Made by a program: the position numbers and the translations under genes
Notes under the pieces: generated by a model
Told to the model about the DNA's origin: nothing
What the model saw: only the letters and a program-made list of their open reading frames with translations
The model's database searches: none
In this document: positions 1 to 64,000 of the stretch, piece after piece
Position numbering within the stretch: the first letter of the stretch is position 1
How the letters are laid out: each line of letters starts with the position of its first letter
Assembly (NCBI GenBank): GCA_963765245.1
Contig: CAVXVP010000020.1
Span: 152,865 to 216,864 of the forward strand
DNA length: 64,000 nt
Reading direction: 5' to 3'
From: an uncultured Chloroflexia bacterium
GTDB taxonomy: Bacteria > Chloroflexota > Limnocylindria > Limnocylindrales > CSP1-4

Positions 1-1
1 C

Positions 2-463
2 GCGGTCGACGCCGCGACCGGCTTCGCCAACAACGAGCCGGTCCAGCTCGAGCTGCACGGCCAGAAGCCGTCCATCCTGAGGATCGATGCGATCACGCCC
101 CTGCCGGGCCCGGGGCTGATCGCCGGGACCAAGACGCTCGACGCCAAGCACGACGCGATCGCCGCGTTCGTGACCGCCACTCTCCAGGCGATGGAGGAGA
201 TCAAGGCCGACCCGACGGTCGGGCTCGATGCCGCCATCAAGGCCGTGCCCGACCTGGCGAAGGACAAGGAGACGCAGGCTGCGCTGCTGGCGGCGACGAT
301 CGACACGTGGACCGGCTCCGCCCAGGCGGCGCACGGCCTCGGCGCCATCGACCGGGCGGGGTGGGACTCGTCGATCCCCTTCCTGCAGTCGCTCGGCCTG
401 ACCAAGGCGCCGGTCACGACCGATCAGCTGATCCGCGAGGACCTGCTCCCAGCGGGCGGCTGA
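2..463 (+). CDS. ABC transporter substrate-binding protein, NMT1/THI5-like (5' partial)
   Basis: Open frame from the window edge: AVDAATGFANNEPVQLEL...LPGPGLIAGTKTL...W...FL..LGL; resembles the C-terminal half of NMT1/THI5/RibY-type binding proteins. Confidence 0.7.
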   Translation, partial: AVDAATGFANNEPVQLELHGQKPSILRIDAITPLPGPGLIAGTKTLDAKHDAIAAFVTATLQAMEEIKADPTVGLDAAIKAVPDLAKDKETQAALLAATIDTWTGSAQAAHGLGAIDRAGWDSSIPFLQSLGLTKAPVTTDQLIREDLLPAGG

Positions 464-480
464 TTGCCGGCCGGGGCGGC

Positions 481-889
481 TCAGCCCTCGCGGTCGACGA
501 ACGGCGCGCGCGCGTCCTGCGCGGGGAACGGCGCTCCCCAGTACCCGGTGGCCTGGCGGATGCGACCGTTCTCCAGCTCGAGGATCGCGACGTAGTCGAG
601 GACGTCCTCGCCGTATCGAAGCGGCACCATCAGGACCCACACGTGGCCGGAGCCGATCAGTCTCGGTGACCCCGCGAACTGGGGCTTGACCTCGACCGCG
701 GCCATTGCCGCCAGCACGTTGTCGCGACCGCGAAATCGCTCGCCGGACTGAGGCCAGATCATCACCATCTGGTCGTCGACCAAGGTCGTCAGGGTGGCGA
801 GGTCGCCTCGTTCCGAGGCGGCGAAGAAGCGCTCGACCAGCGTCGCGGTTCGTGCGGTCCAGCTCGGTTTCGCCGGCGTTCTCGTCCAT
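481..889 (-). CDS. SnoaL/NTF2-like protein (one frameshift near 845)
   Basis: ATG at 889 (MDENAGETELDRTNR) joins TLVERFFAASERGDLATL...WPQSGERFRGRDNV...ILELENGRIRQATGYWG after a 1-nt shift. Confidence 0.75.
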
Positions 890-1026
890 CGTCCCCACAC
901 TGCGATCGAGCACCGATCATACGTCGAGGGACCCGGGCGCAGGTGGCGGAAAAGGGCCAAATCGAGTAGGATTAGAGGTCCCCCAGCCGCGTCCCGCGGA
1001 AGAGTCCCCACCGCGCAGGAGTCCGA

Positions 1027-1215
1027 GTGAACAGTCGCCCGCCCGTGAAGTCCCCGACCACCGTCGAGCCCTTCAAGCACGTCATCGACGAGTACAAGCA
1101 CCAGGCGCAAACGATCACCTGCACCTGTGGCTGGCACGGCAGTTCGGCGACGCTTGACCGCGGCGGTTCCGAGTGGACCGCCCACCTGTTCGAAGTCCGA
1201 GGCAAGAAGCGCTAG
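1027..1215 (+). CDS. Small hypothetical protein with CxCxWH...WxxH putative metal-binding motif
   Basis: 62 aa with coding-like codon use; TITCTCGWHG...EWTAHL; upstream TAGGAT -10 at 967-972 and AGGAG at 1017-1021. Confidence 0.6.
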   Translation: MNSRPPVKSPTTVEPFKHVIDEYKHQAQTITCTCGWHGSSATLDRGGSEWTAHLFEVRGKKR

Positions 1216-1295
1216 GCGCACCGCGCAGCACTGATCCGACGACCCTGGTCCACGACCGGGGTCGTTTCGCGTCTCGGCCCTGCTAGCCTGACGCC

Positions 1296-2646
1296 GTGGA
1301 TCTGCCGAACACCCCGCCCTTCGCGATCCGCGCCCGAATCCTGACGCCGTTGGCGGCCGGCGGGACCCGCCACGAGCCCGACGGCCTGCTCGTGGTCGAC
1401 GAGACACGGTCGGATCGGATCCGTCGGCGCCTCCGCCGACGCCACGCCTGACGTCCTCGATGCTGCGATCGACCTGCGGCCGTGGGTGCTGCTCCCCGGC
1501 ATGGTCGACACGCACGCGCATCTGCCCCAGCTCCCCAATGCGGGGCTGGGTTTCGCCCTCGACCTGCTGACCTGGTTGGAGCGCGTCACCTTCCCGACCG
1601 AGCGCTCGTGGTCGGATCCCACGGTCGCCGACCGACTCGCGCCGGCGATCTTCGAGGCATTCGCAGCCGCGGGCACGACGACGGTCGTCGGCTACGGGAC
1701 GGTCTACGCCGCGGCGATGGACGGCGTCTTCGCAGCGGCCGAACGGCACGGCATCCGGGCGATCCTCGGCAAGGTGATGATGGATCGCGGGACGTACGAC
1801 CCGGTCATCGAGCCGTCGACGATCCTCGAGCGCTCGCTGCGCGAATCTGCCGACCTGATCGCGCGCTGGCACGGCGCCGACGACGGCCGCCTCGGATACG
1901 CCGTCACGCCTCGGTTCGCCGTTTCGTGCTCAGCCGAGATGCTGCGCGAATCGGCGACGCTGGCCCGCGAGACGGGCACTTGGTGGCAGACGCACGTCTC
2001 GGAGGATCCCGGCGAGATCGCGGAGGTGCGCCGGCTCTTCCCCGAGGCACGCGACTACGTGGACGTCTACGACCGCGCCGGCGGGCTCGGGCAGCGAACG
2101 GTGCTTGCCCACGCCATCCACCTGTCGGACCGGGAGCTCGCGCGGCTGCTCGAGACGGGGACACGGGTCGCCCATTGCCCGGCCTCGAACCTGTTCATCG
2201 GTGCCGGCGTGATGCCGCTCGCCCGCTACCTCGAGGCCGGGCTCTCGGTCGGGCTCGGCTCGGACGTCTCCGGCGGGCCGGAGGCATCGATCTTCTCGGT
2301 GATGCGTGTCGGCGCGTATGCGCTGATGGCCCGACGCTCGTTCGCTGGCGAGGAGGGCGCGGTCCTCGACCCTCTCGACTGGCTGCGGATGGGGACGCTG
2401 GCGGGCGCCCACGCACTCGGCCTGGACGCGAGCATCGGGTCGCTCGAGACGGGCAAGGAGGCCGACCTGATCGCCGTCGACCCATCGTTCGCGGCCGCTC
2501 TTCCAGGTTCCCCGGCCGACGATGACCCGCGTGACCTCATGAGCCGGCTCATCTTCCGGGCACACCCCGACATGGTCCAAGGTGCGTGGGTGCGCGGGCG
2601 GCGTCTCGACGGGCCAAGCCGGCACGGAACGGCGGCCGCCACGTGA
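1296..2646 (+). CDS. guaD: Guanine deaminase (frameshift near 1405)
   Basis: DTHAHLPQ, PRFAVSC, QTHVSE, LAHAIHL, HCPASN, GLGSDV; GTG 1296 frame (MDLPNTPPFAIRARIL) joins ORF 1486..2646. Confidence 0.9.
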
Positions 2647-4247
2647 CCGAGCACGCTGACCTGCTGATCAGCGGCGGGACCGTCGTCGACGGGACCGGCG
2701 CCCCGGGGCGACCCGCGACGATCGCCGTCGTCGATGGACGGCTGCGCCTCCTCGACGCCACGGAGCCACCGCCCGAGAACGTCGGGCAGCGGATCGACGC
2801 GACCGGCAAGGTCGTCGCTCCCGGGTTCATCGACCTGCACAGCCATGGCGGCCTGATGATCCTGGCCGACGGCCGGCACGAGCCGAAGGTTCGCCAGGGC
2901 GTGACGACCGAGCTGGTCGGCGTCGACGGCAACGGGTTCGCGCCGTTCGAGCGTCGTGAGGACCTCGAGGCGTTCGTCGAGCTCGACAGCGGGCTCGACG
3001 GCCGGCCGGCGATCGACTACGACTGGACCTCGGTCGCGAGCTACCTCGACCGCTACGACGGCACGGTGAGCCTCAACGTCGCGACCCTGGTCGGGAATTC
3101 GCAGCTCCGGATCGCCGCACTTGGGCTGGGACGACGTCCCGGCCGACGCCGCGTCGCTCGCCCGGATGCGTGGCGTGCTCGCCGACGCGATGGCCGATGG
3201 CGCGTTCGGGCTCAGCTCGGGACTCGATTACCCGCCCGGTGGGTACGCGACGACCGAGGAGCTCGCCGTGCTCACGGAAGAGGCCGGCCGGCACGGCGGC
3301 TTCTACCACACCCACGTTCGGTATCCGCTCGGCGACCGCTACCTCGATCCGTTCCGCGAGGCGATCGAGATCGGCCGGCGGGCCGAGGCTCCGGCCCACA
3401 TCACGCACTTCTACCACCGCGAGACACACCCCGGCCCACCCGAACCGATGCTCGCGCTGGTCGACGACGCGCGCGCCGAAGGGCTCGACGTCACGTTCGA
3501 CACCTACCCCTCGGAGTGGGCGTCGACGCGACTGCTCATCCAGCTCCCGCAGTGGATCCAGGCCGGCGGACCGGGACCCGCTCAAGGAACGTCTCGCGGA
3601 CAGGACCGCACGCGACCGCGTCCGTGCCGAGTTCACGGCCCGTGGCGCGTCGTACGCGAGCGCGGCGGGCTGGGCGGATGTCCGGCTCGGTGCCTTCCGC
3701 CGTCCCGAGAACCTGCGCTGGGAGAGCCGGACCGTCGCGGACGTGATGACCGAGACCGGCCACGACGCGCTCGATGTCATCTGCGACCTGCTCCTCGCCG
3801 AGGACCTCGGCATCAGCCAGGTGACGAGCGGTCCCGCGGCGGCCAGCCTGCCGTTGTTCGTCGCCCACCCGATCGGGATGGTCGGGACCGACAGCACGTT
3901 CCTCGGCGAGAAGCCCGGCCCGCGGACCTACGGCAGCTTCCCGCGCATCCTCGGCCAGTTCGTGCGCGACGAGGCGCTCCTCTCGCTCGAGGAAGCCATC
4001 CGCAAGATGACCTCCGCGCCGGCGGCGCGGCTCGGGTCTGCGCGACCGCGGTGTCCTCCAGGAGGGGGCCGTGGCAGACATCGTGGTGTTCGATCCGGCC
4101 ACGGTCCGCTCGACCGCGACGTACGACGAGCCGCGCTCCTACCCGATCGGCATCGAGCAGGTCATCGTGGCCGGCACGCTCGTGGTCGCGGACGGAGTGC
4201 ATACCGGCGCGACGCCGGGACGCGGCCTCCGTAAGGGCCGCGACTGA
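2643..4247 (+). CDS. N-acyl-D-amino-acid deacylase family amidohydrolase (frameshifts near 3121, 3580, 4040)
   Basis: LLISGGTVVDGTG, PGFIDLHSH, GLSSGLDYPPG, YHTHVR, HITHFY, PRTYGSFPR, LEEAIRKMT, GRGLRKGRD*; GTG overlaps the guaD stop. Confidence 0.85.
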
Positions 4248-4262
4248 CCGAGGCCGGCAAGG

Positions 4263-4991
4263 TCACGCGGGCGAGGGCGATCCCTCGATGTCGTGGACCG
4301 GCTGGACGTCGACCTCGATGTCCCTCGCGAGCCTCTCGGTCCGGCGCTGCTCCGCGAACATCCGCTCGCGGGCGCGGTCGATCGAGTCGGCGAGGCTCGA
4401 TTCCGGACCCGGGCTCGCCCAGCCCATCGACAGGTGCAGGGCGATCGCGCCCGATTCGAGCCAGAGATCGCATGCCTGGCGGACGCGCTCGACGAAGTTG
4501 ATCGCCTCGACCTCGCCGGTCTCCGGGAGCAGGACCCCGAACCGTGACGGCCCGATCCGTGCGAGGTGGTCTGCGGCGCGGGCGTTCCGGCTGAGCGCGT
4601 CGGCCAGCGCCGGCAGGACGCGGTCGCCGGCCTCACGACCGAGGGTGGCGACGAGGCGCTCGATCCCATCGAGCTCGATGATGACCACGGTCGCCGTGTG
4701 CCGGTAGCGGCTGACCCGGGCATCCTCGTCGGCCACGAGGCGGTTCCACTCGTTGAGGGTCAGCAGTCCGGTGAGCGGATCCGTCCGGCTGGTCGTCGGC
4801 ACGTTCCCGGGCACCGTGGCGATGGGCGACGAGACGCCGGACGCGATGGGCCGGCGCATGACGCCGTCGTCGTATGACCCGCTCGAACGACGCGGACCCT
4901 TGCGCCGCATCGACCGGATCACGGCGACGGTGATCAGGATCAGGTTCACGGCGACGAGGGCGATGATCAGGATGACGATGTTCTCGTTCAT
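4263..4991 (-). CDS. Membrane-anchored GGDEF-domain protein with degenerate active site
   Basis: N-terminal TM (IVILIIALVAVNLILITVAVI); DPLTGLL, VIIELDG, ARIGPSRFGVLLPET, LSMGWA; TATGCT -10 nine nt upstream of ATG. Confidence 0.85.
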   Translation of the reverse strand: MNENIVILIIALVAVNLILITVAVIRSMRRKGPRRSSGSYDDGVMRRPIASGVSSPIATVPGNVPTTSRTDPLTGLLTLNEWNRLVADEDARVSRYRHTATVVIIELDGIERLVATLGREAGDRVLPALADALSRNARAADHLARIGPSRFGVLLPETGEVEAINFVERVRQACDLWLESGAIALHLSMGWASPGPESSLADSIDRARERMFAEQRRTERLARDIEVDVQPVHDIEGSPSPA

Positions 4992-5041
4992 GGACCGCGG
5001 AGCATAGCGGCGAGACCCCCATCTGACCCTCTTTCCGGGCC

Positions 5042-5095
5042 CCTCCCGGACCACTTCTCGGTGCCGCCTCGCACCGCCGGGTGGGGTCCGGGAGG
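5042..5095. other. Long GC-rich inverted repeat/hairpin in the divergent intergenic region
   Basis: CCTCCCGGACC (5042-5052) / GGTCCGGGAGG (5085-5095) enclosing CGGTGC / GCACCG. Confidence 0.6.
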
Positions 5096-5141
5096 ATGGG
5101 GTGCGGAACAGTGCAGAGAGCCCGTCCCGGGCTATCGCCGG

Positions 5142-5165
5142 TGATAGAGTCAGTCGCCATGGAGG
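5142..5165 (+). promoter_or_regulatory. Extended -10 promoter and RBS of the xdh/purine operon
   Basis: TG-A-TAGAGT at 5142-5150; GGAGG at 5161-5165, 7 nt before TTG 5173. Confidence 0.55.
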
Positions 5166-5172
5166 ACGGCCC

Positions 5173-7528
5173 TTGCCCGAGTTGACGACCCGGACCGAGC
5201 CGGCCGATGCCGTCGTGATCCAGCCCGGCACGATCGCTCCCGGACGTGCCCGCGGGGCGGCTCCGCTCCGTCGCGAGGGTCCGGCCAAGCTGACCGGCGC
5301 CGCCAAGTACGCCGACGACCTGGTCTTCCCGGGCGCCTGGTACGGGGCGACGATCCGCTCGACCGATGCGCACGCCACGTTCGACGGCGCTCGACCTCGA
5401 CCCCGGTTTCGACTGGTCGTCGGTCGTGGTCGTCACCGCGGCCGACATCCCGGGCGACAACATCGTGAGCTCGATCAAGGCCGACCAGCCGATCCTGGTC
5501 CCGCTCGGCGGCGAGATCCAGCACCACGCCGAGCCGCTGGCCCTGCTGGCCGCCCCCGACCGCGCGATGCTGCGCGCGGCGCGCCACGCCGTTCGCGTCC
5601 GGACCGCGCCACTCCCGGCGGTCTTCGACCCGCTCGCCTCGGACCACGTCTTCGCCGCCTACGAGCTCGGCTCGGGCGACCCCGATGCGGCGTTCGCCGC
5701 CGCCGACCTCGTGCTCGAGGGCGAGTACCGGGTCGGCCACCAGGAGCAGCTCTACATCGAGAACAACGCGATGATCGCGGTCCCGAGCGAGGACGGCGGG
5801 GTGACCGTCCACGGCTCGCTCCAGTGCCCGTACTACGTCCACACGGCGCTCAAGCGCGGCCTCGGCATCGACGATCGCCAGGCGCGCGTCGTCCAGGCCG
5901 AGACCGGCGGCGGGTTCGGTGGCAAGGAGGAGTTCCCGTCGGTCATCGCGCTCCACGCCGCGCTCCTGGCCGGGAAGGCCCAGCGACCGGTGCGGATGAT
6001 CTACGACCGCCACGAGGACCTCGCGGCGACCACCAAGCGCCATCCCGGCGATCGTCCGCCACCGGACCGGGGTGACGCGCGACGGCCGGCTGATCGCCCA
6101 GGACATCGAGGTCGTGATGGACGGCGGCGCGTACTGCACGCTGACGCCGGTCGTCCTGTCGCGCGGCGCGATCCACGCCGGCGGCCCGTACCGCTGCCCG
6201 AACGTGCGCATCCGCGCCCGCGCGACGCGGACCAACACGCCACCGAACGGGGCGTTTCGCGGGTTCGGGGCGCCGCAGACCGAGTTCGCGGCCGAGACCC
6301 ACCTCAACCGCATCGCCGAGGCGCTCGACCTCAGCCCGCTCGAGATCCGGCGGCGCAACGTCTACGTCCTCGGCGACACGACGCCGACCGGCCAGGTCCT
6401 GCGCAGCAGCGTGGCCGGCGAGGAGGTCCTCGAGCGGGCCGCCGAGGCCGGCGAGTTCGTCCGCCTGCGGGCGCGCAACGACGCGGAACGGGTGCGGCGG
6501 GCCGGTTCGGGCGCGGTCCCGGGCTCGCCGCTGCGGACCGGGCGGGAACGCGTCGCCAGCGGCGTCGGGCTCGCGCTGGCCTGGCACGGCGCCGGGTTCA
6601 CCGGCTCGGGCGAGGTCCAGCTCGCGTCGGTCGCGTCGCTCGAGCTGACCGGCGAGGGCGCGATCCGCATCCTGACCGCCTCGACCGAGATGGGGCAGGG
6701 GACCAAGACGATCTTCCCGCAGCTCGTCGCCGACGCCCTCGGCGTCCCGATGGACGACGGTCGAGATCGCGCCCCAGGACACCGCGTTCGTGCCCGATTC
6801 CGGGCCGACCGTCGCGTCGCGGACCGCGATGGTCGTCGGCGGGCTGCTGATCAAGGCGGCCCAGCGACTCCGCGCCCAGGTCGAGGCCGCGACCGGCGGC
6901 ACGTTCGCGGCGACCTACCGCGACTACGCCAAGACAAGCGGCGCGCTCCGCATCGACCAGCGCTTCGAGCCGTATCCGGGCGTCGGCTTCGACGACGAGA
7001 CCTACCGCGGCGACGCGTACCCGGCCTTCGGCTGGGCGGCCTGCGTCGCGAGCGTCGACGTCGATCTCGATACCGGCGAGGTGCACGTCCGCGACGTCGT
7101 CGCGGCCGACGACATCGGCCGGGTCATCCACCCGGTCCTGGCCGAGGGCCAGGTCGAGGGCGGCACGCTCCAGGCGGTCGGCTACGCCACGATCGAGGAG
7201 ATCAAGCTGCGCGACGGGCGCTACCTCAACGACCGGCTCGCGACCTACATCATCCCGACCTCGCTCGACGCGCCGCGGATCACGACGATCCTCGTCGAGG
7301 CGCCGTTCGACGCCGTGCCGCACGGCGCCAAGGGCGTCGGCGAGCTGCCGATGGACGTCGGGGCGCCGGCCGTGATCGCGGCGATCGCGGATGCGACCGG
7401 GGTCTGGATCGCCGACCTGCCGGCGAGCCCGGAACGGATCCTGGCCGCGCTGTCGGGCGTCGCCGGCGTCGCGCCGCTGCCGCCGGGCGCCTCGGAACCG
7501 GCCGTCGCCGGCTGGAGCCGGCCGATGA
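5173..7528 (+). CDS. Xanthine dehydrogenase family molybdopterin-binding subunit (frameshifts near 5395, 6050, 6760, probably ~7500)
   Basis: KLTGAAKYADD, HQEQLYIE, GGGFGGKE, AFRGFGAPQ, STEMGQG, GQVEGG, KGVGELP; purine cluster context. Confidence 0.9.
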
Positions 7529-7998
7529 CCGCCTTCCAGTTCACGGTCAACGCGACCCCCGTCGAGGTCGACGTCCCGGGCATGCGCCGGCTGCTCGACG
7601 TCCTGCGCGAGGACCTCGCCCTGACCGGCACGAAGGAGGGCTGCGGCGAGGGCGAGTGCGGCGCGTGCACGGTCCTGCTCGATGGCGCGCCGGTCGATTC
7701 GTGCCTCGTCCCGATCTGCCAGGTCGAGGGCTCGAGCGTCGCGACCGTCGAGGGCCTGGCGCCCGAAACGAACACGCTCGACGCGCTCCAGACCGCCTTC
7801 CTCGAGACCGGCGGCGCGCAGTGCGGGATCTGCACGCCGGGGATGCTGATGGCCGGTCGCGCCTATCTCGATGCCGGCGGCGGCCCGGACGACGACGCGA
7901 TCCGCGAGGCGATCGCCGGCAACCTGTGCCGCTGTACCGGCTACACCAAGATCGTCGAAGCGATCGCACGCGCGGCAAGCCAAGGGAGATCGCAATGA
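7525..7998 (+). CDS. Xanthine dehydrogenase family 2x[2Fe-2S] subunit
   Basis: GTKEGCGEGECGACTV, QCGICTPG, GNLCRCTGY. Confidence 0.92.
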   Translation: MTAFQFTVNATPVEVDVPGMRRLLDVLREDLALTGTKEGCGEGECGACTVLLDGAPVDSCLVPICQVEGSSVATVEGLAPETNTLDALQTAFLETGGAQCGICTPGMLMAGRAYLDAGGGPDDDAIREAIAGNLCRCTGYTKIVEAIARAASQGRSQ

Positions 7999-8249
7999 CC
8001 GAAGACCCCGATCGGATCGCGGTGCCGACCAACGGCCGGAAGCCGCATCCCGTCGCGCCGCTGGAGCCGCTGCGCGGAGAGCCACCGACCGCCGAGCCGC
8101 CGCCGGACAAGGCGCCGCGCATCTTCGACCCGACCGACCCGGCGCTCCTCGGCGCGGTCTCGCCCCGGAAGCTGGCTGTCGGCTTCGGGATCGTCGCCTC
8201 GCTGGTCCTGCTCGCCGTCGGACGGTCGCGTCTCCGCCGAGGCCGCTGA
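7995..8249 (+). CDS. Small Pro-rich protein with C-terminal TM anchor
   Basis: ATGA overlap with the 2Fe-2S gene, GGGAG RBS; 84 aa ending LAVGFGIVASLVLLAVGRSRLRRGR. Confidence 0.65.
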   Translation: MTEDPDRIAVPTNGRKPHPVAPLEPLRGEPPTAEPPPDKAPRIFDPTDPALLGAVSPRKLAVGFGIVASLVLLAVGRSRLRRGR

Positions 8250-8255
8250 GCGCCG

Positions 8256-9112
8256 ATGCCGGTCGAGCCGCCGGTCACCAGCCCGCGCGCCCTGGCCGAG
8301 GCGTATGCGGTGCTCGCCGACGGACCGGCCCGGCCGATCGCGGGCGGCACCGACCTGATGGTCGCGCTGACCGGCGAGCTCGGTGAGCCGCCCGACCGGA
8401 TCCTCGACCTGTGGGGGCTCGACGAGCTGCGCGGGATCGCCCTCGACGGCGACACGATCAGCCTCGGTGCGCTGACGACCTACACGGAGATCCGGCGCTC
8501 TGCGCTGTGCCGCGAGCATCTCCCCGTGCTGGTCGAGGCGGCCGCGACGATCGGCGCGGCCCAGATCCAGAACCGCGGGACGCTGGGCGGCAACATCGCC
8601 AATGCCTCGCCGGCCGGCGACACGCTGCCGGTCCTGCTCGCGGCCGACGCGTCGTTCGTTCTCGGCTCGGCCCGCGGCGAGCGGACGGTCCCGGCCGCCG
8701 AGTTCTGGCCGGCCTACCGCCAGACCGCGCTGGCGCCGGACGAGCTCCTGCTCCGCATCCGGATCCCGCTCCTGGCCGGCCGCGAGCTGCGCTTCCGCAA
8801 GGTCGGGACGCGCCGCGCCCAGTCGATCAGCAAGGTCGTGGTCGCCCTGGGCTGGCGCGACGGCACGCCCGCGGCGCCCTGGACGGACGTGCGGCTGGCG
8901 CTCGGTTCCGTGGCGGCCACGCCGATCCGTGCCCGCGCCACGGAGGCCGCCATCGAGGGCCGGCCGCCGACCCCGAGACGGCCGACCTGGCGGCCGAGAC
9001 GCTGGCCGCCGAGCTGCACCCGATCGACGACGTCCGCTCGACCGCCGAGTACCGCCGGATCGTGGCCGCGCGCGTCGTCCATCGGCTGATCCGCGAGGCG
9101 GGTGGCTGGTGA
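8256..9112 (+). CDS. Xanthine dehydrogenase family FAD-binding subunit (frameshift near 8975)
   Basis: PIAGGTDLMV, IGAAQIQNRGTLGGNIANASPAGD, FRKVGTRRAQSIS, PIDDVRSTAEYRR. Confidence 0.92.
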
Positions 9113-9688
9113 TGACCGAGGCGCCGTCTCCCGCGGACCTCTCGATCGACCGGCTCGACGTCATCGCGCCGGGCGCCTTCGCGGCCGCCGTCGCGCCGCT
9201 GTTCGAGGGTGCGCGGCTCTTCCTCGGACGCCTGGCGATGGCCCGGCCGTTCGGATCGGTCGAGGAGCTCTTCGCCCGCGCACGCGAGATCGCCCACGCG
9301 ATGCCGCTCGACGAGAAGATCGAGCTGATCGATGCGCATCCGCGTCTCGGCGCGCCGCCGGCCGACGTCTCGGCGCTCTCGTTCGTCGAGCAGGGCTATC
9401 AGCGCGACGCCACGGAACGGGAAGCCGAGGCAGCCGCCGCCGAGGCCGAGCGCGACGCACATCGCCACGGAGCTCGACCGGCTCAACGCCGCCTACGAGG
9501 CCCGTCTCGGCTTCCGCTACTGCGTCTTCGTCGCCGGCCGGTCGCGCGCCGAGCTGCTCCCCGAGATGACCGCCGCGCTCGACGCGGACCGCGACGACGA
9601 GATCGAGCGCGCGCTTGATGCCGTCATCGACATCGCCCGCGACCGGTATGCGACCCTGACCGCAGCAGCAGCGGAGGATCCGGCGTGA
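9112..9688 (+). CDS. uraD: OHCU decarboxylase (frameshift near 9460)
   Basis: LFEG, RPF, LIDAHPRLG, SFVEQG, LNAAYEARLGFRYCVFVAGR, IARDR. Confidence 0.88.
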
Positions 9689-10531
9689 TCGAACTCGGCG
9701 CGAACCGCTACGGCAAGGCGGCCATCCGGCTCGTTCGCGTCGCGCGCGGCCCGGGCGGTGACCGCGTCCGCGACCTGACCGTGGCGATCGCGCTCGAGGG
9801 CGACTTCGACGCGGCCCACACGGACGGCGACAACGCGAACGTCATCGCCACCGACACGATGAAGAACACGGCGTACGTGTTCGCCAAGGATCACCTCGAC
9901 GGCTCGATCGAGGCCTACGGCCGTGCCCTGGCCGAGCATTTCCTCGCCGAGCCACAGGTCGACGTCGCGACCGTCAACATCCGCGCCCACCACTGGGCCG
10001 CGATCGACGTCGCCGGGACGCCTGCCCCGGACGCGTTCGTCCGCGGCGGGGAGGGGACACGGGTCGCGACCGTCAGCGCGTCGCTCGGCGGCGTGCTCGT
10101 CGAGGCCGGCGTCGAGGACCTGATCGTGATGAAGACCGGCCGCTCCGCGTTCAGCGGCTTCCCGCGCGACCGCTACACGACGCTGCCCGAGACCGAGGAC
10201 CGCCTGATGGCGACGAGGCTGACCGCCGATCTGGCGCTACGGCGCGCCCGACCTCGATTTCGACGCCACGTTCGGGGCCGTCCGCGCGACACTGCTCGAG
10301 GTCTTCGCCGATCACGACAGCGCGTCGGTCCAGGAATCGATCTGGATCATGGCCCGGGCGATCCTCGAGCGGCACGAGGAGATCACCGAGATCCGGATGG
10401 TCCTGCCCAACCTCCACCACTGGCTGGTCGACCTGTCGCCGTTCGGGCTCGAGAACGACCGCGAGATCTTCACCCCGACGACCGAGCCGCACGGCCTGAT
10501 CGAGGCGACGGTCCGCCGCGGCGAGGGCTGA
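9685..10531 (+). CDS. pucL: Urate oxidase (uricase) (frameshift near 10230)
   Basis: NRYGKAAIRLVRV, VIATDTMKNT, MKTGRSAFSGF, SVQESIW, LPNLHH, PHGLIEATV. Confidence 0.92.
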
Positions 10532-10532
10532 C

Positions 10533-12134
10533 GTGACTGGTACGGCTCGCGATCGAACGGGCTGCCTCCCGGCATCGAGCTCCGGCGTGAGCCGGTCCCG
10601 GGCGCCGACCGGATCCTGACCCACGACGCGCTGGCGTTCGTGGCCGACCTCCAGCGCCGCTTCGGCCCGCTGCGGCTCGAGCTCCTGCAGCGCCGGAAGG
10701 AGCGCCAGGTCGAGCTCGAATCGGGCGCCCGGCCCGACTTCCTGACGGCGACCCGGGAGGTCCGCGAGGCGGACTGGACCGTCGCCCCGGCACCGCCCGA
10801 CTTCGACGACCGGCGGGTCGAGATCACCGGGCCGGCCGAGCCCAAGATGCTCATCAACGCCCTCAATTCGGGCGCCCGCGTCTTCATGGCCGACCTCGAG
10901 GACTCGCTGTCGCCGACGTGGGCCAACGTCGTCGGCGGCCAGGCGGCGCTCGCAGACGCGGTCCGCCGCACGCTCACGTTCAATTCGCCCGAGGGCAAGG
11001 CGTACCGGCTGAACGACGAGATCGCCACGCTCGTCGTCCGGCCACGCGGCTGGCACCTCGTCGAGTCGGGGATGCTCGTCGACGGCGTGCCGGTCTCGGC
11101 CAGCCTGTTCGACTTCGGGCTGTTCCTGTTCCACAACGGCGCCGAGACCCTGCGGCGGGGGAGCGGGCCGTACCTCTACCTCGCCAAGCTCGAGTCGCAC
11201 CACGAGGCGCGGCTCTGGAACGAGGTCTTCATCCACGGCCAGGTCGCGCTCGGGATCCCACGCGGCTCGATCCGGGCGACCGTCCTGATCGAAACGATCC
11301 TCGCCGCCTTCGAGATGGACGAGATCCTGTACGAGCTGCGCGAACACGCGGCCGGGCTCAACGCCGGGCGCTGGGACTACCTGTTCAGCGGGATCAAGAA
11401 GCTGCGGTCGTGGCCCGAGCTGGCCGTCCCGGATCGGTCACAGCTGACGATGACCGTCCCGTTCATGCGCGCCTACACGGAGCTGCTCGTGCGGACCTGC
11501 CACCGCCGCGGCGCGCACGCGATCGGCGGCATGGCCGCGTTCATCCCGAACCGCCGCGACCCGGCCGTGACCGAGGTCGCGCTGGCCAAGGTCCGCGACG
11601 ACAAGGAGCGCGAGATCCGGCGACGGCTTCGACGGCACGTGGGTGGCTCACCCCGACCTCGTCCCGGTCGCCATGGAGGTCTTCGATCGCGTCCTCGGCG
11701 ACCGGCCGAACCAGAAGGAGCGGCTGCGCGAGGACGTCTCCGTCAGCGCGGCCGAGCTGCTCGACCTGCGCGTGCCCGGCGGCGCGGTCACGGAGGCCGG
11801 GATCCGGGCCAACATCCGGGTCGCGCTGGCCTATCTCGATTCGTGGCTGCGCGGCGTCGGCGCGGCCGCCATCGACAACCTGATGGAGGACGCCGCGACC
11901 GCCGAGATCTCGCGCTCGCAGCTCTGGCACTGGCGGACGCACGGCGTCGCCCTCGCCGACGGGCGCGTGTTCGACGAGGCGCTCTACGCCTCGATCCGGG
12001 ACGAGGAGCTCGCCCGTCTCGGGGGCGCGACGGAAGGTCGCCTGTCCGAGGCGGCCGGCCTGCTCGATCGCCTCGTCCTCGACGACGACTTCGCCGAGTT
12101 CCTGACGCTGCGGGCCTATTCGCTCTTGGAATAG
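10533..12134 (+). CDS. aceB: Malate synthase A (frameshifts near 10545 and 11627)
   Basis: [65 protein letters not shown]. Confidence 0.93.
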
Positions 12135-12146
12135 CGCTGGGGACGC

Positions 12147-12167
12147 GGCCCGATCGTGGCTCGGGCC
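12147..12167. terminator. Possible bidirectional terminator hairpin between convergent aceB and hydantoinase
   Basis: GGCCCGA-N7-TCGGGCC; no strong U tract. Confidence 0.4.
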
Positions 12168-12182
12168 TCCGCCTTCTCGGGT

Positions 12183-12240
12183 TGATGCTTGATTTGGGGC
12201 GCTCGCGTTCGCCTTGATTCGGTATGCCAATGGGCGGCAT
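12183..12240 (+). repeat. Bipartite repeat copy A
   Basis: TGATGCTTGAT (12183-12193) + 30 nt + ATGCCAATGGGCGGCAT (12224-12240). Confidence 0.9.
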
Positions 12241-12259
12241 ATCCGCGGGTGGCGCTCGT

Positions 12260-13664
12260 TCAAGAGCCGACGGCGCCGCGTTCGACGTAGGCCCCGGCGC
12301 CGCGCCGGCCGACGAATTCGCCGTCGCGGATGACCGCCCGTCCCCGGACGAAGACGCCGCGGACCGCGCCGGAGACCTCGAGGCCCTCGTACGGCGTGTA
12401 GTCGCTCGTGTGATGGAGATCGGCGGCGCGGATGGTGCGGTGCGCGGCCGGATCGAACAGGACGACGTCGGCGTCGCGCCCGACCTCGATCGCGCCCTTG
12501 GTCGCCAGGCCGAACCGCCGGGCGGGCGTCGTCGCCAGCAGGTCGACCATCCGCTCGAGCGTGATCCGTCCCTTGGCGACGCCCTCGCTGTAGACGATCG
12601 CGAGGAGCGTCTCGATGCCGGGTGCGCCGTTGCTGATCTGGTCGAACGAGACGCCTGCCCCGGCCTCGGCCTTTTCGACCGCCACCCGATCTGCGACGTG
12701 GTCGGTGGCGACCAGGTCGAGCGATCCGTCGGCCAGCCCTTCCCACAACGCGTCGCGATCGGCGGCGGAGCGCAGCGGCGGCGAGATGACGAAGCAGGCG
12801 CACGAGACCGGATCGGGGTCGTCGTAGCGCTCCTCGGTCAGAACGAGGTAGTGCGGGCAGGTCTCGGCCGAGACGCGAACGCCGGCCGCCTTGGCTCGTC
12901 GGACCTCGTCGAGCGCCGCGGCCGACGAGAGGTGGACGACGTGGACCGGCGCGTCCGCCATCCGCGCGAACGCCAGCGCTCGGGCGGTCGCCACGGCTTC
13001 GACATAGCTCGGTCGCGTCGTCGCGTGGTAGCGAGGCGCGACGTCACCACGCGGCCAACGCAGCGCTGACGGCGGCGTCGAGCAGCACCGGGTCCTCGCA
13101 GTGGACCTGGAGCATCCCGCCGTGGCGGCTCATGACCCCCATCGCGTCGAACAGCCGAGCGTCCGGCAGCCGGAAGTCGAAGACCATGAACGCCTTGGAG
13201 GTCGCCACGCCCGCGTCGATCGTCGCGGGCAGCTCCGCCAGCGGGTCGTCGCAATGCCCGCTGACCGCGAGGCTCAGCCCGACATCGATCGCGGAGTCGC
13301 CGTCGGTGGCGGCGCGCCATTCGCGGACACCGGTCAGCAGCGAGCGCTCGGCCGCGGGCGACGATCCCGTCCCCGGGTTGTTGAACGACAGGAAGGTCGT
13401 GGTGCCGCCGAAGGCCGCTGCCACCGAATCCTGGAAGAACCGATCCGGTTCCGCGTCCGACGCCACGCGCGTGTGCGTATGGACGTCGACGACACCGGGG
13501 AGGACGAGCAGCCCGGTCGCGTCGATCACCTCGTCGGCGCCAGCCGCACGACCACTCAGGTCCGGCTCGATCGCGGTGATCCGCCCGCCATCGATCGCGA
13601 CATCCGCGATCCGCGAGCCACCGGCGGTCACGACCGTCCCGCCGCGAACGACAAGCGCGGTCAT
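12260..13664 (-). CDS. Dihydropyrimidinase/hydantoinase family cyclic amidohydrolase (frameshift near 13050)
   Basis: VRGGTVV, PGVVDVHTH, AAAFGGTT, SKAFM, QVHCED, VVHLS, AETCPHYL, ATDH, NGAPGIE, IEVGRDADVVLFDP. Confidence 0.88.
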
Positions 13665-13698
13665 CCAGTTACCCCGTCACCCACATCACCGCGGCGTT

Positions 13699-13757
13699 AT
13701 GCCGCCTATTGGCATCAAAGAAACGGAACCTCGCCAACTGGCCGAAATCAAGCATCA
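13699..13757 (-). repeat. Bipartite repeat copy B (inverted relative to A)
   Basis: ATGCCGCCTATTGGCAT (13699-13715) + 31 nt + ATCAAGCATCA (13747-13757). Confidence 0.9.
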
Positions 13758-13774
13758 ACCGCGCGCTGGTGCGG

Positions 13775-14197
13775 TCACTCGACCTCGCGGATCGAGATCG
13801 CCTGCGCGCCCTCCCACAGGCAGCGCCGGCCCATCTCGCGGAGGCGGTCGTCCCAGCCGTCATCGGCGACCACCGTCGCGAAGTGATTGGCCGCCAGCTG
13901 CCCCACCTTCGACGCCGTCGTGCAGCCGCCGTACGGGAAGAAGATCTCGCACTCGCTGATGCCGCCCGGGTAGATCGCCAGCTGGCCGGGCGCCGGATGC
14001 GAGGTGTGGTTCTCGTAGTCGAGACCCGGCCGGAAGTCGCCGAACGGGATCCACGTCGACTCGCCCGTCCAGCGACAGTGGATCAGCTTCGACTCGATCG
14101 GCAGCATGTGCCGGATCGCCTCGATCGTCCGGGGCGCGGCGGCCTCCCAGCGGGCGCTAAAGTGGAGGTCGCCGACGATGATCTGCAACGTTCCCAT
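13775..14197 (-). CDS. DUF3830 family protein (cyclophilin-like fold)
   Basis: APRT...LP...IHCRWTGE...ENHTSHPAPGQLAIYPGGISECEIFFPYG...ASKVGQLAANHFAT. Confidence 0.8.
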   Translation of the reverse strand: MGTLQIIVGDLHFSARWEAAAPRTIEAIRHMLPIESKLIHCRWTGESTWIPFGDFRPGLDYENHTSHPAPGQLAIYPGGISECEIFFPYGGCTTASKVGQLAANHFATVVADDGWDDRLREMGRRCLWEGAQAISIREVE

Positions 14198-14211
14198 CGG
14201 TGGAGGATAGC

Positions 14212-14592
14212 GTGGCGCAGGGCGCGAATCACCCGGTCCCGACCATCTCGACCCACGTCCTGGACACGGAACGTGGGATGCCGGCGGCCGGCGTCCACGT
14301 CACGCTCTACCGGATCGCCGACGATGGGCGTCCCTTTCGCCTGACCCAGGCTCTCACCGACGCCGACGGCCGGGTCGCCGACCTGCTCGACCGGCCGCTG
14401 ACGGCGGGCGATTACCGGCTCGAATTCGCCCTCACCCATGAGCTCGATGACGCGGCGCCCGGAGCGCCCCCACCCTCGGATCCGTTCTTCAGGCGCCTCA
14501 CCGTGGATCTGCGGGTGACCGACACGTCACGCAGCTACCACGTCCCGTTGTTGCTGGCGCCGTACTCGATGACGACCTACCGCGGCAGTTAG
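14212..14592 (+). CDS. uraH: 5-hydroxyisourate hydrolase (transthyretin-like)
   Basis: TISTHVLDTERGMPAAGV, TDADGR, GDYRLEF, PFF, YHVPLLLAPYSMTTYRGS; exact start uncertain. Confidence 0.93.
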   Translation: MAQGANHPVPTISTHVLDTERGMPAAGVHVTLYRIADDGRPFRLTQALTDADGRVADLLDRPLTAGDYRLEFALTHELDDAAPGAPPPSDPFFRRLTVDLRVTDTSRSYHVPLLLAPYSMTTYRGS

Positions 14593-16664
14593 CGCAGGAT
14601 CGCGAAGGCGTCGATATCGACCCGTGGGTGGTGCAGGGTCCCGACCACGACCGCCCTGACCGTATGCGCACCCGAGGTCGACCACGATCGTGCCGCGACC
14701 ACGACCCGTGGCACGGAGCTCGATCGGTGCAGGCTGACGGTCCCGACGTACGCGCCATCGACGTAGAGCTTCAGGCTGCCGCGAGTCGGACCCTTCGGGG
14801 AGATCAGCGCGAAGGCACGGCCGGTGAACCGGAACGTGGCGGCGGCGCCGGCGCGCGAGGCGTAGTGGGTCTGACCGCCCGAGGCCGATGACGTCGAGTA
14901 CGTCCGCCACGACCTGTTGTAGGTGACCCTCGAGTTCGTGTCCTGGTAGCGCAGCGGGGCGATCGCCGGCCCGGTTGCGAAGGCTCCCCAGTTACCGGCT
15001 CCGTCACGCGCTCGGTCGCGGAAGCCATACGCGAGCCCGAACCTCAGCGTCCGCGAGGTGCTCCGGGCCGTGGTCGAGCCGATGGCCGTGACCCACGGTC
15101 CGACACCTGTCTGCGTCTGGAGGTTGTAGGCGGCCACTCCGTTCAGATCGTCGGTGGCGCTCGCCCAGCCGACGCGGGTCGGGATGCTGGAGCTGCCCAT
15201 CGTCGTGCCCACCGTGAATCCGAAGCTCGTCGGGGCGTTGGCGGTCGGGCCCGTGCTGTCGAGCGCCTTGTAGGCATCGACCACCCGGCCCGTGACGGTC
15301 ATCCCGGCCGTTGCCGCGTCGGGCTTGCCGGTCGCCAGCACGCGTGCCTTCAGCCCGTTCGGATCGGCGGCCAGAGCGGGAAAGACCGAGGCGACCAGGG
15401 CGGCCGTGCCGGTGACGTGTGGTGCCGCCATCGAGGTGCCGTCCATCCAGGCCCACCCTTGCGGGTACCCGTCTTCCGCCGGCACCGAGCTGAGGATCCC
15501 TTCGCCCGGCGCGGCGATGTCGATGGTCTTCTTGCCGTAGTTCGAGAACCCGGCCATGCCCCCCGTGTTGTCGATGGCAGCGACCGACAGGATGTTCGGC
15601 AGATCGAACGCCGCCGGCAGGTCCGGGAGCGGGTTCGTGTCGCTGTCGTCGCTGTCGTTGCCGGCCGCGGCCACGAAGAGCATCCCCGAGGTCTTGATCG
15701 CGTCGTACAGAGGCAGCGCCTTCTTCGGGTCCCCGTAGGCGCCCCACGAGGCATTGACGATGTGGACCCCGAAGGACTTGGCGTACGCGATCGCGGCGAT
15801 CGCCTGGGAGTCGCGCCCACAGTCCCTGGGCTTGTCGGCGCTGATGAACTTCAAGGCCATGATCGAGACGCTCGGAGCGACGCCGACGACGCCGATGCCG
15901 TTCAGCGATCCGGCGATCGTGCCGGCGACGTGGGTCCCGTGCCCGTCCTGGTCGTCGTCGTGGACGCTGTTGTCGTTGTGGCAGAAGTCCCAGCCGTGGA
16001 CGTCATCGACGTAGCCGTTGTTGTCATCGTCGATGCCGTTGGTTTCGCGACCGTCGCCCGATTCGCCGGGGTTCGTCCAGGCACGGTCGGCAAGGTCGGG
16101 GTGAGTGAAGTCGACGCCGTCATCGATGAGCGCGACGACCGTTGACGGGTCACCGGTCGTGACGCCGAGCGCCTGGCGGGCGTCGATGTCGGCATCGGGT
16201 GAGCCCTCCGACGCGGGATAGCCGCTGCTCTGGCCCAGGTTCTCGAGTCCCCACAGCTCGTCCCACAGCGGCTCCCCGGTCGGATCCGCATCGAGGAAGC
16301 GTCGATGGTCGACGCTCACGCTGAGGACGTCCGGGTCGGCCTGAAGTCTCGCGACCACGTCGCGCGCGTGCCCGGTCGGGGCCTGGAGCGCGACGGACCG
16401 GGTATTCGGCAGGTTCTTGGAGTGCCGGGTGCCGGTCGCGCGCACCGTCGACGAGCGCGCGGCCGGTGTCGTGCCTGGCCGGAACGTGACGATCAGGCTG
16501 TCCGGGTCGTCCGCGGTCGGTCGTTGCCACGCCGGACCGACGTGCCGCAGCTTGGGCGTGCCGGGACCCGGCGACGCGGCCTGGGCGGGGATGACGATCA
16601 CGACAGCGAGGAGGACGGCCGCCGCGACGGCGAACGGACGAGATGCGGAGCGGGCCGGGGACAT
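14589..16664 (-). CDS. Secreted S8 (subtilase) serine peptidase with C-terminal FN3-like and beta-rich domains
   Basis: Signal peptide; VALIDDGVD, HGTHVAGTI, AAAGND, GTSMAAPHV catalytic triad. Confidence 0.92.
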   Translation of the reverse strand: MSPARSASRPFAVAAAVLLAVVIVIPAQAASPGPGTPKLRHVGPAWQRPTADDPDSLIVTFRPGTTPAARSSTVRATGTRHSKNLPNTRSVALQAPTGHARDVVARLQADPDVLSVSVDHRRFLDADPTGEPLWDELWGLENLGQSSGYPASEGSPDADIDARQALGVTTGDPSTVVALIDDGVDFTHPDLADRAWTNPGESGDGRETNGIDDDNNGYVDDVHGWDFCHNDNSVHDDDQDGHGTHVAGTIAGSLNGIGVVGVAPSVSIMALKFISADKPRDCGRDSQAIAAIAYAKSFGVHIVNASWGAYGDPKKALPLYDAIKTSGMLFVAAAGNDSDDSDTNPLPDLPAAFDLPNILSVAAIDNTGGMAGFSNYGKKTIDIAAPGEGILSSVPAEDGYPQGWAWMDGTSMAAPHVTGTAALVASVFPALAADPNGLKARVLATGKPDAATAGMTVTGRVVDAYKALDSTGPTANAPTSFGFTVGTTMGSSSIPTRVGWASATDDLNGVAAYNLQTQTGVGPWVTAIGSTTARSTSRTLRFGLAYGFRDRARDGAGNWGAFATGPAIAPLRYQDTNSRVTYNRSWRTYSTSSASGGQTHYASRAGAAATFRFTGRAFALISPKGPTRGSLKLYVDGAYVGTVSLHRSSSVPRVVVAARSWSTSGAHTVRAVVVGTLHHPRVDIDAFAILR

Positions 16665-16741
16665 TTGACCTCGACTGAGGGGTCTTGCGAATGCGGCCGA
16701 TCGCTCGGCGAGCGCAATCCTACGCGGGAACGCCGTGCATG

Positions 16742-16762
16742 CGTGACACGCTAGATGTCACG
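16742..16762. promoter_or_regulatory. Palindromic operator-like site between divergent genes
   Basis: CGTGACA-N7-TGTCACG. Confidence 0.4.
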
Positions 16763-16784
16763 GGTATGCCCCACCGTTCGGGTC

Positions 16785-18070
16785 ATGCACGCGACCGTCC
16801 TTCCGATCAGCACCATCCCGCCCGCCGGCGACGCGACCGAGCCGACGACCCGTGTCCGCCTCGACGGGGAGCGGATCATCGTCGAGCGCCTCGTCGTCCA
16901 CGATCCGGCGCTTGCGGCGTTCCTTGCCGAGCGCCCGGCCGACGACCGACCGGCCCTTCTCGAGCGCGGGCTCCGGATCGGCCTGCTGGCCCTCCAGGAT
17001 GCCGGCGTCACGGTCAACGTCGACGTCGTCCGGGCCGAGTTCGAGAAGCTCATGCGCCAGGCCGAATCGGTCAACGAGAAGGCCGCCCTCGCGCTCGAGG
17101 GGACGTTGCGCGCCAACTTCGCCGATGGCGACGGCCGTCTGCCGCGCACGCTCGAGAAGTTCCTCGGTGACCGCGGTGCCCTCAAGACGATGGTCGAGGA
17201 GCTATTCGACGAGAAGAAGCGCGACAGCGCGATCGGGCGGATCGGCACCATGCTCGAGCGCTATTTCGACGGTGACGCCTCCAAGCTCGCCCACCTGCTC
17301 GACCCGACGCGGCTCAACTCCCCGATGCACCAGTTCCGCCAGGAGATGACCGCCGGCTTCAAGTCGCTCGAGGAGCGGCTGGTCGCGATCGAGGCGGCGG
17401 CGGCGGCTCGTGGCGCCGAACGCGCACGATCCGCGGCCAAGGGCGGCGACTTCGAGGACCTCCTCGAGGCGATGCTGGCCGACCTCGCCCGCGGCGCCGG
17501 CGACCTGCTCGACCGGACCGGGACCGAGGCCGGTGCCCTGCTCAAGTCGAAGAAGGGCGATTTCGTCCTGTCGCTGGACGCGCGGGTCGCCCGCGGCTGC
17601 GACGTCCGGGTCGTCATCGAGGCCAAGGACCGGCCGATGTCGATGCGCGCGATGCGCGACGAGCTGCGCGAGGCCAAGGAGAACCGGGGAGCGTGCGTCG
17701 CGGTCGCGATCTTCACGCCGTCCCACGCTCCGTCCGGGGTCGCGCCGTTCAACCTGGTCGGTGACGACGTCTACTGCGTCATCGATCCAGACGATCCGGA
17801 CCCGGCGACCCTCGAAGCCGCGATCCGGCTCGCCCGCCTGCTCGCGCTCGCGTCGCTGGTCGAGCACGAGGTCGAGGTCGACGCCGCGGCGATCGCGGCC
17901 GCGCTGACCGCCATCCGCGAGCAGCTCGAGGTCGTTCGCCAGCTCAAGGCCCAGTTGACGTCGATCTCGACCGCGACCAAGGCGGTCTGGACCGGTCTCG
18001 ACACGATGCGCTCGAACATCCTGACCCGGGTGATCGAGGCGAAGGGGAGCTCCGCACGCAGGCCGGATGA
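16785..18070 (+). CDS. Coiled-coil protein with PD-(D/E)xK-like nuclease domain (RmuC/DUF2130-like); probable frameshift near 18041
   Basis: Long helical region, then AKGGDFED...KKGDFV...VVIEAKD; corrected C-terminus ...EGELRTQAG*. Confidence 0.65.
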
Positions 18071-18073
18071 CTC

Positions 18074-18194
18074 CCTCGGCGGCCAGGCGTGTCAGTCCGA
18101 AGGCGCCCGGGAGCACGAGAGCGAGCGCACCCCAAGGTGCGTGAGCGAGCGCGCGGACCGGGCAACGCGCGGATGGCGCGTCTGGCCGCCGAGG
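18074..18194. other. ~120-nt multi-stem palindromic intergenic element
   Basis: CCTCGGCGGCCAG / CTGGCCGCCGAGG outer stem extended by G-U pairs; inner GCCCGG/CCGGGC and GCGCACC-CCAA-GGTGCGT. Confidence 0.65.
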
Positions 18195-18280
18195 ACTATC
18201 TGTACCCCGGACACCATGACTACACCTAATGGGACCAAGGGGCCGTAGGCGCACTCGGGGATCGGGCGCAGATTGCCTGA

Positions 18281-20716
18281 ATGCACCGACGGATCGCGCC
18301 CCTGTTCCTCGCCGTGCTCATCGCCCTCCCGGTCGTTGCCCCGGTGAGCGCGGCCGACCCCACGGCGTCCCCCTCGAGCGAGCCGACCGAGGCCCCGGTC
18401 GCGACCCCCGAACCGACACCGACCGAGCCGGCCCCGACCGCCGAACCGAGCACCGACCGAGGCGACCCCGACCGAGTCCCCGACCACCGAGCCCTCGGTC
18501 GAGCCGTCCACTGAGCCCAGCACGGAACCGGCGCCCGACGCCAGCCTCGCGGCTCCGGCCGCCGAGGGCGCACCCGATACGACCGGCCGCTTCATCGTCA
18601 TGCTCAAGAACGGGACGGACACATCCGCGGTCGTCTCGAAGGTCCGCAAGCGCGACGGCGTCACCGCCGACCGATCCTTCACCCGCGCGTTCCGCGGCTT
18701 CTCGGCCAAGCTCGACAAGAAGCAGAAGCGCGACCTGCTCGATGACCCGAATGTCGTCGCGGTCGTCCCCGACGAGGTCGTCCATCTCACCCAGACGATC
18801 CCGACGGGCATCTCGCGCGTCGGTGGCCGGGTCAACACCCTGGCCGCGATCGACGGCTCCGACCGGCGGGTCGACGCGGACGTCGCGATCGTCGACACCG
18901 GCATCACCGCCGTGCCCGACCTCAACGTCGCCGGCGGCTACAACTGCTCGACCACCGACCGCACGGCCTGGCGTGACAAGAACAACCACGGAACGCACGT
19001 GGCCGGCACGGTCGCCGCCCTCGACAACAGCTTCGGCGTCGTCGGTGTCGCACCGGGTGCGCGCGTCTGGGGCGTCAAGATCCTCAACGACGACGGCTAC
19101 GGCCTGATCTCGTGGTACGTCTGCGGCCTCGATTGGATCCTCGCCCAGCGCGACCCCAACGACGCGAGCCGGCCGCTGTTCGAGGCGGTGAACATGAGCG
19201 TCACCAAGGCCGGCTCGGACGACCACAACTGCGGACTGACCAACAACGACCCGCTCCACCAGGCGATCTGCCGGGTCATCGCCGGCGGCATCACCGTCGT
19301 CGCCGCGGCCGCCAACGACCATCACAGCGCGTCGCTCAACATCCCGGCCAGCTACGACGAGGTCATCACCGTCTCGGCCCTCGCCGACACGGACGGCAAG
19401 GCGGGCGGACTCGGGGGCAATCGCTGCTTCTCGTGGGGCGGCTACGACAAGGACGACACGTTCGCCGACTTCAGCAACTACGGCTTCGACGTCGACATCA
19501 TGGCCCCCGGCAAATGCATCCTGTCGACGATCCCGGGCCCCGGCTACGCCTACATGTCCGGCACCTCGATGGCGGCCCCGACCGTCACCGGCGCGGTCGC
19601 GCTCTACAAGTCGAGCCGCCCGAACGCGACGCCGGCGGAGGTCCGCGAGGCGCTCCGCTACCTGGGCAACCTGAACTGGAAGACCTCGACCGACCCCGAT
19701 TCCACGCACGAGCCGCTGCTCGACGTCTCGAGGATCGGCAGTCTCGGGACATTCGCGCTGAGCCCCGGCTCTTCGACCGTCGCCACGGTCGAGGCCGGCA
19801 CGACCGGTACCGTCCCGATCACGGTCGCGCGCAGCTCGACCTTCTTCGAGCGGGTCAGCCTGTCGGCGACCTCACTTCCGCCGGGGTGGACAGCGGTCTC
19901 GACGAGCGTCATGGGCTGGACCGCAACCGCGGCTGGCGTGTCGGTCACCGTTCCCAAGGGCACGCCGGTCGGGACGTATCAGATGACCGTCCAGGGCACG
20001 AACCAGGGCCGCACCGTCAGCACGAACGTCTCGGTCAACGTCACCTTCGACCTGCCGACCGCCCAGCCGCCCGTCGCGACATTCGGCAAGGGTCTCCAGA
20101 TGGCGACCAGCACACTCCCGACGCGCATCGCGTGGCCCGCCGCGACCGACCCTTCGAGCCCCATCAACGGGTACGAGGTGCAGAGCCAGCGTCAACGGCG
20201 CAGCCTGGGCCAACACACTTGCGACGACGTCCGCACAGCGCGAGGTCGTCTACCCGCTGGCCTTCGACACAACCTACAAGTTCCGCGTCCGTGCCCTCGA
20301 TACGGCCGGCAACTGGGGGACGTGGGTCGAATCCGCGATCACCACGCGGGTCCATCCGTCGACGATCGCAGTTCGTCGGTCGTCCGGACCAGCGGCTGGA
20401 CGCTAGGTACCAGTTCATCCGCGTACAAGAGGACGACCACCGGCTCGTCGCGTTCCTCGGCCAAGATCAAGCTCACCTTCACGGGCCACCGGTGGCAGTC
20501 GTCGGCCCGAAGAGCCCGAAGCGCGGCAAGGCCAAGGTCTACATCGATGGCGTCTACATCACGACGATCAACATGAAGTCCTCCAGCACCCTCTACCGTC
20601 AGATCGTGTTCACGCGGGCCTTCCCGGCGGGCGGCACGCACAGGATCACGCTGCAGCCGACCGGGACGACCGCTTACCCGCTGTTCCGGCTTGATGCGTT
20701 CGTCGTCTCGAAGTAG
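18281..20716 (+). CDS. Secreted S8 serine peptidase with Pro/Thr/Glu linker, I9 propeptide and C-terminal domains (frameshifts near 18460, 20190, 20330, 20490)
   Basis: Signal peptide MHRRIAPLFLAVLIALP; VAIVDTGI, HGTHVAGTV, AAAND, SGTSMAAP; ends FRLDAFVVSK*. Confidence 0.88.
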
Positions 20717-20742
20717 GCGCGCGCAAGGCACGTGGTGAGGGC

Positions 20743-20765
20743 CGCGCAAGGCCATCTCTTGCGCG
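20743..20765 (+). terminator. Possible terminator hairpin after the S8 gene
   Basis: CGCGCAAG-N7-CTTGCGCG. Confidence 0.35.
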
Positions 20766-20839
20766 AGTGCGCTATGGTGACCGTCCAGACCCCGCGGACC
20801 GGGTGATCCGCGGGCGATCGGCGACATCACGAGGTCTAC

Positions 20840-21781
20840 ATGGCGCGCGCGATGTGGAAGGGGGCCATCCAGTTCGGGCTGGTCACCATCCCGGTCAAGC
20901 TCTATCTCGCGACCGAGTCCAAGGGCATCAGCTTCAACATGCTCCACAAGACCGACCTGTCGCGCATCCAGATGAAGGTCTGGTGCCCGGTCGAGGACGA
21001 GCCGATCTCCCGCTCGGACACGGTCAAGGGCTTCGAGTACGCCCCGGGCGAGTACGTCGTCGTCACCGACGAGGACCTCGAGCGCGTCCCGCTCAAGACC
21101 GTCCGCTCGATCGAGATCGAGCAGTTCACCAAGGCCGAGCGCGACGACGCCGCCGTGCGCTTCGTCAAGAGCGCCTACTACCTCGAGCCCGACAAGGTCG
21201 GCCGCAAGGCGTTCAACCTCCTGAAGTCGGTCCTCGCCGAGGACGGCCTCACGGCGATCTGCAAGGTCGTGATCAAGGACCGCGAGGCGCTGGCCGCGCT
21301 CGATCCGTTCGGCGACACGATGCTCCTGACCACGCTCCACTGGCCCGACGAGATCCGGGCCACGGACGAGCTCGACCTGGGCGACGAGAAGTACGAGTTC
21401 AAGCCGGCCGAGCTGGCGATGGCCAAGCAGCTCGTGTCGGCGATGACCGCCGAGTTCGACCCGAGCCAGTACAAGGACGAGTACCGCGAGGCGCTCGAGG
21501 AAGTGATCATGGCCAAGGTCGAGGGCAAGGAGACCGTCGAGATCGAGGCGCCCGAGGAGGGCGGCAAGCTCATCGACCTGATGGCGGCCCTCGAGGCATC
21601 GGTCAACGCGGCCAAGGCGTCGCGCGAGGCCAGCACGGACAAGCCCGTCTCCGTCTCGCGACGCCAAGGCCGCCAAGGCGGCCAAGGCCACGAAGACCAC
21701 GGCCGCCGCCAAGGCGAAGGCCGCCGAGGAGGACGAGGACGAGGCGCCCGCCAAGCCGGCCGGAAGCGCAAGACGGCCTGA
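20840..21781 (+). CDS. ku: NHEJ Ku protein with Lys/Ala-rich tail (compensating frameshifts near 21655 and 21755)
   Basis: RAMWKGAIQFGLVTIPVKLYLATE, VKGFEYAPGEYVVVT, YYLEPD, TLHWPDEIR, YKDEYR, IDLMAALEASV. Confidence 0.95.
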   Translation: MARAMWKGAIQFGLVTIPVKLYLATESKGISFNMLHKTDLSRIQMKVWCPVEDEPISRSDTVKGFEYAPGEYVVVTDEDLERVPLKTVRSIEIEQFTKAERDDAAVRFVKSAYYLEPDKVGRKAFNLLKSVLAEDGLTAICKVVIKDREALAALDPFGDTMLLTTLHWPDEIRATDELDLGDEKYEFKPAELAMAKQLVSAMTAEFDPSQYKDEYREALEEVIMAKVEGKETVEIEAPEEGGKLIDLMAALEASVNAAKASREASTDKPVSVSRRQGRQGGQGHEDHGRRQGEGRRGGRGRGARQAGRKRKTA

Positions 21782-21834
21782 CCCGCGGCTGAGCGGCCCG
21801 CAAAGTCTGAGCCGACGCGGCCCTCCACGATCCC

Positions 21835-24606
21835 ATGCCGCTCGAGGAATACCGCCGCAAGCGCGACTTCGGGAAGACCCCCGAGCCGGCACCGGCCGCC
21901 GTCACGGGCACGACCGGGCGCTTCGTCATCCAGCGCCATCGGGCCTCCCGGCTCCACTACGACTTCCGGCTCGAGATCGAGGGCGTCCTGGTCAGCTGGG
22001 CCGTCCCCAAGGGCCTGACGCTCGATTCGTCGGTCAGGCGCATGGCGGTCCACGTCGAGGACCACCCGATCGAGTACTTCGACTTCGAGGGCGTGATCCC
22101 GTCGAAGCAGTACGGCGCCGGCGACGTGATCGTCTGGGACTGGGGCACCTGGGAGCCCGAGGCACCGACCCTCGACCCGCGCCGTGCCATCGAGGACGGG
22201 GAGCTGAAGTTCGTCCTCCACGGCGAGAAGGTCAAGGGCCGCTACACGATCGTCCGGACCAGCGGCCGGCGGCAGAAGGGCGACGATCCGTCGGCTCGGG
22301 CGTTCGAGGACGACGAGGGTCAACAGTGGCTGCTGATCAAGAAGCGCGACGAGTTCTACGCGGCCGGCTGGGACGCCGAGGACCACCCGCAGAGCGTCAA
22401 GACCGGCCGGACCAACGACGACGTCAAGGCCGACCGCGACGCCCTCTGGAACGGCCAGGCGCCGGCGGCCGCGGCCGAGATCGACCTGACCGGCGCGGTC
22501 ACGGCGAAGATGCCGCCGTACATCGAGCCGATGCTGGCCACGCTCGCCTCGAAGCCGTTCAGCGACCCGGACTGGCTGTACGAGATCAAGTGGGACGGGT
22601 TCCGGGTCCAGGCCGTCGTCAACGAGGGCAAGGTCAAGACCTGGACCCGCGGGCTCAAGGACGCCGAGACCTACTTCCCGCGGCTGCTGTCGCCGCCTTC
22701 GTGGATCGACGCCAAGCAGGCGATCGTCGATGGCGAGGTCGTGGCCCTCGACGAGGACGGGCGCCCGGATTTCTCGCTCCTCCAGACCAAGCTCGGCCAG
22801 AAGGGGGTCGGCGGCCTCGTCTACCAGCCGTTCGACCTGCTCTATCTCGACGGCCGGCTCGCTGCTCGATGTCCCGCTCGAGGATCGCAAGCGACTGCTC
22901 CAGAGCGTGCTCAAGGCCCACCCGCGGGTGCGCTTCGCGTCGCACATCGTCGGCGACGGCGAGGCGTTCTTCGAGGCCGCGGGGGCCAACCACCTGGAGG
23001 GCATGATCGCCAAGCTCCGACGGAGCCGGTACGAGCCGGGCAGGCGATCCAAGGCCTGGCTGAAGCTGAAGGTCCGGCCCGAGCAGGAGCTGGTCATCGC
23101 CGGGTGGACGCCGGGCGAGGGCAACGCCCGGGATCTCGGCGCGCTGGCGGTGGGCTACTACGACGACGGCAAGCTGAAGTTCGCCGGCAAGGTCGGGTCG
23201 GGCTTCACCGCCGCGGTCCGCAAGGAGCTGCTCTCGAAGCTCAAGCCGCTCGCGGTCGACGACTCGCCGTACGACGAACCGCCGCCGAAGGACTACAAGG
23301 GTCGCTGGGGCGGCGACCTGGGGTCGGTGACCTGGGTCCGGCCCGAGCTCGTGATGCGCGCGGAGCTCGGCGGCTGGACGCGTGACGGCGTCGTCCGCCA
23401 GACCGCGTACAAGGGACTCGAGCCGGGTCGCGACCCGCTGACCGTCCATCGGGAGGTGCCGGTCGCGACGGCCGGCGCGGTCCGTGCCGCCGAGGCCGAG
23501 ACGCCCGCGGCCGACCGCCAGTCGAGCGATGATCGACGGCATGCCGAAGACACCGACCGGAAGGCGACGAAGGCAACCAAGGCAACGAGCGCCGCAAAGG
23601 CACGCCGCGGCCGCGACGCCCGTCGACCGACGTCCCCGACGACTGGCGCATCACCGACGACGAGCTCGCCGCGCTCGATGCCCTCGGCAAGGAAGGCGTC
23701 TGGCACGCCAACGGCGTCGACCTCAAGCTGACGAACCTCGACAAGCCGCTCTTCGAACCGCGCGAGCCCGACGGCGGCGGCCCGATCACGAAGCGCGAGC
23801 TCATCCGCTACTTCGCGCGGATCGCGCCCGCGATGCTGCGGCACACGAAGGACCGGCCGCTCAACCTGCAGCGGTTCCCGAACGGCGCCGGATCGCAGGG
23901 CTTCTGGCAGAAGGACATCCCGGACACCGCGCCGACGTGGCTGACCCGCTGGCGCGAGACCGGCGTCGATGGTCGGACCGACCGCGACGCCAACGACCAC
24001 CTGATCGCCGACCGCGCCGCGTCCCTGTGCTGGCTCGGCAACCAGGCCAGCTTCGAGATCCACGCCTGGACCGGGCGCCTGCCCGACCCGTGGCAGCCGA
24101 CCTTCGCCTACATCGACATCGACCCGGGCGAGAAGACGACCCTCGAGGAGACGCTCGTCCTCGCTCGGCTCTACCGGACCGCGCTCGGGCATCTCGGCGT
24201 CCGCGGCTATCCCAAGACGACCGGCAAGCGCGGCATCCAGATCTGGATCCCGATCGTCCCCAAGTACAGCTTCGAGCAGACCAGCCAGTGGGTCGAGCGC
24301 GTCTCGAAGGCCGTCGGCTCGACCGTCCCGGAGCTCGTCTCGTGGGAGTGGTCGAAGGGCAACCGGCAGGGCAAGGCCCGCCTCGACTACACGCAGAACG
24401 CCTCGATCAAGACGCTGGTCGCGCCGTATTCGGTCCGGCCGGCGGCGGGCGCCCCGGTCTCGGCGCCGATCACCTGGGACGAGCTCGACGACAAGGACCT
24501 GCGGCCCGACCGCTGGACGATCCGGACCATCGTCGACCGCGTCGCCGAGCAGGGCGACCTGTTCGCCGCGGCCCAGACCGACGCCCAGGAGCTCCCCGAG
24601 GTCTGA
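21835..24606 (+). CDS. ligD: NHEJ DNA ligase D, PE-LIG-POL order (frameshifts near 22860 and 23500-23630)
   Basis: LEEYRRKRDF, FVIQRHRASRLHYDFRLE; YEIKWDGFR, EGMIAK, WLKLK; LTNLDK, LQRFPNG, IDIDP, KTTGKRGIQI, LDYTQN, APYSVR. Confidence 0.93.
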
Positions 24607-24640
24607 CACCGGGACGCCGCCCGCATGGCAGGATTCGACG

Positions 24641-25878
24641 ATGACCGACGACACGATCCGACTGCGCCAGCCCACCGCCGACGAGATCCGAGCCTTCGTC
24701 CAGCCGACCGGCGAGGCGTTCGCCGAAGTGTTCAGCGAAGCCGAGCTGGATCTCGAGCGCCGATTGTGGGAGCTCGATCGGCTCATCGGTGCCGTGGATG
24801 GCGACAGGTGGGTCGGGACCGGCGGCGCGTATTCGTTCGGGCTGACCGTGCCCGGCGGGGAAGTCGCGGCGGCCGGGATCACCATGATCGGCGTCACGCC
24901 GAGTCATCGGCGGCGCGGGATCCTTCGCCTCATCATGCGCTGGCTCTTCGACCAGGCTCGAGAGCGCGGCGAACCGGTCTCCATCCTGTGGGCGTCCGAA
25001 AGTGCGATCTACCAGCACTTCGGGTACGGCATCGGGACGCTCCAGAGCACGTTCGACATCGAGCGCACCCGGATGACCTTCGCCCGGCCGGCGCCGGCGC
25101 TCGGACGGATCCGCCTGATCGATCGCGACGAGGCGACTCGGCTCTTCCCGCCGATCTACGAGGCCGTCCGCGTCGGCATCCCGGGGACCGTGACCCGAAG
25201 CGAGGCACGGTGGCGACTCGACCAGCTCGAGGACGCGGAATGGCAGCGAGCCGCGAACGGCATCAAGTACCTCGCGGTCCTGGAGGTGGACGGCGAACCT
25301 CGCGGGTACGCCATCTACCGCACCAAGTCGGAATGGGGCGAGATGGGGCCGAACAACACGGTCCTCGTGTTCGAGGTCGTCGGTCTCGACGCAGCCGCCG
25401 AGCGCGCCATCTGGGAGTGGATCGCCGGCATCGACCTCGTCGGCCATATCAAGGCTTTGGCGCGGCCCCGTGCCGCATCCGCTGATGCTCCAGCTGACCG
25501 AGCCACGCCGCCTGGGCCTCAACGTGCGCGAGGGCATGTGGCTGCGCCTGATCGACCTGAAGGCGGCGCTCGAGGCGCGGACGTACGGCGCGGCCGGGTC
25601 GCTCACGTTCGAGGTGACCGACGAGTTCTGCCCCTGGAACGCCGGGCGTTGGCGGCTGGAGGTTGTCGGGCGATGGGCGCGGCACGGTGACGGCCTCCGA
25701 CGCCGACCCCGACCTCACCCTCGACACGGCGGATCTGGCGACCACCTACCTCGGCACCTTCACCTTCGCCGACCTGGCCCGCGCCGGCCGGGTGGGGGAG
25801 TGCCGGCCGGGGGCCGTGGCTGACGCGGATCGGTTGTTCGCCACGGCGACGGCGCCGTGGTCCTCGACGATGTTCTAG
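24641..25878 (+). CDS. Eis-like GNAT N-acetyltransferase with C-terminal SCP2-like domain (frameshifts near 25465, 25670)
   Basis: IGVTPSHRRRGIL, LWASESAIYQHFGYG, WLRLIDLKAALEARTY, FCPWNAGRWRL, LATTYLG. Confidence 0.88.
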
Positions 25879-25940
25879 GGTCGCTGACAGGCCAAATTTC
25901 ACCGATCGACGATCTCGACAGATCCCGGTAGCGTGACGCC

Positions 25941-26201
25941 ATGGGATCAGCCAGCCGACGCTGGGCACTCAACTTGGTCATCCATGCGCGTGGCGACGAG
26001 CTACGCGACGAGGTGACTCAAGGTCTGCCCACGATCGTGAAACTCGTGCTCGAAGACGTCGAGCTGCGTCCAGGCGACGCCGAACTTCTCGCCGATGCAG
26101 TCATCACCGACCTCGACGGCACCGAAGCGCGCCTCGGCGTCGCGTCGTTCACCCTCGACGAACTCGCGGAGCGATATCCCGACCTACGGTTGGCCTGGTA
26201 G
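25941..26201 (+). CDS. Hypothetical protein (86 aa)
   Basis: TAGCGT -10 six nt upstream of ATG; acidic ORF with coding-like codon use. Confidence 0.6.
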   Translation: MGSASRRWALNLVIHARGDELRDEVTQGLPTIVKLVLEDVELRPGDAELLADAVITDLDGTEARLGVASFTLDELAERYPDLRLAW

Positions 26202-26250
26202 CGATCGGTCCGCCCTGGTCACCCAGAGGGTCGGACCGTATCCTGGCTAG

Positions 26251-28191
26251 GTGGGCGATACCGAGTATCCCGAGGCGGAACACGGGTGGAGTTCGTCGTT
26301 CCCCGCGTTCCACGAAGCTGCCGCTCCTTACATCCGAGATTCGCTGAGCGCATTCCTGCACGACGCCTCATTTCAGCAGATCAGAGCCTGGGACGATTCG
26401 ATCAAGCCGCTTCAAGTCGAGGTCGGCGAGGTCCTACGGCAGGACTCGGCAGCAAGTGGCTACACGGCCATCCTGGAATATCAACTCCCGCTCGAACATC
26501 GGCGACCGGACGTGATCCTCCTAATCGGTGGTGTCGTTCTGGTCCTTGAACTCAAGGGAAAGAACCGGGCGGAGATAGCTGACGTTGATCAGGCAGCGGC
26601 CTATGCACGCGACCTGCGCGCATATCACAGGGAGTGCGCAGATCGGCCCGTTCAGGCCGCTCTGGTCCTAACCCGCGCCTCGGGTCGCTTGGGTGAGGTA
26701 ACCGGGATTCCAGTCGTCGGTATCGACGCGGTGGACGACCTTGCCGCCGAGTATCGCGGCGGCCCTTCATTGGTGCCCTTATCGCGTTCCACATTTCTAG
26801 ATCCCTCGGCATACCGTCCACTGCCAACGATCGTCGAAGCAGCGCGCGAGCTCATGGAGAGCGGCACGCTTCGTCGCATCGAACGGGCCTATGCGGTTAC
26901 ACAGCCAACGCTTGACTACGTCTCGGCAATTGCTCGAGACGCCGCCGCCACCAATTCCCGGCACTTGGTCCTCCTCAGCGGGTTGCCTGGCACAGGAAAG
27001 ACGCTTGTCGGATTACAGCTCGCCCATGCTCGGTTCTTGGACGACTTGGCCGTCCAACGTGCAGAAGGCAAGCCAACGGCTCCAGCCGTGTACCTGTCCG
27101 GGAATGGTCCGCTGGTCGAGGTGCTCCAGTACGAGTTGAAGGGCGCCGGGGGTGGCGGCCGGGCGTTTGTGCGTGCGGTGAAGGCATACGTCGAGACGTA
27201 TTCGCGTCGTCCACAGGCCGTTCCGCCGGAGCACGTCCTGATCTTCGATGAGGCTCAGCGAGCGTTCGATGCCGAACAGGTGCGGGCGACGCATAAAGAC
27301 GGACCGGACGACGGGAAGTCAGAACCCGAGCATTTCATCGAATTTGCCGAACGAATCCCAGGCTGGTGTGTCGTCGTCGGCTTGATCGGGTCCGGCCAGG
27401 AAATCCATGTCGGTGAGGAGGCCGGAATCGGTCAATGGAGTGCGGCAATTGAGGCATCTGCGGAAGCAAGTCAGTGGATTATCCACGCTCCGCCAGGACT
27501 CGCCGGCGAACTCGGGAACCTTCCTGTGCGTATCGACAAGCGCCTCCATTTGGAGGCCGAGCTCCGATATCACCTGGCCACAGACATCCACGCGTTCGTT
27601 TCAGCGCTGCTCGGTGGGCCACTCGATGAGCGACTTTCGGGGATCGCGGCCGCATTGCAGGAGGCGGGATTTCACCTCCGGATCACGCGGGACCTTGAGA
27701 GCGCCAAGGTGTACCTGCGCCAGCGGTATGAAGGCGAACCTGACAAGCGCTTCGGCCTGATCGCCTCGTCTCGGGACAAGCATTTGGAAGGCTTTGGTGT
27801 ACCCAACGACTGGAATTCGACACAGCGCGTTCGGCCTGGTCCATGGTTCGGGGAAGGCGATGACGATCCTCTCGGGCGGTCATGTCGAACCTTGCGCACC
27901 TGCATCACAGAGTTCGGGTGCCAGGGTCTGGAACTTGACGCGGCCCTGCTCGCCTGGGGAACCGATTTCATCGTTGAGAATGGCGACTGGTCGAACCGGC
28001 TCGCCAAGCGGTACCAACAGCCAGCCCAGATCAAAAACGCCCTCCAACTCCGCATCAACGCGTATCGCGTCCTGCTTACGAGGGCACGCGACGCAACCGT
28101 TGTCTTTGTCCCACCGCTGCCCGTCCTCGACGCGACGTACGAGGCTCTCTGCCAAGCCGGTTTTCGACAGCTGCTTTCGGACGGCTCCTAG
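26251..28191 (+). CDS. PD-(D/E)xK nuclease fused to DUF2075 / Schlafen group 3-like SF1 helicase
   Basis: LEY...RPDVILL...VLELKG...DQAAAY; Walker A SGLPGTGKT; Walker B LIFDEAQR; TEFGCQGLELD; NAYRVLLTRAR; no frameshift. Confidence 0.88.
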   Translation: MGDTEYPEAEHGWSSSFPAFHEAAAPYIRDSLSAFLHDASFQQIRAWDDSIKPLQVEVGEVLRQDSAASGYTAILEYQLPLEHRRPDVILLIGGVVLVLELKGKNRAEIADVDQAAAYARDLRAYHRECADRPVQAALVLTRASGRLGEVTGIPVVGIDAVDDLAAEYRGGPSLVPLSRSTFLDPSAYRPLPTIVEAARELMESGTLRRIERAYAVTQPTLDYVSAIARDAAATNSRHLVLLSGLPGTGKTLVGLQLAHARFLDDLAVQRAEGKPTAPAVYLSGNGPLVEVLQYELKGAGGGGRAFVRAVKAYVETYSRRPQAVPPEHVLIFDEAQRAFDAEQVRATHKDGPDDGKSEPEHFIEFAERIPGWCVVVGLIGSGQEIHVGEEAGIGQWSAAIEASAEASQWIIHAPPGLAGELGNLPVRIDKRLHLEAELRYHLATDIHAFVSALLGGPLDERLSGIAAALQEAGFHLRITRDLESAKVYLRQRYEGEPDKRFGLIASSRDKHLEGFGVPNDWNSTQRVRPGPWFGEGDDDPLGRSCRTLRTCITEFGCQGLELDAALLAWGTDFIVENGDWSNRLAKRYQQPAQIKNALQLRINAYRVLLTRARDATVVFVPPLPVLDATYEALCQAGFRQLLSDGS

Positions 28192-28974
28192 GTGGCCGAT
28201 CGCAAGCTGTCTCTCGATGAGGCCGTGATGGGAGCCGCTGAGGCACCGCCATCAATCCGGATTGAATTTCGGGATCGGATCGCCGAACACGGTGCGGCTG
28301 GCATCGAGCGGGTTGTGCCTTGGCTGACGGATCCAAAGATGGCGGCATTCGCCGTCCGAGTGATCGCCCGAGCAGCACAGTTTGGGGCCGCCGACGATGC
28401 CCGACGAGCGTTGCAAATGGCCATCGCGGGCCTATCGGAGCCGGCGCGGTCGGATGCCGCATCGGCACTCGAGGCACTTGGGGTGCGACGCCGCCAGAGT
28501 CCCGGAAAACGGGGTTCAACGGTCACAACGACCCCCGCCAACGCCACTTCACTTGAAGACTTGATGGAGGACAAGGTTTACAAGCGGCGGGATCTCCACC
28601 AATCCGGTCTCGGTGGCAACTGGCAAAGGGGAATCAGCTACCCAGCAGGCGGAACGTACGTCCTTCTCTTCTCGGATCCAGATAGCAAAGTCGAATGGGG
28701 ATATCAGGACAGCTGGGACGGACCAAACACTTATCGCTACTACGGCGAGTGGGATGGAACCGGCGACATGCTGATGCGAGGCGGAAATCTGGAGATCGTT
28801 GAGCGAAGTCCGGAGATCTACCTTTTCGTCAAGGCGCCCAACGGCCACCGCTATGCGGGCATATTCGAACTTCAATCACAGGAACGAGTACCGGCGACGC
28901 GAGACAACAAGCAATTCATGGCTCTTGTCTTCATGCTCGTGCGACGATCAGCAAAGTCTCAGGAGGGCGGTTAG
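28192..28974 (+). CDS. Helical N-terminal domain plus SRA/YDG-like domain protein
   Basis: KRRDLH..GLGGNWQRGISYP...LLFS...GYQDSW...YRYYGE..GTGDM..RGGN...IYLF...RYAG pattern as in SRA domains of 5mC-dependent McrA-like nucleases; no HNH motif. Confidence 0.7.
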   Translation: MADRKLSLDEAVMGAAEAPPSIRIEFRDRIAEHGAAGIERVVPWLTDPKMAAFAVRVIARAAQFGAADDARRALQMAIAGLSEPARSDAASALEALGVRRRQSPGKRGSTVTTTPANATSLEDLMEDKVYKRRDLHQSGLGGNWQRGISYPAGGTYVLLFSDPDSKVEWGYQDSWDGPNTYRYYGEWDGTGDMLMRGGNLEIVERSPEIYLFVKAPNGHRYAGIFELQSQERVPATRDNKQFMALVFMLVRRSAKSQEGG

Positions 28975-29568
28975 CTCCTCGTCGGAGGATTGCGTGAGGC
29001 CTCCCTTGCGAATCGCCAGATTGACGTCGTCGCGGCCCGGCCAATTCGGGTCGTAGATCCGGAGCGTGACTGCGTCGCCCTCGATTTCGTAGGCATAGGC
29101 GAGGACCTGGTGGCTCTGGGTCAGGTGGAACGGGTTGAGTCCCGAGTGCCGGACGAGGCCCACCATCGCGAGCCGGTCCGCGTCGATGTCGACTTTGATC
29201 CGCGGCCACTCGACGTCCCAGGTTCGCCGCGACGCCCGCTCCGGGCTGATGGCGCCCATCCACCAGAAGCGGAGTGGCGTCCGCAGCCAGTCGAGGGACT
29301 GGACCTGGCGACGAACCAGCGCCCGAAATAGCGGCGACCCGTTCGCCGGCGCCTCGGCATCCGCGGGCACCGCCGCCCCCGCCTCGAACCGCTCGCGGAC
29401 GAACCAGCTCATGCCGCCGCAGAGGCCAGCCGCCGCGTCGCCGATGCCGATCCAGCGGGGATCGAACGGGCCGAAGCGCACGGTCGGGCCGGGCGGGAAG
29501 CGGTTGGCGAAGCGCAGACCGTGGGTGCTCGGCAGGAAGCCGGGCACGGCGTTCGACTCGAGATTCAC
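28948..29568 (-). CDS. Hypothetical protein with papain-like Cys-His-Asp motif
   Basis: GLCGGMS, SHQVLAY, RIYDPN; TATCGT -10 six nt upstream of GTG. Confidence 0.65.
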   Translation of the reverse strand: MNLESNAVPGFLPSTHGLRFANRFPPGPTVRFGPFDPRWIGIGDAAAGLCGGMSWFVRERFEAGAAVPADAEAPANGSPLFRALVRRQVQSLDWLRTPLRFWWMGAISPERASRRTWDVEWPRIKVDIDADRLAMVGLVRHSGLNPFHLTQSHQVLAYAYEIEGDAVTLRIYDPNWPGRDDVNLAIRKGGLTQSSDEELTALLRLC

Positions 29569-29638
29569 ATGCTCACGATACGAGAACCAGCCGTGGCGCC
29601 CGCCGACCCGTAACAGGGCGGGGCTACCATGGACGACC

Positions 29639-30121
29639 ATGGGCGAACGAACCAGCGCCGGGATCCTGCTCTACCGGCGCGGCAGCAACCCCGACATGCC
29701 ACTCGAGGTCCTTCTCGCCCACCCGGGCGGGCCGTACTTCGCGAAGCGCGACCTTGGCGACTGGACGATCCCGAAGGGCGAGCCGGACGGCCGGCACGAG
29801 CCGCTCGATGCGGTCGCGCGTCGTGAGTTCGAGGAGGAGACGGGGACGGCGATCGACCCCACGGTGCCGGCCATCGAACTCGGATCGATCATCCAGAAGG
29901 GCGGCAAGGTCGTCCACGCCTGGGCGGTCGAGGGCGACCTGGATCCGGCCACGGCGCATTCCAACGAGTTCGAGATCGAGTGGCCGCCGCGATCCGGCAA
30001 GCGTCAGCGAATCCCGGAGATCGACCGGGTCGAGTGGTTCGGCCCCATCGAGGCGCGGCGGCGGATCAAGCCGACGCAGGCGCCGCTGATCGACCGGCTC
30101 GAGGAGGCCCTCGGCCGCTGA
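29639..30121 (+). CDS. NUDIX hydrolase
   Basis: SAGILLYR, VLLAHPGGP, WTIPKGE...VARREFEEETG, EIEWPPRSG, PEIDRVEWF. Confidence 0.9.
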   Translation: MGERTSAGILLYRRGSNPDMPLEVLLAHPGGPYFAKRDLGDWTIPKGEPDGRHEPLDAVARREFEEETGTAIDPTVPAIELGSIIQKGGKVVHAWAVEGDLDPATAHSNEFEIEWPPRSGKRQRIPEIDRVEWFGPIEARRRIKPTQAPLIDRLEEALGR

Positions 30122-30178
30122 CGGACCGCCGGGATCGGCTCGGCATTGACGGCGAGTGCCCGCCGCCCGCGCCGGAAC

Positions 30179-32382
30179 CTAGTTGGCGGGGAGCACCGTG
30201 ACGCGGATCATCGTCGGGTCGGCGCCGGACGCCACGAGCGAGCCGCGCTCCGGGGTCACGATGTCGAGCAGGAGCAGGTACTGGCCGGGCGCTGTCGGCG
30301 CCACGAGGTCGAGCACGGTGTCGACCTTGACGCCGGGCTGGAGGCCGATCGGCAGCTCGGTGCGGACACTCTGGGCGGCGGGATCGGTCGGCAGGGCGGC
30401 TCCGAAGGAGAGCGGGACCCAGCGCCCGACAACGTCAGCGCCCTGTGCCGGGGCGCCGCCGCCGATGACGTCCGTGGCTGTCGCGATCGCGTCGTGACCC
30501 CAGGCCGTCAGGCCGAGGTTGATGGCGCGGACGTCGAGCTCGGCCTCGCTGCCGGCGGTCAGGTCGGCCGTCGGCGTGGCGAGGATCGCGCCGTCGAAGT
30601 CGCCGGTGACCCGGACGATGAGCGACGGGATGAGCGCCTGCGTTGCCGCGTCGTAGACGACGCCGTCCTTGTCGTGAAGCGTGATCGTCAGGCGGTACTT
30701 CCCGGGCGCGGTCGGCATCGACACCGGGATCGACAACGCCTTCTTGCCGATCTTGACGGGCGCCGGTGCGACGACATCGCCGACGCGCTCCGGGACGACA
30801 AGGTCGAGCTCATCTGCCGGGATCCCCAGCCGCGGCGTGACGTCGGCCTCCTCGACCGGTGGCGCGGCGAGCACATCGGACCCGGCCGGTCCACCGTCAC
30901 TCGCCCGGTTGTCGGCCGGCAGTGCGACCGAGGGGCCCTCCGCTTCGGGTGCCGCCGATCCCGATGGGCTGGCTTCGGGTGAGGCGCCAGGGCTCGCCTC
31001 GGCCGAAGCAGGGGTGGTCGGTGTCTCGGTCGTCGCGGACGGTGCAGCTGGGTCGGCTGCCTTCGTGACGTCCGCGATCGCGTCGTCCTGGGCCTTGGCG
31101 CCTTCGACGACCTGGTCGGCGCCGGCGTCGCCTTGGGCTTGGCGCTCTGGGCCTTGGCGCTCGGCGCCGGCTTGGCCGTCTTCGCCGGCTTGGCCGAAGC
31201 CGCTGCCGCAGGTGCCGCGGCTGGCTTCGGCGTGGCCGACGGGGTCTGTGTCTCGGAGCCGGCCGCGGCGGCCGGAGCGGCAGGTGCGCCATCGGACGTG
31301 GCGCCGACCTCATTCGCCGGGTCCGCCGGCGCGACCGCGACGTCGATCGGATCCCAGCGGACGCTCGCCTGGAGGCCCGTCGGGAGTGCCTTCCGATCCT
31401 TGATCTTGAACGCCACGTCGACATTGCCCTTGGTCCCGGCGGACGGGAGGCGCTTGATGTCCGGCGTGCTCAGAACGAGCTTGGTGCCGATCAGCGTCGG
31501 CGCGAGCGGGATGAGGGATTCGATCCCGGCGCTGGAGGTGGTGGCGTTGCCGTCATGTGGGGAGCCAGCCGCGCCGGCGAGCACGTCCCGCGAGGCCAGG
31601 CCGGTCTTCATCACCACCGAGCGGGTGAACCCGGACGTTGCGGTCTCGGTGTCCATCTGCGCGACGTAGCCGGCGCTGCGCTCGCTCTTGAATGCGAGGC
31701 GGTTGCGGTTCGCGCTCGGGGCGTTCGACCAGGCGCTCTGGATCGAGCGGTTGCCCGACAGGATCGTCTTGACGAAGTACGACGGGCTCGACCACGCCTC
31801 GGCGATCACCGCGGCGGCGCCGGCGCGGACGAACCCGGCGGCGTAGTTGTCGACGCGCTGCTTCGCCTGGATGAGGCTCCCCTCGGGCAGTCCGGGTTCA
31901 CTGTTGCCGCTCGCGTAGCACAGGTGATTGAGCAGGACGATCGCGTTCCTGGCGAGCTCGACCTGCCCGCCCACTGACGCCTCGCCGAAATACTGGTGGG
32001 TGTAGTCGTCGCCGCCCGCCTTCGGGTTCAGCCCGAACCCGTTCTGGGTCGGCGGGAACAGCGAGTCGCGGTATTTGCTCGGCCAGCCATTGCCGTGACC
32101 CATGTAGACCACGAGCGATGCGCCCTGGAGAGCCTCGCGCACCGCGGGCCACGTGGCGTTCGGCGAGTAGAGCTCGATGACGTCGGAGGTGTACTTGCGG
32201 GCGATCGCGGCAGCGGTTCGGGCCTGGGATCGGTACCCGTTTGTCGCGGCGCCGGCCGGCCCGACGACGAAGACGACCTTCGGCACTGCCTTCGTATTCG
32301 TCGCGGACGCAGCGAATGAAGCCGGCGCACAAAGGCCGACCGCAAGCAGTGCTACGACGATGGCAGCGCTAAGACGTCTCAC
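30179..32382 (-). CDS. Secreted multidomain protein: clan-CD-like peptidase domain, Pro/Ala/Lys linker, two Ig-like domains (frameshift near 31110)
   Basis: Signal peptide; VVYMGHG and [10 protein letters not shown]; [11 protein letters not shown] and [10 protein letters not shown] Ig-like strands. Confidence 0.7.
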
Positions 32383-32537
32383 GCGAAGGGCACTCTCCGT
32401 GTGGGGGACAACAGATTACTGCGGCCGACTCCCTCGCACCATACCTTTTCGACCTTATCCCGTGGTTGTCTGGACCGTATCTCGACGCGCTTTTGGTGCA
32501 CCGGCGCACCAGAAGGGGTCCGCGTACCATCGAAGGC

Positions 32538-34609
32538 ATGGCAAATCGCCTCGCGGGGGAGACCAGCCCCTACCTCCTCCAGCACGCGAACAACCCGGTC
32601 GACTGGTTTCCGTGGGGTCCCGACGCCCTCGCCCGGGCGAAGCTGCTGGACCGCCCGATCTTCCTGTCGATCGGCTACGCGGCCTGCCACTGGTGCCACG
32701 TGATGGAGCGCGAGTCGTTCGAGCACGAGCCGACGGCGCGCTACCTGAACGATCGGTTCGTGGCGATCAAGGTCGACCGCGAGGAGCGCCCCGACCTCGA
32801 CCAGGTCTACATGTCGGCGGTCCAGGCGATGACCGGTGGCGGTGGCTGGCCGATGTCGGTCTTCCTCACCCCCGAGGGGCGTCCGTTCTACGGTGGCACC
32901 TACTACCCCGACGAGCCGCGCCACGGGATGCCGTCGTTCCGGCAGGTGCTCGAGGGCGTCGATCGTGCCTGGCGCGAGCAGCGCGCCGACGTCGAGGCGG
33001 CCGGTGGACGGCTGGTCCAGGGACTGGTCGAGCAGTCGCGGCTCGAGGCCGGCGTCGACGACCCGACGCCGGGTCTGCTGGCCGCCGCTGCCGGCGCGAT
33101 CGAGGCCTCGTTCGATGCGGCCAACGGCGGCTGGGGCCGGGCGCCCAAGTTCCCGCAGCCGATGACCATCGAGTTCCTGCTCCGCCACCATCTCGCCACC
33201 GGCGATCCGCGTTCGCTGCTCGTCGCCCGACGATCGCTCGAGGCGATGGCCGACGGCGGGGTGCGCGACCAGCTGGGCGGCGGCTTCCATCGCTACTCGA
33301 CGGACGCCCACTGGCTGGTCCCGCACTTCGAGCAGATGCTCTACGACAACGCACAGCTCGCCCGGGTCTACCTGCACGCCTGGGCGCTGACCGGCGACCC
33401 CGACCTGCTCGCCGTCGCGACCGGGACGCTCGACTACATGCGGCGCGAGCTCACGACCGACGACGGCGCATTCGCCGCCAGCCAGGACGCCGACACCGAC
33501 GGCATCGAAGGCCTCACGTTCACCTGGCGTGCCACCGAGATCCGGGACGTGCTGGGCGACGCGGCCGACCTCTTCGCGGCGGCATATGGCGTGACCGAGG
33601 AGGGCAACTGGGAGGGTGTCACGATCCTGTCGCGGGTCGTGAACGACGCGGACCTTGCCGTTTCGTTCGGGATCTCGGCGTCGGACGTCGCGACGCGGCT
33701 GGCGCGATGCCCGGGCGCTGCTCCTCGCCCGTCGCGGCGAGCGGCCACAGCCTGCCCGTGACGGCAAGGCGCTGGCGGCCTGGAACGGACTCGCGATCGC
33801 GGCGTTCGCCGATGCGGCCGCGGCCCTCGAGTCGAGCGATCCTGCGCGGGCCATGGGCTATCTGGACGCCGCGGAACGCGCAGCCGGCACGATCGTCGGC
33901 GGCCTCCTCCGGCCCGACGGTTCGCTCGGCCGGTCGTGGAAGGACGGGCGCGCCGTCGGCAACGGCGTGCTCGAGGACTACACCCATCTGACTGATGGCC
34001 TCCTTGCACTATATGAGGCGTCTTTCGGGGCCAAATGGTTCAAAATCGCGACGGCGCTGATGGATCGCGTGCTCGTGCACTTCGCAGATCCGGCCGGGGG
34101 CTTCTTCGACACCGCCGACGATCACGAACGCCTGGTGACCCGACCCAAAGACGTTCAGGACAACGCGGTCCCGTCCGGGAACGCGATGGCGGCGCGAGTC
34201 CTGCTGCGGCTCGGCGCCTGGACGGGCGAGGGTCGTTACCGAGATGCCGCCGAGCGGGCGATCCGCTCGGTCGTGCCGTTCGTCAGCCCGCTACCCGACG
34301 GGCTTCGCGCAGTGGCTGAGCGCGATGGACCTGGCGCTCGCGCCGGTCGTCGAGGTCGCGATCGTCGGACAGCCCGGGGACGCGGCGACGGCGGCACTCA
34401 TCGCCGAGACGCGGCGGGGTTTCCGCCCCAACCAGGTCACCGCTGTCGCCGCCGATCCGGCCGCGAGCGCGATCCCGCTCATGGCCGATCGGGTCGCCAT
34501 CGATGGCCGCGCGACCGCGTACGTCTGCCGCGCCTTCGCCTGCCGGCTCCCGGTCGGCGAGGCCGATGCGCTGCGCGCCCAGCTCGAAGCCGCCGCGACC
34601 GGTGGCTGA
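32538..34609 (+). CDS. Thioredoxin-domain protein, YyaL/SSP411 family (frameshifts near 33715, 34290)
   Basis: [72 protein letters not shown]. Confidence 0.93.
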
Positions 34610-35118
34610 CGCCGCTCCGGCCTTCACGATCCGCGAGATCCAGCCGGCCGAGTACGAGGAACTCGGCGAGGTCACGGTTCGGGCGTATGCGGCGATCCCG
34701 GGCGACGACGTCGACTACCACCCGCAACTCCGGAACGTGGCGCGACGCGCGGGGCGCATCCCTGTCCTGGTCGCCGTCGATGCCGGACGGGCGGGTGCTC
34801 GGTGGCGTTGCCTATGTGCCTGGGGCCGGCGCTCCGTACTCGGAATCGGAGCGTGGCAACGAGGCCGGGTTCCGGATGCTCGCCGTCGATCCGTCGGCCG
34901 GCGGGCGGGGGATCGGCCGGGCGCTCGCGCAGGCATGCATCGACCGGGCGCGAGCCGAGGGCCGGAGCGGCGTCGCGATCCTGACCCGGCCGTCGCGGCC
35001 GGTCGCCCAGGGGCTCTACACGTCGCTCGGATTCGTCCGCGACCCGTCGCGCGACATCGAATACGACCCGGGCCACTGGCTGTGGTCGTTCGTCCTGACC
35101 TTCGACGAAGCCCCGTGA
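34602..35118 (+). CDS. GNAT N-acetyltransferase (frameshift near 34785)
   Basis: IREIQPAEYEELGEVTVRAY; FRMLAVDPSAGGRGIGRAL; LYTSLGFVR. Confidence 0.85.
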
Positions 35119-36407
35119 CCTTCGAGGCTGTCGAGCCACGCCTGGCGGCGACGGTCGTCCTGCTGCGTGAGGGACGGAGCGGCCCCGAGGTCCTCCTGAC
35201 GCGGCGACCGTCGTCGATGGCGTTCGCGGCGGACATGCACGTCTTCCCCGGCGGCCGTCTCGACCGCGGCGATTCGGACCCCGCGCTGGTCGAGCGGGCG
35301 GCGACCGATCCGGCCGAGGCAGCCGTGGCGCTCGGCGGCGACCTGGAGCCGTCGGTGGCGATCGGCCTCCACATCGCCGCGATCCGCGAGCTGTTCGAGG
35401 AGGCGGGCGTCCTCCTGGCCGAGGCTCGCGACGGTGGCCTCGCGTCCGCGATCCGTCTCGCAGGCGCGGACCGCGCTGGTGGGCGGCGACGCGAGCTTCG
35501 CCCAGATCGCGCTCGACCTCGACCTGCGGCTGCGGACCGACCTGCTGACGCCGCTCTCGAGATGGGTGACGCCACCGATCCTGCCGCGCCGGTTCGACGC
35601 GCGCTTCTTCGTCGCGGAGCTGCCGGCGGGCGCACGCGTCACGTTCGAAGGAGACGAGGTCGCCGGGCACGCCTGGCTGACGCCGGCGGCCGGGCTGGAG
35701 CGCGATGGCCGACGGCCACCTGGCGATGTGGATCCCGACGAGCACGACACTCCAGCAACTCGAGTTCGTGCGCTCGATCGACGAGATCCGGGCACGGCTC
35801 TCACCCGGCCGGCTGGGCGAGATCGGGGTCGAGGAGCTCTCGCCCGAGGTCACGCGGATCGTGATGCCGGCCGGCGGTGGCGTGGCCGGGCAGCCGGTCT
35901 CGGCGTACCTCGTCGGGCGCCGCCGGTTCGTGCTCGTCGACCCGGGCGATCCGACCGGTCCGGCGCTCGATCGCGCGCTCGAGATCGCGGCGTCGCGCGA
36001 CGGGCCGATCGAGGCGGTCGCGCTCACCCACGTCGACCCGGACCATGCCGCCGGGACCGAGGCCGTGGCGGAGCGACTCGGGATCCCGGTCCTCGCCGGT
36101 CCGGGCGGCGGTCGGCCGCTGCCGTACGCGGTCCGAGAGCTCGCCGACCTCGAGCGCCTGGACGCCGGCGACGTCCCACTCCGGGCGATCCTGACGCCCG
36201 GTCCGCGACCGGACCACGTCGCCTACCTCGCAGACAGCGGGGAGTTCGTCCTCGTCGGCGATCTCGACGGGCCGCGCGGCGCCCGCTCCATCCTCGCGCC
36301 CGCCGGACGAAGGCGCCTGGGCGTCCTCGCTCGAGCGCCTCGCCGGCCTGGCGCCGACCGCACACCGCCTGACCGGGCATCCGGCGACTCTCGACGACCC
36401 GGTTTGA
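35115..36407 (+). CDS. NUDIX + metallo-beta-lactamase-fold fusion protein (frameshifts near 35450, 35690, 36300)
   Basis: EVLLTRRPSSMAFAADMHVFPGG, AAIRELFEEAG, WVTPP..PRRFDARFF; VLVDPG, LTHVDPDH, LVGD, TGH. Confidence 0.75.
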
Positions 36408-36408
36408 C

Positions 36409-37467
36409 GTGACGTCGCGCGACCGCGACCCTGCCCGGATGCACGACGACACCACCGAAGACGACATCACCGAAGCGCCCGTCCCGGGCGGCCCACTCGC
36501 GGTCGGCGGCCTCCATCCGCTGGCCTGGGTCTTCATCCTCCTGGCCCTCGTGGACCTCGTCTGGTTCATCGTCAACGCGGGATCGGCGCAGATGACCTCG
36601 CTGACCGATTACGCGTTCTATGGCCTCCAGATCCTCCCCGCGGTCGCGGCGGTCCTGTTCCCGGCCGCATTGCTCGCCCGCCATCCGGACGCGGCCACAC
36701 GGATGCCCGTCCTGCTCCTCGGCACGATCCTGTTCGCGCTCGTCCAGCTCCTGTTGATCCTGGCGACGCCGCTCGCCCCGTCGTTCGAGGCCGCGACGCC
36801 CACGAGCGACGACGTCCCGTTCGTGGCGATGGCCGAGCTGTACAACGGCCTGACGCTGGCCGTCGCAGCCCTCGGTCTCGCCTTCATCGCGCGCGGCCTC
36901 TCGCTGGCCCGCCAGTTCGAGGACCGGGTCGGGGCCTGGATCGACTGGGTCGTGCCGCTGGCGACGGCGTTCGCCGACGGTGTTCGGGATCGTCGGGGCC
37001 ACCCGGCTCGAGCTCGGCGCGACGGTCCCGCCGATCGTGTCGATCTACATCGGCTCGAGCGTCCTGCTCGGCATCCTGCGCGTGGCGGCCTGGGCGTATC
37101 TGCTGGCAAGCGCCATTCGCGGTGCCCTCGCCGGCGAGGAGCCGAGCACCGGCTGGCGTTTCGCGGCGTGGGGAGCCGGGATCGTCCTGTTCGCGCTCGT
37201 GCTGGTCAACCTCGTCGGCCTGATCGACGGTCCCGGAGGCATGGATCATCGATGCCTACCAGTGGACCGTCGTGATCGCCTATGCCCTCGGTCACCTGTT
37301 CCTGCTGGTCGGCTTCACCCTCGGGCTGCCGTCACTCGACCCGGTCGATGACGACGACATCGAGGACGCCGAGGATCGCGGACTACGACGAGGACAACGA
37401 CGACGGGTTCGAGGAGACGGAGGACGACTTCGAGGACGACCCGGTCTACGACGACGAGACGCGGTAG
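36409..37467 (+). CDS. Polytopic membrane protein with acidic C-terminal tail (frameshifts near 36975, 37245, 37375)
   Basis: Multiple hydrophobic segments across stitched frames; tail DDDDIEDAE.DYDEDNDDGFEETEDDFEDDPVYDDETR*. Confidence 0.65.
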
Positions 37468-37477
37468 GGGCCGGCCG

Positions 37478-38080
37478 TCAGGCTCGGTCGGTGGGGAGTG
37501 CCGAGCTGATGTTGCGCAGGAAGTTGATCCCCTCGTCGACCGATTTGGTCGGCGCGTACGGGCCGGGCAGCAGGATGCACGGCCGACCGGCGAGGGCGAC
37601 ACCGGGCAGGTGACCCCACGGCTCGGTCAGCTGCCGGCCGGCGCAGGCGTTCGCCGCGCGCTTGTAGATGAAGACCACCGCGGCCGGTCGCCAGATCGCG
37701 ATCTTCTGCCAGAGCGGCCCGACCCCAGCCGTCAGCGCCGCATCCGTCGCCTCATCACGGGGTGTCGGGAGCTTGATCAGGTCGGTGATCCCGTGGCCGG
37801 CGGCCATCAGCGCGTCGTCGGCCGTCTCGATCGGCGTCCCGCGCGGGATGACGCCGGCCGTCATCAGGCGCCGCCAGAACGTCTGGCCGAGGCGGCCCTG
37901 GTGATAGTGGCCGGCCTCGACGCTGACCGGCGACGGGTTGAGTCCCACGAACAGCAACCGATCGCGCAGTGGCGGGAGGTCGGCCAGGGTCTCGACCTGC
38001 TCACCGTCGATGAGAGTCGTGATGCGATGGAGACCCGGTTCCGGGCGCCTCGTCAGGTCGGTCAGGTCGTCAGGGAGCAT
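37478..38080 (-). CDS. Uracil-DNA glycosylase superfamily (Mug/TDG-like) protein
   Basis: LLFVGLNPSPVSVEAGHYHQG...FWRRL...GITDL. Confidence 0.8.
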   Translation of the reverse strand: MLPDDLTDLTRRPEPGLHRITTLIDGEQVETLADLPPLRDRLLFVGLNPSPVSVEAGHYHQGRLGQTFWRRLMTAGVIPRGTPIETADDALMAAGHGITDLIKLPTPRDEATDAALTAGVGPLWQKIAIWRPAAVVFIYKRAANACAGRQLTEPWGHLPGVALAGRPCILLPGPYAPTKSVDEGINFLRNISSALPTDRA

Positions 38081-38126
38081 GTGAGGGGATCCGAGCGGGA
38101 CGTCGACGCGCCGCGTGGCGGCTCGC

Positions 38127-38333
38127 TCAGGCCGGCCCGTCGCCGCTGGTGTCGCTGGGCGGCGTGCTGTCGCTGGCACGCGCCTGGATCTCCGCCTGGG
38201 CCTTGGTCGCCTCGGTCTTCGCTTCCTTCACGCCGCGCCCGAGCGCCTCACCGAGCTTGGGGAGAGTCTTCGGTCCGCGCCACATGACGACGAGGACGAG
38301 CACGACGATCAGGATGATGAGCAGGGAGTCCAT
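38127..38333 (-). CDS. tatA: Twin-arginine translocase TatA/E subunit
   Basis: LLIILIIVLVLVVMWRGPKTLPKLGEALGRGVKEAK. Confidence 0.88.
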   Translation of the reverse strand: MDSLLIILIVVLVLVVMWRGPKTLPKLGEALGRGVKEAKTEATKAQAEIQARASDSTPPSDTSGDGPA

Positions 38334-38375
38334 GCGCGGATGGTACAGCGCGCCGTGTTGGCTTAGCGTTGCACG

Positions 38376-38835
38376 ATGAGCCGGGAAGTCGAAGACATGA
38401 ATCGCCGCCTCCTTCGGGCCCGCGACGCCATGGACCGCGCCTACGCCGAGCCGCTCGATGTCCGCACCGTGGCCGCCGTGGCGCACGTCTCTGAGGCGCA
38501 TTTCAGCCGCAGCTTCCGCGCCGTCTTCGGGGAGACGCCCCATCGGTACCTGCAACGGAGACGAGTCGAGCGGTCGATGTTCCTCCTGCGCGAGACCGAC
38601 CGCAGCGTCACCGACATCTGCCTCGATGTCGGTTTCACCAGCTTGGGGACCTTCAGTCGCATGTTCCGGGAGATCGTCGGCGAGACGCCGTCGGGCTTAC
38701 CGCTTGGGACACGGGCCGGTCGTGGCGCCCCACTGCGTCCAGCTGGCGGCGATGCGCCCGCGGGAATCCGCCGCGGATACGGCGGGTTCGAGCAGTTTTG
38801 GAGAAGCGGTTGCGGCCGATCGCCCCCTAGGGTGA
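38376..38835 (+). CDS. AraC family transcriptional regulator (frameshift near 38695)
   Basis: RARDAMDRAYAEPLDV, SEAHFSRSFRAVFGETPHRYL, SVTDICLDVGFTSLGTFS. Confidence 0.9.
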
Positions 38836-38871
38836 GTGATGTCGCACCGACATCACAGAGGAGGACCACGG

Positions 38872-39303
38872 ATGATCACCATGCTGAACGTCGCCTCGAT
38901 CTACGTCCTCGACAAGGACGAGGCGCTCGACTTCTACGTCAACAAGCTCGGGCTCGAGAAGGGCAACGACGTCCGCCAGGGCGACTACCGCTGGCTGACG
39001 GTCCGCGTTCCGGGCCAGCCGGGCACCGAGGTGTCGCTGGAGCAGCCTGGATCGCCGCTCCATGACGAGGCCACCGCGGCGCAGCTCCGCGAGCTCATCA
39101 CCAAGGGGGCCTTGGGCGGCCTCGTGTTCATCACCGACGATGCCCAGGGCCTCTACGAGACGCTCAAGGAGCGCGGCGTCACCGACTTCACCCAGGAGCC
39201 GACCGAGCACTTCTACGGAACCGACATGGGTCTGCGCGACCCGTTCGGCAACCCGATCCGGATCCTCCAGCAGGGGAAGGCCAAGGCGAAGGCCTCAGCC
39301 TGA
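38872..39303 (+). CDS. VOC/glyoxalase family protein
   Basis: IYVLDKDEALDFYVNKLG, RWLTV, YGTDMGLRDPFGN; GAGGAG RBS. Confidence 0.9.
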   Translation: MITMLNVASIYVLDKDEALDFYVNKLGLEKGNDVRQGDYRWLTVRVPGQPGTEVSLEQPGSPLHDEATAAQLRELITKGALGGLVFITDDAQGLYETLKERGVTDFTQEPTEHFYGTDMGLRDPFGNPIRILQQGKAKAKASA

Positions 39304-39323
39304 CCCTTCCGGCCTCGCTCGGC

Positions 39324-39749
39324 CTAGCGCCGTCGTTCCGGAGCTGGCGGCGACTTCGGTCGGAGCGCGACCGGGATGACGAAGCGGAGCGCGGTGTGGG
39401 TCGCCGAGAAGGCGGCGACCTTGTTGTCGACGAGGCCCGCCCCTTTCGCGACATCGAGGATCTCTTCGTAGCGGAGGGTGGCTGCCTTCCCTTTTCGCGA
39501 CACGACCCAGATCGCGCCGTTCGGACGGATGCGGGAGGCCAGCACCGGGAGTAGCTCGAGGTCGGCGGGTGCCTCGGCGCCGAACAGGACCACGTCGGTC
39601 TCGGGCTTGGGCTCGCCCTCGGTCAGGTCGGTCGTCCGCTCTGCGATGAGCCGCCGGATCTCGGGGTCGTCGATGTCGATCAGGGCCACGCGCATCCCCG
39701 GGCGGATCCCGAGCTTGTCGAGCAGCGGCGTGGTGTAGACCCGTTCCAT
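39324..39749 (-). CDS. DUF3052-like protein
   Basis: TPLLDKLGIRPG, GAIWVVSRKG, GLVDNKVAAFS.THTALRFV. Confidence 0.75.
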   Translation of the reverse strand: MERVYTTPLLDKLGIRPGMRVALIDIDDPEIRRLIAERTTDLTEGEPKPETDVVLFGAEAPADLELLPVLASRIRPNGAIWVVSRKGKAATLRYEEILDVAKGAGLVDNKVAAFSATHTALRFVIPVALRPKSPPAPERRR

Positions 39750-39769
39750 CGCCGGTATCGTGCCATGCG

Positions 39770-41480
39770 ATGTTGCTGGTGTACGGACCGCGCTCCGCGT
39801 CGTACGACTTCGGACCCGGCCATCCGCTGACACCGCGGCGGTTCGGTCCGGGGATCGAGTTGATGCGGGCCGTTGGCGCCGAGCCGGGACTTGCGCCCGA
39901 GCCAGCCCCCGACGACGAGTTGCTGTGGTCGCATTCGCGCCGCTACATCGAGGCGGTCAAGCGGTTCTCGGTGGATCCGTTCGGGCCGCCTGAGGCAGGC
40001 ATCGGCGAGGGCGGTGACGATCCGCCGTTCGCCGGGATGCACGAGGCCGGGGCGATGGTCGCCGGCGGGTCGATCCGGGGGATCGAGGCGGTGCTGCGCG
40101 GCGACGTCGAGCACGCCTTCCATCCGGGTGGCGGGCTCCATCACGCGATGCCCGACCGGGCCTCGGGGTTCTGCATCTACGACGACCCGGCGCTGGCGAT
40201 CGCCCGTGCGCGGCGGGACGGGCTGCGCGTTCTGTACGTGGACCTCGACGTCCATCACGGCGACGGGGTCCAGGCGATCCACTGGGACGACCCTGGCGTG
40301 TTGACCCTGTCCTTCCACGAGAGCGGGCGGTACCTGTTCCCAGGGACGGGCGGGGTAGGGGAGCTGGGCGAGGGGGCGGCCGCCGGCACGTCCGTGAACG
40401 TGCCGCTGGAGCCGGAGACCGGCGAGGGTGCGTGGCTCGCCGCGGTCCAGGTGCTGCTCCCCGAATTGGCCGCCGCGTTCGGGCCGGACCTGATCGTGTC
40501 GCAGCACGGCGCCGATTCGCATGCCTGGGATCCGCTCGCGCACCTGCGGGTGACGACGACCGCGATGGGCGAGGCGGCTCGGCTGGTCGACCGGGTGGCG
40601 CACCGGTACGCGCGCGGACGCTGGCTGGCGACCGGTGGCGGCGGGTACGACGCGTACCGGGTCGTGCCACGCAGCTGGAGCCTCGTCTGGCTGGCCGGGG
40701 CGCATCGCGAGGTCCCGTCGGCGACGCCCGTCGAGTGGCGCGAGCGCTGGGCGGCCGAGGGCGCGCGGTACGGCCAGGCGCCACTCCCCGCGACGTTCGA
40801 GGATGCCCCGAACGCGGGCATCGAGATGGACGCGTCACAGGCCATGGCCGAGGCCCGCGGGCTCGAGACGGTCGGGATCGTGCGGCGGCTTGTCGTGCCA
40901 CGACTGCTCCAGGTCGCACGGGATCGCGGCTGGTGGGACCCGCTCGCGTCGAGCTCGGACGCCGGGTCTGGTGGCGCCGCGGCGGCGCCGGGCGGCGAGG
41001 ACCCCGACGATCATCCATCCCGACTCTGCGACGTGGGAGCGACTCAGCCTGGCGCCGCGCGTCGTGGCCCCGTCAGACCCGACTGCCGGGTACGCCCTCA
41101 TCCGAGCGGCCATCGCCGACGGCGCGAACGTGACGGCTGCGGTCGAGGGGACGATCGTCGTCGGCGTCGCGATCGCTGGTCCTTCTGACGACCATGGCCG
41201 CCGCGAACTGCTCGCTCTTGGCGTTGCCCCATCGTTCCGCCATCAGGGCCTCGGGACGGCCCTCCTCGAGGCCTGCGTCACCTCCGGCGGCCCCGCCGCG
41301 GAATACACGGCCGACATCACCCTCGCCGAACGCGACCCCATCGAACCTCTCGATCGAGGGCTTCGCGCACATATCGCTCGTCGCCTGCTCGAGGGTGCCG
41401 GTTTTAGGATCGAGCCCGCCGATCCGGCCCTGCGAGGGCCCGACCCGGCTGCCATTCGAGCCGTTCGCTCCGCGGTCTGA
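39770..41480 (+). CDS. acuC: AcuC-like (HDAC family) deacetylase, apparently fused via a frameshift near 41000 to a GNAT domain
   Basis: GHPLTP, GGGLHHA, ASGFCIYDD, YVDLDVHHGDGV, SFHESG..LFPGTG, QHGADSH, GGGGY; then LLALGVAPSFRHQGLGTALL. Confidence 0.85.
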
Positions 41481-41544
41481 ATCGAACACCCCGATCCGCT
41501 CTCGCATTCCCGGGGCGTTCAAGCGGCCACGCCGCACGAAGTCG

Positions 41545-42330
41545 TCAGGTTTGTGGAGTCGGTGCCGGCGGCGTCGGCGTGGGCGTGGGCGTCGAGCCGC
41601 CGCCCGTCGGGACGGGCCCCGGATGCCATGGCGTGCCGAGCAACGGCAGGACGTAGCGATCCAGGCCGTAGTAGCCCGCGACCTTCCAGGCCAGCATGAG
41701 GCCGATCGCGAGGGTGAACATGACCGGGTTCGACGAGGCAGAACCGGCCAGCAGGAACGACATGTTCATGAGCGCCCCGAAGAACGCCGCGAACCCGGTC
41801 AGGAGTCCGACGATCAACCCGAGCCCGACCGCCATCTCACCGAACGCGATCAATGGGGCGAACCACGTCTGGGCATTGTTGTCGAGCAAGGTCTGGATGA
41901 AGGAGCGGTACCAGTCGTACGTGATGGCGGGGCTGCCGGTATCCGGGACCGTCACGGCGCGCTCCCAAAAGCCCTTCAGGGCCGCGCCGCCGTCCATCCA
42001 GCCCTTGCCGCTGAACTTGTGGTAGCCAGCCTCCAGCCAGGCAAAGCCGACGAAGAGGCGGATCGGTAGCCAGAAGAGGCCGGCCCGCGAATTGCTGAAC
42101 AGGAATCGAGTGAAGGCCGGGCCTTCGATCTCGATCGTCTCGCCGCCCGGCTCCGTGCGCATCTGGAAGAGCACGACGAGGAGGGCAAGGAATGAGATCC
42201 AGAAGACGATCGTGATGGCCTGGTTCGCAGTCGTGTCCGGTTCGACGACGATCCACGGATTGACCAGCAGGAAGAGCGTGATCGCGGCGATTGCCCCTAG
42301 GCCCCCCGCGATGTTCCGCTTGTTCGACAT
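41545..42330 (-). CDS. DoxX / DoxD-like membrane protein
   Basis: WLPIRLFVGFAWLEAGYHK, WY..FIQ, FGEMAVGLGLIVG, MNMSFLLAGSASSNP, AGYYGLDR. Confidence 0.85.
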   Translation of the reverse strand: MSNKRNIAGGLGAIAAITLFLLVNPWIVVEPDTTANQAITIVFWISFLALLVVLFQMRTEPGGETIEIEGPAFTRFLFSNSRAGLFWLPIRLFVGFAWLEAGYHKFSGKGWMDGGAALKGFWERAVTVPDTGSPAITYDWYRSFIQTLLDNNAQTWFAPLIAFGEMAVGLGLIVGLLTGFAAFFGALMNMSFLLAGSASSNPVMFTLAIGLMLAWKVAGYYGLDRYVLPLLGTPWHPGPVPTGGGSTPTPTPTPPAPTPQT

Positions 42331-42483
42331 CGTGTTCCCTTCCTTTTCCCTCCGTTCTGTCCCGAAGCGGGACAGCAGCTCGACTCATATTCAACTCCAC
42401 CGTACATCACCCAAGAACGGCCAACCGGCCCTCTCTAAGGGTCCTTTGGCCCGCGCCACGCATGCCGCGGATCCGGTCTGGCG

Positions 42484-42541
42484 TGATGCTTGATTTCGGG
42501 CTCCGGCGACCACGTCCGTTCCCTATGCCAATGGGCGGCAT
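42484..42541 (+). repeat. Bipartite repeat copy C
   Basis: TGATGCTTGAT (42484-42494) + 30 nt + ATGCCAATGGGCGGCAT (42525-42541). Confidence 0.9.
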
Positions 42542-42584
42542 AACCTCGGGAGGGTGGGGGTTCCGCGACATGGGCGGGCGCGCG

Positions 42585-42642
42585 ATGCCGCCCATTGGCA
42601 TCAGTTGGCGATGTGCTCGCAGGCGCCTCAGATCAAGCATCA
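42585..42642 (-). repeat. Bipartite repeat copy D (inverted relative to C)
   Basis: ATGCCGCCCATTGGCAT (42585-42601) + 30 nt + ATCAAGCATCA (42632-42642). Confidence 0.9.
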
Positions 42643-42672
42643 AACGGGGTCCACAGCGCGATGTCACCGATT

Positions 42673-42711
42673 GTGAACATCTGGTCGAAATAGCCACACG
42701 CGCGGTACACT
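42673..42711 (+). promoter_or_regulatory. Putative LexA (SOS) box overlapping the -35 region of the lhr promoter
   Basis: GTGAACATCTGGTCGA (42673-42688), i.e. GAAC-N4-GGTC; -10 TACACT at 42706-42711. Confidence 0.55.
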
Positions 42712-42721
42712 GTGCGGCCCG

Positions 42722-47303
<4,582 letters not shown>

Positions 47304-48092
47304 GTGCCCGAAGGCGACACGCTCTTCCGGACCGCGGCGGGTCTCCGGCCCTACCTCGTCGGGCGGACCGTCACGGCAGCCCGCACCGCCGGCCCCGGCC
47401 CGGTCCCCCAGGTCGCGCGCATCGTCGGTCGCGAGATCACGGCGGTCGAGTCTCTCGGCAAGAACCTGCTGATCCGCTTCGACAACGGCCTCGAGATTCG
47501 GACCCACCTCAGGATGAACGGCTCGTGGCACCGCTACCGGCCGGGCGAGCACTGGCGGCGACCGCCCGGGCGCGCCCGGCTCGTCATCGAGGTCCCGGGC
47601 GCGGTCGCGGTCTGCTTCGACGCCCCGGTGGTGGAGCTTCTCGAACAACGCGCCGAGACGCTCCATCCGTCGCTCGGGCGACTCGGGCCGGATCTCCTCA
47701 GCCCCGATTTCGATGCCGACGAGGCGATCCGTCGCCTGCGCGACCCGTCACGCGCCAGGATGTCGATCGCCGAGGCGCTGCTCGATCAGCGCGCACTGGC
47801 CGGGATCGGCAACATCTGGAAGAACGAGACGCTCTGGACCGAGCGAGTCTCGCCGTTCAGGACCGTCGGCGCGCTGGACGAGGCGACGGTCGCCCGGCTC
47901 GTCGGGACAGCGCGACGACTCCTCCTGGCCAGCGTCGGTGGACGCTCAGGTTCGCGCTCCGTCTACGGTCGCAGCGGGCGGCCGTGTCGGCGCTGCGGGA
48001 CGGTGATCGCAAGCGTCCAGCAGGGGACCGAGATCCCGCGGACGACGTACTGGTGTCCGACCTGCCAGCCGACTCTGACGTCTGAGCCCTAG
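47304..48092 (+). CDS. nei: Fpg/Nei family DNA glycosylase
   Basis: N-terminal PEGD, GKNLLI, HLRMNG, LLDQRALAGIGNIW, zinc finger CRRCG...CPTCQ; abuts lhr. Confidence 0.93.
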   Translation: MPEGDTLFRTAAGLRPYLVGRTVTAARTAGPGPVPQVARIVGREITAVESLGKNLLIRFDNGLEIRTHLRMNGSWHRYRPGEHWRRPPGRARLVIEVPGAVAVCFDAPVVELLEQRAETLHPSLGRLGPDLLSPDFDADEAIRRLRDPSRARMSIAEALLDQRALAGIGNIWKNETLWTERVSPFRTVGALDEATVARLVGTARRLLLASVGGRSGSRSVYGRSGRPCRRCGTVIASVQQGTEIPRTTYWCPTCQPTLTSEP

Positions 48093-49045
48093 TTCGCGCG
48101 GACCACTGAGTCGAACATGCCGAGCGGGCAGTGCGCGGTCACGACGAAGTTCGGGACGTCGACGATCTCGCTGATCCGCAGATCCACGGCGACGCTGCAC
48201 AGCAGGTATGCCTCGACCGCGGACAGCCCGTGGACGCGACCGAGCCAGTCGATCATCCGACGGAGCGCATCGCGGGCGGCCGTGAGCAGATCGGGCCCGA
48301 TCCCGTCGGTGGCGTAGCGCCGGCCGGAGCGCAGCTCCGCGTTCGGGTCGGGCGCGGCGAGGAACTCCGGGCCCGACACGTGGACGTCTTTGCGCACCGT
48401 GAGGCGGACCGTCGCCCGCATCGGGGTCTCGATCGCCGTCCCGGACACCTCGCCGTCGCCCTGCGCAGCGTGTCCGTCCCCGATCGAGAACCGCGCGCCC
48501 GGCACGAAGACGGGCAGGAACAGCGTCGAACCGGCGACCAGGTGGCGGGTGTCCATGTTGCCGCCGTGGAGGTCGGGCGGGATCGTGCTGAGAGGCCCAG
48601 TGAGCGGCGCGACACCCATCTCGCCACAGAACGGCGCCAGGGGCACGTGGACCCCCGGCCAGAACTCGGCCAGGCCGCTCGCCCGGGGCAGGGCAGTGAC
48701 CTTGTAGAACGGAGCGGGGAAGTCGTCGGCCAGCAGCCCGAAGCCGGGGATGTTGGCGGTCCAGCCCCAGTTCGCCGGCTCGAGCTCGAGGATGTCGATC
48801 TGGAGCGAGTCGCCCGGCTCGGCGCCGGCGACCTCGACCGGACCATTGACCTGGTCGACCTGCTCGAAGACGAGCGTCTCGAGGTCGGCGGTGACCGAGT
48901 CAGCGGTCAGCTGTCCATTCGATGAGTCGAGGCAATCGAACCCGACGATGTCGCCCGACGACACCGTGGCGACCGGCGGGATCGCCGGGTCCCAGGCGAG
49001 GTGGGTCGCGTCACGGGCGACATGGATGGTCGGCGTGTGGAGCAC
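48089..49045 (-). CDS. Acetamidase/formamidase family protein
   Basis: QVNGPVEVAGAEPGD, PFCGEMGVAP, HGGNMD, GDGHAAQGDGEVSGTAIE, EAYLLCS. Confidence 0.92.
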   Translation of the reverse strand: MLHTPTIHVARDATHLAWDPAIPPVATVSSGDIVGFDCLDSSNGQLTADSVTADLETLVFEQVDQVNGPVEVAGAEPGDSLQIDILELEPANWGWTANIPGFGLLADDFPAPFYKVTALPRASGLAEFWPGVHVPLAPFCGEMGVAPLTGPLSTIPPDLHGGNMDTRHLVAGSTLFLPVFVPGARFSIGDGHAAQGDGEVSGTAIETPMRATVRLTVRKDVHVSGPEFLAAPDPNAELRSGRRYATDGIGPDLLTAARDALRRMIDWLGRVHGLSAVEAYLLCSVAVDLRISEIVDVPNFVVTAHCPLGMFDSVVRAN

Positions 49046-49111
49046 GGTCGGTGCCTCCTCCGCGGTGGTGGGCGGCCCGCGTCATCCGCGAGCCGCCGTT
49101 CAGTGCCGAGT

Positions 49112-50638
49112 TCAGGCCGGCGTGGCCGGCGCAGCTGGTGCGGCCGGAGGGGCCGGCGCCACCTCGTCGGTCTCGCCCATCGCCTCGCGGACGGAGCGCA
49201 GCTTGTCGCGCTCCCGGAACCAGAAGTAGAGCCCGATGACGATCCCGATCAGCATCCAGATCCCAACCAGAGGTGGGACTACCGAGTAGGGCTCGACCAA
49301 CGGATCAAGCTTCACATCCACGATCGGGATGGTGACGCCGCCAAGCACGCCGAGGAACGCCGGGATCATCAGGATGAACCCGATCACGGGCACGATCAGG
49401 TGCTTGAACCAGTTGAACTCGTCACGCCGCTCGCGCCAGTAGTAGCCGATCGCGGCGAGGTTGACCGCCATGTACATCCCGGCGAACAACAGCCCGATCG
49501 CGTAGCCGATCGTGACATATGAGTTCAGCGGGCCGGGCGTCTTCGGGTACTGGTTGCCCAGGAAGAGGCTGAGCCCGACGGCGATGATGATCCCAACGAT
49601 CGCCTGCAGGTGGATCGCCGTTGACGGCGTGTGATGCGTCGGGTGGACATTCCCGAATGCTGCCGGGAGGAGCCGCGACCGTCCGAGCGCAAAGACCGAT
49701 CGAGTCGACGCGTTCGCTCCCGAGTTCGCATTGGCGAGACAGCTGTTGAGGATCGCGATCGTGACCAGGTAACTGCCGATGCCGGGCAGGACCTCGTCGG
49801 CCATGCCACCCCATGGGTTGCTGTCGTTGGCGGCGAAGAAGTCGGCCATCTTGTCCGGGCCGAAATAGACGGTCGCGGCGTAGTAGCAGAACACGTAGAA
49901 GAGGCCGATCAGGATCGCCGACCCGATGATCGCCAGGCGTGTGTTCCGCTTCGGATCGCGTGTCTCCTCGGCCAGCGGTGCGGCCGCTTCGAATCCGACG
50001 AACGCGAGCAGGCAGAAGACCATCCCCTGGAGGGCGGGCTGGATCCCCGCGTCGCCAGGGATGAACACGGACGCTGTGTTCCGGCTGCCGGCGTTGATCA
50101 CGAGCAGGGCCGACACGAACACCATGATCCCGATCTCGATCAGGCCGAGAGCGACCCCGACGCGTGTCGAGATCGAGACGCCGCGGTACGTGAGGTACCA
50201 CACGATGCCGGCGCAGATCAGGGCCAGCGGGACCCACAGGTATTCCTGCTCGAAGCCAGTCAGCTCCGTGATGAACGACGCCCCGAAGAAGCCGAAGGCC
50301 GCGAACAGGATCGACGGAACGACGATCGACGCGAGCAGGAACGCCCATGCGATCAGCCAACCGGCATACGACCCGAGTCCACGGCCGACGTAGGTGTACA
50401 TGCCGCCCGCGGACGGAAGGTGGCGGGCGAGCTCGCCCATCGAGAACGCCGTGAACAGGACCGCGATCAGGGCAAACAGGACGGCCAGCGGGGTCAGGCC
50501 GAGCGCGAAAACCGTCGCGAATCCGATCGACAGGGCGACGGCGACCGCCGGCGCCATGAATGTGATGGACTGGAACAGCACCTCGGTCAGTCCGATCGCG
50601 TTCCGTTCCAGCTGCTGCTGCTGGGGTTGCGAGGTCAT
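49112..50638 (-). CDS. APC family amino acid/amine permease
   Basis: FQSITFMAPA, PSAGGMYTY, FVGFEAAAPLAEETRDP, ~12 TM segments; AAGGAGG RBS. Confidence 0.92.
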   Translation of the reverse strand: MTSQPQQQQLERNAIGLTEVLFQSITFMAPAVAVALSIGFATVFALGLTPLAVLFALIAVLFTAFSMGELARHLPSAGGMYTYVGRGLGSYAGWLIAWAFLLASIVVPSILFAAFGFFGASFITELTGFEQEYLWVPLALICAGIVWYLTYRGVSISTRVGVALGLIEIGIMVFVSALLVINAGSRNTASVFIPGDAGIQPALQGMVFCLLAFVGFEAAAPLAEETRDPKRNTRLAIIGSAILIGLFYVFCYYAATVYFGPDKMADFFAANDSNPWGGMADEVLPGIGSYLVTIAILNSCLANANSGANASTRSVFALGRSRLLPAAFGNVHPTHHTPSTAIHLQAIVGIIIAVGLSLFLGNQYPKTPGPLNSYVTIGYAIGLLFAGMYMAVNLAAIGYYWRERRDEFNWFKHLIVPVIGFILMIPAFLGVLGGVTIPIVDVKLDPLVEPYSVVPPLVGIWMLIGIVIGLYFWFRERDKLRSVREAMGETDEVAPAPPAAPAAPATPA

Positions 50639-50780
50639 CAGGGCCTCCTTCTGACCCGCCCAAATCAGGTAGCGCTCCCTCCTGCGCACGGGTCGAGATG
50701 CATGGTATGCAGCCGACAGGGCTGGGGGAAGGGGTATCGCGTGAATGGCGGCCTCGAGCGCCCGCGTATCATCGCGCTCG

Positions 50781-51497
50781 ATGTGCGAGCACTTCATCGC
50801 CAGGGCCGCCGAGCCATTCAGTCTCGACGAGCTTTGGCAGTTCACTGAGAAGCTCGAGCGGTTTGGCCTGGCCGGCTACGGCTGGGGCGCCGCCTGGCTC
50901 GGCGGGGACGGAAAGCTCGCGTCGTACCGTGACATCCGGGCATTCCGCGACGATCCCGGACGTGAATCCGTCGGGGCGACCGAGACGACATCGGCCCTGG
51001 TCCATCTGCGTCGTCCATCGCGCCTGTCGACGTGGACCCTGTCCGACACGCAGCCGTTCGATGACCCGGCCGGTCGCTTCGCGTTCAGTCACAACGGCGA
51101 CCTGCGTGATTACAAGGACCTGCGCGCCACGTACCGCGCCGCCGGTCGCATCCACGGCCGCGCCGACACCGAGGTCGGGGAGCGCTGGCTCGAGGACGCG
51201 TGGCAACCGGATTCCTCCGGGGGCTCGCTGCTCGCGGCGCTTCACGACCGCTTCGGCGGGCTGGCCAACCTCGCGCTCCTGACCGCCGACGGGACGGCGC
51301 ACCACTACGCCGGCAACGATGAGAACCCTGTATTCGCGTTCCGCCTCGGCAGGATCGGGATCGCGTCGACCGGGATCTACTCGCTCGATCGCTCGCTCTT
51401 CACGTTCGTGGCGCCGGGGGCCACCGACCGCAGGATGGTTCGCTTGCATTCGGGTGTCACACTCGGGCCTGACGGGCGTCACTCAGTCGTCAACTAA
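50781..51497 (+). CDS. Class II glutamine amidotransferase-like Ntn hydrolase (EgtC-like)
   Basis: Met-Cys start (MCEHF), GWGAAW, LVHLR, DTQPF, FSHNG, ADTE; TATCAT -10 eight nt upstream. Confidence 0.8.
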   Translation: MCEHFIARAAEPFSLDELWQFTEKLERFGLAGYGWGAAWLGGDGKLASYRDIRAFRDDPGRESVGATETTSALVHLRRPSRLSTWTLSDTQPFDDPAGRFAFSHNGDLRDYKDLRATYRAAGRIHGRADTEVGERWLEDAWQPDSSGGSLLAALHDRFGGLANLALLTADGTAHHYAGNDENPVFAFRLGRIGIASTGIYSLDRSLFTFVAPGATDRRMVRLHSGVTLGPDGRHSVVN

Positions 51498-51520
51498 GCG
51501 CACCGACCGAGGAGGTCAGC

Positions 51521-52915
51521 GTGCACGTCCCGAGTGCGGCCGGGGGATCCAACGCCGACGGGCGACCGACCGCGGACCTGAGCATCCGCGAGCTGTTCGA
51601 CCTGAACAGCTACTGGCTGGCGATCAACATCCTGTGGGGAGCGCTCGGGATCAGCTTGCTGCCGATCCTGATCATCGACACGGTCTGCGGCGGCGACCAG
51701 GTCTGCGGCAACCCGACCCCGATCCTCGGTGGAATCGTGGCCCCGAAGGGGACGGCCGAGGCGATCATCACGACACTCGGTGTCCTCGTCGCGATCCTGG
51801 TCCAGCCGACCGTGGCGGCCATCAGCGACCACACCTCCACGCGGATCGGACGGCGCAAGCCGTTCATCATCGTCGGGACGATCTTCGACATGATCTTCCT
51901 GCTCGGCTTCTACCTCGCGGGCGCGTGGATCGGCCTGCTGATCTTCTACGTCCTCCTCCAGTTCAGCTCGAATTTCGCGCAGGGGCCGTTCCAGGGCTAC
52001 ATGCCGGACCTCGTGCCGGCACGCCAGGTCGGGCTGGCCAGCGGGCTGATGGGGCTGATGATCCTGCTCGGGACCGGTGGCGGGGCGATCCTCGTTGCGG
52101 GTGCGACGGCCTTCGGTAACCCGCGCGCGGCCGTCTTCGTGATCATGGCTGTCGAACTGGTGACGATGCTGCTGACCGTGACCCGGGTGCGCGACGGTCG
52201 GCCCGGCATCCCGCGCAACGGGCGCTCGTGGGGCCGTATCGCGCTCGAAGCGTGGGGCACCGACATCCTCCGCGAACGGAGCTTCATCTGGCTGCTCGGG
52301 TCGCGGCTCTTCCTGCTGATGGCGACGTCGACCCTGATCGCGATGTCCTTCTTCTTCATGCAGGACACGTTCGCGCTCAAGCGGCAAGAGGCGGTCAACC
52401 TGACCGCGGTCGCTGGCATCCTGGTGATCGTCTTCGGCGCCATCGCGACGCTGCCGTCGGGCCGCCTGTCTCAGCGCTTCGGCCGGAAGCGGATGATCTT
52501 CCTCGCCGCGGCGATCGGGTTCATCGGCATGGCCGGGATCGCGATGTCGCAGTCTCCGACGCAGGCCCTCGTGTTCGTGGTCCTCGTCGGCATCGGTGGC
52601 GGGATCTTCCTGGCGGTCGACTGGGCGCTGATGACCGACATCATTCCCAAGGCCGAATCGGGCCGCTACATGGGCATCAGCAACGTCGTGACCGGCGCGT
52701 CCGGAGCGCTCGCCGCGGCCATCGGTTTCGTCATCCTCGACTTCGGCAACAAGATCTCGTATGGGCTGGGTCCTCGGCTCGCCTTCGCGGTCGCCTGCTC
52801 CTATTACGTGATCGGGGCATTGCTCCTGAGGCCGGTCGACGAGCACCGGCGCGAGGACGCTCCGGCGATCGAAACCGCGACGGAGCCACAGATCAGCCCG
52901 GCGCCGGCCGGCTGA
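51521..52915 (+). CDS. MFS transporter (SLC45/BT1-like)
   Basis: QPTVAAISD..STRIGRRKPFI, MPDLVP..QVGLASG, GRLSQRFGRK, DWALMTD. Confidence 0.9.
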   Translation: MHVPSAAGGSNADGRPTADLSIRELFDLNSYWLAINILWGALGISLLPILIIDTVCGGDQVCGNPTPILGGIVAPKGTAEAIITTLGVLVAILVQPTVAAISDHTSTRIGRRKPFIIVGTIFDMIFLLGFYLAGAWIGLLIFYVLLQFSSNFAQGPFQGYMPDLVPARQVGLASGLMGLMILLGTGGGAILVAGATAFGNPRAAVFVIMAVELVTMLLTVTRVRDGRPGIPRNGRSWGRIALEAWGTDILRERSFIWLLGSRLFLLMATSTLIAMSFFFMQDTFALKRQEAVNLTAVAGILVIVFGAIATLPSGRLSQRFGRKRMIFLAAAIGFIGMAGIAMSQSPTQALVFVVLVGIGGGIFLAVDWALMTDIIPKAESGRYMGISNVVTGASGALAAAIGFVILDFGNKISYGLGPRLAFAVACSYYVIGALLLRPVDEHRREDAPAIETATEPQISPAPAG

Positions 52916-53822
52916 GGCGCCCGCGCGCGTCCGTGATCCAGGCCCGCCACGTCGCGGGCCGCAGGAAGTCGAGCGGGTCGGCCTTGCGGTAGAGCCACGG
53001 GACGGCGGCCCAGAGGTAGACCAGGAAGTCGAGCCTGACCGGGCGCGCGCCGAAGCCGAACAGCGCCTGGAGCTGGATGATCGTGAGCGGCAGCGTCAGC
53101 AGGCTGAGGGCGACCGAGACGGCCAGCCAGAACAGCCCCCACTGTTTCGCTCGACCGGGGAGGATCGGCCAGAAGACGACCGGGACCCATTTCATCCAGG
53201 TCGCCAACGCCCATAACAGGCCGCCGAGCCGCGGACCGGTGAACTGAGCGGCCCACAACATCAAGGTGAGCTGCAGGTTGATGTTGCCGGTGTCGAGGTT
53301 GGCACCGAACGGGAAAGCCAGGACCGCGATGATGATCGCCGTCGTCAGCGGCCGGCGGCGGTACGCCCAGTGGATCGTCCAGAGCAGGAGCAGGATCGTC
53401 CCGACCCGCCAGAGGAACCAGGCGACATCCCACGGTAGCACCGCCCACGGCGCGAAGAGCGGCAGCATCCACGGGGCGTAGACATAGGGCAGGAACGGCC
53501 CGACGGGATGGTACGGGTCGCCGCCGTTGAGCCAGATCCGGACTCCCGCCCAGTAGGCGCGGGCATCGGCCCCGCCCGCCTCGCCGCGGGCGATCATTCC
53601 CGACAGGACGACGGCGAAAGTCAGGCTGAGCAGCAGGATCGCGGCGATCCGGCGCGGATCGTGGAGTCGCGAGACCTCGCGCCGGAGCGCCCTGCGAAAG
53701 ACGCCGGCACGCCGTCGCGTCCCGCGATCCACGTGATCGGATAGGTCGACGATGATCCGTCCGCGCCCACGGGCCGTGCCCGGAACAGGCTGGAGGCCGG
53801 GCGGCGGCGCAGGATCGGTCAT
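52893..53822 (-). CDS. GT-C glycosyltransferase family 87 (DUF2029)-like membrane protein
   Basis: DARAYW...G.DPY...PYVYAPW, GNINL, KWVP. Confidence 0.75.
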   Translation of the reverse strand: MTDPAPPPGLQPVPGTARGRGRIIVDLSDHVDRGTRRRAGVFRRALRREVSRLHDPRRIAAILLLSLTFAVVLSGMIARGEAGGADARAYWAGVRIWLNGGDPYHPVGPFLPYVYAPWMLPLFAPWAVLPWDVAWFLWRVGTILLLLWTIHWAYRRRPLTTAIIIAVLAFPFGANLDTGNINLQLTLMLWAAQFTGPRLGGLLWALATWMKWVPVVFWPILPGRAKQWGLFWLAVSVALSLLTLPLTIIQLQALFGFGARPVRLDFLVYLWAAVPWLYRKADPLDFLRPATWRAWITDARGRLSRPAPG

Positions 53823-53908
53823 GGCAGGGCATTCTCGCATGGCGGCTCTCGCGTTCCGCGAGGCGCGCGCGACGGTCGACATGCCAGCCGAGGCGGCAGA
53901 CTGCCTTC

Positions 53909-54211
53909 GTGGAACCTGGGAGCCCGCACGTCACGCCGTCGCCCGAGTCGCCGACGAGGCCGCCGATCGACCCATCACCTGGTGCCGATCCGGAGCCGGT
54001 CCTCCCGCCCGGTCGCGAGGTCGCGTGGCGGGAGATGACCGGCTGCTTCGTGGCTTATCTGCTGATGGCCATCGCGATCATCGGACTGCCGCTCGGGATC
54101 GTGTTCGGCGTCCTCACCGGGGAGTGGCGCTGGCTCGTTCCGTGGGCGCTCGTGGCGATCTCGGTCTTCGTCCTGGGTCGGCTCAACAAGATCCCGATCT
54201 TCGGCAGCTAG
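53909..54211 (+). CDS. Small two-TM membrane protein
   Basis: Pro-rich N-terminus then two hydrophobic helices. Confidence 0.6.
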   Translation: MEPGSPHVTPSPESPTRPPIDPSPGADPEPVLPPGREVAWREMTGCFVAYLLMAIAIIGLPLGIVFGVLTGEWRWLVPWALVAISVFVLGRLNKIPIFGS

Positions 54212-54315
54212 GCTGCCCTTGCGCCAGATCGGCGCCCGCAAGACTGATCGGGAGCGGTCGCGGCCTCGCGTCCGGTATCCTCTCGCGAAGCACTCCCTAG
54301 GAGTCGAGATCCCCA

Positions 54316-55152
54316 GTGGCTGATGGAACCGTCATCATCATCGGCGGTGCGGAAGACAAGGTCCGCGACCGCGTGATCCTGAACCGCTTCGTCACGTTGG
54401 CGGGTGGCCCAGACGCCACGATCGCGGTCATCAGCACCGCGTCGTCGCTCGGGCTCGAGGCCGGCGAGCGATATCGCGCCGTCTTCGGGGAACTGGGCGC
54501 CAAGCGTGTTCGCCCGCTCCACGCGGTCACTCGGCCGCAGGCCAACGACGAGACCGCAGTGATGGCCGTTCGCGACGCGACCGGCGTCTTCCTCACCGGC
54601 GGAAACCAGCTGCGGCTGTCGTCGACGATCGGTGGGACGCTCCTCGCCGATGCGATCCTCGACCGTTTCCAGGACGGCGCGGTGGTGGCCGGTACGTCCG
54701 CCGGCGCGTCGGCGATGTCGAGCCACATGATCGCGTTTGGCGCGTCGGGCGCCACGCCCAAGCACCGCATGGCCCAGATCGCGGCGGGTCTCGGCGTCCT
54801 GCCCGGGGTCATCATCGACCAGCATTTCCAGCAACGGAACCGCCTTGGGCGGCTGCTCAGCCTGATCGCCCAGAACCCGAGCCTGCTCGGGCTCGGTGTC
54901 GACGAGGACACGGCCGGCGTCGTCGGCCCGGACCACATCATGGAGGTCATCGGTCGCGGTTCGATCACCGTCGTCGATGGCGCCAAGTCCGAGACCGACG
55001 CCTGGGAGATCCACGGACACCGGCCACTCATGATCAGCGGCGTCGTGCTGCATTCCCTGCCGGCCGGATATCGATTCGACCTGCGCCATCGCGAACGCGT
55101 CGCGACGCCGACCCTCCACGCATTGCCCGGCGGCGAGGCCGCTTCCAGCTAG
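54316..55152 (+). CDS. cphB: Cyanophycinase
   Basis: IIGGAEDK, FLTGGNQLRL, AGTSAGA, IDQHFQQRNRLGRL, GVDEDT. Confidence 0.95.
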   Translation: MADGTVIIIGGAEDKVRDRVILNRFVTLAGGPDATIAVISTASSLGLEAGERYRAVFGELGAKRVRPLHAVTRPQANDETAVMAVRDATGVFLTGGNQLRLSSTIGGTLLADAILDRFQDGAVVAGTSAGASAMSSHMIAFGASGATPKHRMAQIAAGLGVLPGVIIDQHFQQRNRLGRLLSLIAQNPSLLGLGVDEDTAGVVGPDHIMEVIGRGSITVVDGAKSETDAWEIHGHRPLMISGVVLHSLPAGYRFDLRHRERVATPTLHALPGGEAASS

Positions 55153-55193
55153 TCCGGCCGGCTGGTCGCCACCAGCCGGCGGAGGAGGAACCC

Positions 55194-58049
55194 GTGGCCG
55201 ACACCGTGGCCCGCACGAAGCCCCGCTCCCAGCGAGCGTCCGGGCGCGCACCCGACTCCGCGGGGAGTGGTCCGGCTCCCACGCTCCGGATCCTCGAGAC
55301 GCGCGTGCTGCGCGGACCGAACTACTGGGCGCGCGAGCCGGTCATCCGGCTCCTCGTCGACCTCGGTGTCCTCGAGCAGTACCCGTCCAACCTGATCCCG
55401 AACTTCACCGATGCGCTGGTCGCCCTCCTGCCGACGCTCGAGGACCATGCCTGTTCGCTCGGTCGTCGCGGCGGCTTCATCACCCGGCTGCGCGACGGGA
55501 CGTGGATGGGCCATATCGCCGAGCACGTGGCGCTCGAGTTCCAGAACCTGGCCGGGACCGACGTCCGGCACGGCAAGACGCGCGCGGCAGGACCGCTCGG
55601 TCAGTACAACTGCATCTACGAATACCGCGAGGAGGCCGTCGGCCTCGAAGCGGGCCGGATGTCGGTGGCGCTGGTCAACCACCTCGTGGCACCCGACGAT
55701 CCCGACCACTTCTTCGACTTCGCCCCGGAGATGGAGCGGCTCATCCGGCTTGCCGAGAAGCAGGCGTTCGGACCGTCCACCCAGGCGCTCATCGACGAGG
55801 CCGTCAGCCGCGACATCCCGTTCATCCGACTCGACCGCCATTCGCTGGTCCAGTTCGGCCACGGCGTCCACCAGCAGCGCATCCGGGCGACGATGACCTC
55901 GCTGACATCGGCCATCGGGGTGGACGTTGCGTCGGACAAGAGCCTGACCAATCGGCTTCTGGACTCCGCGGGACTCCCGGTCCCGCGCGCGGACGTGGTC
56001 GACAACGAAGAGGGCGCGGTCGCGGTCGCCAAGCGGCTCGGCTTCCCGTGCGTGGTCAAGCCGCTCGACGGCAACCACGGCCGCGGCGTCCACCTCAATC
56101 TCCGCTCCGAGGAGGAGGTCCGCGCCGCGTTCCACGGCGCGCTGGCCCAGAGCCGGGGCGGCGACGTCGTGATCGAGACGTACGTGGCCGGCAACGACTA
56201 TCGCTGCCTGGTCATCGGCGGCAAGGTCGCGGCCATCGCCGAGCGCGTCCCGGCCTCGGTGACCGGCGACGGCGAACACACGGTCCGCGAGCTGGTCGAG
56301 ATCGCCAACGGCGACCCGCGCCGCGGGATCGGCCACGAGAAGGTGCTGACCCGCATCAAGGTCGACGAGGCGGCCGAGGCGCTCGTCCGCGACCAGGGCT
56401 ACGGGATGGACGACGTCCTGCCCGGGGGGACCTGGGTCAAGCTGGCGCTGACCGGCAACATGTCGACCGGCGGGACGTCGATCGACCGGACGATCGAGGC
56501 GCACCCCGACAACGTCGAGATCGCCGAGACGGCGGCGCGCATCGTCGGACTCGATGTCGCCGGCATCGACTTCATCTGCCCCGACATCGCCACGCCCGTG
56601 CGCGAGACCGGCGGCGCGATCGTCGAGGTCAACGCCGCGCCCGGCTTCCGGATGCACACCCACCCGACCGAGGGCGAGCCGCAGTACGTCGCGCGGCCGG
56701 TGATCGACTCGCTCTTCCCGGCCGGGTCATCGGCGCGCATCCCGATCATCGCGGTGACCGGCACCAACGGCAAGACGACGACGGTCCGGATGATCGCGCA
56801 CATCCTCAAGCTGATGGGCCGGCGGGTCGGGATGACCTCGACCGACGGCATCGTCATCGACGGCCGGCTGATCAAGAAGGGCGACATGTCGGGGCCGAAG
56901 TCGGCGCTGATGGTGCTCCAGAACCCGACCGTCGACACCGCGGTCTTCGAGGTCGCCCGCGGCGGGATCCTGCGCGAGGGCCTCGGCTACGACCGCAACG
57001 ACGTCGCGGTCGTGACCAACGTCACCGGCGACCACCTCGGCCTGGGCGGCATCGATTCGATCGGCCAGCTGGCCAACGTCAAGGGCGTCGTCGTGGAGGC
57101 CGTGCCGCGTTCGGGGACCGCGGTCCTCAACGCCGACGACAACCACGTCTACCGGATGGGCCGCCACTGTGCCGGGCGCGTCGTCCTGTTCAGCATGGCG
57201 ATGGCCAAGGGCGAGGACGGCTACGACCGGGTCGACGGCCACACCAGCCGGGGCGGGGCGGCGTTCCGCCTCGAGAACACGGCCGAAGGCGAGCTGATCG
57301 TCCTGCGCCTCGGGTCGCGCACGATGCCGGTCCTCTACACGCACCTCATCCCGGCGACATTCGGCGGCCGGGCACGGATGAACGTGGCCAACGCGCTGGC
57401 CGCGGCGGCCGCGGCGTGGGCCGCCGGCGCGCACCTGCACGACATCCGCCAGGGCCTGCGCACCTTCTCGACGTCGTTCTTCCAGGCGCCGGGGCGGCTC
57501 AACCTCGTCGATGTCGGCGGGGTGCGGGTCGTCATCGACTACTGCCACAACGTGGACGGGATGCGCCAGCTGGCCGATTTCGTCGATCGGATGATGGTCG
57601 AGGCGCAGACCAAGCCGGGCCGGCTCGGCACGGCGTCGACCGGGACCCGTTCGGGGCGTGCCATCGGCGTGCTCGGCATCCCGGGCGACCGGCGCGACGA
57701 CGATCAGCGCCAGTACGGCGCCATCGCCGCGGGCTCGTTCGACGAGATCATCGTCCGCGAGGACAAGAACCTGCGCGGCCGAGCGCCCGGCGAGACCGCC
57801 ACGAACGTGATCGAGGGCGTCCGCGAGGCGAAGGCCGCCGGGACGGCGCGCGCGACGCGATCCGAGAAGGTGCTCGACGAGATGACCGCGGTCCGCGCGG
57901 CCCTTCGCCGGGCGATCCCGGGCGACCTCGTGGTCTGCTGCGTCGACGACGCGATCGGTGTCTATCGCGAGGCGATGGCCGCCGCCGGCACGTCGCGAGG
58001 AGGGACCGCGTTCCACGATCCGGGGGAGCTGACCGCGCCCGACGGATAG
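55194..58049 (+). CDS. cphA: Cyanophycin synthetase (N domain + ATP-grasp + Mur ligase)
   Basis: LRGPNYW, GHIAEHVALE, GPST, VVKPLDGNHGRGV, EVNAAPGFRMH, GTNGKTT, EVARGGILREG, PGRLN, DYCHN. Confidence 0.96.
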   Translation: MADTVARTKPRSQRASGRAPDSAGSGPAPTLRILETRVLRGPNYWAREPVIRLLVDLGVLEQYPSNLIPNFTDALVALLPTLEDHACSLGRRGGFITRLRDGTWMGHIAEHVALEFQNLAGTDVRHGKTRAAGPLGQYNCIYEYREEAVGLEAGRMSVALVNHLVAPDDPDHFFDFAPEMERLIRLAEKQAFGPSTQALIDEAVSRDIPFIRLDRHSLVQFGHGVHQQRIRATMTSLTSAIGVDVASDKSLTNRLLDSAGLPVPRADVVDNEEGAVAVAKRLGFPCVVKPLDGNHGRGVHLNLRSEEEVRAAFHGALAQSRGGDVVIETYVAGNDYRCLVIGGKVAAIAERVPASVTGDGEHTVRELVEIANGDPRRGIGHEKVLTRIKVDEAAEALVRDQGYGMDDVLPGGTWVKLALTGNMSTGGTSIDRTIEAHPDNVEIAETAARIVGLDVAGIDFICPDIATPVRETGGAIVEVNAAPGFRMHTHPTEGEPQYVARPVIDSLFPAGSSARIPIIAVTGTNGKTTTVRMIAHILKLMGRRVGMTSTDGIVIDGRLIKKGDMSGPKSALMVLQNPTVDTAVFEVARGGILREGLGYDRNDVAVVTNVTGDHLGLGGIDSIGQLANVKGVVVEAVPRSGTAVLNADDNHVYRMGRHCAGRVVLFSMAMAKGEDGYDRVDGHTSRGGAAFRLENTAEGELIVLRLGSRTMPVLYTHLIPATFGGRARMNVANALAAAAAAWAAGAHLHDIRQGLRTFSTSFFQAPGRLNLVDVGGVRVVIDYCHNVDGMRQLADFVDRMMVEAQTKPGRLGTASTGTRSGRAIGVLGIPGDRRDDDQRQYGAIAAGSFDEIIVREDKNLRGRAPGETATNVIEGVREAKAAGTARATRSEKVLDEMTAVRAALRRAIPGDLVVCCVDDAIGVYREAMAAAGTSRGGTAFHDPGELTAPDG

Positions 58050-58063
58050 GCTCGCGACGCCGC

Positions 58064-59828
58064 CTACGCCCGCCGCGGCCGGCCCTGCATCCGCGGCACC
58101 AGCTCGGTGAGCTCGGACGCGACATCGACCGGCCGCGCCCCCAGGCGCCGCAACAGCTCGAACACGCCGTCGCGGTCCTCGTGGCACATCAGCACGATGA
58201 CCCGTGCCGCGTCGGATCGGCCGCCGTTGCGCCCCGGCCCCGGCGGCGCCGTTCAGCTCGGCCTGGAGCGCGACCGTCTCGGAGTCGTAGATCGGGACAT
58301 CGGCGGCGGATACCCCACCGGCCACGACGCCGACCATCAACTCCCCGACGACCGACTCCGCGGTCCGTCCGCGCAGGTACTTGAGCGTCTGCTTGATGGC
58401 GACCCGCTGCGCTCGCTCGGCCGCGATCCGGCCGATGCCGCGCAACGTGTCGTCGGGCCGGTCCCCGGCCGTGCCGATGATCGCGGTGATCGGCGCGGCC
58501 CGGCCGGCCGCCCCGCCGGCGATCCCCTGGGCCACGTCCAGCACGGCGCCGATGCCGGCCTCGTTGTGGGCGAAGTCGACGATCACCACCTTGGACCCGA
58601 GGCGGAACAGGTTGAGCCGCCCGGGCGAGCTCTCGGCGCTCGGGGCGAAATGGATCAGTCCGTCGCGGACCTGCTCGATCGTCGCGCCCAACCCGCGTGC
58701 GCCACCGGCCGCGGCCAGCGCGTTGGCGACGTTGTGGCGTGCCAGCCCGCCGATCGTGATCGGCACCAGCGCGACTTCCACGATCGGCGTCTCGGTCGCG
58801 CCGTTGGCCTCGATGATCTGCCCGTCGCGTTCCAGGTAGGCCCGGCCGCCGCCGCGGCGATGGCGCGCGACCGTTGCCGAGGCGTCGCCCTCGAGCGTGA
58901 ACAGCGCGACGCTGGCCTTCACCCGCCGGGCGACCGCCGCGACCAGCGGGTCGTCGGCATTGAGGACCACCCAGCCGTCGGGCTTGGTGATCCGGCAGAT
59001 CGTCGACTTCACCTCGGCCAGCTCGGGGAGGGTATGGATGCCCTGCAGGTCGAGATGGTCGGACGAGACGTTGGTCAGCACGCTCGCGTCGTTCGACTCG
59101 TAGCCGACGCCGCGCAGGACGATCCCGCCTCGGGCGGTCTCGAGGACGGCGACGTCGACATCGCGCCGCGCCAGGACCTGGTGCGCGCCGCCCGGCCCGG
59201 TCCAGTCGCCCGGCTCGATCATCCGCTCGTCGACCAGCACCCCGTCCGATGTGGTCGTCCCGACCTTCCGCCCGGCGCGGGCCAGGATGTGCGTCATCAG
59301 CCGGGTCACGGTGCTCTTGCCGTTGGTCCCCGAGACCGACACGATCGGGATGTGACGGTCGGCGTCGCGCAGCCATTCCGGCGGCGTCGTCCGGGCGGCC
59401 TCGATCCGCTCGGTCCAGCGCGCCAAGAGCCGCTCCTGTGCGCCGGTCAGCTGGGCGGTCCGTGATGGCGAGACATCGCGCTCGGCAAGGGCGAGCGCCG
59501 CCTCGCTCAACGTCTGGGCACGCTCCGCGCCGGTCCACGGGAAGGTGATGATCCAGTGGCCGGGATCCGACGAGCGATGGACGGCGAGCCCGCTGCGGCC
59601 TTCGTCGTGGTCGGTCCGCAGCCGTCGGATCCAGGCGACGGTCGCGGCGATCGGATCCGGCCAATCGCGGGCGGGCACATCGGCGCCGAGGTGGACCAGC
59701 GCGTGGCGTCCCGGATCCCGCTGTCCGTACCAGGTCCGCCGTCGGCCGATGGCGAACTCGAGCTTGACCACCGGCTCGAGCCGGTAGACATTCGGACCTT
59801 CGAGCAGGCGGGTCTCGACCAGACGCAC
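58064..59828 (-). CDS. CphA paralog with N-like domain + Mur-ligase domains only (frameshift near 58230)
   Basis: RLLEGPNVY; SGTNGKST, VLETARGG, TNVSSDHL, PGRLN, DFAHN, GDRPDD; corrected end MCHEDRDGVF...GRPRRA*. Confidence 0.85.
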
Positions 59829-59872
59829 GGTCCGGGCAGGATAGCAAGGTGCCCGCGACCTAAACTGCCCCC

Positions 59873-61114
59873 ATGGACGCAACGACCGTCACACCGCCCC
59901 TCCCGTCGGCCGCCGAGCTGGACGCCCTGCGCCTCGCGATCGGCGCCGACCTGCCGGCCTACCTCGAAGACCTGGCCGAGCTCGTCAACATCGATTGCGG
60001 CAGCTACACACGCGCCGGCGTCGACGAGGTCGGGCGCTGGGTCACCGCGTTCCTGGGCGAGCTCGGTGCCACGGTCGAGGCCCGGCCGGACCCGGCCGGT
60101 CGCCTCGGCGACACGATCGTCGCCACGTTCGAGGGCCTGGCGAGCGGTCCGCGGGCGCTCCTGATCGGGCACATGGACACGGTCTTCGATCCGGGGACCG
60201 CGGCCGAGCGCCCGTTCCGCATCGAGGATGGGGTCGCCTACGGCCCCGGCGTGACCGACATGAAGTCGGGGCTGTTGGCGGGCCTCTACGCGCTCAAGGC
60301 GATCGTCGCGGAGCGCGGCGGCCTCCCCTTCGAGCGGCTCGTCTTCATCGCCAACCCCGACGAGGAGATCGGTTCACCGACATCGTCGCCGCACATCGCG
60401 GCGATCGCAGCCGACTCCGACGTTGCGCTCGTCCTCGAATGCGCCCGCGCGAACGGCGACATCGTCTCGGCGCGCAAGGGCATCCTCGACCTGCGCATCG
60501 TCGTCCATGGCCGGGCGGCGCACGCCGGCGTCGAGCCCGAGAAGGGTCGCAGCGCGATCCTCGAGGCGGCGCGGATCGTTCGCGAGCTGCACGACCTCAA
60601 CGGCCGCTGGCCGGGCGTCACCGTCAACGTCGGGCGCATCCTGGGCGGGTCGCGACCGAACGTGGTCGCCGAGACGTGCACGCTCGAGGTCGACGTCCGG
60701 GCCACCGCCCGCGATGCGCTCGAGACGGCCGAGGCCACGATCCGCGAGATCGCCGAGGCGGTCGAGATCCCCGACGTGACCGTCGACTTCGAGCCGATGG
60801 CGCGCTGGTGGCCGATGGAGAAGCTCGAGCGCAGCGGCCGGCTGGTCGAGCACGCTCAGGGCGTGGCGCGATCGCTCGGCTTCGAGGTCGCCGATGCGTC
60901 CACGGGTGGCGCCTCGGACGCCAACACGACGGCCGGACTCGGCGTCGCGAGCCTCGACGGCCTCGGACCGATCGGTGGAAACGACCATGCACCGGCGGAG
61001 TACCTCGACGTCGAGTCCATCGTGCCGCGAACGACGATGCTGGCCGGCCTGCTGCTGGCCATCGCCGCGGACCCGGAGATCCTCACCTGGCGGGACTCAG
61101 ACCGGCCGGCATGA
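59873..61114 (+). CDS. M20 family metallopeptidase (carboxypeptidase G2-like)
   Basis: LIGHMDTV, GVTDMKSG, PDEEIGS, VLEC, AHAG, GGASD, GNDH. Confidence 0.9.
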   Translation: MDATTVTPPLPSAAELDALRLAIGADLPAYLEDLAELVNIDCGSYTRAGVDEVGRWVTAFLGELGATVEARPDPAGRLGDTIVATFEGLASGPRALLIGHMDTVFDPGTAAERPFRIEDGVAYGPGVTDMKSGLLAGLYALKAIVAERGGLPFERLVFIANPDEEIGSPTSSPHIAAIAADSDVALVLECARANGDIVSARKGILDLRIVVHGRAAHAGVEPEKGRSAILEAARIVRELHDLNGRWPGVTVNVGRILGGSRPNVVAETCTLEVDVRATARDALETAEATIREIAEAVEIPDVTVDFEPMARWWPMEKLERSGRLVEHAQGVARSLGFEVADASTGGASDANTTAGLGVASLDGLGPIGGNDHAPAEYLDVESIVPRTTMLAGLLLAIAADPEILTWRDSDRPA

Positions 61115-61500
61115 GCGAGCGCCGGCGGATCTCGTCGGGCGGGCCGTGGGAGTCCGTGGCCGGCTACAGCCGGGCGATCGCCGTTGGCGATTCGTGCTGG
61201 GTCGCGGGAACCACCGACGCCGGGCCGGACGGCATTTCGCGCCATCCCGGCGACGCCGGCGCCCAGACGCGCGCCGTCCTCGGGATCATCGAGGCCGCAC
61301 TTGTCGAGGCAGGTTTCGCCCTGACGGACGTGGTGCGGACGAGGATGTTCGTGACCGACATCAGCGGCTGGGACGAGATCGTGGCCGTCCACGGCGCCGT
61401 CTTCGGCGAGATCCGGCCGGCGTCCACGATGGTCGAGGTCCGCGCACTCGTGGATCCGAGCCTCCTCATCGAGATCGAGGCGGAGGCGCGACGGGGCTGA
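61111..61500 (+). CDS. RidA/YjgF family protein
   Basis: WESVAGYSRA, VAGTT, DVVRTRMFV, RPASTMVEV..LV...LIEIEA. Confidence 0.9.
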   Translation: MSERRRISSGGPWESVAGYSRAIAVGDSCWVAGTTDAGPDGISRHPGDAGAQTRAVLGIIEAALVEAGFALTDVVRTRMFVTDISGWDEIVAVHGAVFGEIRPASTMVEVRALVDPSLLIEIEAEARRG

Positions 61501-61528
61501 TCCCGCTGAGCCCGCTGACGCCGCCGCG

Positions 61529-61873
61529 CTAGGCCGGGATCTCGGCCAGGCCGGCAGCCCGGGCGATCGCGACGATCGCGACCGCTGCCACCAGACCGAG
61601 GAACAGGTTCCGGCGCCAGGCGACGATCGCCAGGGCGACGAAGACCGCGACCCATTCGATGCCGACGTGGAACGACGGCACGTCCTTGTCGTCGACCACC
61701 ACCATCACGCTGACCGCCGCCAGTGCCGCGAGCACAGCCGGGCCGACGAGCTGGAGGTAGTCGAAGGCGATCTTCGGCAGACGGTCGAGTCCCGGCGTGA
61801 GCAGCCCGACGGCCCGGCTCGGATATGTCACCGCGAACATCAGGATCGCGAGCAGGACGAGGTTCGTGCTCAT
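61529..61873 (-). CDS. azlD: AzlD-domain membrane protein
   Basis: MFAVTYPSRA, LQLVGPAVLAAL, WRRNLFLG. Confidence 0.8.
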   Translation of the reverse strand: MSTNLVLLAILMFAVTYPSRAVGLLTPGLDRLPKIAFDYLQLVGPAVLAALAAVSVMVVVDDKDVPSFHVGIEWVAVFVALAIVAWRRNLFLGLVAAVAIVAIARAAGLAEIPA

Positions 61874-62640
61874 GGCCCTGGCTCGCTGTGCAGCGGTGGC
61901 CCGCCCTCGAGCGACCCCGACGCCGCAGTCTCCGCGGCGAACCGTTTCGGGATGAGCAGGGCGACCAGCGGCCCGAAGATCCCGCCGCTGACGATCCCGA
62001 TCGACACGTTCGAGACCAACGCGACCCCGACCGCGACACCCGCCCCGACGATCGCTGCCGTCAGCTCGCGCCGGCCTGTGATCAGTCCGACCGCCAGCCC
62101 GATCATCGCGGCCGGGAAGATGACATCGATACCCAGGCGCTCCGGCTCCGGGATCTGCGCACCAAGGAGGACCCCGGCCAGGGAAGCCAGGACCCACGTG
62201 AAGATCCCATCCGGGCCGATCGCCGCCAGCCAGTAGCCGCGCTCGTCGGTCCGGCCGATCCGCCGGAAATGGCTGATCGACAGGGCGTACGACTCGTCGG
62301 TCACGAGATGGGCCATCACCGCCCGGCGCGGGAGCGGCACCTCGCGCAGCCACGGCCGGAGCGACGCCGAGTAGAGCACGTGGCGAGCGTTGAGCAACGC
62401 GGTCAGGAGGATGATCCCGGGCCACGCCAGGCCGCTCGCCACGTAGCCGACGGCCGCGAACTGCGCGGCGCCGGCGTACGCGATCGCGCTCATCGCCACG
62501 GCCTCGATCGGCGAGAATCCGGCCTCGCGTGCGGCCAGGCCATAGACGAGCCCGAACCCGACCGCCCCGACGGCGAGTCCCCCGGAATCCGCCAGCAGCG
62601 TGCGACGGCTGGCTCGCAGTTCGACGTCATTTGCCACCAT
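61870..62640 (-). CDS. azlC: AzlC family permease (copy 1)
   Basis: GFGLVYG, YAGAAQFAA, LLNARHVLYS, LVTDESYA, IDVIFPAAM. Confidence 0.9.
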   Translation of the reverse strand: MVANDVELRASRRTLLADSGGLAVGAVGFGLVYGLAAREAGFSPIEAVAMSAIAYAGAAQFAAVGYVASGLAWPGIILLTALLNARHVLYSASLRPWLREVPLPRRAVMAHLVTDESYALSISHFRRIGRTDERGYWLAAIGPDGIFTWVLASLAGVLLGAQIPEPERLGIDVIFPAAMIGLAVGLITGRRELTAAIVGAGVAVGVALVSNVSIGIVSGGIFGPLVALLIPKRFAAETAASGSLEGGPPLHSEPGP

Positions 62641-62674
62641 GGCAGGGTAGGGTGCCAGTGCCGCCCGCGTCGGG

Positions 62675-63415
62675 TCATGTCAGATCGGCCTGGGTGTCGA
62701 GAGGGGCGCTCTCCGCCGCTGTCCCCTTCGGGACGAGCAAAGCGACCAGTGGTCCGATGATCCCGCCCGCGACGATCCCGATCGACGGACTGCTCGCAAG
62801 CGCGACGGTGACGGCGACGCCTGCGCCGACGATGGCCGCGACCAGCTCGCGCCGGCCGGTGATGAGCCCCACGGCGAGGCCGATCATCGCGGCCGGGAAG
62901 ACCACGTCGATGCCCAGCCTGCCCGGCTCCGGGATCTGGGCACCCAGGATCACGCCGCCGAGCGTGGCGAGATTCCACGGGATGAAGGTCGCCACGATCG
63001 CGCCGATCCAGTAGCCGCGCTCGTCCGTGCGGCCGATCCGTCGGAAGTGGCTGATCGACAGGGCGAATGCCTCGTCCGTCAGGAGATGCGCCATCACCGC
63101 CCGTCGGCGAAGCGGAACGTCGCGCAGCCACGGTCGGAGCGCGGCGGAATAGAGCAGGTGCCGGGCGTTCAGCAGTGCGGTCAGGAGGATGATCCCGGGC
63201 CAGGCCAGCCCGCTCGCCACGTACCCGACCGCCGCGAATTGGGAGGCGCCCGCGAAGACGATCGTGCTCATCGCCATCGCCTCGACCGGCGAGAAGCCGG
63301 CTTCCCGGGCAGAGAGTCCGAAGACGAAACCGAACCCGGCCACCGAGACTGCGATCCCCGCCGAGTCGGCCAGCAGCCGTCGTCGGCTGGCTTGAACCTC
63401 GAGAGTGTCGGTCAG
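62675..63415 (-). CDS. azlC: AzlC family permease (copy 2); start approximate
   Basis: GFGFVFG, FAGASQFAA, LLNARHLLYS, LLTDEAFA, IDVVFPAAM. Confidence 0.88.
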   Translation of the reverse strand: MTDTLEVQASRRRLLADSAGIAVSVAGFGFVFGLSAREAGFSPVEAMAMSTIVFAGASQFAAVGYVASGLAWPGIILLTALLNARHLLYSAALRPWLRDVPLRRRAVMAHLLTDEAFALSISHFRRIGRTDERGYWIGAIVATFIPWNLATLGGVILGAQIPEPGRLGIDVVFPAAMIGLAVGLITGRRELVAAIVGAGVAVTVALASSPSIGIVAGGIIGPLVALLVPKGTAAESAPLDTQADLT

Positions 63416-63684
63416 CGCAGGAACGTCTTGCCGCACGTCCCGTCGCACACCACGTAGACCGCGTGCAGGTCGCGCGCGTACCCCGCGGCGTGGAGGAGGC
63501 CGGGACAACCCGGGGTCGGACACTTCCAGACCCACCAGCGCTCTCGCTCATCGAGCGGAGTCGTCTCTGCGGGGACCTTCGCCGCCAGATCCTTGTGGGC
63601 GGCGAGGAAGGCCTCGATCGCGGTGGCGCGCTCCGCCTCCGTCTCGCTCGTGTACGGATAGCTCTGGGAGATGTTGGAGCTCAC
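63412..63684 (-). CDS. Small putative Zn-ribbon protein
   Basis: WKCPTPGC...VVCDGTC; TGC-GATACT -10 seven nt upstream of GTG. Confidence 0.7.
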   Translation of the reverse strand: MSSNISQSYPYTSETEAERATAIEAFLAAHKDLAAKVPAETTPLDERERWWVWKCPTPGCPGLLHAAGYARDLHAVYVVCDGTCGKTFLR

Positions 63685-63740
63685 GAGGCCGAGTATCGCA
63701 TAGGGACTTGCCGGTTCGGCGCCCTCACCGCGCCACTCCG

Positions 63741-64000
63741 TCAGGCAGCCGGACCGCCTGCCAGCGCATCGCCAGGGCCTTGGCCCAGCTGGTGTTCCTG
63801 GGCGCGCAGCTGTGCCAGCGGGACGAGCGCGATCCCGAGCAGGACCAGCGTGGCGATGAACATGCCGTCGATCCCGAGCCAGTCGGCCGCAAAGCCGCCG
63901 ATCAGACTGCCGATGATCTGGCCGAGGGCGAGGAAGACCGAGTAGAGACCCATGATCGCGCCGCGGTCGGACGGGGAATCGCTCGGACATGTCGGCCAGC
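63741..64000 (-). CDS. MFS transporter C-terminus (5' partial)
   Basis: RGAIMGLYSVFLALGQIIGSLIGGFAADWLG. Confidence 0.8.
   Translation of the reverse strand, partial: WPTCPSDSPSDRGAIMGLYSVFLALGQIIGSLIGGFAADWLGIDGMFIATLVLLGIALVPLAQLRAQEHQLGQGPGDALAGGPAA

Follow-up and report, generated by a model that had tools for sequence, protein, structure and literature searches.

The purine degradation cluster at positions 1299 to 14592 of the window (the whole 64,000-nucleotide stretch analyzed, from the genome of a soil member of the Chloroflexota, Limnocylindria) is best explained, with a probability that we put at about 55%, as a working catabolic island leading from purine to malate, in which a hydantoinase, a D-aminoacylase-type amidohydrolase (Amh3) and a DUF3830 protein stand in for AllB, AllC/AAH and AllE. 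An earlier note on this DNA had proposed these three proteins as a noncanonical route from allantoin to glyoxylate, and this proposal gains support that is comparative in kind and comes separately for each of the three. The slot-by-slot replacement of lower-pathway enzymes is the new element here. All of the genes named in that note (guaD, three xdh genes, pucL, uraH, uraD, aceB and the three candidates) were found approximately where it had placed them. One set, guaD, Amh3, the three xdh subunits, uraD, uricase and malate synthase A, runs in one direction, while uraH is divergent from the DUF3830-hydantoinase pair. We drew the coordinates by homology to the intact orthologues in G008, a short-read genus-mate in which the orthologous cluster is fully intact and holds the same families:

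1299 to 2646, + strand: guaD, guanine deaminase (Pfam Amidohydro_1; tblastn pieces in two frames; one +1 frameshift near 1407)
2658 to 4247, + strand: Amh3, D-aminoacylase-type (Amidohydro_3) metallo-amidohydrolase (frameshifts near 3120, 3581 and 4036)
4263 to 5378, − strand: GGDEF diguanylate-cyclase-domain protein, encoded within the cluster (Pfam GGDEF)
5140 to 7506, + strand: xanthine dehydrogenase molybdopterin subunit (Ald_Xan_dh_C, MoCoBD_1 and MoCoBD_2 pieces in four frames; frameshifts near 5395, 6046 and 6753)
7525 to 7998, + strand: xanthine dehydrogenase 2Fe-2S subunit (Fer2 and Fer2_2)
8256 to 9112, + strand: xanthine dehydrogenase FAD subunit (FAD_binding_5, CO_deh_flav_C; one single-base deletion near 8966)
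9112 to 9688, + strand: uraD, OHCU decarboxylase (PF09349; frameshift near 9430)
9685 to 10531, + strand: pucL, factor-independent urate oxidase (PF01014; frameshift at 10228)
10565 to 12134, + strand: aceB, malate synthase A, the glyoxylate sink (MS_TIM-barrel; frameshift near 11610)
12260 to 13664, − strand: hydantoinase/dihydropyrimidinase-clade cyclic amidohydrolase (frameshift near 13077)
13775 to 14197, − strand: DUF3830 protein, 140 amino acids, intact (PF12903 match in the G008 protein, with which it shares 94% identity)
14200 to 14592, + strand: uraH, 5-hydroxyisourate hydrolase, intact, divergent from the DUF3830-hydantoinase operon (PF00576 in the orthologue)

The G008 orthologue of guaD passes the guanine deaminase model NF006679, that of the uricase scores 297 bits on TIGR03383 (cutoff, 168), and the malate synthase A orthologue reaches 724 bits on TIGR01344. 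The earlier note mentioned neither the frameshifts nor the GGDEF gene, which keeps the same position in the clusters of relatives and possibly has a regulatory role.

About 12 frameshifts split 8 of the 13 cluster genes in this assembly, as might be expected if the island were decaying. However, they are a consensus error (insertions) of long-read sequencing or assembly and not gene decay, since 11 of the 12 are single-base insertions by comparison with four relatives, the flanks have the same bias (about 16 of 18 shifts are likewise +1), an intact rpoB lies on this contig, and the orthologues are free of the shifts. The shifts fall in coding sequence of high identity and high GC3. The related genomes are long-read soil metagenome-assembled genomes.

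The earlier note had also reported that the canonical enzymes from allantoin to glyoxylate are missing, and profile searches extend this genome-wide to the present genome (G000, 76% complete) and four genus-mates (91 to 95%). These five genomes gave no match to PF03561 (allantoicase), TIGR03176 (AllC), PF04115 (AllA) or PF02615 (AllD), nothing above the cutoff for TIGR03212 (PuuE), TIGR03214 (AllE) or TIGR03178 (AllB), and no M20 protein. In a set of 301 Chloroflexota genomes the allantoicase search did recover two positives, which shows that it works.

The best sequence match of the cluster hydantoinase is to D-hydantoinases/dihydropyrimidinases (TIGR02033; PDB 1YNY, 1K1D and 1NFG). Its orthologue scores 429 bits on TIGR02033 (cutoff, 393) and 295 bits on the AllB model TIGR03178 (cutoff, 358), and against PDB entries it reaches ∼325 bits with D-hydantoinases and ∼190 to 200 bits with allantoinases. 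All metal ligands, including the carboxylated Lys, are shared with D-hydantoinases, as are the motifs KAFMVY, ISPPLR and SNGAPG; 30 orthologues all have the catalytic HxH, Lys, His, His and Asp, and the usual Tyr/Ser/Asn ring-binding motifs are kept. Judged by its residues, the enzyme bears no sign of a preference for allantoin. What distinguishes it from a D-hydantoinase is its context of urate catabolism, with neither a dihydropyrimidine dehydrogenase nor a β-ureidopropionase nearby. Given that G008 encodes two more hydantoinase paralogues, one of them adjoining a CN_hydrolase carbamoylase, the cluster enzyme is not the sole dihydropyrimidinase candidate. In the tree it groups with a CN_hydrolase-linked paralogue.

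Amh3 aligns with the D-aminoacylase of Alcaligenes faecalis (1M7J) at 224 bits and keeps its HxH, His, His and Asp ligands and its PR/YP carboxylate site (Arg/Tyr carboxylate-binding motifs). It differs in having Asp in the place of the metal ligand Cys96 and in that ∼65 residues between its two aligned blocks do not align with N-acyl-D-amino-acid deacylases (1M7J and the Bordetella N-acyl-D-glutamate deacylase 3GIP). In addition, its gene is fixed in the purine cluster and occurs only in the absence of an M20 allantoate amidohydrolase. In formal terms, allantoate is an N-carbamoyl amino acid.

The best scores of both enzymes, to dihydropyrimidinase and D-aminoacylase models, would also fit a module for hydantoins, dihydropyrimidines or N-acyl-D-amino acids whose position next to the purine genes would be incidental, with allantoin as the end product or degraded by unrecognized enzymes elsewhere. 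DUF3830 genes do occur in nonpurine hydantoinase clusters of Proteobacteria: in Azospirillum, Aureimonas and Paraburkholderia they accompany hydA, a gene for an FAD oxidoreductase and a DHDPS-like gene. In Rhizobium and at locus L100 they are found beside racemases. We consider this explanation, like that of a decaying island, very improbable: linkage to uraH, uraD, uricase and aceB has been kept through rearrangements in 80 species loci, in several families of the Chloroflexota and in an archaeon, separate hydantoinase paralogues exist, and a malate synthase encoded within the cluster must be supplied with glyoxylate.

Among the 80 loci of related Limnocylindria species, the core of uraH divergent from DUF3830 and hydantoinase is nearly constant, with uraH in 79, the divergent uraH arrangement in 79 and the hydantoinase (at least 50% coverage) in 75. 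Despite rearrangements, uraD, uricase, aceB and xdh lie within 10 kb in most of them, and Amh3 still adjoins uricase and aceB at loci that have guaD and xdh elsewhere (L076, L079 and L088). No M20 gene was found within 10 kb in 79 of 79 Limnocylindria loci. Other families of the Chloroflexota have xdh-uricase-uraH-uraD clusters in which DUF3830 is accompanied by an M20 protein and either an AllB-clade enzyme (L110 to L114) or a hydantoinase (L107, L120 and L124); three M20 proteins tested from the AllB-type clusters score 511 to 541 bits on the allantoate amidohydrolase model NF006775 (cutoff, 479). These M20-bearing sister-family clusters lack Amh3, whereas those of Limnocylindria have Amh3 and lack M20. 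A bin labeled Gemmatimonadota carries uraD-uraH divergent from DUF3830-AllB-AllC-xdh-aceB, and plasmid pHV3 of Haloferax volcanii carries xdh and M20-DUF3830-permease-hydantoinase-uraD-pucL-uraH. DUF3830 is the element that stays the same in the urate clusters of different Chloroflexota families, the one Gemmatimonadota-labeled bin and H. volcanii. Comparison of the clusters suggests that the three proteins are one-for-one replacements of AllB, AllC/AAH and AllE.

For DUF3830, the phyletic pattern points to the slot of AllE. In one draw of 301 Chloroflexota genomes, 51 were uraD positive, of which 44 have DUF3830 and no AllE, none has both, 5 have neither, and 2 (G119 and G133) have AllE and no DUF3830, these two being the only AllE-positive urate degraders in the sample and related genomes being nonindependent observations. 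AllE directly adjoins M20 in both (AllB←AllE←M20 and AllE→M20→xdh), and the same position beside M20 is filled by DUF3830 in G090, G205 and H. volcanii. The exclusivity is not strict, since on a plasmid of Paracoccus pantotrophus two divergent DUF3830 genes adjoin allE and an M20 gene. Nor is the family confined to ureidoglycine, given that 18 of 62 DUF3830-positive Chloroflexota lack uraD.

The Paracoccus locus would read as a complete series of AllC, AllE and lyase if DUF3830 were a urea-releasing lyase and not an AllE analogue. Such a lyase could be an analogue of AllA, possibly converting ureidoglycine to urea and iminoacetate, or of allantoicase, converting allantoate to ureidoglycolate and urea, in which case Amh3 or M20 would be a ureidoglycolate amidohydrolase. 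It would account for the lack of AllA in 49 of the 51 uraD-positive genomes and for the rarity of allantoicase, and the proteobacterial clusters with hydA and an FAD oxidase, joined by RidA in Rhizobium, fit urea release from an oxidized N-carbamoyl amino acid. In H. volcanii, moreover, M20 has been assigned as a ureidoglycolate hydrolase, with the step from allantoate to ureidoglycolate left open (Pfeiffer and Dyall-Smith, PMC8305020, supplement S9.g). We nevertheless regard a lyase as unlikely, if with some chance of being right. AllA is likewise missing from G119 and G133, the genomes of the AllE type, so that DUF3830 goes with a missing AllE and not with a missing AllA; both allantoicase-positive genomes (G213 and G308) carry DUF3830 as well; and the M20 proteins that were scored from clusters with DUF3830 exceed the equivalog cutoff for allantoate amidohydrolase, so that allantoate is already accounted for there. 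Urease, furthermore, is present in only one of the five genus genomes, and urea nitrogen would be lost unless recovered otherwise, e.g., by urea carboxylase and allophanate hydrolase.

The AlphaFold2 model of DUF3830 (pLDDT, 97) matches the DUF3830 structure 3KOP (Z score, 18.8; root mean square deviation, 2.0 over 135 residues) and, well above cyclophilins (∼10.5), KslB residues 179 to 317 (17.6) and McbB residues 1 to 141 (16.4; PDB 3X27 and 9NSC for McbB/KslB). No sequence match to McbB or KslB was detectable. DUF3830 is modeled as the catalytic barrel of the McbB/KslB Pictet-Spenglerases, as a single domain without their helical bundle domain, although a common fold need not mean a common function. 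With a catalytic Glu, KslB and McbB join an amine to a 2-oxo acid or an aldehyde through a C-N bond (PMC12012969), and this relation to enzymes of carbinolamine/iminium chemistry would suit a lyase too. From the aligned ranges only, their catalytic Glu appears to map near position 96 of DUF3830 and not to Glu62 of its invariant Glu62-Asn63 pair. No paper naming DUF3830 was found.

Alternatively, DUF3830 could serve the cyclic amidohydrolase or M20 as an accessory or ligand-binding protein, e.g., as an activator or a specificity or channeling subunit, with later steps spontaneous or encoded elsewhere. Ureidoglycine and ureidoglycolate are chemically labile. DUF3830 repeatedly adjoins a hydantoinase (Limnocylindria, Azospirillum, Aureimonas and Paraburkholderia) and adjoins M20 at L103 besides the three cases above, and E. 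coli AllB is known to have an activating partner protein (PMC10163214). This role seems improbable to us, because the neighbor changes with the lineage (AllB clade, hydantoinase clade or M20), the DUF3830-linked hydantoinases do not form a single clade in the tree, the invariant Glu-Asn pair and the deep, conserved core are as expected of an active site, and the nearest structural relatives of known function are enzymes.

Under the preferred reading of three replacements, curated family assignments predict an upper pathway in which guanine would be converted to xanthine (GuaD), urate (xanthine dehydrogenase) and 5-hydroxyisourate (uricase), and then via OHCU (UraH) to (S)-allantoin (UraD). The hydantoinase-clade enzyme, in the place of AllB, would open allantoin to allantoate, from which Amh3, in the place of the M20 allantoate amidohydrolase, would remove one carbamoyl group to give ureidoglycine, CO2 and NH3. 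The small cyclophilin-like DUF3830 protein would replace the Mn-cupin AllE, cleaving the aminal C-N bond of ureidoglycine to yield ureidoglycolate and NH3, and might also carry the product on toward glyoxylate; this last conversion may be spontaneous or be performed by DUF3830 or Amh3. Malate synthase A would finally condense glyoxylate with acetyl coenzyme A.

This scheme follows the pathway logic and cluster neighborhood of the E. coli-type AllB-AllC-AllE(UGlyAH)-AllA series and of the Chloroflexota AllB-AllE-AAH clusters (G119 and G133), with xdh, uricase, uraH and uraD upstream and, putatively, a cyclic amidohydrolase, an allantoate-acting amidohydrolase and an aminal-cleaving step downstream. 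It differs from the E. coli type in that the ring opener belongs to the hydantoinase clade and not to the AllB clade, the second enzyme is an Amidohydro_3 D-aminoacylase-type TIM barrel and not an M20 peptidase, the third protein is a 140-amino-acid cyclophilin-like barrel and not a Mn bicupin, and AllA and AllD are lacking in the Limnocylindria genus genomes. In H. volcanii, the hydantoinase-like enzyme was already predicted, by gene clustering, to be an allantoinase, and a step after allantoate was stated to be unassigned (Pfeiffer and Dyall-Smith 2021, PMC8305020, supplement S9.g); neither the term "DUF3830" nor two locus tags occur in that text and supplement, where the DUF3830 gene is not discussed. 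In that urate cluster (HVO_B0299 to HVO_B0310), the DUF3830 gene lies directly downstream of M20, together with uraD, pucL, uraH and an xdh-like operon, and the archaeal cluster keeps the M20 amidohydrolase and lacks Amh3, whereas the Limnocylindria cluster does the reverse.

All of the families that the earlier note had named in the purine degradation cluster are present among the window ORFs according to Pfam scans, although most of them are broken up: the xanthine dehydrogenase (xdh) molybdopterin subunit lies in pieces in four reading frames, and malate synthase, uricase, uraD, the FAD subunit, guaD and both amidohydrolases are split as well. In a short-read genus-mate (G008), a collinear purine cluster (locus L009) with ∼80% DNA identity to the window has all of these genes intact. 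We therefore identified the parts through their G008 orthologues, whose coordinates in the window come from tblastn searches with the G008 proteins.

Parts of the purine cluster, as identified from the G008 orthologues (in order of listing; coordinates are window positions)
Guanine deaminase (guaD); curated model
2658-4247, plus strand; D-aminoacylase-type Amidohydro_3 protein, called Amh3 here
4263-5378, minus strand (opposite to its neighbors); GGDEF protein
Xanthine dehydrogenase molybdopterin, FeS and FAD subunits; curated models
OHCU decarboxylase (uraD); curated model
Factor-independent urate oxidase; curated model
Malate synthase A (aceB); curated model
12260-13664, minus strand; hydantoinase-type protein; curated model
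13775-14197, minus strand; DUF3830 protein; curated model
HIU hydrolase (uraH), divergent from the hydantoinase-DUF3830 pair; curated model

The gene for the GGDEF (diguanylate cyclase) domain protein is embedded between Amh3 and xdh and keeps this place in many relatives, so that a c-di-GMP link to purine catabolism is possible. Beyond the cluster, a conserved protein of 428 to 497 amino acids (16755-18248, plus strand) is flanked by two S8 subtilase genes (14589-16664, minus strand, and 18348-20576, plus strand). It comes after the purine cluster in genus-level relatives and is absent in more distant ones. Given that it has no Pfam match, accompanies protease genes and is missing from distant clusters, we did not consider it a pathway member.

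The broken genes raise the question of whether the cluster is a pseudogenized remnant. Aligned to four relatives, the source genome (G000) has one additional base at 11 of the 12 frame junctions and one base too few at the remaining one, and the coding pieces retain 78 to 91% amino acid identity and a high GC3. The same bias extends beyond the cluster: ∼16 of 18 frame breaks in 85 kb of comparable flanking sequence are +1, ∼29 frameshifts with a strong predominance of +1 were detected in 100 kb of the contig, and on other contigs of G000, paralogues of hydantoinase and dihydroorotase are fragmented too. Frameshifts are denser in the purine cluster, at ∼0.9 per kb, compared with at least 0.2 per kb for the flanks, a lower bound, since frameshifts were scored there solely where orthologous ORFs exist. 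A strong +1 bias at sites other than long homopolymers is the pattern of long-read consensus error, unlike that of gene decay, and many of the public loci nearest to the window come from long-read soil metagenome-assembled genomes. Together with an intact rpoB on the same contig and the intact orthologues, this led us to reject pseudogenization. As a result, proteins predicted from this assembly (3.88 Mb, 70% GC, 38 contigs) will come out fragmented, and its completeness score of 76% is probably an underestimate.

The earlier note had seen no canonical enzymes for the conversion of allantoin to glyoxylate in the cluster, and profile searches extend this absence genome-wide to G000 and four genus-mates (91 to 95% complete). 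Allantoicase (PF03561), AllC, AllA (PF04115) and AllD (PF02615) had zero matches in these five genomes, where the model for AllC, the allantoate amidohydrolase of the M20 family (TIGR03176), gave nothing at an E value of ≤0.001. The models for PuuE (TIGR03212) and for AllE, the manganese bicupin ureidoglycine aminohydrolase (TIGR03214), gave merely subthreshold deacetylase and cupin matches, with top AllE scores of ∼20 to 23 bits versus the ≥200 bits required of the bicupin. AllE was likewise not found in the genomes sampled from the same family (16) or from another Limnocylindria family (15), and none of 79 Limnocylindria loci has an M20 gene within 10 kb. The best scores of the AllB model (TIGR03178) were all below the cut-off in the five genomes, its top match being the cluster hydantoinase in the three genus-mates that have this gene on one contig. 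The allantoicase model matched none of the control genomes, but it recovered two Chloroflexota in a phylum sample of 301 genomes, showing that the search works. Genus-mate G282 has one AllA-like protein (PF04115), which we dismissed as a pathway gene because it lies on a separate contig in an unrelated neighborhood of P450, FGGY-kinase and GntR genes. The use of urea seems to vary within the genus: the urease alpha subunit is found in G000 (contig C33, 7062-7394) and not in four genus-mates (including G010, G006 and G004), the only other match being a weak one to a hydantoinase paralogue. This distribution mildly favors ammonia-releasing over urea-releasing steps.

If the canonical enzymes are missing, the candidate for the first step is the cluster hydantoinase. 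We assigned proteins to AllB if they reached the TIGR03178 equivalog cut-off (357.85 bits) and branched within the AllB clade, and to D-hydantoinases/dihydropyrimidinases by a TIGR02033 score above 393.25 bits and the ligand set HxH, carboxylated Lys, His, His and Asp. With the AllB model, the score of the G008 orthologue is 295 bits, and the protein falls outside the AllB clade with 98/98 support, whereas it reaches 429.5 bits with TIGR02033. Its ligands H62, H64, K157, H188, H244 and D321 are invariant among 30 orthologues, the usual ring-binding motifs are retained, and it matches solved bacterial D-hydantoinases with ∼325 bits versus ∼190 to 200 bits for allantoinases. In a maximum-likelihood tree, it lies within the hydantoinase clade, together with a CN_hydrolase-linked G008 paralogue and proteobacterial hydA genes. 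A hydantoinase of this kind could serve pyrimidine or hydantoin metabolism instead, but the cluster copy is not the sole candidate for that task, since G008 encodes two further paralogues. Both adjoin a luciferase-like (FMN/F420-type) oxidoreductase, and one also adjoins a CN_hydrolase carbamoylase; these loci may represent a non-canonical reductive pyrimidine or hydantoin route.

Additional hydantoinase paralogues of G008
Locus L134, contig C134, 4387-8132
Locus L135, contig C158, 5391-8771

The argument for the cluster hydantoinase as a putative allantoinase is positional, given that an AllB-clade enzyme takes that role in the clusters of other Chloroflexota families. The only prior proposal of this kind that we found in the literature concerns Haloferax volcanii, whose hydantoinase-like protein HVO_B0302 is listed as a predicted allantoinase in supplement S9.g of the respective work (PMC8305020).

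For the second step, we considered Amh3. Membership in the N-acyl-D-amino-acid deacylases (COG3653/PRK09061 type) was judged by the Amidohydro_3 domain, the HxH motif, Cys96, His220, His250, Asp366 and an Arg/Tyr carboxylate site. Amh3 matches Pfam Amidohydro_3 and scores 184 bits with NF006560 versus a cut-off of 340. It conserves the catalytic ligands of D-aminoacylase, except for a replacement of Cys96 by Asp, and retains the carboxylate-binding Arg/Tyr motifs, with a middle segment that does not align. Allantoate is formally N-carbamoyl-ureidoglycine, and hydrolyzing it amounts to the N-deacylation of an amino acid. Enzymes of this family catalyze reactions of that type, so allantoate amidohydrolase is a plausible role for Amh3. 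Amh3 and M20 are complementary, in that Limnocylindria clusters contain Amh3 without M20 and other Chloroflexota clusters contain M20 without Amh3. A role in guanine deamination is argued against by the loci in which guaD and xdh lie elsewhere, where Amh3 remains with uricase and aceB.

For the third candidate, DUF3830, contexts were collected from 80 loci at the species level that are related to the window, all of them Limnocylindria-like, and, for a wider range, from searches of genomes, contigs and plasmid collections. Across the 80 loci, the arrangement uraH <-> DUF3830 -> hydantoinase is kept with almost no variation, and most have uraD, uricase, aceB and xdh inside 10 kb in several different arrangements. 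Nine purine clusters of other Chloroflexota families combine DUF3830 and M20 with either an AllB-clade enzyme or a hydantoinase, and of the M20 proteins, three from AllB-type clusters were tested, each of which scores above the NCBIfam allantoate amidohydrolase equivalog cut-off (NF006775). A bin labeled Gemmatimonadota has the order uraD-uraH <-> DUF3830-AllB-AllC-xdh-aceB, and on pHV3 of H. volcanii an M20 gene is immediately followed by that for DUF3830, in a cluster that also has a urate permease, a hydantoinase-like gene, uraD, pucL, uraH and an xdh-like operon. We rejected the idea that DUF3830 is a partner coevolving with one hydantoinase lineage, because DUF3830 occurs with enzymes of the AllB clade, of the hydantoinase clade and of haloarchaea, and because the hydantoinases linked to it are not monophyletic. 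Its persistence across changing enzymes rather ties DUF3830 to the pathway, and its co-occurrence with bona fide allantoate amidohydrolases makes a role after allantoate hydrolysis likely.

DUF3830 is also found apart from urate genes in Proteobacteria, adjoining hydA, a large FAD oxidoreductase, a DHDPS-family protein, a GntR regulator and an amino acid ABC transporter.

Proteobacterial DUF3830 loci of the hydA type
L126, Azospirillum p4
L130, Aureimonas pAU20b
L128, Paraburkholderia pBN1

In Rhizobium pRL10 (L127), it occurs with two amidohydrolases, an Asp/Glu racemase and RidA. These four neighborhoods represent an uncharacterized catabolic module without a link to urate genes, and the substrates of the DUF3830 family are probably a broader class of ring-opened ureido compounds.

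To gain an idea of what DUF3830 might replace, we looked at its distribution in one evenly drawn set of 301 Chloroflexota genomes, in which uraD is present in 51, DUF3830 in 62 and AllE, above its cut-off, in 5. Among the 51 uraD-positive genomes, DUF3830 and AllE are mutually exclusive: 44 have DUF3830 alone, 2 have AllE alone, no genome combines the two, and 5 lack both families, including at least one fragmented genome with DUF3830-positive genus-mates. Where AllE is present, its gene adjoins M20 (AllB<-AllE<-M20 in G119 and AllE->M20->xdh in G133), in the very slot that DUF3830 holds in two other genomes (G090 and G205) and in H. volcanii. Since G119 and G133 lack AllA, and since both allantoicase-positive Chloroflexota (G213 and G308) have DUF3830, DUF3830 tracks the absence of AllE and not that of AllA or allantoicase. 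In G308, a hydantoinase-AllC-xdh-uraH-uraD-uricase-DUF3830 cluster exists alongside a separate AllB-allantoicase pair (L107/L108), which suggests that two lower ureide routes run in parallel in this organism. As the numbers of genomes are low and related genomes do not count as independent observations, we read the distribution as consistent evidence rather than as a test. A plasmid of Paracoccus pantotrophus (L131, 7504-11554), with two tandem, divergent DUF3830 genes adjoining allE and M20, is the sole locus seen with both families and does not fit the replacement pattern.

We assigned proteins to DUF3830 (PF12903; ∼770 clusters at 50% identity) by a score above the gathering threshold and a cyclophilin-like barrel resembling 3KOP. 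The G008 protein scores 89 bits versus a cut-off of 26, the G000 copy matches as well, and the AlphaFold model (pLDDT 97) fits 3KOP with a Z score of 18.8, followed by the β-barrel catalytic domains of KslB (17.6) and McbB (16.4), versus ∼10.5 for ordinary cyclophilins. Glu62 and Gly71 never vary in the family, and Asn63, Trp43, Tyr89 and Asn104 are close to invariant. In the Pictet-Spenglerases KslB and McbB, a catalytic glutamate serves to join an amine to a 2-oxo acid or an aldehyde (PMC12012969). Chemically, ureidoglycine is an aminal adduct of glyoxylate and ureidoglycolate a hemiaminal one, so that the reactions are at least similar in kind. A PDB sequence-profile search matched 3KOP alone, which precludes a residue-level mapping onto McbB and KslB, and judged from the aligned ranges their catalytic glutamate does not seem to match Glu62 in position. 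A common fold is a lead to function and little else.

Taken together, the comparative evidence supports the proposal of the earlier note that the three proteins may form a non-canonical allantoin-to-glyoxylate route and refines it to a putative one-for-one replacement of AllB, allantoate amidohydrolase and AllE. In Limnocylindria, a hydantoinase-clade allantoinase would be followed by a D-aminoacylase-type allantoate amidohydrolase and then by DUF3830. The most far-reaching reading, to which we assign a probability of roughly 0.4, is that DUF3830 represents a new metal-independent enzyme family that would cleave aminal C-N bonds by means of an invariant Glu in a barrel of the cyclophilin-like/Pictet-Spenglerase type. 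It would be the main ureidoglycine processor of urate-degrading Chloroflexota and haloarchaea in place of the Mn-cupin AllE, and the entire lower ureide pathway of Limnocylindria would run on three non-canonical enzymes.

Purine nitrogen is recovered through the ureide pathway, a textbook route whose enzymes were found piecemeal via comparative genomics, with gaps remaining in archaea and many soil phyla. If true, the proposed replacement would provide a first function for a Pfam DUF with a solved structure, of which we found no mention in the literature, as well as new substrate specificities within two heavily studied amidohydrolase families, and it would correct the automatic annotations "dihydropyrimidinase" and "D-aminoacylase" in Limnocylindria and haloarchaea. 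Close matches in a metagenome protein search were almost entirely Limnocylindria sequences. The three proteins are small and apparently suited to expression in E. coli, coupled assays of allantoin with AllB/AllC and a readout of ammonia, urea and glyoxylate are established, and H. volcanii offers a genetically tractable host with DUF3830 in its urate cluster. Among known enzymes, the in situ replacement evidence from gene neighborhoods lends support to ureidoglycine aminohydrolase as the closest functional analogue of DUF3830. The fold of DUF3830 is cyclophilin-like and not that of a cupin, however, and we propose it to be AllE-like in action rather than a member of the AllE family.

Follow-up and report, generated by a model that had tools for sequence, protein, structure and literature searches.

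We identified two directly adjoining genes that together probably form a split, ATP-dependent, modification-dependent restriction module, that is, a two-gene accessory defence. The genes lie in a window of 64,000 nucleotides (the whole stretch of DNA that was analysed). In the mechanism that we propose, gene 1 would be an Nhi-like effector able to exist, and presumably to act, on its own, and gene 2 would be its optional targeting subunit. The SRA domain of gene 2 would flip a cytosine-type base from the double helix; Y171 and Y183 would sandwich that base, D173 would read its Watson-Crick edge, and Q145 would fill the space that it vacates. Given this base-flipping pocket, gene 2 would most likely recognise 5mC, 5hmC or a related modified cytosine in the DNA of invading phages or plasmids. 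Having found its target, gene 2 would bring or license the nuclease-helicase, which would then unwind or translocate with ATP and cut. The two proteins presumably interact physically, the reader acting in trans to recruit gene 1, to activate it or to widen its target range, and the pair would thus have an anti-phage activity that depends on DNA modification.

A gene pair in a variable chromosomal slot

The islet and the gene pair are laid out as follows.

25900..28980, no strand: low-GC accessory islet (orf86, gene 1 and gene 2), filling the variable eis-orf230 slot
25941..26201, + strand: orf86, a small conserved ORF at the slot edge, between eis and gene 1, sharing the lower GC3
26251..28191, + strand: gene 1, PDC-S41 / Nhi-like nuclease-helicase, 646 aa, GTG start (PADLOC, Pfam, structure model)
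28189..28194, + strand: TAG/GTG junction (...TCC TAG/GTG GCC...), zero gap, one frame
28192..28974, + strand: gene 2, HEAT-like N-domain and predicted SRA reader, 260 aa, GTG start, no nuclease domain (AF2 model)

A single TAG separates the two ORFs, which share the same frame. The earlier note had placed the end of this TAG at 28191 and the GTG start at 28192, with no gap between them, and the junction sequence agrees; the contig of an 86%-identical relative has the identical zero-gap spacing (1941 nt). The note had also described a more A/T-rich insert, free of frameshifts, between eis and ordinary high-GC genes. Indeed, GC content along the window falls from ~0.70 to 0.56-0.62 over ~25.9-29.0 kb (about 0.61 for the islet), GC3 is 0.67 in gene 1, 0.63 in gene 2 and 0.74 in orf86 against 0.85-0.97 in the neighbours, and both gene 1 and gene 2 are intact. 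Upstream, eis and LigD look frameshifted in the assembly.

The setting is a variable restriction/defence slot. In G744, a genome of the same genus, the whole islet segment is missing and the spacing between eis and orf230 is about 430 bp; in the sister genome G680 the slot holds a SauUSI-type gene (PLD-ResIII-DUF3427), and in G546 a C5-methyltransferase. LigD (NHEJ) and a NUDIX gene are found nearby. At the islet edges there was neither an integrase nor a tRNA, and no direct or inverted repeat of note. A scan for consensus promoters and terminators found none, a result that is uninformative because of the GC content here. At the slot edge, orf86 is 80-90% identical across syntenic loci and has no Pfam match; it is missing from the non-syntenic pair loci and from the contig of the closest relative, and in G680 it adjoins the SauUSI-like gene. 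It is not part of the system.

Gene 1, a nuclease-helicase

The following features were assigned to gene 1.

26464..26670, + strand: PD-(D/E)xK nuclease core, aa 72-140 (E76, D87, E100, K102, Q114, Y118)
26959..28113, + strand: DUF2075 SF1B helicase domain, aa 237-621 (Pfam, Foldseek)
26980-27003, + strand: Walker A, GLPGTGKT, aa 244-251 (GxPGxGKT invariant in homologues)
27244-27261, + strand: Walker B, FDEAQR, aa 332-337 (FDEAQRA invariant in homologues)

By its profile match, gene 1 is a full-length member of the PADLOC candidate PDC-S41: residues 13-631 align to positions 6-634 of the 657 in profile PDLC05014 (E=1.2e-120). PDC-S41 is itself a candidate family only. Residues 237-621 match the Pfam family SLFN-g3_helicase/DUF2075 (PF09848; E=7.8e-58), and the AF2 model (pLDDT 80.8, pTM 0.80) gave Foldseek matches to RecD, SLFN11/14, Dda, Dna2, Upf1 and nsp13. 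Pfam matches to the nuclease region were weak only, to HSDR_N (0.025) and NucS_C; the model contains a beta-beta-beta-alpha-beta nuclease core, and the six nuclease residues listed above are invariant in a 44-sequence alignment and at least 97% conserved among 119 homologues. The nuclease and SF1 helicase motifs pointed out earlier are indeed present, RRPD87, E100-L-K102, Q114xxxY118, GLPGTGKT and FDEAQR all being invariant in homologues. In genome G652 the gene 1 ORF is called at 856 aa, with ~210 extra aa N-terminal to the homologous region and no Pfam match in them; we rejected it as a new fusion, since it is probably an over-extended ORF call.

Gene 2, a predicted base reader

Gene 2 was divided as follows.

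28213..28476, + strand: helical HEAT/alpha-repeat-like N-domain, aa 8-95 (six helices in the model)
28495..28539, + strand: disordered linker, aa 102-116 (pLDDT below 50, variable in the alignment)
28549..28944, + strand: SRA-fold domain, aa 120-251 (Foldseek, family profile)
28624-28626, + strand: Q145, which with G147 forms the putative thumb of the SRA domain (aligned to SUVH5 Q392/G394)
28702-28704, 28708-28710 and 28738-28740, + strand: Y171, D173 and Y183, putative pocket of the SRA domain (aligned to SUVH5 Y416/D418/Y428)

The sequence of gene 2 alone has no Pfam match, even at E<=10, and none in PADLOC or NCBIfam, and phmmer against the PDB found nothing. A profile of the whole family, searched against the PDB, matched only alphaRep and designed helical repeat proteins, by way of the N-domain. 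Because its own sequence could not reveal an SRA domain, this identity needed the structure model and family profiles. The AF2 model (pLDDT 88.5) consists only of the helical N-domain and the SRA domain, and the best 44 Foldseek PDB matches of the C-terminal domain are all SRA domains, SUVH5 among them (E=4.9e-7, TMt 0.62-0.70); the others include MspJI, AspBHI, TagI, ScoMcrA, UHRF1/2 and SauUSI. Family profile A4 matches the SRA domain of ScoMcrA (5zmn) at 2.9e-7, six of 42 family members match SAD_SRA (PF02182; best 0.0075), and some homologues have weak matches to PF26348 (SRA_ScoMcrA).

The roles of the thumb and pocket residues are those of SUVH5 (PMC4740795). The residue-level alignment to SUVH5, made with profile A4, has little weight of its own (E=0.91) and depends on the fold match; within the gene 2 family, Q145, G147, Y171, D173 and Y183 are either invariant or conserved to at least 90%. 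What the earlier note saw in gene 2, an SRA-like domain and no HNH, is thus upheld on both counts, by the fold matches together with the conserved base-flipping residues and, for HNH, by a Pfam search and a predicted model that both lack it. Relatives of this SRA domain are found in SRA-HNH, EVE-SRA-HNH and EVE-SRA-NOV_C proteins.

Co-occurrence, fusion and distribution

A gene 1 homologue adjoins gene 2 in all 14 Chloroflexota species loci that have any flanking sequence. The order is gene 1-gene 2, gene 2-gene 1 or convergent, and between sister taxa it flips with adjacency kept. Five of these 14 loci are outside the LigD/eis neighbourhood, and LigD is not in the vicinity of the pair at L007-L009, L012 and L013. 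Full-length gene 2 is present in 7 of the 401 genomes of the class sample, adjacent or fused to gene 1 in six; in the seventh, contig ends cut both genes. Moreover, three species (the L014-L016/G730 clade) carry gene 1 and gene 2 as a single ORF of 914-930 aa. We rejected a reading of these as three separate events, since the tree places all fusion ORFs in one clade (support 100/100); they therefore represent one fusion event, beside which stands the separate type P0199, a different, direct DUF2075-SRA fusion that lacks the N-domain. Assembly artefacts are unlikely, the fusions coming from three separate species assemblies. The co-occurrence that the earlier note had proposed to look for is therefore found in many genomes, in varied orders and contexts, and as a fusion in one clade.

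Gene 1 is the more widespread of the two, with 14 of the 401 class genomes (3.5%). It is paired or fused in six of these and lacks gene 2 in the other eight, which makes the reader an optional accessory rather than an indispensable half; being so often solo, gene 1 does not need the reader for whatever it does. Solo gene 1 was also found in two further metagenomic contexts, and on the tree solo and paired forms are interleaved. Among the 20-plus same-genus genomes listed in the sample, gene 1 occurs only in the window's own genome; G456, of the same genus, has just its 3' end, at a contig edge. Gene 2 has 55 homologues, almost all in Limnocylindrales, and the pair is known from one class of uncultured bacteria only. 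C5-methyltransferases were found in none of the seven pair genomes and in none of the 14 gene 1 genomes, against a background of 13%. We do not claim an exclusion from this: the direction fits and is not significant, with a probability by chance of about 0.37 for the seven genomes and 0.14 for the 14.

Relation to known systems

Bacteria counter DNA-modifying phages mainly with type IV restriction enzymes, which also serve as tools for 5mC/5hmC mapping. To our knowledge, all well-studied type IV enzymes fuse the reader either to the nuclease (SRA-HNH, MspJI, SauUSI) or to the motor (McrB). The earlier note had recognised no named system here. That stands for the two-protein arrangement itself, which is probably previously undescribed, but not for gene 1, whose type is already known: besides belonging to PDC-S41, it has the architecture of Nhi (S. 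epidermidis SERP2475) and Nhi-like proteins (Millman et al. 2022), namely an N-terminal PD-(D/E)xK nuclease followed by a DUF2075 SF1B helicase. Nhi and Nhi-like proteins are validated defence proteins (Millman et al. 2022 for Nhi-like). The likeness to Nhi is one of architecture, as the PADLOC Nhi model matched only the P-loop of gene 1 (E=0.018) and did not establish sequence homology to the S. epidermidis protein. Nhi, Nhi-like and PDC-S41 have been described as one-gene systems that lack a reader subunit, and no dependence on DNA modification is reported for Nhi, whereas here gene 2 would supply a reader.

SauUSI, an ATP-dependent type IV enzyme (PDB 7clg), likewise combines a nuclease, an NTP-driven helicase/translocase and an SRA-type reader of a flipped base. 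However, SauUSI is one polypeptide, and the reader described here is separate and optional, fused in one clade only. The parts differ as well: SauUSI has a PLD nuclease, an SF2 helicase and a DUF3427/SRA-like reader, in contrast to PD-(D/E)xK, SF1B DUF2075 and a ScoMcrA-type SRA with an additional HEAT-like N-domain. With the SRA-HNH type IV enzymes ScoMcrA and TagI, gene 2 has in common the ScoMcrA-type SRA and the base-flipping residues; in those enzymes the HNH sits on the SRA protein, whereas gene 2 has no nuclease of its own and a neighbouring, putatively ATP-dependent protein would provide it. McrBC is also a two-protein, NTP-dependent, modification-dependent system with reading and cutting on separate chains, but there one chain combines the reader with the AAA+ GTPase motor and McrC is the separate nuclease, while here the motor shares its chain with the nuclease and it is the reader that stands apart. 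The families are unrelated, and neither McrB nor McrC was matched in the pair by Pfam or PADLOC.

A related suggestion in the literature regards the DUF3427-DUF3883 enzymes of the McaZI group, which adjoin DUF2075 NTPases and for which joint action was suggested (Lutz et al. 2019, PMC6765204). Their reader protein has its own PD-(D/E)xK nuclease (DUF3883) and a DUF3427 reader, unlike the nuclease-free, ScoMcrA-type SRA protein of the present pair, and that report contains no HEAT-like domain, fusions or systematic co-occurrence (PMC6765204). In our literature search no paper mentioned 'PDC-S41', and none mentioned 'Nhi-like' and 'SRA domain' together.

If the favoured reading is true, a free-standing reader serves a nuclease-helicase that also occurs without it, and a generic Nhi-type effector would gain specificity through a small accessory gene. 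The natural split, fused and solo forms allow a direct comparison, and PDC-S41 obtains a concrete functional hypothesis. The DUF2075 helicase family includes the human antiviral Schlafen proteins; if true, the pair would link this family to DNA-modification reading, an SRA reader steering a Schlafen-type helicase being a prokaryotic precedent for its modification-targeting.

Alternative explanations

The two genes might be unrelated neighbours that landed by chance in one hotspot, as a variable slot gathers differing cargo and gene 1 also occurs solo. Yet their adjacency survives order swaps, strand inversions and differing genomic contexts, each full-length N+SRA gene that can be assessed adjoins a gene 1 homologue, and there are two independent kinds of gene fusion. 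Because of the fusions, we regard chance neighbourhood as effectively refuted. The tight coupling and the fusions would nevertheless suit any stable complex, an inhibitory one included. Gene 1 could be a self-sufficient, modification-independent Nhi-like defence, with gene 2 a regulator or self-protection factor rather than a targeting subunit; gene 1 is frequently solo, and Nhi and Nhi-like proteins act as single genes. In one version of it, gene 2 would bind host or hemi-modified DNA, or the helicase, and restrain the nuclease until infection (antitoxin-like or self-marking). We consider this reading unlikely. A restraint essential for safety would not be expected to vanish from over half of the lineages, and the tree intermixes solo and paired forms; no pair genome carries a C5-methyltransferase to mark self DNA with 5mC. 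Additionally, nucleases directed against modified DNA are the fusion partners of the nearest SRA relatives, and a SauUSI-type enzyme occupies the same slot in a sister species.

Alternatively, the pair may be a DNA repair or damage module, in which bases that are damaged or mismatched would be flipped by the SRA head, as by the OGG-like heads of paralogous N-domain proteins, and the lesion then passed to the nuclease-helicase for processing. The position beside LigD (NHEJ) and the NUDIX gene would fit such a role, as would the OGG-like glycosylase fold fused to the same N-domain and the work of the SF1B nuclease-helicases Dna2 and RecD in repair. We nevertheless find it quite improbable. The spread is patchy (3.5% of the class genomes and, within the genus, essentially a single lineage), the genes are foreign in codon composition, and the site is empty in the sister genome G744. 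The alternative occupants of the slot are restriction-type genes, other N-domain genes lie near GmrSD, NERD and ResIII genes, and at the five loci L007-L009, L012 and L013 the pair is away from LigD. The split restriction module, with gene 2 as targeting subunit, thus remains our preferred explanation.

The N-domain as a separable module

Another question regards the helical N-domain, which in the proposed model would dock gene 2 onto gene 1. It is found by itself and also joined to at least 15 other C-terminal modules, an OGG-like glycosylase fold among them, and other N-domain genes adjoin GmrSD, NERD and ResIII genes. Of 17 N-domain loci in a 401-genome phylum sample, only the N+SRA locus had a gene 1 homologue nearby, and the genome from which the window comes carries another N-domain gene, on contig C16, but a single DUF2075 gene. 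A dedicated adaptor for docking to DUF2075 was therefore rejected in its simple form, the partners not being DUF2075-specific. Tentatively, the N-domain may be a lineage-specific plug-in through which interchangeable heads that read bases are attached to different nuclease/NTPase effectors. Besides the SRA domain and the OGG-like glycosylase fold, the heads found on it comprise at least twelve C-terminal domains that are uncharacterised, and the effectors under this reading would be the DUF2075 nuclease-helicase, GmrSD, NERD nucleases with SF2/ResIII helicases and a GHKL ATPase. If true, the type IV-like immunity of Limnocylindria would include a modular system of sensor subunits, with the pair in the window as one example.

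A conserved nuclease-helicase and SRA gene pair

The pair consists of the following genes:
26251-28191, + strand: gene 1, ORF of 646 aa, nuclease-helicase
28192-28974, + strand: gene 2, ORF of 260 aa, helical HEAT-like N-terminal domain (N-domain) followed by a predicted SRA reader

Both ORFs stand as the earlier note had placed them, abutting without a gap at TCC TAG/GTG GCC (28189-28194), in a common reading frame and separated by a single TAG alone. The stop codon is real: the same 1941-nt spacing, again gapless, is seen in an 86%-identical relative whose contig comes from an independent metagenome. Read-through of the TAG would give a product of ~907 aa, resembling natural fusions of 914-930 aa (loci L014-L016). 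The more A/T-rich insert reported earlier was also recovered: regional GC drops from ~0.70 to ~0.61 over the pair, and GC3 is 0.67 in gene 1, 0.63 in gene 2 and 0.74 in orf86 (a small ORF between eis and gene 1), versus 0.85-0.97 in LigD, eis, orf230 (the gene past gene 2), NUDIX and DsbH. The genome is a 3.9-Mb MAG, 76% complete, whose relatives carry the annotation Chloroflexota 'Candidatus Limnocylindrales'.

The motifs quoted in the earlier note are found in the ORFs, and its reading of gene 1 as a PD-(D/E)xK nuclease joined to an SF1 helicase holds. Pfam SLFN-g3_helicase/DUF2075 spans residues 237-621 (E=7.8e-58), and the AlphaFold model (pLDDT 80.8, pTM 0.80) resembles the SF1B helicases RecD, SLFN11/14, Dda, Dna2, Upf1 and nsp13 in Foldseek. 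Conservation across 119 homologues is at least 97% for Walker A, Walker B and the nuclease residues E76, D87, E100, K102, Q114 and Y118, and all of these are invariant in a 44-sequence alignment. The family is very large (no fewer than 3885 clusters with E<1e-10), and gene 1 matches in full length PDC-S41, a PADLOC candidate single-gene defence family (E=1.2e-120). The earlier note did not recognise the arrangement as a named system; gene 1 itself does belong to a named candidate. Nhi and Nhi-like proteins, both validated single-gene anti-phage proteins, have the same nuclease-then-DUF2075 architecture, and the PADLOC Nhi model matches gene 1 at the P-loop only. Our literature search found no paper naming PDC-S41 and none linking Nhi-like proteins to an SRA domain. 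DUF3427-DUF3883 enzymes have been described beside DUF2075 NTPases, with a suggestion of coupling (Lutz et al., 2019; PMC6765204).

Gene 2 as a predicted reader of modified cytosine

Searched with the sequence of gene 2 alone, Pfam (up to E<=10), NCBIfam, PADLOC and the PDB give no match. Among its 55 homologues some have weak matches to PF26348 (SRA_ScoMcrA), and just six of 42 family members match SAD_SRA. Modelled by AlphaFold on the family alignment, gene 2 gives a confident structure (pLDDT 88.5) of three parts:
residues 8-95: N-domain, six helices
residues 102-116: disordered linker
residues 120-251: alpha/beta C-domain

The structural search suggested in the earlier note, run in Foldseek with this model, bears out an SRA-like domain: every one of the 44 best PDB matches is an SRA domain. 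Among them are SUVH5 (E=4.9e-7, target-normalised TM up to 0.70), SUVH6, KRYPTONITE and UHRF1/2, as well as the type IV enzymes MspJI, AspBHI, TagI, ScoMcrA and SauUSI. The absence of HNH stated in the earlier note holds: gene 2 has neither HNH nor another nuclease domain. An SRA profile of wider scope, with gene 2 among its members, matches the ScoMcrA SRA domain at 2.9e-7; its alignment to SUVH5, weak alone (E=0.91), agrees with the fold match and gives the correspondences below.

Gene 2 residues and their SUVH5 counterparts in the profile alignment
Q145: SUVH5 Q392
G147: SUVH5 G394
Y171: SUVH5 Y416
D173: SUVH5 D418
Y183: SUVH5 Y428

Within the gene 2 family each of the five is either invariant or conserved to at least 90%. 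In SUVH5 the flipped 5mC/5hmC has Y416 and Y428 stacked on it and its Watson-Crick edge read by D418, and Q392 occupies the gap that the base leaves (PMC4740795).

Relatives of the SRA domain also occur in SRA-HNH, EVE-SRA-HNH, EVE-SRA-NOV_C and EVE-SRA-NUDIX proteins. The three-domain forms (P0275, P0258 and P0314, respectively) hold two distinct modified-base readers per chain, and in one a NUDIX hydrolase replaces the nuclease.

Linkage of the two genes

The pair recurs, as the co-occurrence check proposed earlier had sought: in tblastn searches every gene 2 homologue, at 14 Chloroflexota species loci, directly adjoins a gene 1 homologue. Five of these loci fall outside the LigD/eis neighbourhood, and the order may be gene 1-gene 2, the reverse (L006, L012) or convergent (L009, L013); a further metagenomic locus has gene 2 first, with a 4-bp overlap. 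Three species genomes encode both as one ORF of 914-930 aa, forming a single clade (100/100 support), and another protein (P0199) joins DUF2075 straight to SRA without the N-domain.

Of 401 genomes sampled from the class, 14 carry PDC-S41 and seven the full-length gene 2-type protein. Gene 2 adjoins or is fused to gene 1 in six of the seven, counting as adjacent G456, in which the gene 1 3' end is visible at a contig edge; in the seventh (G277) contig ends cut both genes. Gene 1 lacks gene 2 in 8/14 genomes and, where flanks could be gene-called, stands as a single low-GC3 gene amid core genes; two long metagenomic contigs likewise carry it solo. Dependence thus runs in one direction: gene 2 needs gene 1, whereas gene 1 does without gene 2. 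Paired and solo forms are mixed across the gene 1 tree, which forces at least three changes, and sister taxa differ in gene order.

We regard the pair as real and conserved and, from sequence and structural models, as a putative variant, with two components, of ATP-dependent type IV restriction. Gene 1 is probably an ATP-driven effector, with gene 2 as an optional subunit that directs or licenses it through modified cytosine. On this reading the SRA domain would recognise modified cytosine in incoming DNA by flipping it out, and bound gene 2 would then target or license the ATP-powered nuclease-helicase; the interaction of the two proteins, the modification that is read and activity against phages are all inferred. 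Such a mechanism would be a split analogue of SauUSI, made from other families. It is rather unlikely that gene 2 instead restrains gene 1 or marks self, and somewhat less likely again that the pair is a repair module. That the genes are chance neighbours is hardly credible, being contradicted by their fusions.

The N-domain as a module

An exhaustive profile search (1578 matches) found N-domain and SRA independently of each other, with at least 15 unrelated C-terminal modules behind the N-domain, including an OGG-like glycosylase fold (L044 6175-7185). The N-domain is restricted to the class and present in 13/401 phylum-sample genomes. It is a reusable module of defence-like settings and not specific to DUF2075, because other heads and partners occur and, among the N-domain loci examined, no SRA-less N-domain gene lies beside a gene 1 homologue; we accordingly rejected a DUF2075-specific adaptor. 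Of the N-domain genes, one overlaps an 815-aa GmrSD_N gene of the GmrSD family (L046 4139-7553), another shares an operon with an SF2 helicase, DUF429 and NERD (L041 4611-8847) and a third is in a GHKL (HATPase_c_3) ATPase operon (L050 6695-10500). Across 48 operon neighbours, a set that includes housekeeping genes via read-through, NERD (x4), AAA_22 (x3), ResIII (x2) and AAA_16 (x2) recur, with single matches to GmrSD_N, PDDEXK_1 and HATPase_c_3/4. The N-domain may serve in docking, DNA binding or oligomerisation.

The window's genome has a second N-domain gene (236 aa; contig C16:67585-67872, - strand; L048 6666-7376), with a 179-aa gene immediately upstream and no DUF2075 gene nearby.

The chromosomal slot

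The class sample lists 20-plus genomes of the same genus, and among them the gene 1 model finds a match solely in the window's genome; in G456, of the same genus, just the 3' end is left at a contig edge. The interval between eis and orf230 varies in content among sister genomes, as a restriction/defence hotspot does. In G744 it is empty (~430 bp, orf86 absent). In G680 a 1055-aa low-GC3 PLDc_2-ResIII-Helicase_C-DUF3427 protein adjoins orf86 (L073 14407-17574); it has the architecture of SauUSI and shares the nuclease, helicase and SRA-like logic of the pair, but in a single chain. G546 has a fragmented C5 DNA methyltransferase (L075 about 8500-9460). Such methyltransferases occur in 53/401 class genomes and in none of the seven pair genomes or 14 gene 1 genomes, which is the direction expected for a 5mC-attacking system and is not significant.

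The rest of the G680 slot is a 1698-aa alpha-2-macroglobulin-like gene, and 194-aa and 171-aa ORFs adjoin the G546 methyltransferase. At one slot edge, orf86 (25941-26201, + strand; 86 aa, no family match) adjoins the pair in the window and the SauUSI-type gene in G680; among genomes in which gene 1 identity is just about 66%, orf86 keeps 80-90%, and it is also missing from the closest relative's contig. Between its stop and the gene 1 start lies a GC-rich inverted repeat, CGGTCCGCCCTGG...CCAGAGGGTCGGACCG (26207-26240), which could be a terminator or regulatory hairpin. LigD and eis (21835-25823) each seem split across two frames, the GNAT part of eis in 24641-25690 and its SCP2-like C-terminus in the ORF 25470-25823; this reflects either frameshift errors of assembly, as long-read MAGs typically show, or true pseudogenes. 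At the other edge, orf230 (28948-29640, - strand; 230 aa, conserved, no family match) is convergent with gene 2 and overlaps its final 27 bp.

Follow-up and report, generated by a model that had tools for sequence, protein, structure and literature searches.

What is the 159-bp inverted repeat that lies between doxX and lhr in the genome of an uncultured Chloroflexia bacterium: a mobile unit, a structured RNA, or a set of sites for a DNA-binding protein? The repeat falls in the window, that is, the whole 64,000-nt stretch of DNA analysed here, which corresponds to C20:152865-216864 of an assembly of 3.88 Mb (69.6% G+C, 38 contigs, 76% complete). The initial annotation had described positions 42484-42642 as an empty inverted doublet of a bipartite, REPIN/MITE-like repeat, and the coordinates and geometry it gave proved exact: two 58-nt arms in inverted orientation enclose 43 nt, for 159 bp overall. 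The arms (42484-42541 and 42585-42642) are 76% complementary according to the repeat finder, and the top strand reads, in order, TGATGCTTGAT, 30 nt, ATGCCAATGGGCGGCAT, 43 nt, ATGCCGCCCATTGGCAT, 30 nt and ATCAAGCATCA. Each arm is a module, composed of the motif m1 (TGATGCTTGAT), a 30-nt linker and the motif m2 (ATGCCAATGGGCGGCAT). In extended form m1 is (T)TGATGCTTGAT(TT), m2 is (T/G)ATGCC-AATGGGC-GGCAT and the linker measures 30-31 nt; the ends of the pair read 5'-TG...CA-3', and a partial m2-like sequence, ATGGGCGG, lies inside the inner segment at 42570-42577. The features of the window are as follows.

12183..12240, plus strand: module A, between the 3' ends of the malate synthase and amidohydrolase genes
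13699..13757, minus strand: module B, upstream of the amidohydrolase gene; an old site
42484..42642, no strand: whole inverted pair (modules C and D with the 43-nt inner segment), 159 bp
42484..42494, plus strand: m1 of module C, TGATGCTTGAT, containing a TGATGC half-site
42495..42524, plus strand: linker of module C, 30 nt, weakly conserved in sequence and fixed in length
42525..42541, plus strand: m2 of module C, ATGCCAATGGGCGGCAT, a pseudo-palindrome ATGCC-N7-GGCAT
42542..42584, no strand: inner segment, 43 nt, with no relation to the inner segments of other pairs
42585..42601, minus strand: m2 of module D, on the inner side of the pair
42602..42631, minus strand: linker of module D, 30 nt
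42632..42642, minus strand: m1 of module D, the outer end of the pair
42673..42711, plus strand: conserved lhr promoter region (lhr start at 42722), intact despite the insertion

The doxX-lhr intergenic region

The pair sits in the middle of the spacer, between a conserved element upstream of doxX and the box and -10 motif of lhr, both of which are undisrupted. On the side of lhr, a gene identified by the domain matches of its product, the box GTGAACATCTGGTCGAAAT (42673-42691) is followed by TACACT (42706-42711), 15 nt apart; in the alignment the box is kept in 7 of 7 genomes, with one or two substitutions in G010 and G058, and TACACT is invariant. The position of TACACT so near to the start codon suggests that the lhr mRNA is leaderless or near-leaderless. 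The box itself resembles the Gram-positive-type LexA (Cheo) box GAAC-N4-GTTC with one mismatch, and overlaps the -35 position. Upstream of doxX, the conserved element (42383-42455; CATTCAA ... GGCCAAsCGGCCC ... AGGsCmTTyGGCC) contains an inverted repeat (42419-42432 / 42438-42451), is common to most aligned relatives and has no match in Rfam; it may act as an operator or as a structured 5' leader. Since the pair disrupts neither conserved element, any effect of it on the expression of lhr or doxX would be optional. Within the pair no sigma-70 promoter or terminator was found, nor, by eye, any match to sigma-54 or IHF sites. A small peptide read outward from m2 (ATGCCGCCCATTGGC, giving MPPIG) was ruled out, because the co-existence of 58- and 59-nt modules breaks the frame.

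A dispersed module family

The exact 11-mer m1 occurs four times in the window (12183 on the plus, 13747 on the minus, 42484 on the plus and 42632 on the minus strand). The same geometry had been proposed for all four copies, A to D; it holds in so far as every 11-mer lies 30-31 nt from a 17-mer, while the linker of copy B, at 31 nt, departs from it. Genome-wide the exact 11-mer was found 23 times, against about 0.2 occurrences expected as estimated from base composition, and a mismatch-tolerant search likewise returned 23 full modules, arranged as 11 inverted pairs and one single module. m1 is on the outside in 11 of 11 pairs. Contig C6 carries sixteen of the 23 modules, in the interval 124-254 kb. 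Outer lengths of the pairs range from 140 to 635 bp, with one further pair of 1575 bp, and the inner segments, of 24, 34, 39, 43, 44, 57, 58, 91, 99, 518 and 1458 nt, are mutually unrelated. The earlier statement that the spacers are dissimilar to each other needs correcting: the linkers have a weak consensus in common, TTTCGGGC..GCGA.CACCTC..TT, and a pairwise identity of about 50%, and are thus not unrelated.

All modules are intergenic or touch just the final bases of a gene, and in three cases the TGA of m1 is the stop codon of the adjoining gene. With genes called by a GC3-based ORF filter and Pfam, the neighbours comprised DoxX, Lhr, malate synthase, amidohydrolase, DUF3830, an MscS-like protein, saccharopine dehydrogenase, EamA, ABC transporters, a response regulator, F420H2 quinone reductase, PucR, DUF1684, nucleoside phosphorylase, UvrD, M20 peptidase, arginase and NrdR, with no common functional theme among them. 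About three loci are divergent, five tandem and three to four convergent, approximately the proportions expected by chance and with no enrichment at promoters, for a small number of loci. The GC skew of C6 and C20 displayed no clear switch that would mark a replication origin or terminus.

A covariance model of the module based on sequence only (R1, built from alignment A2) was then applied to other genomes. It matched in 20 of the 121 genomes of this Limnocylindrales (Chloroflexota) genus, with 1-26 modules each, these genomes being MAGs of 55-95% completeness in which absences are soft. No match was returned from any other genus among the 57 genera of the class sampled, nor from the viral contigs searched. 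The pairing of plus- and minus-strand modules recurs in other genomes, where modules cluster in the region syntenic with C6:105-205 kb of the present one, around a gene for a helix-turn-helix (HTH) protein discussed below. The genome-wide copy count foreseen in the initial annotation thus bears out a multi-copy family, with 23 modules in this genome and 1-26 in each of 19 others.

Gain and loss at orthologous sites

The orthologous spacer of six relatives (G010, G008, G005, G001, G059 and G058), aligned on both sides, lacks the doxX-lhr pair, which is therefore a lineage-specific gain. The reverse situation occurs at C6:153.6 kb, which is empty in the present genome where G010, G012 and G058 have a pair. 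Presence in relatives, as had been anticipated, is variable, and in both directions. A solitary copy fixed across relatives, the pattern that the initial annotation associated with a regulatory site, is not what the genomes contain, given 23 modules whose presence differs at orthologous positions. No target duplication was visible in the comparisons of filled and empty sites, in which divergence of the flanks keeps the junctions from being placed exactly, the nearest relative being about 85% identical in coding DNA. The doxX-lhr spacer of G060, the closest relative, is occupied by another insert, of 1.2 kb (L044, G060:C5, 571-1775), which lacks a module; the spacer thus appears to be a repeated insertion point. 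As a candidate full-length element this insert was ruled out: it carries a different XRE-type HTH gene, an ORF of 266 aa, and no module.

Modules A and B had been taken as the ends of a unit with variable cargo, the hydantoinase (amidohydrolase) gene. This gene is instead a resident, syntenic in 56 of 61 relatives, its matches there extend into the flanking DUF3830 gene with no inversion, and the two modules have separate histories. At the site of B, R1 matched in G058 and G010, and G008 has a palindrome at the same position. At the position of A, G001 and G010 have a palindrome with another core, G073 an m2 with no m1, G058 a remnant and G047 nothing, the full module being confined to the present genome. 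Single modules were, in other words, gained separately. The amidohydrolase gene is bracketed by one site per end both here (12183-13757) and in G010 (C15:144104-145582); in G010 the site downstream of the gene is a palindrome with another type of core, so that the bracketing is kept while the type of site changes.

The HTH gene and its bracket

The 635-bp pair (C6:156927-157561) encloses a small XRE/Cro-CI HTH gene (HTH_31, HTH_3), the gene proper being at C6:157.0-157.5 kb and single-copy. The nearest solved sequence relatives of its product are 434-repressor-like domains. The bracketed gene occupies a syntenic site in nine species (the present one, G111, G070, G060, G010, G067, G012, G058 and G090), with trxB on one side and an ABC transporter gene on the other, its orientation relative to the flanks is identical in 8 of 8 species, and it is vertically inherited. 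It is intact in most bracketed species, the product in G010 being of 112 aa, and frameshifted in the present genome, G012 and G090. In the present assembly the malate synthase (10640-12217 / 11643-12134), the amidohydrolase (12260-12994 / 13044-13664) and the HTH gene each occupy at least two frames; as other genes are split here too, the frameshifts of this genome are likely single-base assembly indels, and its apparent pseudogenes are not to be trusted.

Alignment of the orthologous arms of the HTH bracket from eight species showed m1 to be nearly invariant and the linker to be randomised, with m2 retaining only ATG..T.G.CGGCAT. As the positions of m1 and m2 persist across these species while the linker between them is randomised, the two motifs are held by purifying selection at orthologous copies, and their conservation is not explained by recent copying. 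The ATGCC/GGCAT hairpin, in turn, is dispensable, since it is not part of what the orthologous m2 retains; its stems are broken (ATGAC...GGCAT, ATGTC...GGCAT, ATGCG...GGCAT) with one half still conserved. Between the HTH gene and one arm, short tandem arrays with units of about 19-35 nt and about 2-12 repeats were observed in G058 (L065 5591-6445), G111 (L053 7306-7958), G070 (L055 7791-8581) and G010 (L059 6307-6903). Their units contain m2-like fragments (CCGATTGGC, TGCCAATTG or TGATGCCTGTCTAGGCATCA), which may be extra weak sites.

A genus-wide palindrome with species-specific cores

Of the 121 genomes of the genus, 70 have the HTH gene. Where modules are lacking, it is flanked on each side by one to three inverted 21-bp pseudo-palindromes, TGATGC-N9-GCATCA, and such flanking palindromes were present in most of 12 further genomes devoid of m1 that were scanned at the HTH locus, with none in G087 and G117. 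m2 is the local version of this genus-wide palindrome. The core is (A/C)(C/T)GTGGAC in G008 and G059, CACTCGAGAG in G001, G078 and G080, CACTCGGAT in G016 and GCATGGGCC in G100 and G091, and the same cores recur at many other loci in G059, G008, G078, G106 and G016. HTH-positive genomes gave 8-29 matches per strand to TGATG-N11-CATCA (0 in the reversed control), except for G101, which is HTH-positive, with 2 matches and no palindromes of recurrent core. In HTH-negative genomes only 4-11 matches were found, and among those listed there was no recurrent core; the cores were heterogeneous and, by their look, mostly in coding DNA. Sites and HTH gene thus co-occur across the listed genomes, a test limited by the incompleteness of the MAGs.

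The core is uniform across loci within a genome and differs between species even at one orthologous site, as with m2 cores of CTGTAG(A/G)CGG in G010 and CAATGG(G/A)CGG here. G010 has two core types, but its two HTH copies are closely related to each other, so that a scheme of one protein per core fails. The same genome displays a nested mosaic with a BIME-like organisation (L096, G010:C10:101700-103300, positions 390-1160), in which m1, m2 (core CTGTATGCGG) and two 60-bp tandem units are followed by a 460-bp centre and then by their mirror image; the tandem units each hold a second palindrome type, with core CACTCGAGAG, and the centre has no obvious gene.

Predicted binding sites of one HTH protein

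We consider it moderately probable that the modules are dispersed, bipartite binding sites of the one conserved Cro/CI (XRE) HTH protein, whose gene is the constant companion of the family. Binding, together with whatever effect it has, is what we infer from this association. Dimers of the protein would read the TGATGC half-sites of m2, and a further subunit would read the TGATGC of m1. From the start of m1 to that of m2 the distance is 41-42 bp, or about four helical turns, which would place the two motifs on the same face of the DNA, and bridging of two inverted modules may yield a complex in which the DNA is looped or wrapped. The free sequence of the linker and the loss of hairpin pairing argue that the DNA is recognised in its double-stranded form. 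The random intergenic contexts, the unrelated neighbours and the arrival of sites block by block speak against a classical operator. Several modules, moreover, are at the 3' ends of genes, where a classical operator would have nothing to regulate, and the centres of the half-sites TGATGC and GCATCA are separated by about 15 bp, a wide spacing for a simple Cro/CI dimer. A 159-bp pair is also beyond the reach of point mutation, and a copying mechanism is therefore needed; none was found.

A copying route is what a second reading would supply, one which we hold tentatively and consider on the improbable side: modules and HTH gene would form a second kind of vertically inherited repeat/partner system, similar to REPIN-RAYT, in which sites are copied, re-templated and perhaps architectural. 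The partner would here be a catalysis-free Cro/CI DNA-binding protein, and modules would reach new intergenic sites, possibly by a route based on host repair. The same route would re-template modules in place, as suggested by the m2 core, which switches in concert genome-wide, even at the same orthologous position. Pairs might then be protein-bridged architectural or insulating elements, and not classical operators.

Alternative explanations

That the pair is instead a selfish non-autonomous transposon, with m1 and m2 as the sites of a transposase that mobilises it in trans, appears unlikely to us. The terminal-inverted-repeat geometry with 5'-TG...CA-3' ends, the presence and absence at orthologous sites in both directions, the use of every type of intergenic region and the three m1 motifs whose TGA serves as the stop codon of a neighbour would all be in keeping with such a unit, and one pair of doublets is indeed related in both arms (0.70 and 0.77). 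Replication of the doublet as a unit, as in REPIN-RAYT systems, would however give full-length similarity and paired arms, and the modules show neither: linker identity was 0.50 within pairs and 0.51 between pairs (permutation p = 0.61), and no classes of left and right arms emerged (p = 0.40). Similarity between partner arms was uncorrelated in the present genome, the signal obtained from all genomes being confounded by genome of origin. The existence of single modules with separate gains also speaks against the pair as the unit, as does the persistence of orthologous copies across species with m1 and m2 conserved, although long-term selection for transposability could also yield conserved ends and free linkers.

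The machinery is likewise missing. No PF01797 match, indicative of a Y1/RAYT transposase, was obtained in the present genome (76% complete), while the control was positive in 6 of 14 reference genomes. In no genome does a pair contain a transposase, the enclosed DNA being the HTH gene, resident genes or nothing, and an autonomous transposase element with the same ends was found neither in this and the 120 other genomes of the genus nor in the sampled genomes of the class and the viral contigs, the last of which had no module match at all. There is no serine recombinase in this genome, and tyrosine recombinases are restricted to C8, C24 and C37, none near the clusters. Target duplication is not visible either, with flanks too diverged to fix the junctions. 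The REPIN/MITE-like label is thus supported as regards a multi-copy family of variable presence, and is not supported where it implies a RAYT, a transposase-bearing copy, a visible target duplication or matching arms.

It seems quite improbable that the pair acts as a structured RNA or single-stranded DNA hairpin, in which the two arms would form a long stem that stabilises mRNA as REP sequences do, terminates transcription in both directions or belongs to a small RNA. Folded as RNA, a stretch of 167 nt reached -94.1 kcal/mol (z = -5.2 with respect to shuffled sequences), m2 alone is a 5-bp hairpin here, and several pairs are located at gene 3' ends. This energy is nonetheless a trivial consequence of an inverted repeat. 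The fold and covariation check proposed in the initial annotation did give a strong fold, but RNAalifold applied to the 23 modules found no covarying pair, only the invariant m2 stem, and the linkers of the two arms do not co-vary. The orthologous m2 stem, moreover, is broken with one half conserved, and a linker fixed in length and free in sequence suits a DNA-bound protein. No U-tract or terminator-like site was present in the pair, and Rfam at gathering thresholds returned no match over the whole window.

Site-specific recombination, in which each m2 would be a core site, its short inverted arms flanking an asymmetric spacer of 7-9 bp, and the DNA within a pair would be invertible, is very hard to sustain. 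m2 does combine arms with an asymmetric core, the cores within a genome are uniform, which strand exchange would require, and pairs are inverted without exception. Yet the m2 arms are only 5-6 bp, inner segments of 24-58 nt leave too little DNA for synapsis, no recombinase is encoded in or near the module clusters, and no inversion was seen, the HTH gene having the same orientation in 8 of 8 species and the amidohydrolase matches running on into DUF3830.

Relation to known systems

A close parallel to the predicted HTH sites as a dispersed population is offered by REP and REPIN sequences, which are accompanied by a single-copy RAYT gene (Bertels & Rainey, PMC3116915, PMC3337134; bioRxiv 10.1101/2021.07.10.451892). 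As in those populations, the modules are short palindrome-containing units, mostly in inverted doublets, intergenic and in tens of copies, confined to a single lineage with gains and losses at orthologous sites, and the repeat also flanks their partner gene, which is present in one copy and inherited vertically. The partner differs, a RAYT being a Y1 HUH transposase and the present one a Cro/CI HTH protein of 78-140 aa with no catalytic domain. Unlike REPINs, modules are bipartite with a free linker of 30 nt, the arms of a doublet are not copies of each other, and whole-element sequences are not clustered around a master copy.

Cro/CI (XRE) repressors use multiple operators around their own gene with cooperative looping, the phages lambda and 434 being the paradigm, and the operators of HipB, TATCC-N8-GGATA, have half-sites that are widely spaced, as they are here. 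With such repressors the present protein has in common its HTH_3/HTH_31 domain, similar to that of 434 repressor, and a gene flanked on either side by pseudo-palindromic sites, which often form arrays. Its putative sites depart from Cro/CI operators in that they occur at 10-30 unrelated loci, including gene 3' ends, carry an extra m1 box at a fixed distance of four turns, have an asymmetric and species-specific core, and arrive as blocks of 60-160 bp and not by point mutation.

The BIMEs of Enterobacteria are mosaics of REP types whose orientation alternates and to which host proteins, among them IHF and gyrase, bind. The modules resemble them as nested inverted arrays, exclusively intergenic, that mix palindrome types, an example being C10 of G010 with the order m1, m2 type 1, type 2 x2 ... 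type 2' x2, m2', m1', and differ from them in sequence, in a far lower copy number and in having a dedicated partner gene. MITEs and mobile insertion cassettes, such as Correia elements and MIC231, are likewise small elements with terminal inverted repeats, whose insertions are polymorphic and some of whose copies enclose a gene. In the modules, by contrast, the enclosed genes are residents, the diverged flanks show no visible target duplication, and neither a parent IS nor full-length similarity among copies was found.

Implications

For annotation, the pair lies outside the conserved control regions of lhr and doxX, and the hydantoinase gene between modules A and B should not be regarded as mobile cargo. 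If the HTH protein binds the modules, ready-made sites of one regulator would have spread as blocks and been kept in step over many species. This would provide a handle on how a regulon, or a network bound to the chromosome, may expand without the point-by-point evolution of its sites, and would widen the REPIN-RAYT idea of repeat populations that are long-lived and inherited vertically to a partner without known transposase chemistry.

Follow-up and report, generated by a model that had tools for sequence, protein, structure and literature searches.

Cyanophycin synthesis has been described with two types of enzyme: CphA1, which catalyzes both reactions, and CphA2, which carries out backbone polymerization only. 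The 64,000-nucleotide stretch of DNA analyzed here (the window) carries, next to a cphA1 gene, a shorter cphA-like gene on the opposite strand, and the question it raises is whether its product is a ligase in its own right and, if so, what it would do beside CphA1. We found that it has the N and M domains of CphA1 with no G domain between them, and we refer to it as the N+M protein. Our preferred reading, to which we give a probability of about 0.55, is that it is an active stand-alone side-chain ligase working on cyanophycin alongside CphA1. The arrangement of domains, their homology, the conserved residues and the genomic association with cphA1 are observed directly; activity, substrate and the division of labor with CphA1 are proposed on the model of the M domain in CphA1.

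The Short Gene Encodes N and M Domains without an ATP-grasp Domain

The features of the locus are listed in Table 1. The gene starts with a GTG codon at 59828, its product opens (M)RLVETRLLEGPNVYRLEPVVKL, and it converges on cphA1, as the sequence-only reading had described, with the two stop codons 14 nt apart. That reading also described a lead-in of ~150 residues followed directly by Mur-ligase motifs, and the translation bears this out, reaching IPIVSVSGTNGKST after ~158 residues.

Table 1. Features of the cyanophycin locus in the window
Feature	Coordinates	Strand	Remarks
Cyanophycinase (cphB)	54316..55152	+	Upstream of cphA1; TIGR02069 261.6 bits (cut-off 126.6); Peptidase_S51
Cyanophycin synthetase 1 (cphA1)	55194..58049	+	Convergent partner; TIGR02068 1125 bits (cut-off 850)
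N+M cyanophycin-synthetase-like ligase gene	58064..59828	-	587 codons + stop; frame broken by one extra base
Mlid, residues ~397-587	58064..58640	-	C-terminal Mur-ligase domain, PF02875; contains the frameshift
One-base insertion, gcg C aac	58227..58230	-	Shifts the frame 52 codons ahead of the stop
Mcore, residues ~159-396	58641..59354	-	ATP-binding core of the Mur-ligase-type domain; PF08245 80.7 bits
P-loop GTNGKST, residues 167-173	59310..59330	-	Read from the sequence
N-like domain, residues 1-158	59355..59828	-	CphA1 N homologue lacking the Cx19HxxEH metallopeptidase motif; RxLxGPN loop kept
M20 metallopeptidase, glutamate carboxypeptidase-like	59873..61114	+	Divergent from the N+M gene; PF01546, PF07687
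RidA/YjgF-family gene	61111..61500 (start approximate)	+	Follows the M20 peptidase gene; PF01042

Pfam matched the protein only to Mur_ligase_M and Mur_ligase_C. The PF08245 score lies above its 24-bit cut-off. With the frameshifted translation PF02875 reached 26.5 bits, slightly under its cut-off of 28.4; it is listed for intact relatives. The protein thus carries both Mur ligase superfamily domains and the P-loop. No ATP-grasp family in Pfam matched it, in agreement with the claimed absence of that domain, whereas the neighboring CphA1 matched eight such models together with Cyanophycin_syn and both Mur domains. The HxxEH motif of the N domain is missing as well, as the sequence-only reading had stated: no Cx19HxxEH is present, and in a profile alignment HIAEH of CphA1 stands opposite AATVAWIRRLR. 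Loss of the ATP-grasp region through an assembly deletion, raised at the outset as a possible explanation, is ruled against by the same ~587-aa architecture at 463 confirmed places in the genomes of relatives, where intact genes encode proteins of 74–94% identity.

The Frame of the Window's Copy Is Broken by One Base

The gene had been read as continuous, but this copy is not an intact reading frame. The stretch 58064-59828 measures 1765 nt (3 x 588 + 1), and at ~58229 the minus strand reads, 5' to 3', ...ggg gcg C aac ggc ggc..., with one base extra. The in-frame translation turns to nonsense past ...AELNGAAGAGA, and the shifted frame stays open for ~500 codons more, antisense to cphA; the resulting 1051-aa open reading frame (56727-59882) is a high-GC artefact. 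The real C terminus (NGGRSDAARVIVLMCHEDRDG...RPRRA*) was found in the next frame, where it is identical to that of P0003, an intact 587-aa relative that is 99% identical to the window's protein.

The extra base was missing from every site-spanning contig in four unrelated metagenome runs, these contigs coming from relatives and not from the source sample, and an alignment scored in a narrow band placed a 1-nt gap opposite it in 52 of 63 related loci. A search for reads of the source sample came up empty, its best run containing 37% of the sampled words. On these comparisons the base appears private to this assembly and is put down either to an error in assembly or to a mutation that relatives do not share. 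The frameshift might be a recent biological event that has made the gene a pseudogene in this genome, which we consider somewhat unlikely. The base is present in the sequence as deposited, and the shift deletes the conserved final strand and helix of Mlid; on the other side, the gene shows no further lesions, all 52 codons past the shift are identical to those of P0003, and the gene is intact in the many relatives counted above. Furthermore, the site falls on a codon that is either CAC or AAC in relatives (GCG-CAC-GGC or GCG-AAC-GGC), and the C+AAC of the window resembles a merged consensus. A consensus error at a polymorphic His/Asn codon is the more probable origin of the extra base, ahead of a true inactivation of the gene.

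The M Domain Is of the CphA Type

The NCBIfam model for CphA1, TIGR02068, scored 372 bits on the N+M protein over model positions 475-837 only, short of its cut-off of 850. The best MurE model gave 113 bits (TIGR01085, cut-off 373), PRK00139 gave 96.5 (cut-off 257), and the MurE, MurF, FolC and PgsB models all scored far under the CphA model and under their own cut-offs. In a sequence search of the PDB, CphA1 entries were the best matches (256 bits), with the best Mur-ligase entry at no more than 76 bits. The M domain aligns with residues 486-844 of SuCphA1 and is 37% identical to that of the neighboring CphA1. Model scores, PDB matches, fold and tree (see below) agree in placing it among the CphA enzymes, apart from MurC-F, CapB and FolC, an assignment that the sequence-only reading had put forward for checking.

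In TeCphA1, ATP and Mg are handled by K499, T500, T522, E558, R731 and H748. The conserved K171, T173, E230 and K274 of the N+M protein correspond to K499, T500, E558 and the Mur-type lysine, and R404 and H421 in Mlid correspond to R731 and H748; T192 sits at a threonine column conserved in CphA1 and was assigned to T522 by position. Within the N+M family K171, T173, E230, R404 and H421 are invariant, and the P-loop residues G167, T168, N169, K171 and T173 are invariant both there and in CphA1. In 21 CphA1 proteins ~78 columns of the M domain reach 90% conservation or more. The window's N+M family agrees with CphA1 in all but ~11 of them, and the shared columns include the P-loop, the Mg ligands, DH, the Mur-type lysine, R404 and H421. 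This conservation predicts a complete and catalytically competent M domain. The CphA-specific GD..GP, ETARGG, GDR and YLRGR are also kept in the family and differ in the genome's own Mur ligases. Three positions conserved in CphA1 are changed (R594 to L, D857 to T or T/K and E867 to S, in the numbering of the window's CphA1), and these changes could point to a different substrate.

Public databases annotate N+M proteins as “Mur ligase family protein” or “UDP-N-acetylmuramyl tripeptide synthase.” These names, and the MurE structures that follow CphA1 as next-best fold matches, would suit an unrelated Mur-family ligase, from cell-wall, folate or poly-gamma-glutamate synthesis, whose position beside cphA is incidental. 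We regard this as highly improbable, given the low scores of the MurE, MurF, FolC and PgsB models. In addition, the N-terminal domain is CphA-like, the genome already encodes separate Mur ligases (a MurE-like gene lies on contig C8), and the co-occurrence with cphA1 described below holds even where the two genes are unlinked.

The N-terminal Region Is Homologous to the CphA1 N Domain

The statement that the protein keeps only the Mur-ligase half of CphA held for the Mur half and failed for “only,” since the N domain is homologous too. Profile-profile alignment by hhalign of the family's N region with CphA1 N+G gave a probability of 97% (E 7.7e-11, 142 columns), and BLASTP of the first 28 residues against the window's CphA1 gave an E value of 5e-5. 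The Pfam model PF18921 (Cyanophycin_syn) did not match the region at E ≤ 0.01, and the homology was seen by the profile-profile alignment instead. L9, G11 and N13 are invariant among 32 family members, as is the RxLxGPN loop, in which the equivalent residue of SuCphA1, Y14, contacts bound cyanophycin.

An AlphaFold model of the N+M protein (pLDDT 88.3, pTM 0.89) had CphA1 entries as its best fold matches (E 1.6e-37). Its TM-score against 7lg5_A was 0.77 over the whole query, and the same packing of N against M is therefore predicted.

N+M Proteins Form an Old and Widespread Branch

N+M proteins of 520–590 aa also occur in other phyla, and the clades are only 35–45% identical to one another. 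In the tree they adjoin the CphA1 M domains and lie outside that clade, with the genome's own Mur ligases far off; the root is set by two long-branch outgroups, and the support for clade A is weak (83). The N+M proteins are an old, widespread and uncharacterized branch of the cyanophycin synthetase family, and the idea of a recent local paralog was not borne out. An origin of the short gene from the neighboring cphA1 by recent loss of the G domain is rejected, because the two M domains are only 37% identical and the short proteins lie outside the CphA1 clade. True recent G-domain deletions exist elsewhere and are nested within CphA1 clades.

Contigs from soil metatranscriptomes match the N+M gene at 92–99% identity in the pieces examined; they are short and may contain DNA. 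In the literature on cyanophycin synthetases we found no description of a CphA relative with N and M domains only, and the name “CphA3” is already in use for an Aeromonas beta-lactamase. “Second” or “shorter” cphA copies beside cphA in non-cyanobacteria have been noted (Fuser and Steinbuchel 2007, as summarized in PMC10687191), and for Tetrasphaera MAGs transcription of the shorter copy is reported, weaker than that of the long one (PMC10687191). Like the N+M gene, these are cphA-like genes adjoining cphA and cphB; they are reported without domain analysis or function.

The N+M Gene Accompanies cphA1

The window's CphA1 has the Cx19HxxEH motif in its sequence and an apparently intact M domain; its start codon is uncertain, the model match beginning at residue 32 of the open reading frame. 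Of 80 related loci, 78 have the M20 metallopeptidase gene (PRK06133, 286 bits, under the cut-off of 349) next to the N+M gene, and 70 have the RidA/YjgF gene (TIGR00004, 56 bits, under the cut-off).

Co-occurrence with cphA and cphB, which had been suggested as a check, was found at each of the 80 related loci or elsewhere in the same genome. Full-length cphA seemed absent at ~18 of these loci, which is explained by short flanks or by inserts of 8–13.5 kb; in six genomes cphA1 lies 8–13.5 kb from the N+M gene on the same contig. Within the class the two genes are adjacent in 57 of 60 positive genomes, and 61 genomes have neither. Across 251 genomes of Chloroflexota, 30 have both genes (30 of the 34 bearing CphA1), 4 have CphA1 only, 217 have neither, and none has the short gene alone; the 30 include 7 in which the two genes are unlinked. 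The neighbors of one unlinked copy (proS, proC, an unknown 423-aa open reading frame and an acyl-CoA dehydrogenase gene) gave no clue to function.

In other phyla, full-length cphA is adjacent to the N+M gene in 6 of 8 contexts and was not found near it in the other 2. Homologues stand beside cphA in Myxococcota, Thermoanaerobaculia (Acidobacteriota) and other lineages, and two distant contexts have the order cphA-(N+M) with gaps of 4 and 10 nt.

DISCUSSION

The N+M protein resembles CphA1 (TIGR02068; PDB 7LG5, 7LGQ, 7WAE) in its homologous N domain, its 37%-identical M domain with the same catalytic and CphA-specific residues, its predicted packing of N against Mcore, and a gene in the same neighborhood as cphB. 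It differs from CphA1 in lacking the ~330-aa ATP-grasp G domain, which makes backbone elongation impossible, and the primer-generating Cx19HxxEH site, in its score of less than half the model cut-off, and in an M domain that branches outside the CphA1 M-domain clade. Like CphA2 it is a cut-down member of the CphA family in which the N domain is retained together with a single catalytic activity, here a predicted one. In CphA2 the G domain is active and the M domain truncated and inactive, whereas the N+M protein has no G domain and a full-length M domain (core and lid), and the polymerization of beta-Asp-Arg dipeptides that CphA2 performs is beyond it; it is thus not a CphA2. Its likeness to MurE and other Mur ligases (MurC-F, Mpl, MurT, FolC, PgsB/CapB) extends to the Mur_ligase_M and Mur_ligase_C folds, the P-loop, an expected ATP-dependent acyl-phosphate mechanism, and MurE as the nearest structure after CphA1. 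Unlike these enzymes it has a CphA N domain in place of the UDP-MurNAc-binding N-terminal domain, carries GD..GP, ETARGG and YLRGR, and scores far under every Mur, FolC and PgsB cut-off.

If it works like the M domain of CphA1, the N+M enzyme would bind ATP-Mg at its P-loop and transfer an acyl group to an incoming amino acid at its alpha-amino group, with Arg or Lys the likeliest candidates. Having no G domain it would not extend the backbone, and it would therefore depend on CphA1 for its substrate. Its accessory role may be to supply extra M-type capacity, to complete or cap chains, or to alter side-chain composition. Several observations weigh against an accessory ligase: CphA1 has an apparently intact M domain of its own, positions conserved in CphA1 are changed, 2 of the 8 distant contexts are without cphA, and the frameshifted copy could be dead. 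The failure of the Pfam N-domain model to match, and a tree rooted on long-branch outgroups with clade A at 83, weigh on the same side.

The same chemistry could instead serve to join free Asp, through its beta-carboxylate, to Arg, yielding beta-Asp-Arg or short oligomers that would prime CphA1, with long chains not being the substrate. CphA1 requires primers and starts very slowly without them, and the peptidase motif of the N domain, otherwise the source of primers, is missing from the short protein. Set against this, the window's CphA1 has the full Cx19HxxEH and should already be independent of primers, the polymer-contacting groove and GPN loop of the N domain are conserved, and the only chains bound at the M site in CphA1 structures were those with a terminal Asp free of Arg. 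A primer synthase of this kind seems to us improbable.

Alternatively, the protein might be a structural or regulatory subunit that binds CphA1 or cyanophycin granules and has no role in ligation. Mcore of CphA1 touches the G cores of other protomers, CphA2 is a precedent for a purely structural CphA-type M domain, and the strict co-occurrence with CphA1 suits a subunit. However, clades that are only 35–45% identical share an invariant P-loop, Mg ligands, DH, Mur-type lysine, R404 and H421 as well as an invariant Mlid throughout, a pattern that a dead enzyme would not be expected to show, and the structural M domain of CphA2 is truncated where that of the N+M protein is complete. We consider a non-catalytic partner quite improbable.

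Beyond the accessory side-chain ligase that we favor, the N+M proteins may constitute a third functional class of cyanophycin enzyme (“CphA3-like”) that adds a residue CphA1 does not add or caps chain ends, and/or preserve an ancestral N-M ligase from which CphA1 arose by insertion of the ATP-grasp domain. The position outside the CphA1 M-domain clade, the changes of R to L, D to T/K and E to S, and the strict dependence on CphA1 fit these ideas, which we offer tentatively and at well below even odds. Should the “CphA3-like” reading be true, many soil bacteria would make cyanophycin that is chemically different or controlled in length.

If the N+M enzyme is active, a conserved protein with the side-chain half alone would be the missing third type of cyanophycin enzyme. 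It could account for variation in the composition or solubility of the polymer outside cyanobacteria and, as a separable tool, would allow poly-aspartate to be decorated with amino acids of choice. The N+M proteins are also relevant to the evolutionary assembly of CphA1 from its three domains.

Gene Map of the Cyanophycin Region

The G+C content of the region was ~70–74% by window composition, so long spurious open reading frames (ORFs) are common, and real genes were told from them by protein-family searches (see the table). The gene in question encodes a protein that resembles CphA1 in its N-terminal (N) and Mur-ligase-type, side-chain (M) domains, and is here called the N+M gene. It is convergent with cphA1, as the sequence-only reading had it, with the two stops 14 nt apart.

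Features of the cyanophycin region (window coordinates)
Feature	Position	Strand	Evidence
Amino-acid permease	49112-50845	-	protein-family search
Small glutamine-amidotransferase-like gene	50745-51497	+	protein-family search
MFS transporter	51521-52915	+	protein-family search
Cyanophycinase cphB	54316-55152	+	TIGR02069, 262 bits (cut-off 127)
Full-length cyanophycin synthetase cphA1	55194-58049	+	TIGR02068, 1125 bits (cut-off 850)
N+M gene	58064-59828	-	protein-family search
M20 peptidase	59873-61114	+	protein-family search
RidA-family gene	~61111-61500	+	protein-family search
AzlD-containing ORF		-	protein-family search

The adjoining CphA1 matched Cyanophycin_syn, eight ATP-grasp models and both Mur domains in Pfam. 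Its Cx19HxxEH motif is complete (C...GHIAEH), which predicts a primer-independent enzyme by published criteria (PMC9262961). Between the MFS gene and cphB, a stretch of ~1.4 kb (52900-54300) holds ORFs at 52804-53934 (-) and 53752-54300 (+); no ORF on either strand there matched Pfam or NCBIfam, and its minus-strand ORFs had tblastn matches in 40–44 of 80 related loci. Among the ORFs scanned at 49–64 kb of the window, no IadA, IaaA or CphZ-type dipeptidase was identified, so the missing beta-Asp-Arg dipeptidase may be the M20 enzyme. The window's M20 gene resembles glutamate carboxypeptidase, and an M20 gene also lies upstream in the distant locus L091.

Architecture and a One-base Frame Shift

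The N+M reading starts with GTG at 59828 on the minus strand (MRLVETRLLEGPNVYRLEPVVKL) and reaches IPIVSVSGTNGKST ~158 residues later. In Pfam the protein matched Mur_ligase_M and Mur_ligase_C alone, and no ATP-grasp model. It scored 372 bits against the NCBIfam cyanophycin synthetase model, over model positions 475-837 only, and 113 bits against the best MurE model. Pfam, NCBIfam and the translation thus agreed that, as proposed from the sequence, an N-like stretch runs straight into the Mur-ligase half without the ATP-grasp (G) domain, which builds the backbone in CphA1.

The sequence-only reading overlooked the 1765-nt length of the stretch. Three-frame translation and inspection of the DNA located one extra base at ~58229 (minus strand, ...ggg gcg C aac ggc...). 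In-frame translation gives nonsense past ...AELNGAAGAGA, and because of the ~72% G+C this wrong frame stays open for ~500 codons further, antisense to cphA1. The resulting 1051-aa ORF (56727-59882, -), which a gene caller could report as a giant fusion protein, was rejected as an artefact of the 1-nt insertion and high G+C. The true C-terminus, NGGRSDAARVIVLMCHEDRDGVFELLRRLGARPVDVASELTELVPRMQGRPRRA*, lies in the adjacent frame and is identical to that of an intact 587-aa relative, P0003 (99% identity); no further lesions were found in the gene.

Every spanning contig from four unrelated soil/rhizosphere metagenomes had one base fewer than the window at 58227-58230. Of 63 related loci spanning the site, 52 showed a 1-nt gap within a narrow scored band; the loci kept from a one-genome-per-species scan align along essentially the whole protein. 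The window's own strain was not found in public runs, the best of which contained 37% of sampled words. Here the relatives have either GCG-CAC-GGC (His) or GCG-AAC-GGC (Asn), and the window has GCG-C-AAC-GGC, which looks like a consensus merging two alleles. The extra base is thus probably an assembly error; a genuine recent pseudogene is the less likely alternative.

Short soil metatranscriptome contigs, in libraries that can carry DNA, matched the gene at ~92–99% identity among the pieces examined (for example, 145 nt with 2 differences at 59200-59344), weakly suggesting that it is transcribed. By description only, it may be likened to a "shorter copy" of cphA reported beside the long one, with lower transcription, in Tetrasphaera MAGs from wastewater (PMC10687191).

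Extent of the Family

Thousands of matches came from a search of 5.8 billion proteins. The best 120, from Chloroflexota/Candidatus Limnocylindrales MAGs, were almost all 584–598 aa long with 83–99% identity to the window protein; the only names they carried were "Mur ligase family protein" and "cyanophycin synthetase." The one-genome-per-species scan confirmed 463 encoding places. When representatives at 50% identity were searched exhaustively with HMMER, the architecture proved to be far more widespread; more than 7000 proteins matched at E<=1e-40. Clade A comprises many proteins of 517–590 aa that align end to end at 35–45% identity, and clade B proteins of 559–591 aa, starting ...SRRLTGPNL..., from Myxococcota, Thermoanaerobaculia and others. 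Full-length CphA1s (870–945 aa) align over the M domain only (~40% identity).

Both Domains Are Related to CphA1

Profile-profile comparison paired the CphA1 N domain with the N region of clade A, to which the window's family was added (97% probability, E 7.7e-11, 142 columns); for clade B the match took in the N domain and another ~45 residues from the start of the G domain (96%). Opposite the CphA1 active-site helix GHIAEHVALE stands AATVAWIRRLR; the Cx19HxxEH site, a metallopeptidase-like site that generates primers in CphA1 (PMC9262961), is therefore absent, bearing out the reported loss of HxxEH. The sole stretch conserved in CphA1 and both clades is R-x-L-x-G-P-N at the extreme N-terminus, with L9, G11 and N13 invariant in 32 sequences; the residue that follows it in SuCphA1, Y14, contacts bound cyanophycin (PMC9262961).

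In the M domain, 21 full-length CphA1s gave ~78 reference columns with conservation of 90% or more, and the window's family differs from CphA1 in only ~11 of them. The unchanged columns include the P-loop, the DH motif, the Mur-type lysine, and the residues known from TeCphA1 to coordinate Mg or bind phosphate (PMC9427784). This conservation of the active site speaks against a non-catalytic subunit as the protein's role. The CphA-specific motifs GD..GP, ETARGG, GDR and YLRGR are kept in the family, and the genome's own Mur ligases are without them. Consistent differences are few (window CphA1 numbering): R594->L, E867->S and, at D857, T in the window's family and K or L in the other clades. 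Two of these replace acidic residues that CphA1s conserve in Mlid, the C-terminal part of the M domain, which hints at altered specificity.

An AlphaFold2 model from a 32-sequence alignment (mean pLDDT 88.3, pTM 0.89) retrieved CphA1 structures first in a Foldseek search of the PDB (E 1.6e-37 to 1.8e-36), followed by MurE (~1e-20); the TM-score to 7lg5_A, normalised to the whole query, was 0.77. This score points to the same packing of the N domain against Mcore, the ATP-binding core of M, as in CphA1. In published structures the chain end for the M reaction sits in the N/Mcore groove (PMC9427784).

In a maximum likelihood tree of 76 M domains (LG+C20 PMSF, SH-aLRT support), all full-length CphA1s formed one clade (support 97) that included the four CphA1s encoded beside N+M genes. 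The N+M proteins did not join this clade: clade B (support 94) and a grouping of clade A with the Limnocylindria family (a weak 83) both branched elsewhere, which makes the short gene an old lineage; the outgroups were two long branches, limiting a choice between an ancestral state and ancient G loss. In clade B, the G-domain vestige favours origin by G loss. Recent truncation of the neighbouring cphA1 was rejected on this placement and on the 37% identity of the two M domains. As anticipated, the N+M proteins grouped with the CphA side, at a great distance from the MurE-like and other Mur ligases that the genome encodes; the rival reading of an unrelated Mur ligase found little or no support. 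From these comparisons, both domains are CphA-derived.

A few G-less proteins nested inside the CphA1 clade are evidently recent G deletions. Four such proteins of 567–616 aa, P0225 (from a Bacillota MAG), P0253, P0247 and P0239, nest within CphA1 clades and retain the start of G and the whole CphA1 N domain, HxxEH included; they are independent, recent losses of the ATP-grasp core in what look like other lineages. A natural fusion, P0141 (972 aa), joins a CphA1-type M domain (residues 1-~375), which pairs in the tree with the CphA1 of locus L092 as its sister, to a complete clade-B N+M protein, giving two M-type ligase units in one chain without a G domain.

Association with cphA1

In 78 of the 80 related loci the M20 peptidase gene lay divergently beside the N+M gene; RidA followed in 70, and cphA-cphB lay convergent downstream in most. 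Where cphA seemed to be missing, the flanks were short or an insert intervened; six of these genomes carry cphA1 8–13.5 kb away on the same contig. Co-occurrence with cphA, suggested as a check by the sequence-only reading, held at both ranks sampled. In the class (121 genomes), 57 carried both genes adjacent, 61 neither and 3 a single match (in G053 a partial paralog, in G105 a cphA1 truncated by the contig end, in G108 cphA1 only). In the phylum (251 genomes), 30 carried both, 4 CphA1 only, none the short gene only and 217 neither. The two genes were on different contigs or 3.8 Mb apart in 7 of those 30, so co-occurrence holds without linkage.

Among eight contexts from other phyla or distant members, three were convergent with cphA-cphB and two were cphA-(N+M) operons with gaps of 10 and 4 nt, the former also holding an IadA-like amidohydrolase gene and cphB. 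One was unlinked, with cphA elsewhere in the genome (Chloroflexota family f32), one had nothing relevant nearby, and one adjoined another G-less CphA-like gene. Given these class, phylum and distant associations, the short gene behaves as an accessory dependent on CphA1.

Locus L094 (7001-11029) holds a clade-B N+M gene, a methyltransferase gene and a convergent 570-aa gene (Cyanophycin_syn N domain and Mur_ligase_M) with no ATP-grasp match on record; no full-length cphA lies within 15 kb. In f32 genomes (large, ~6 Mb), represented by L097 (G312:C1, 6448-9317), the N+M gene follows proS and proC, unlinked from cphA1, and its stop overlaps the start of a 423-aa ORF without a Pfam match, which may be a further partner.

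Predicted Function

The literature searched on cyanophycin enzymes describes CphA1, CphA2, the N-domain peptidase site, cyanophycinases, dipeptidases and neighbouring cphA copies; no account of an N+M-only enzyme, and no assay of one, was found there, and database labels are generic. By descent of both domains, as judged from homology, the protein belongs to the CphA family. It falls outside the CphA1 definition because the defining G domain is absent, and outside that of CphA2 because its domain state is the opposite.

The simplest interpretation is that the protein carries out the M reaction of CphA1 on its own. It would use ATP to activate a chain-terminal Asp at the beta-carboxylate and then ligate an amino acid there, with the retained N domain holding the chain. 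A beta-Asp-Arg or primer synthase had little or no support. As a stand-alone M enzyme without a G domain, the protein would make no backbone, which would explain why the short gene was never found without CphA1. Beside CphA1, it could raise the capacity for side-chain addition, complete or cap chains, or add a residue of another kind.
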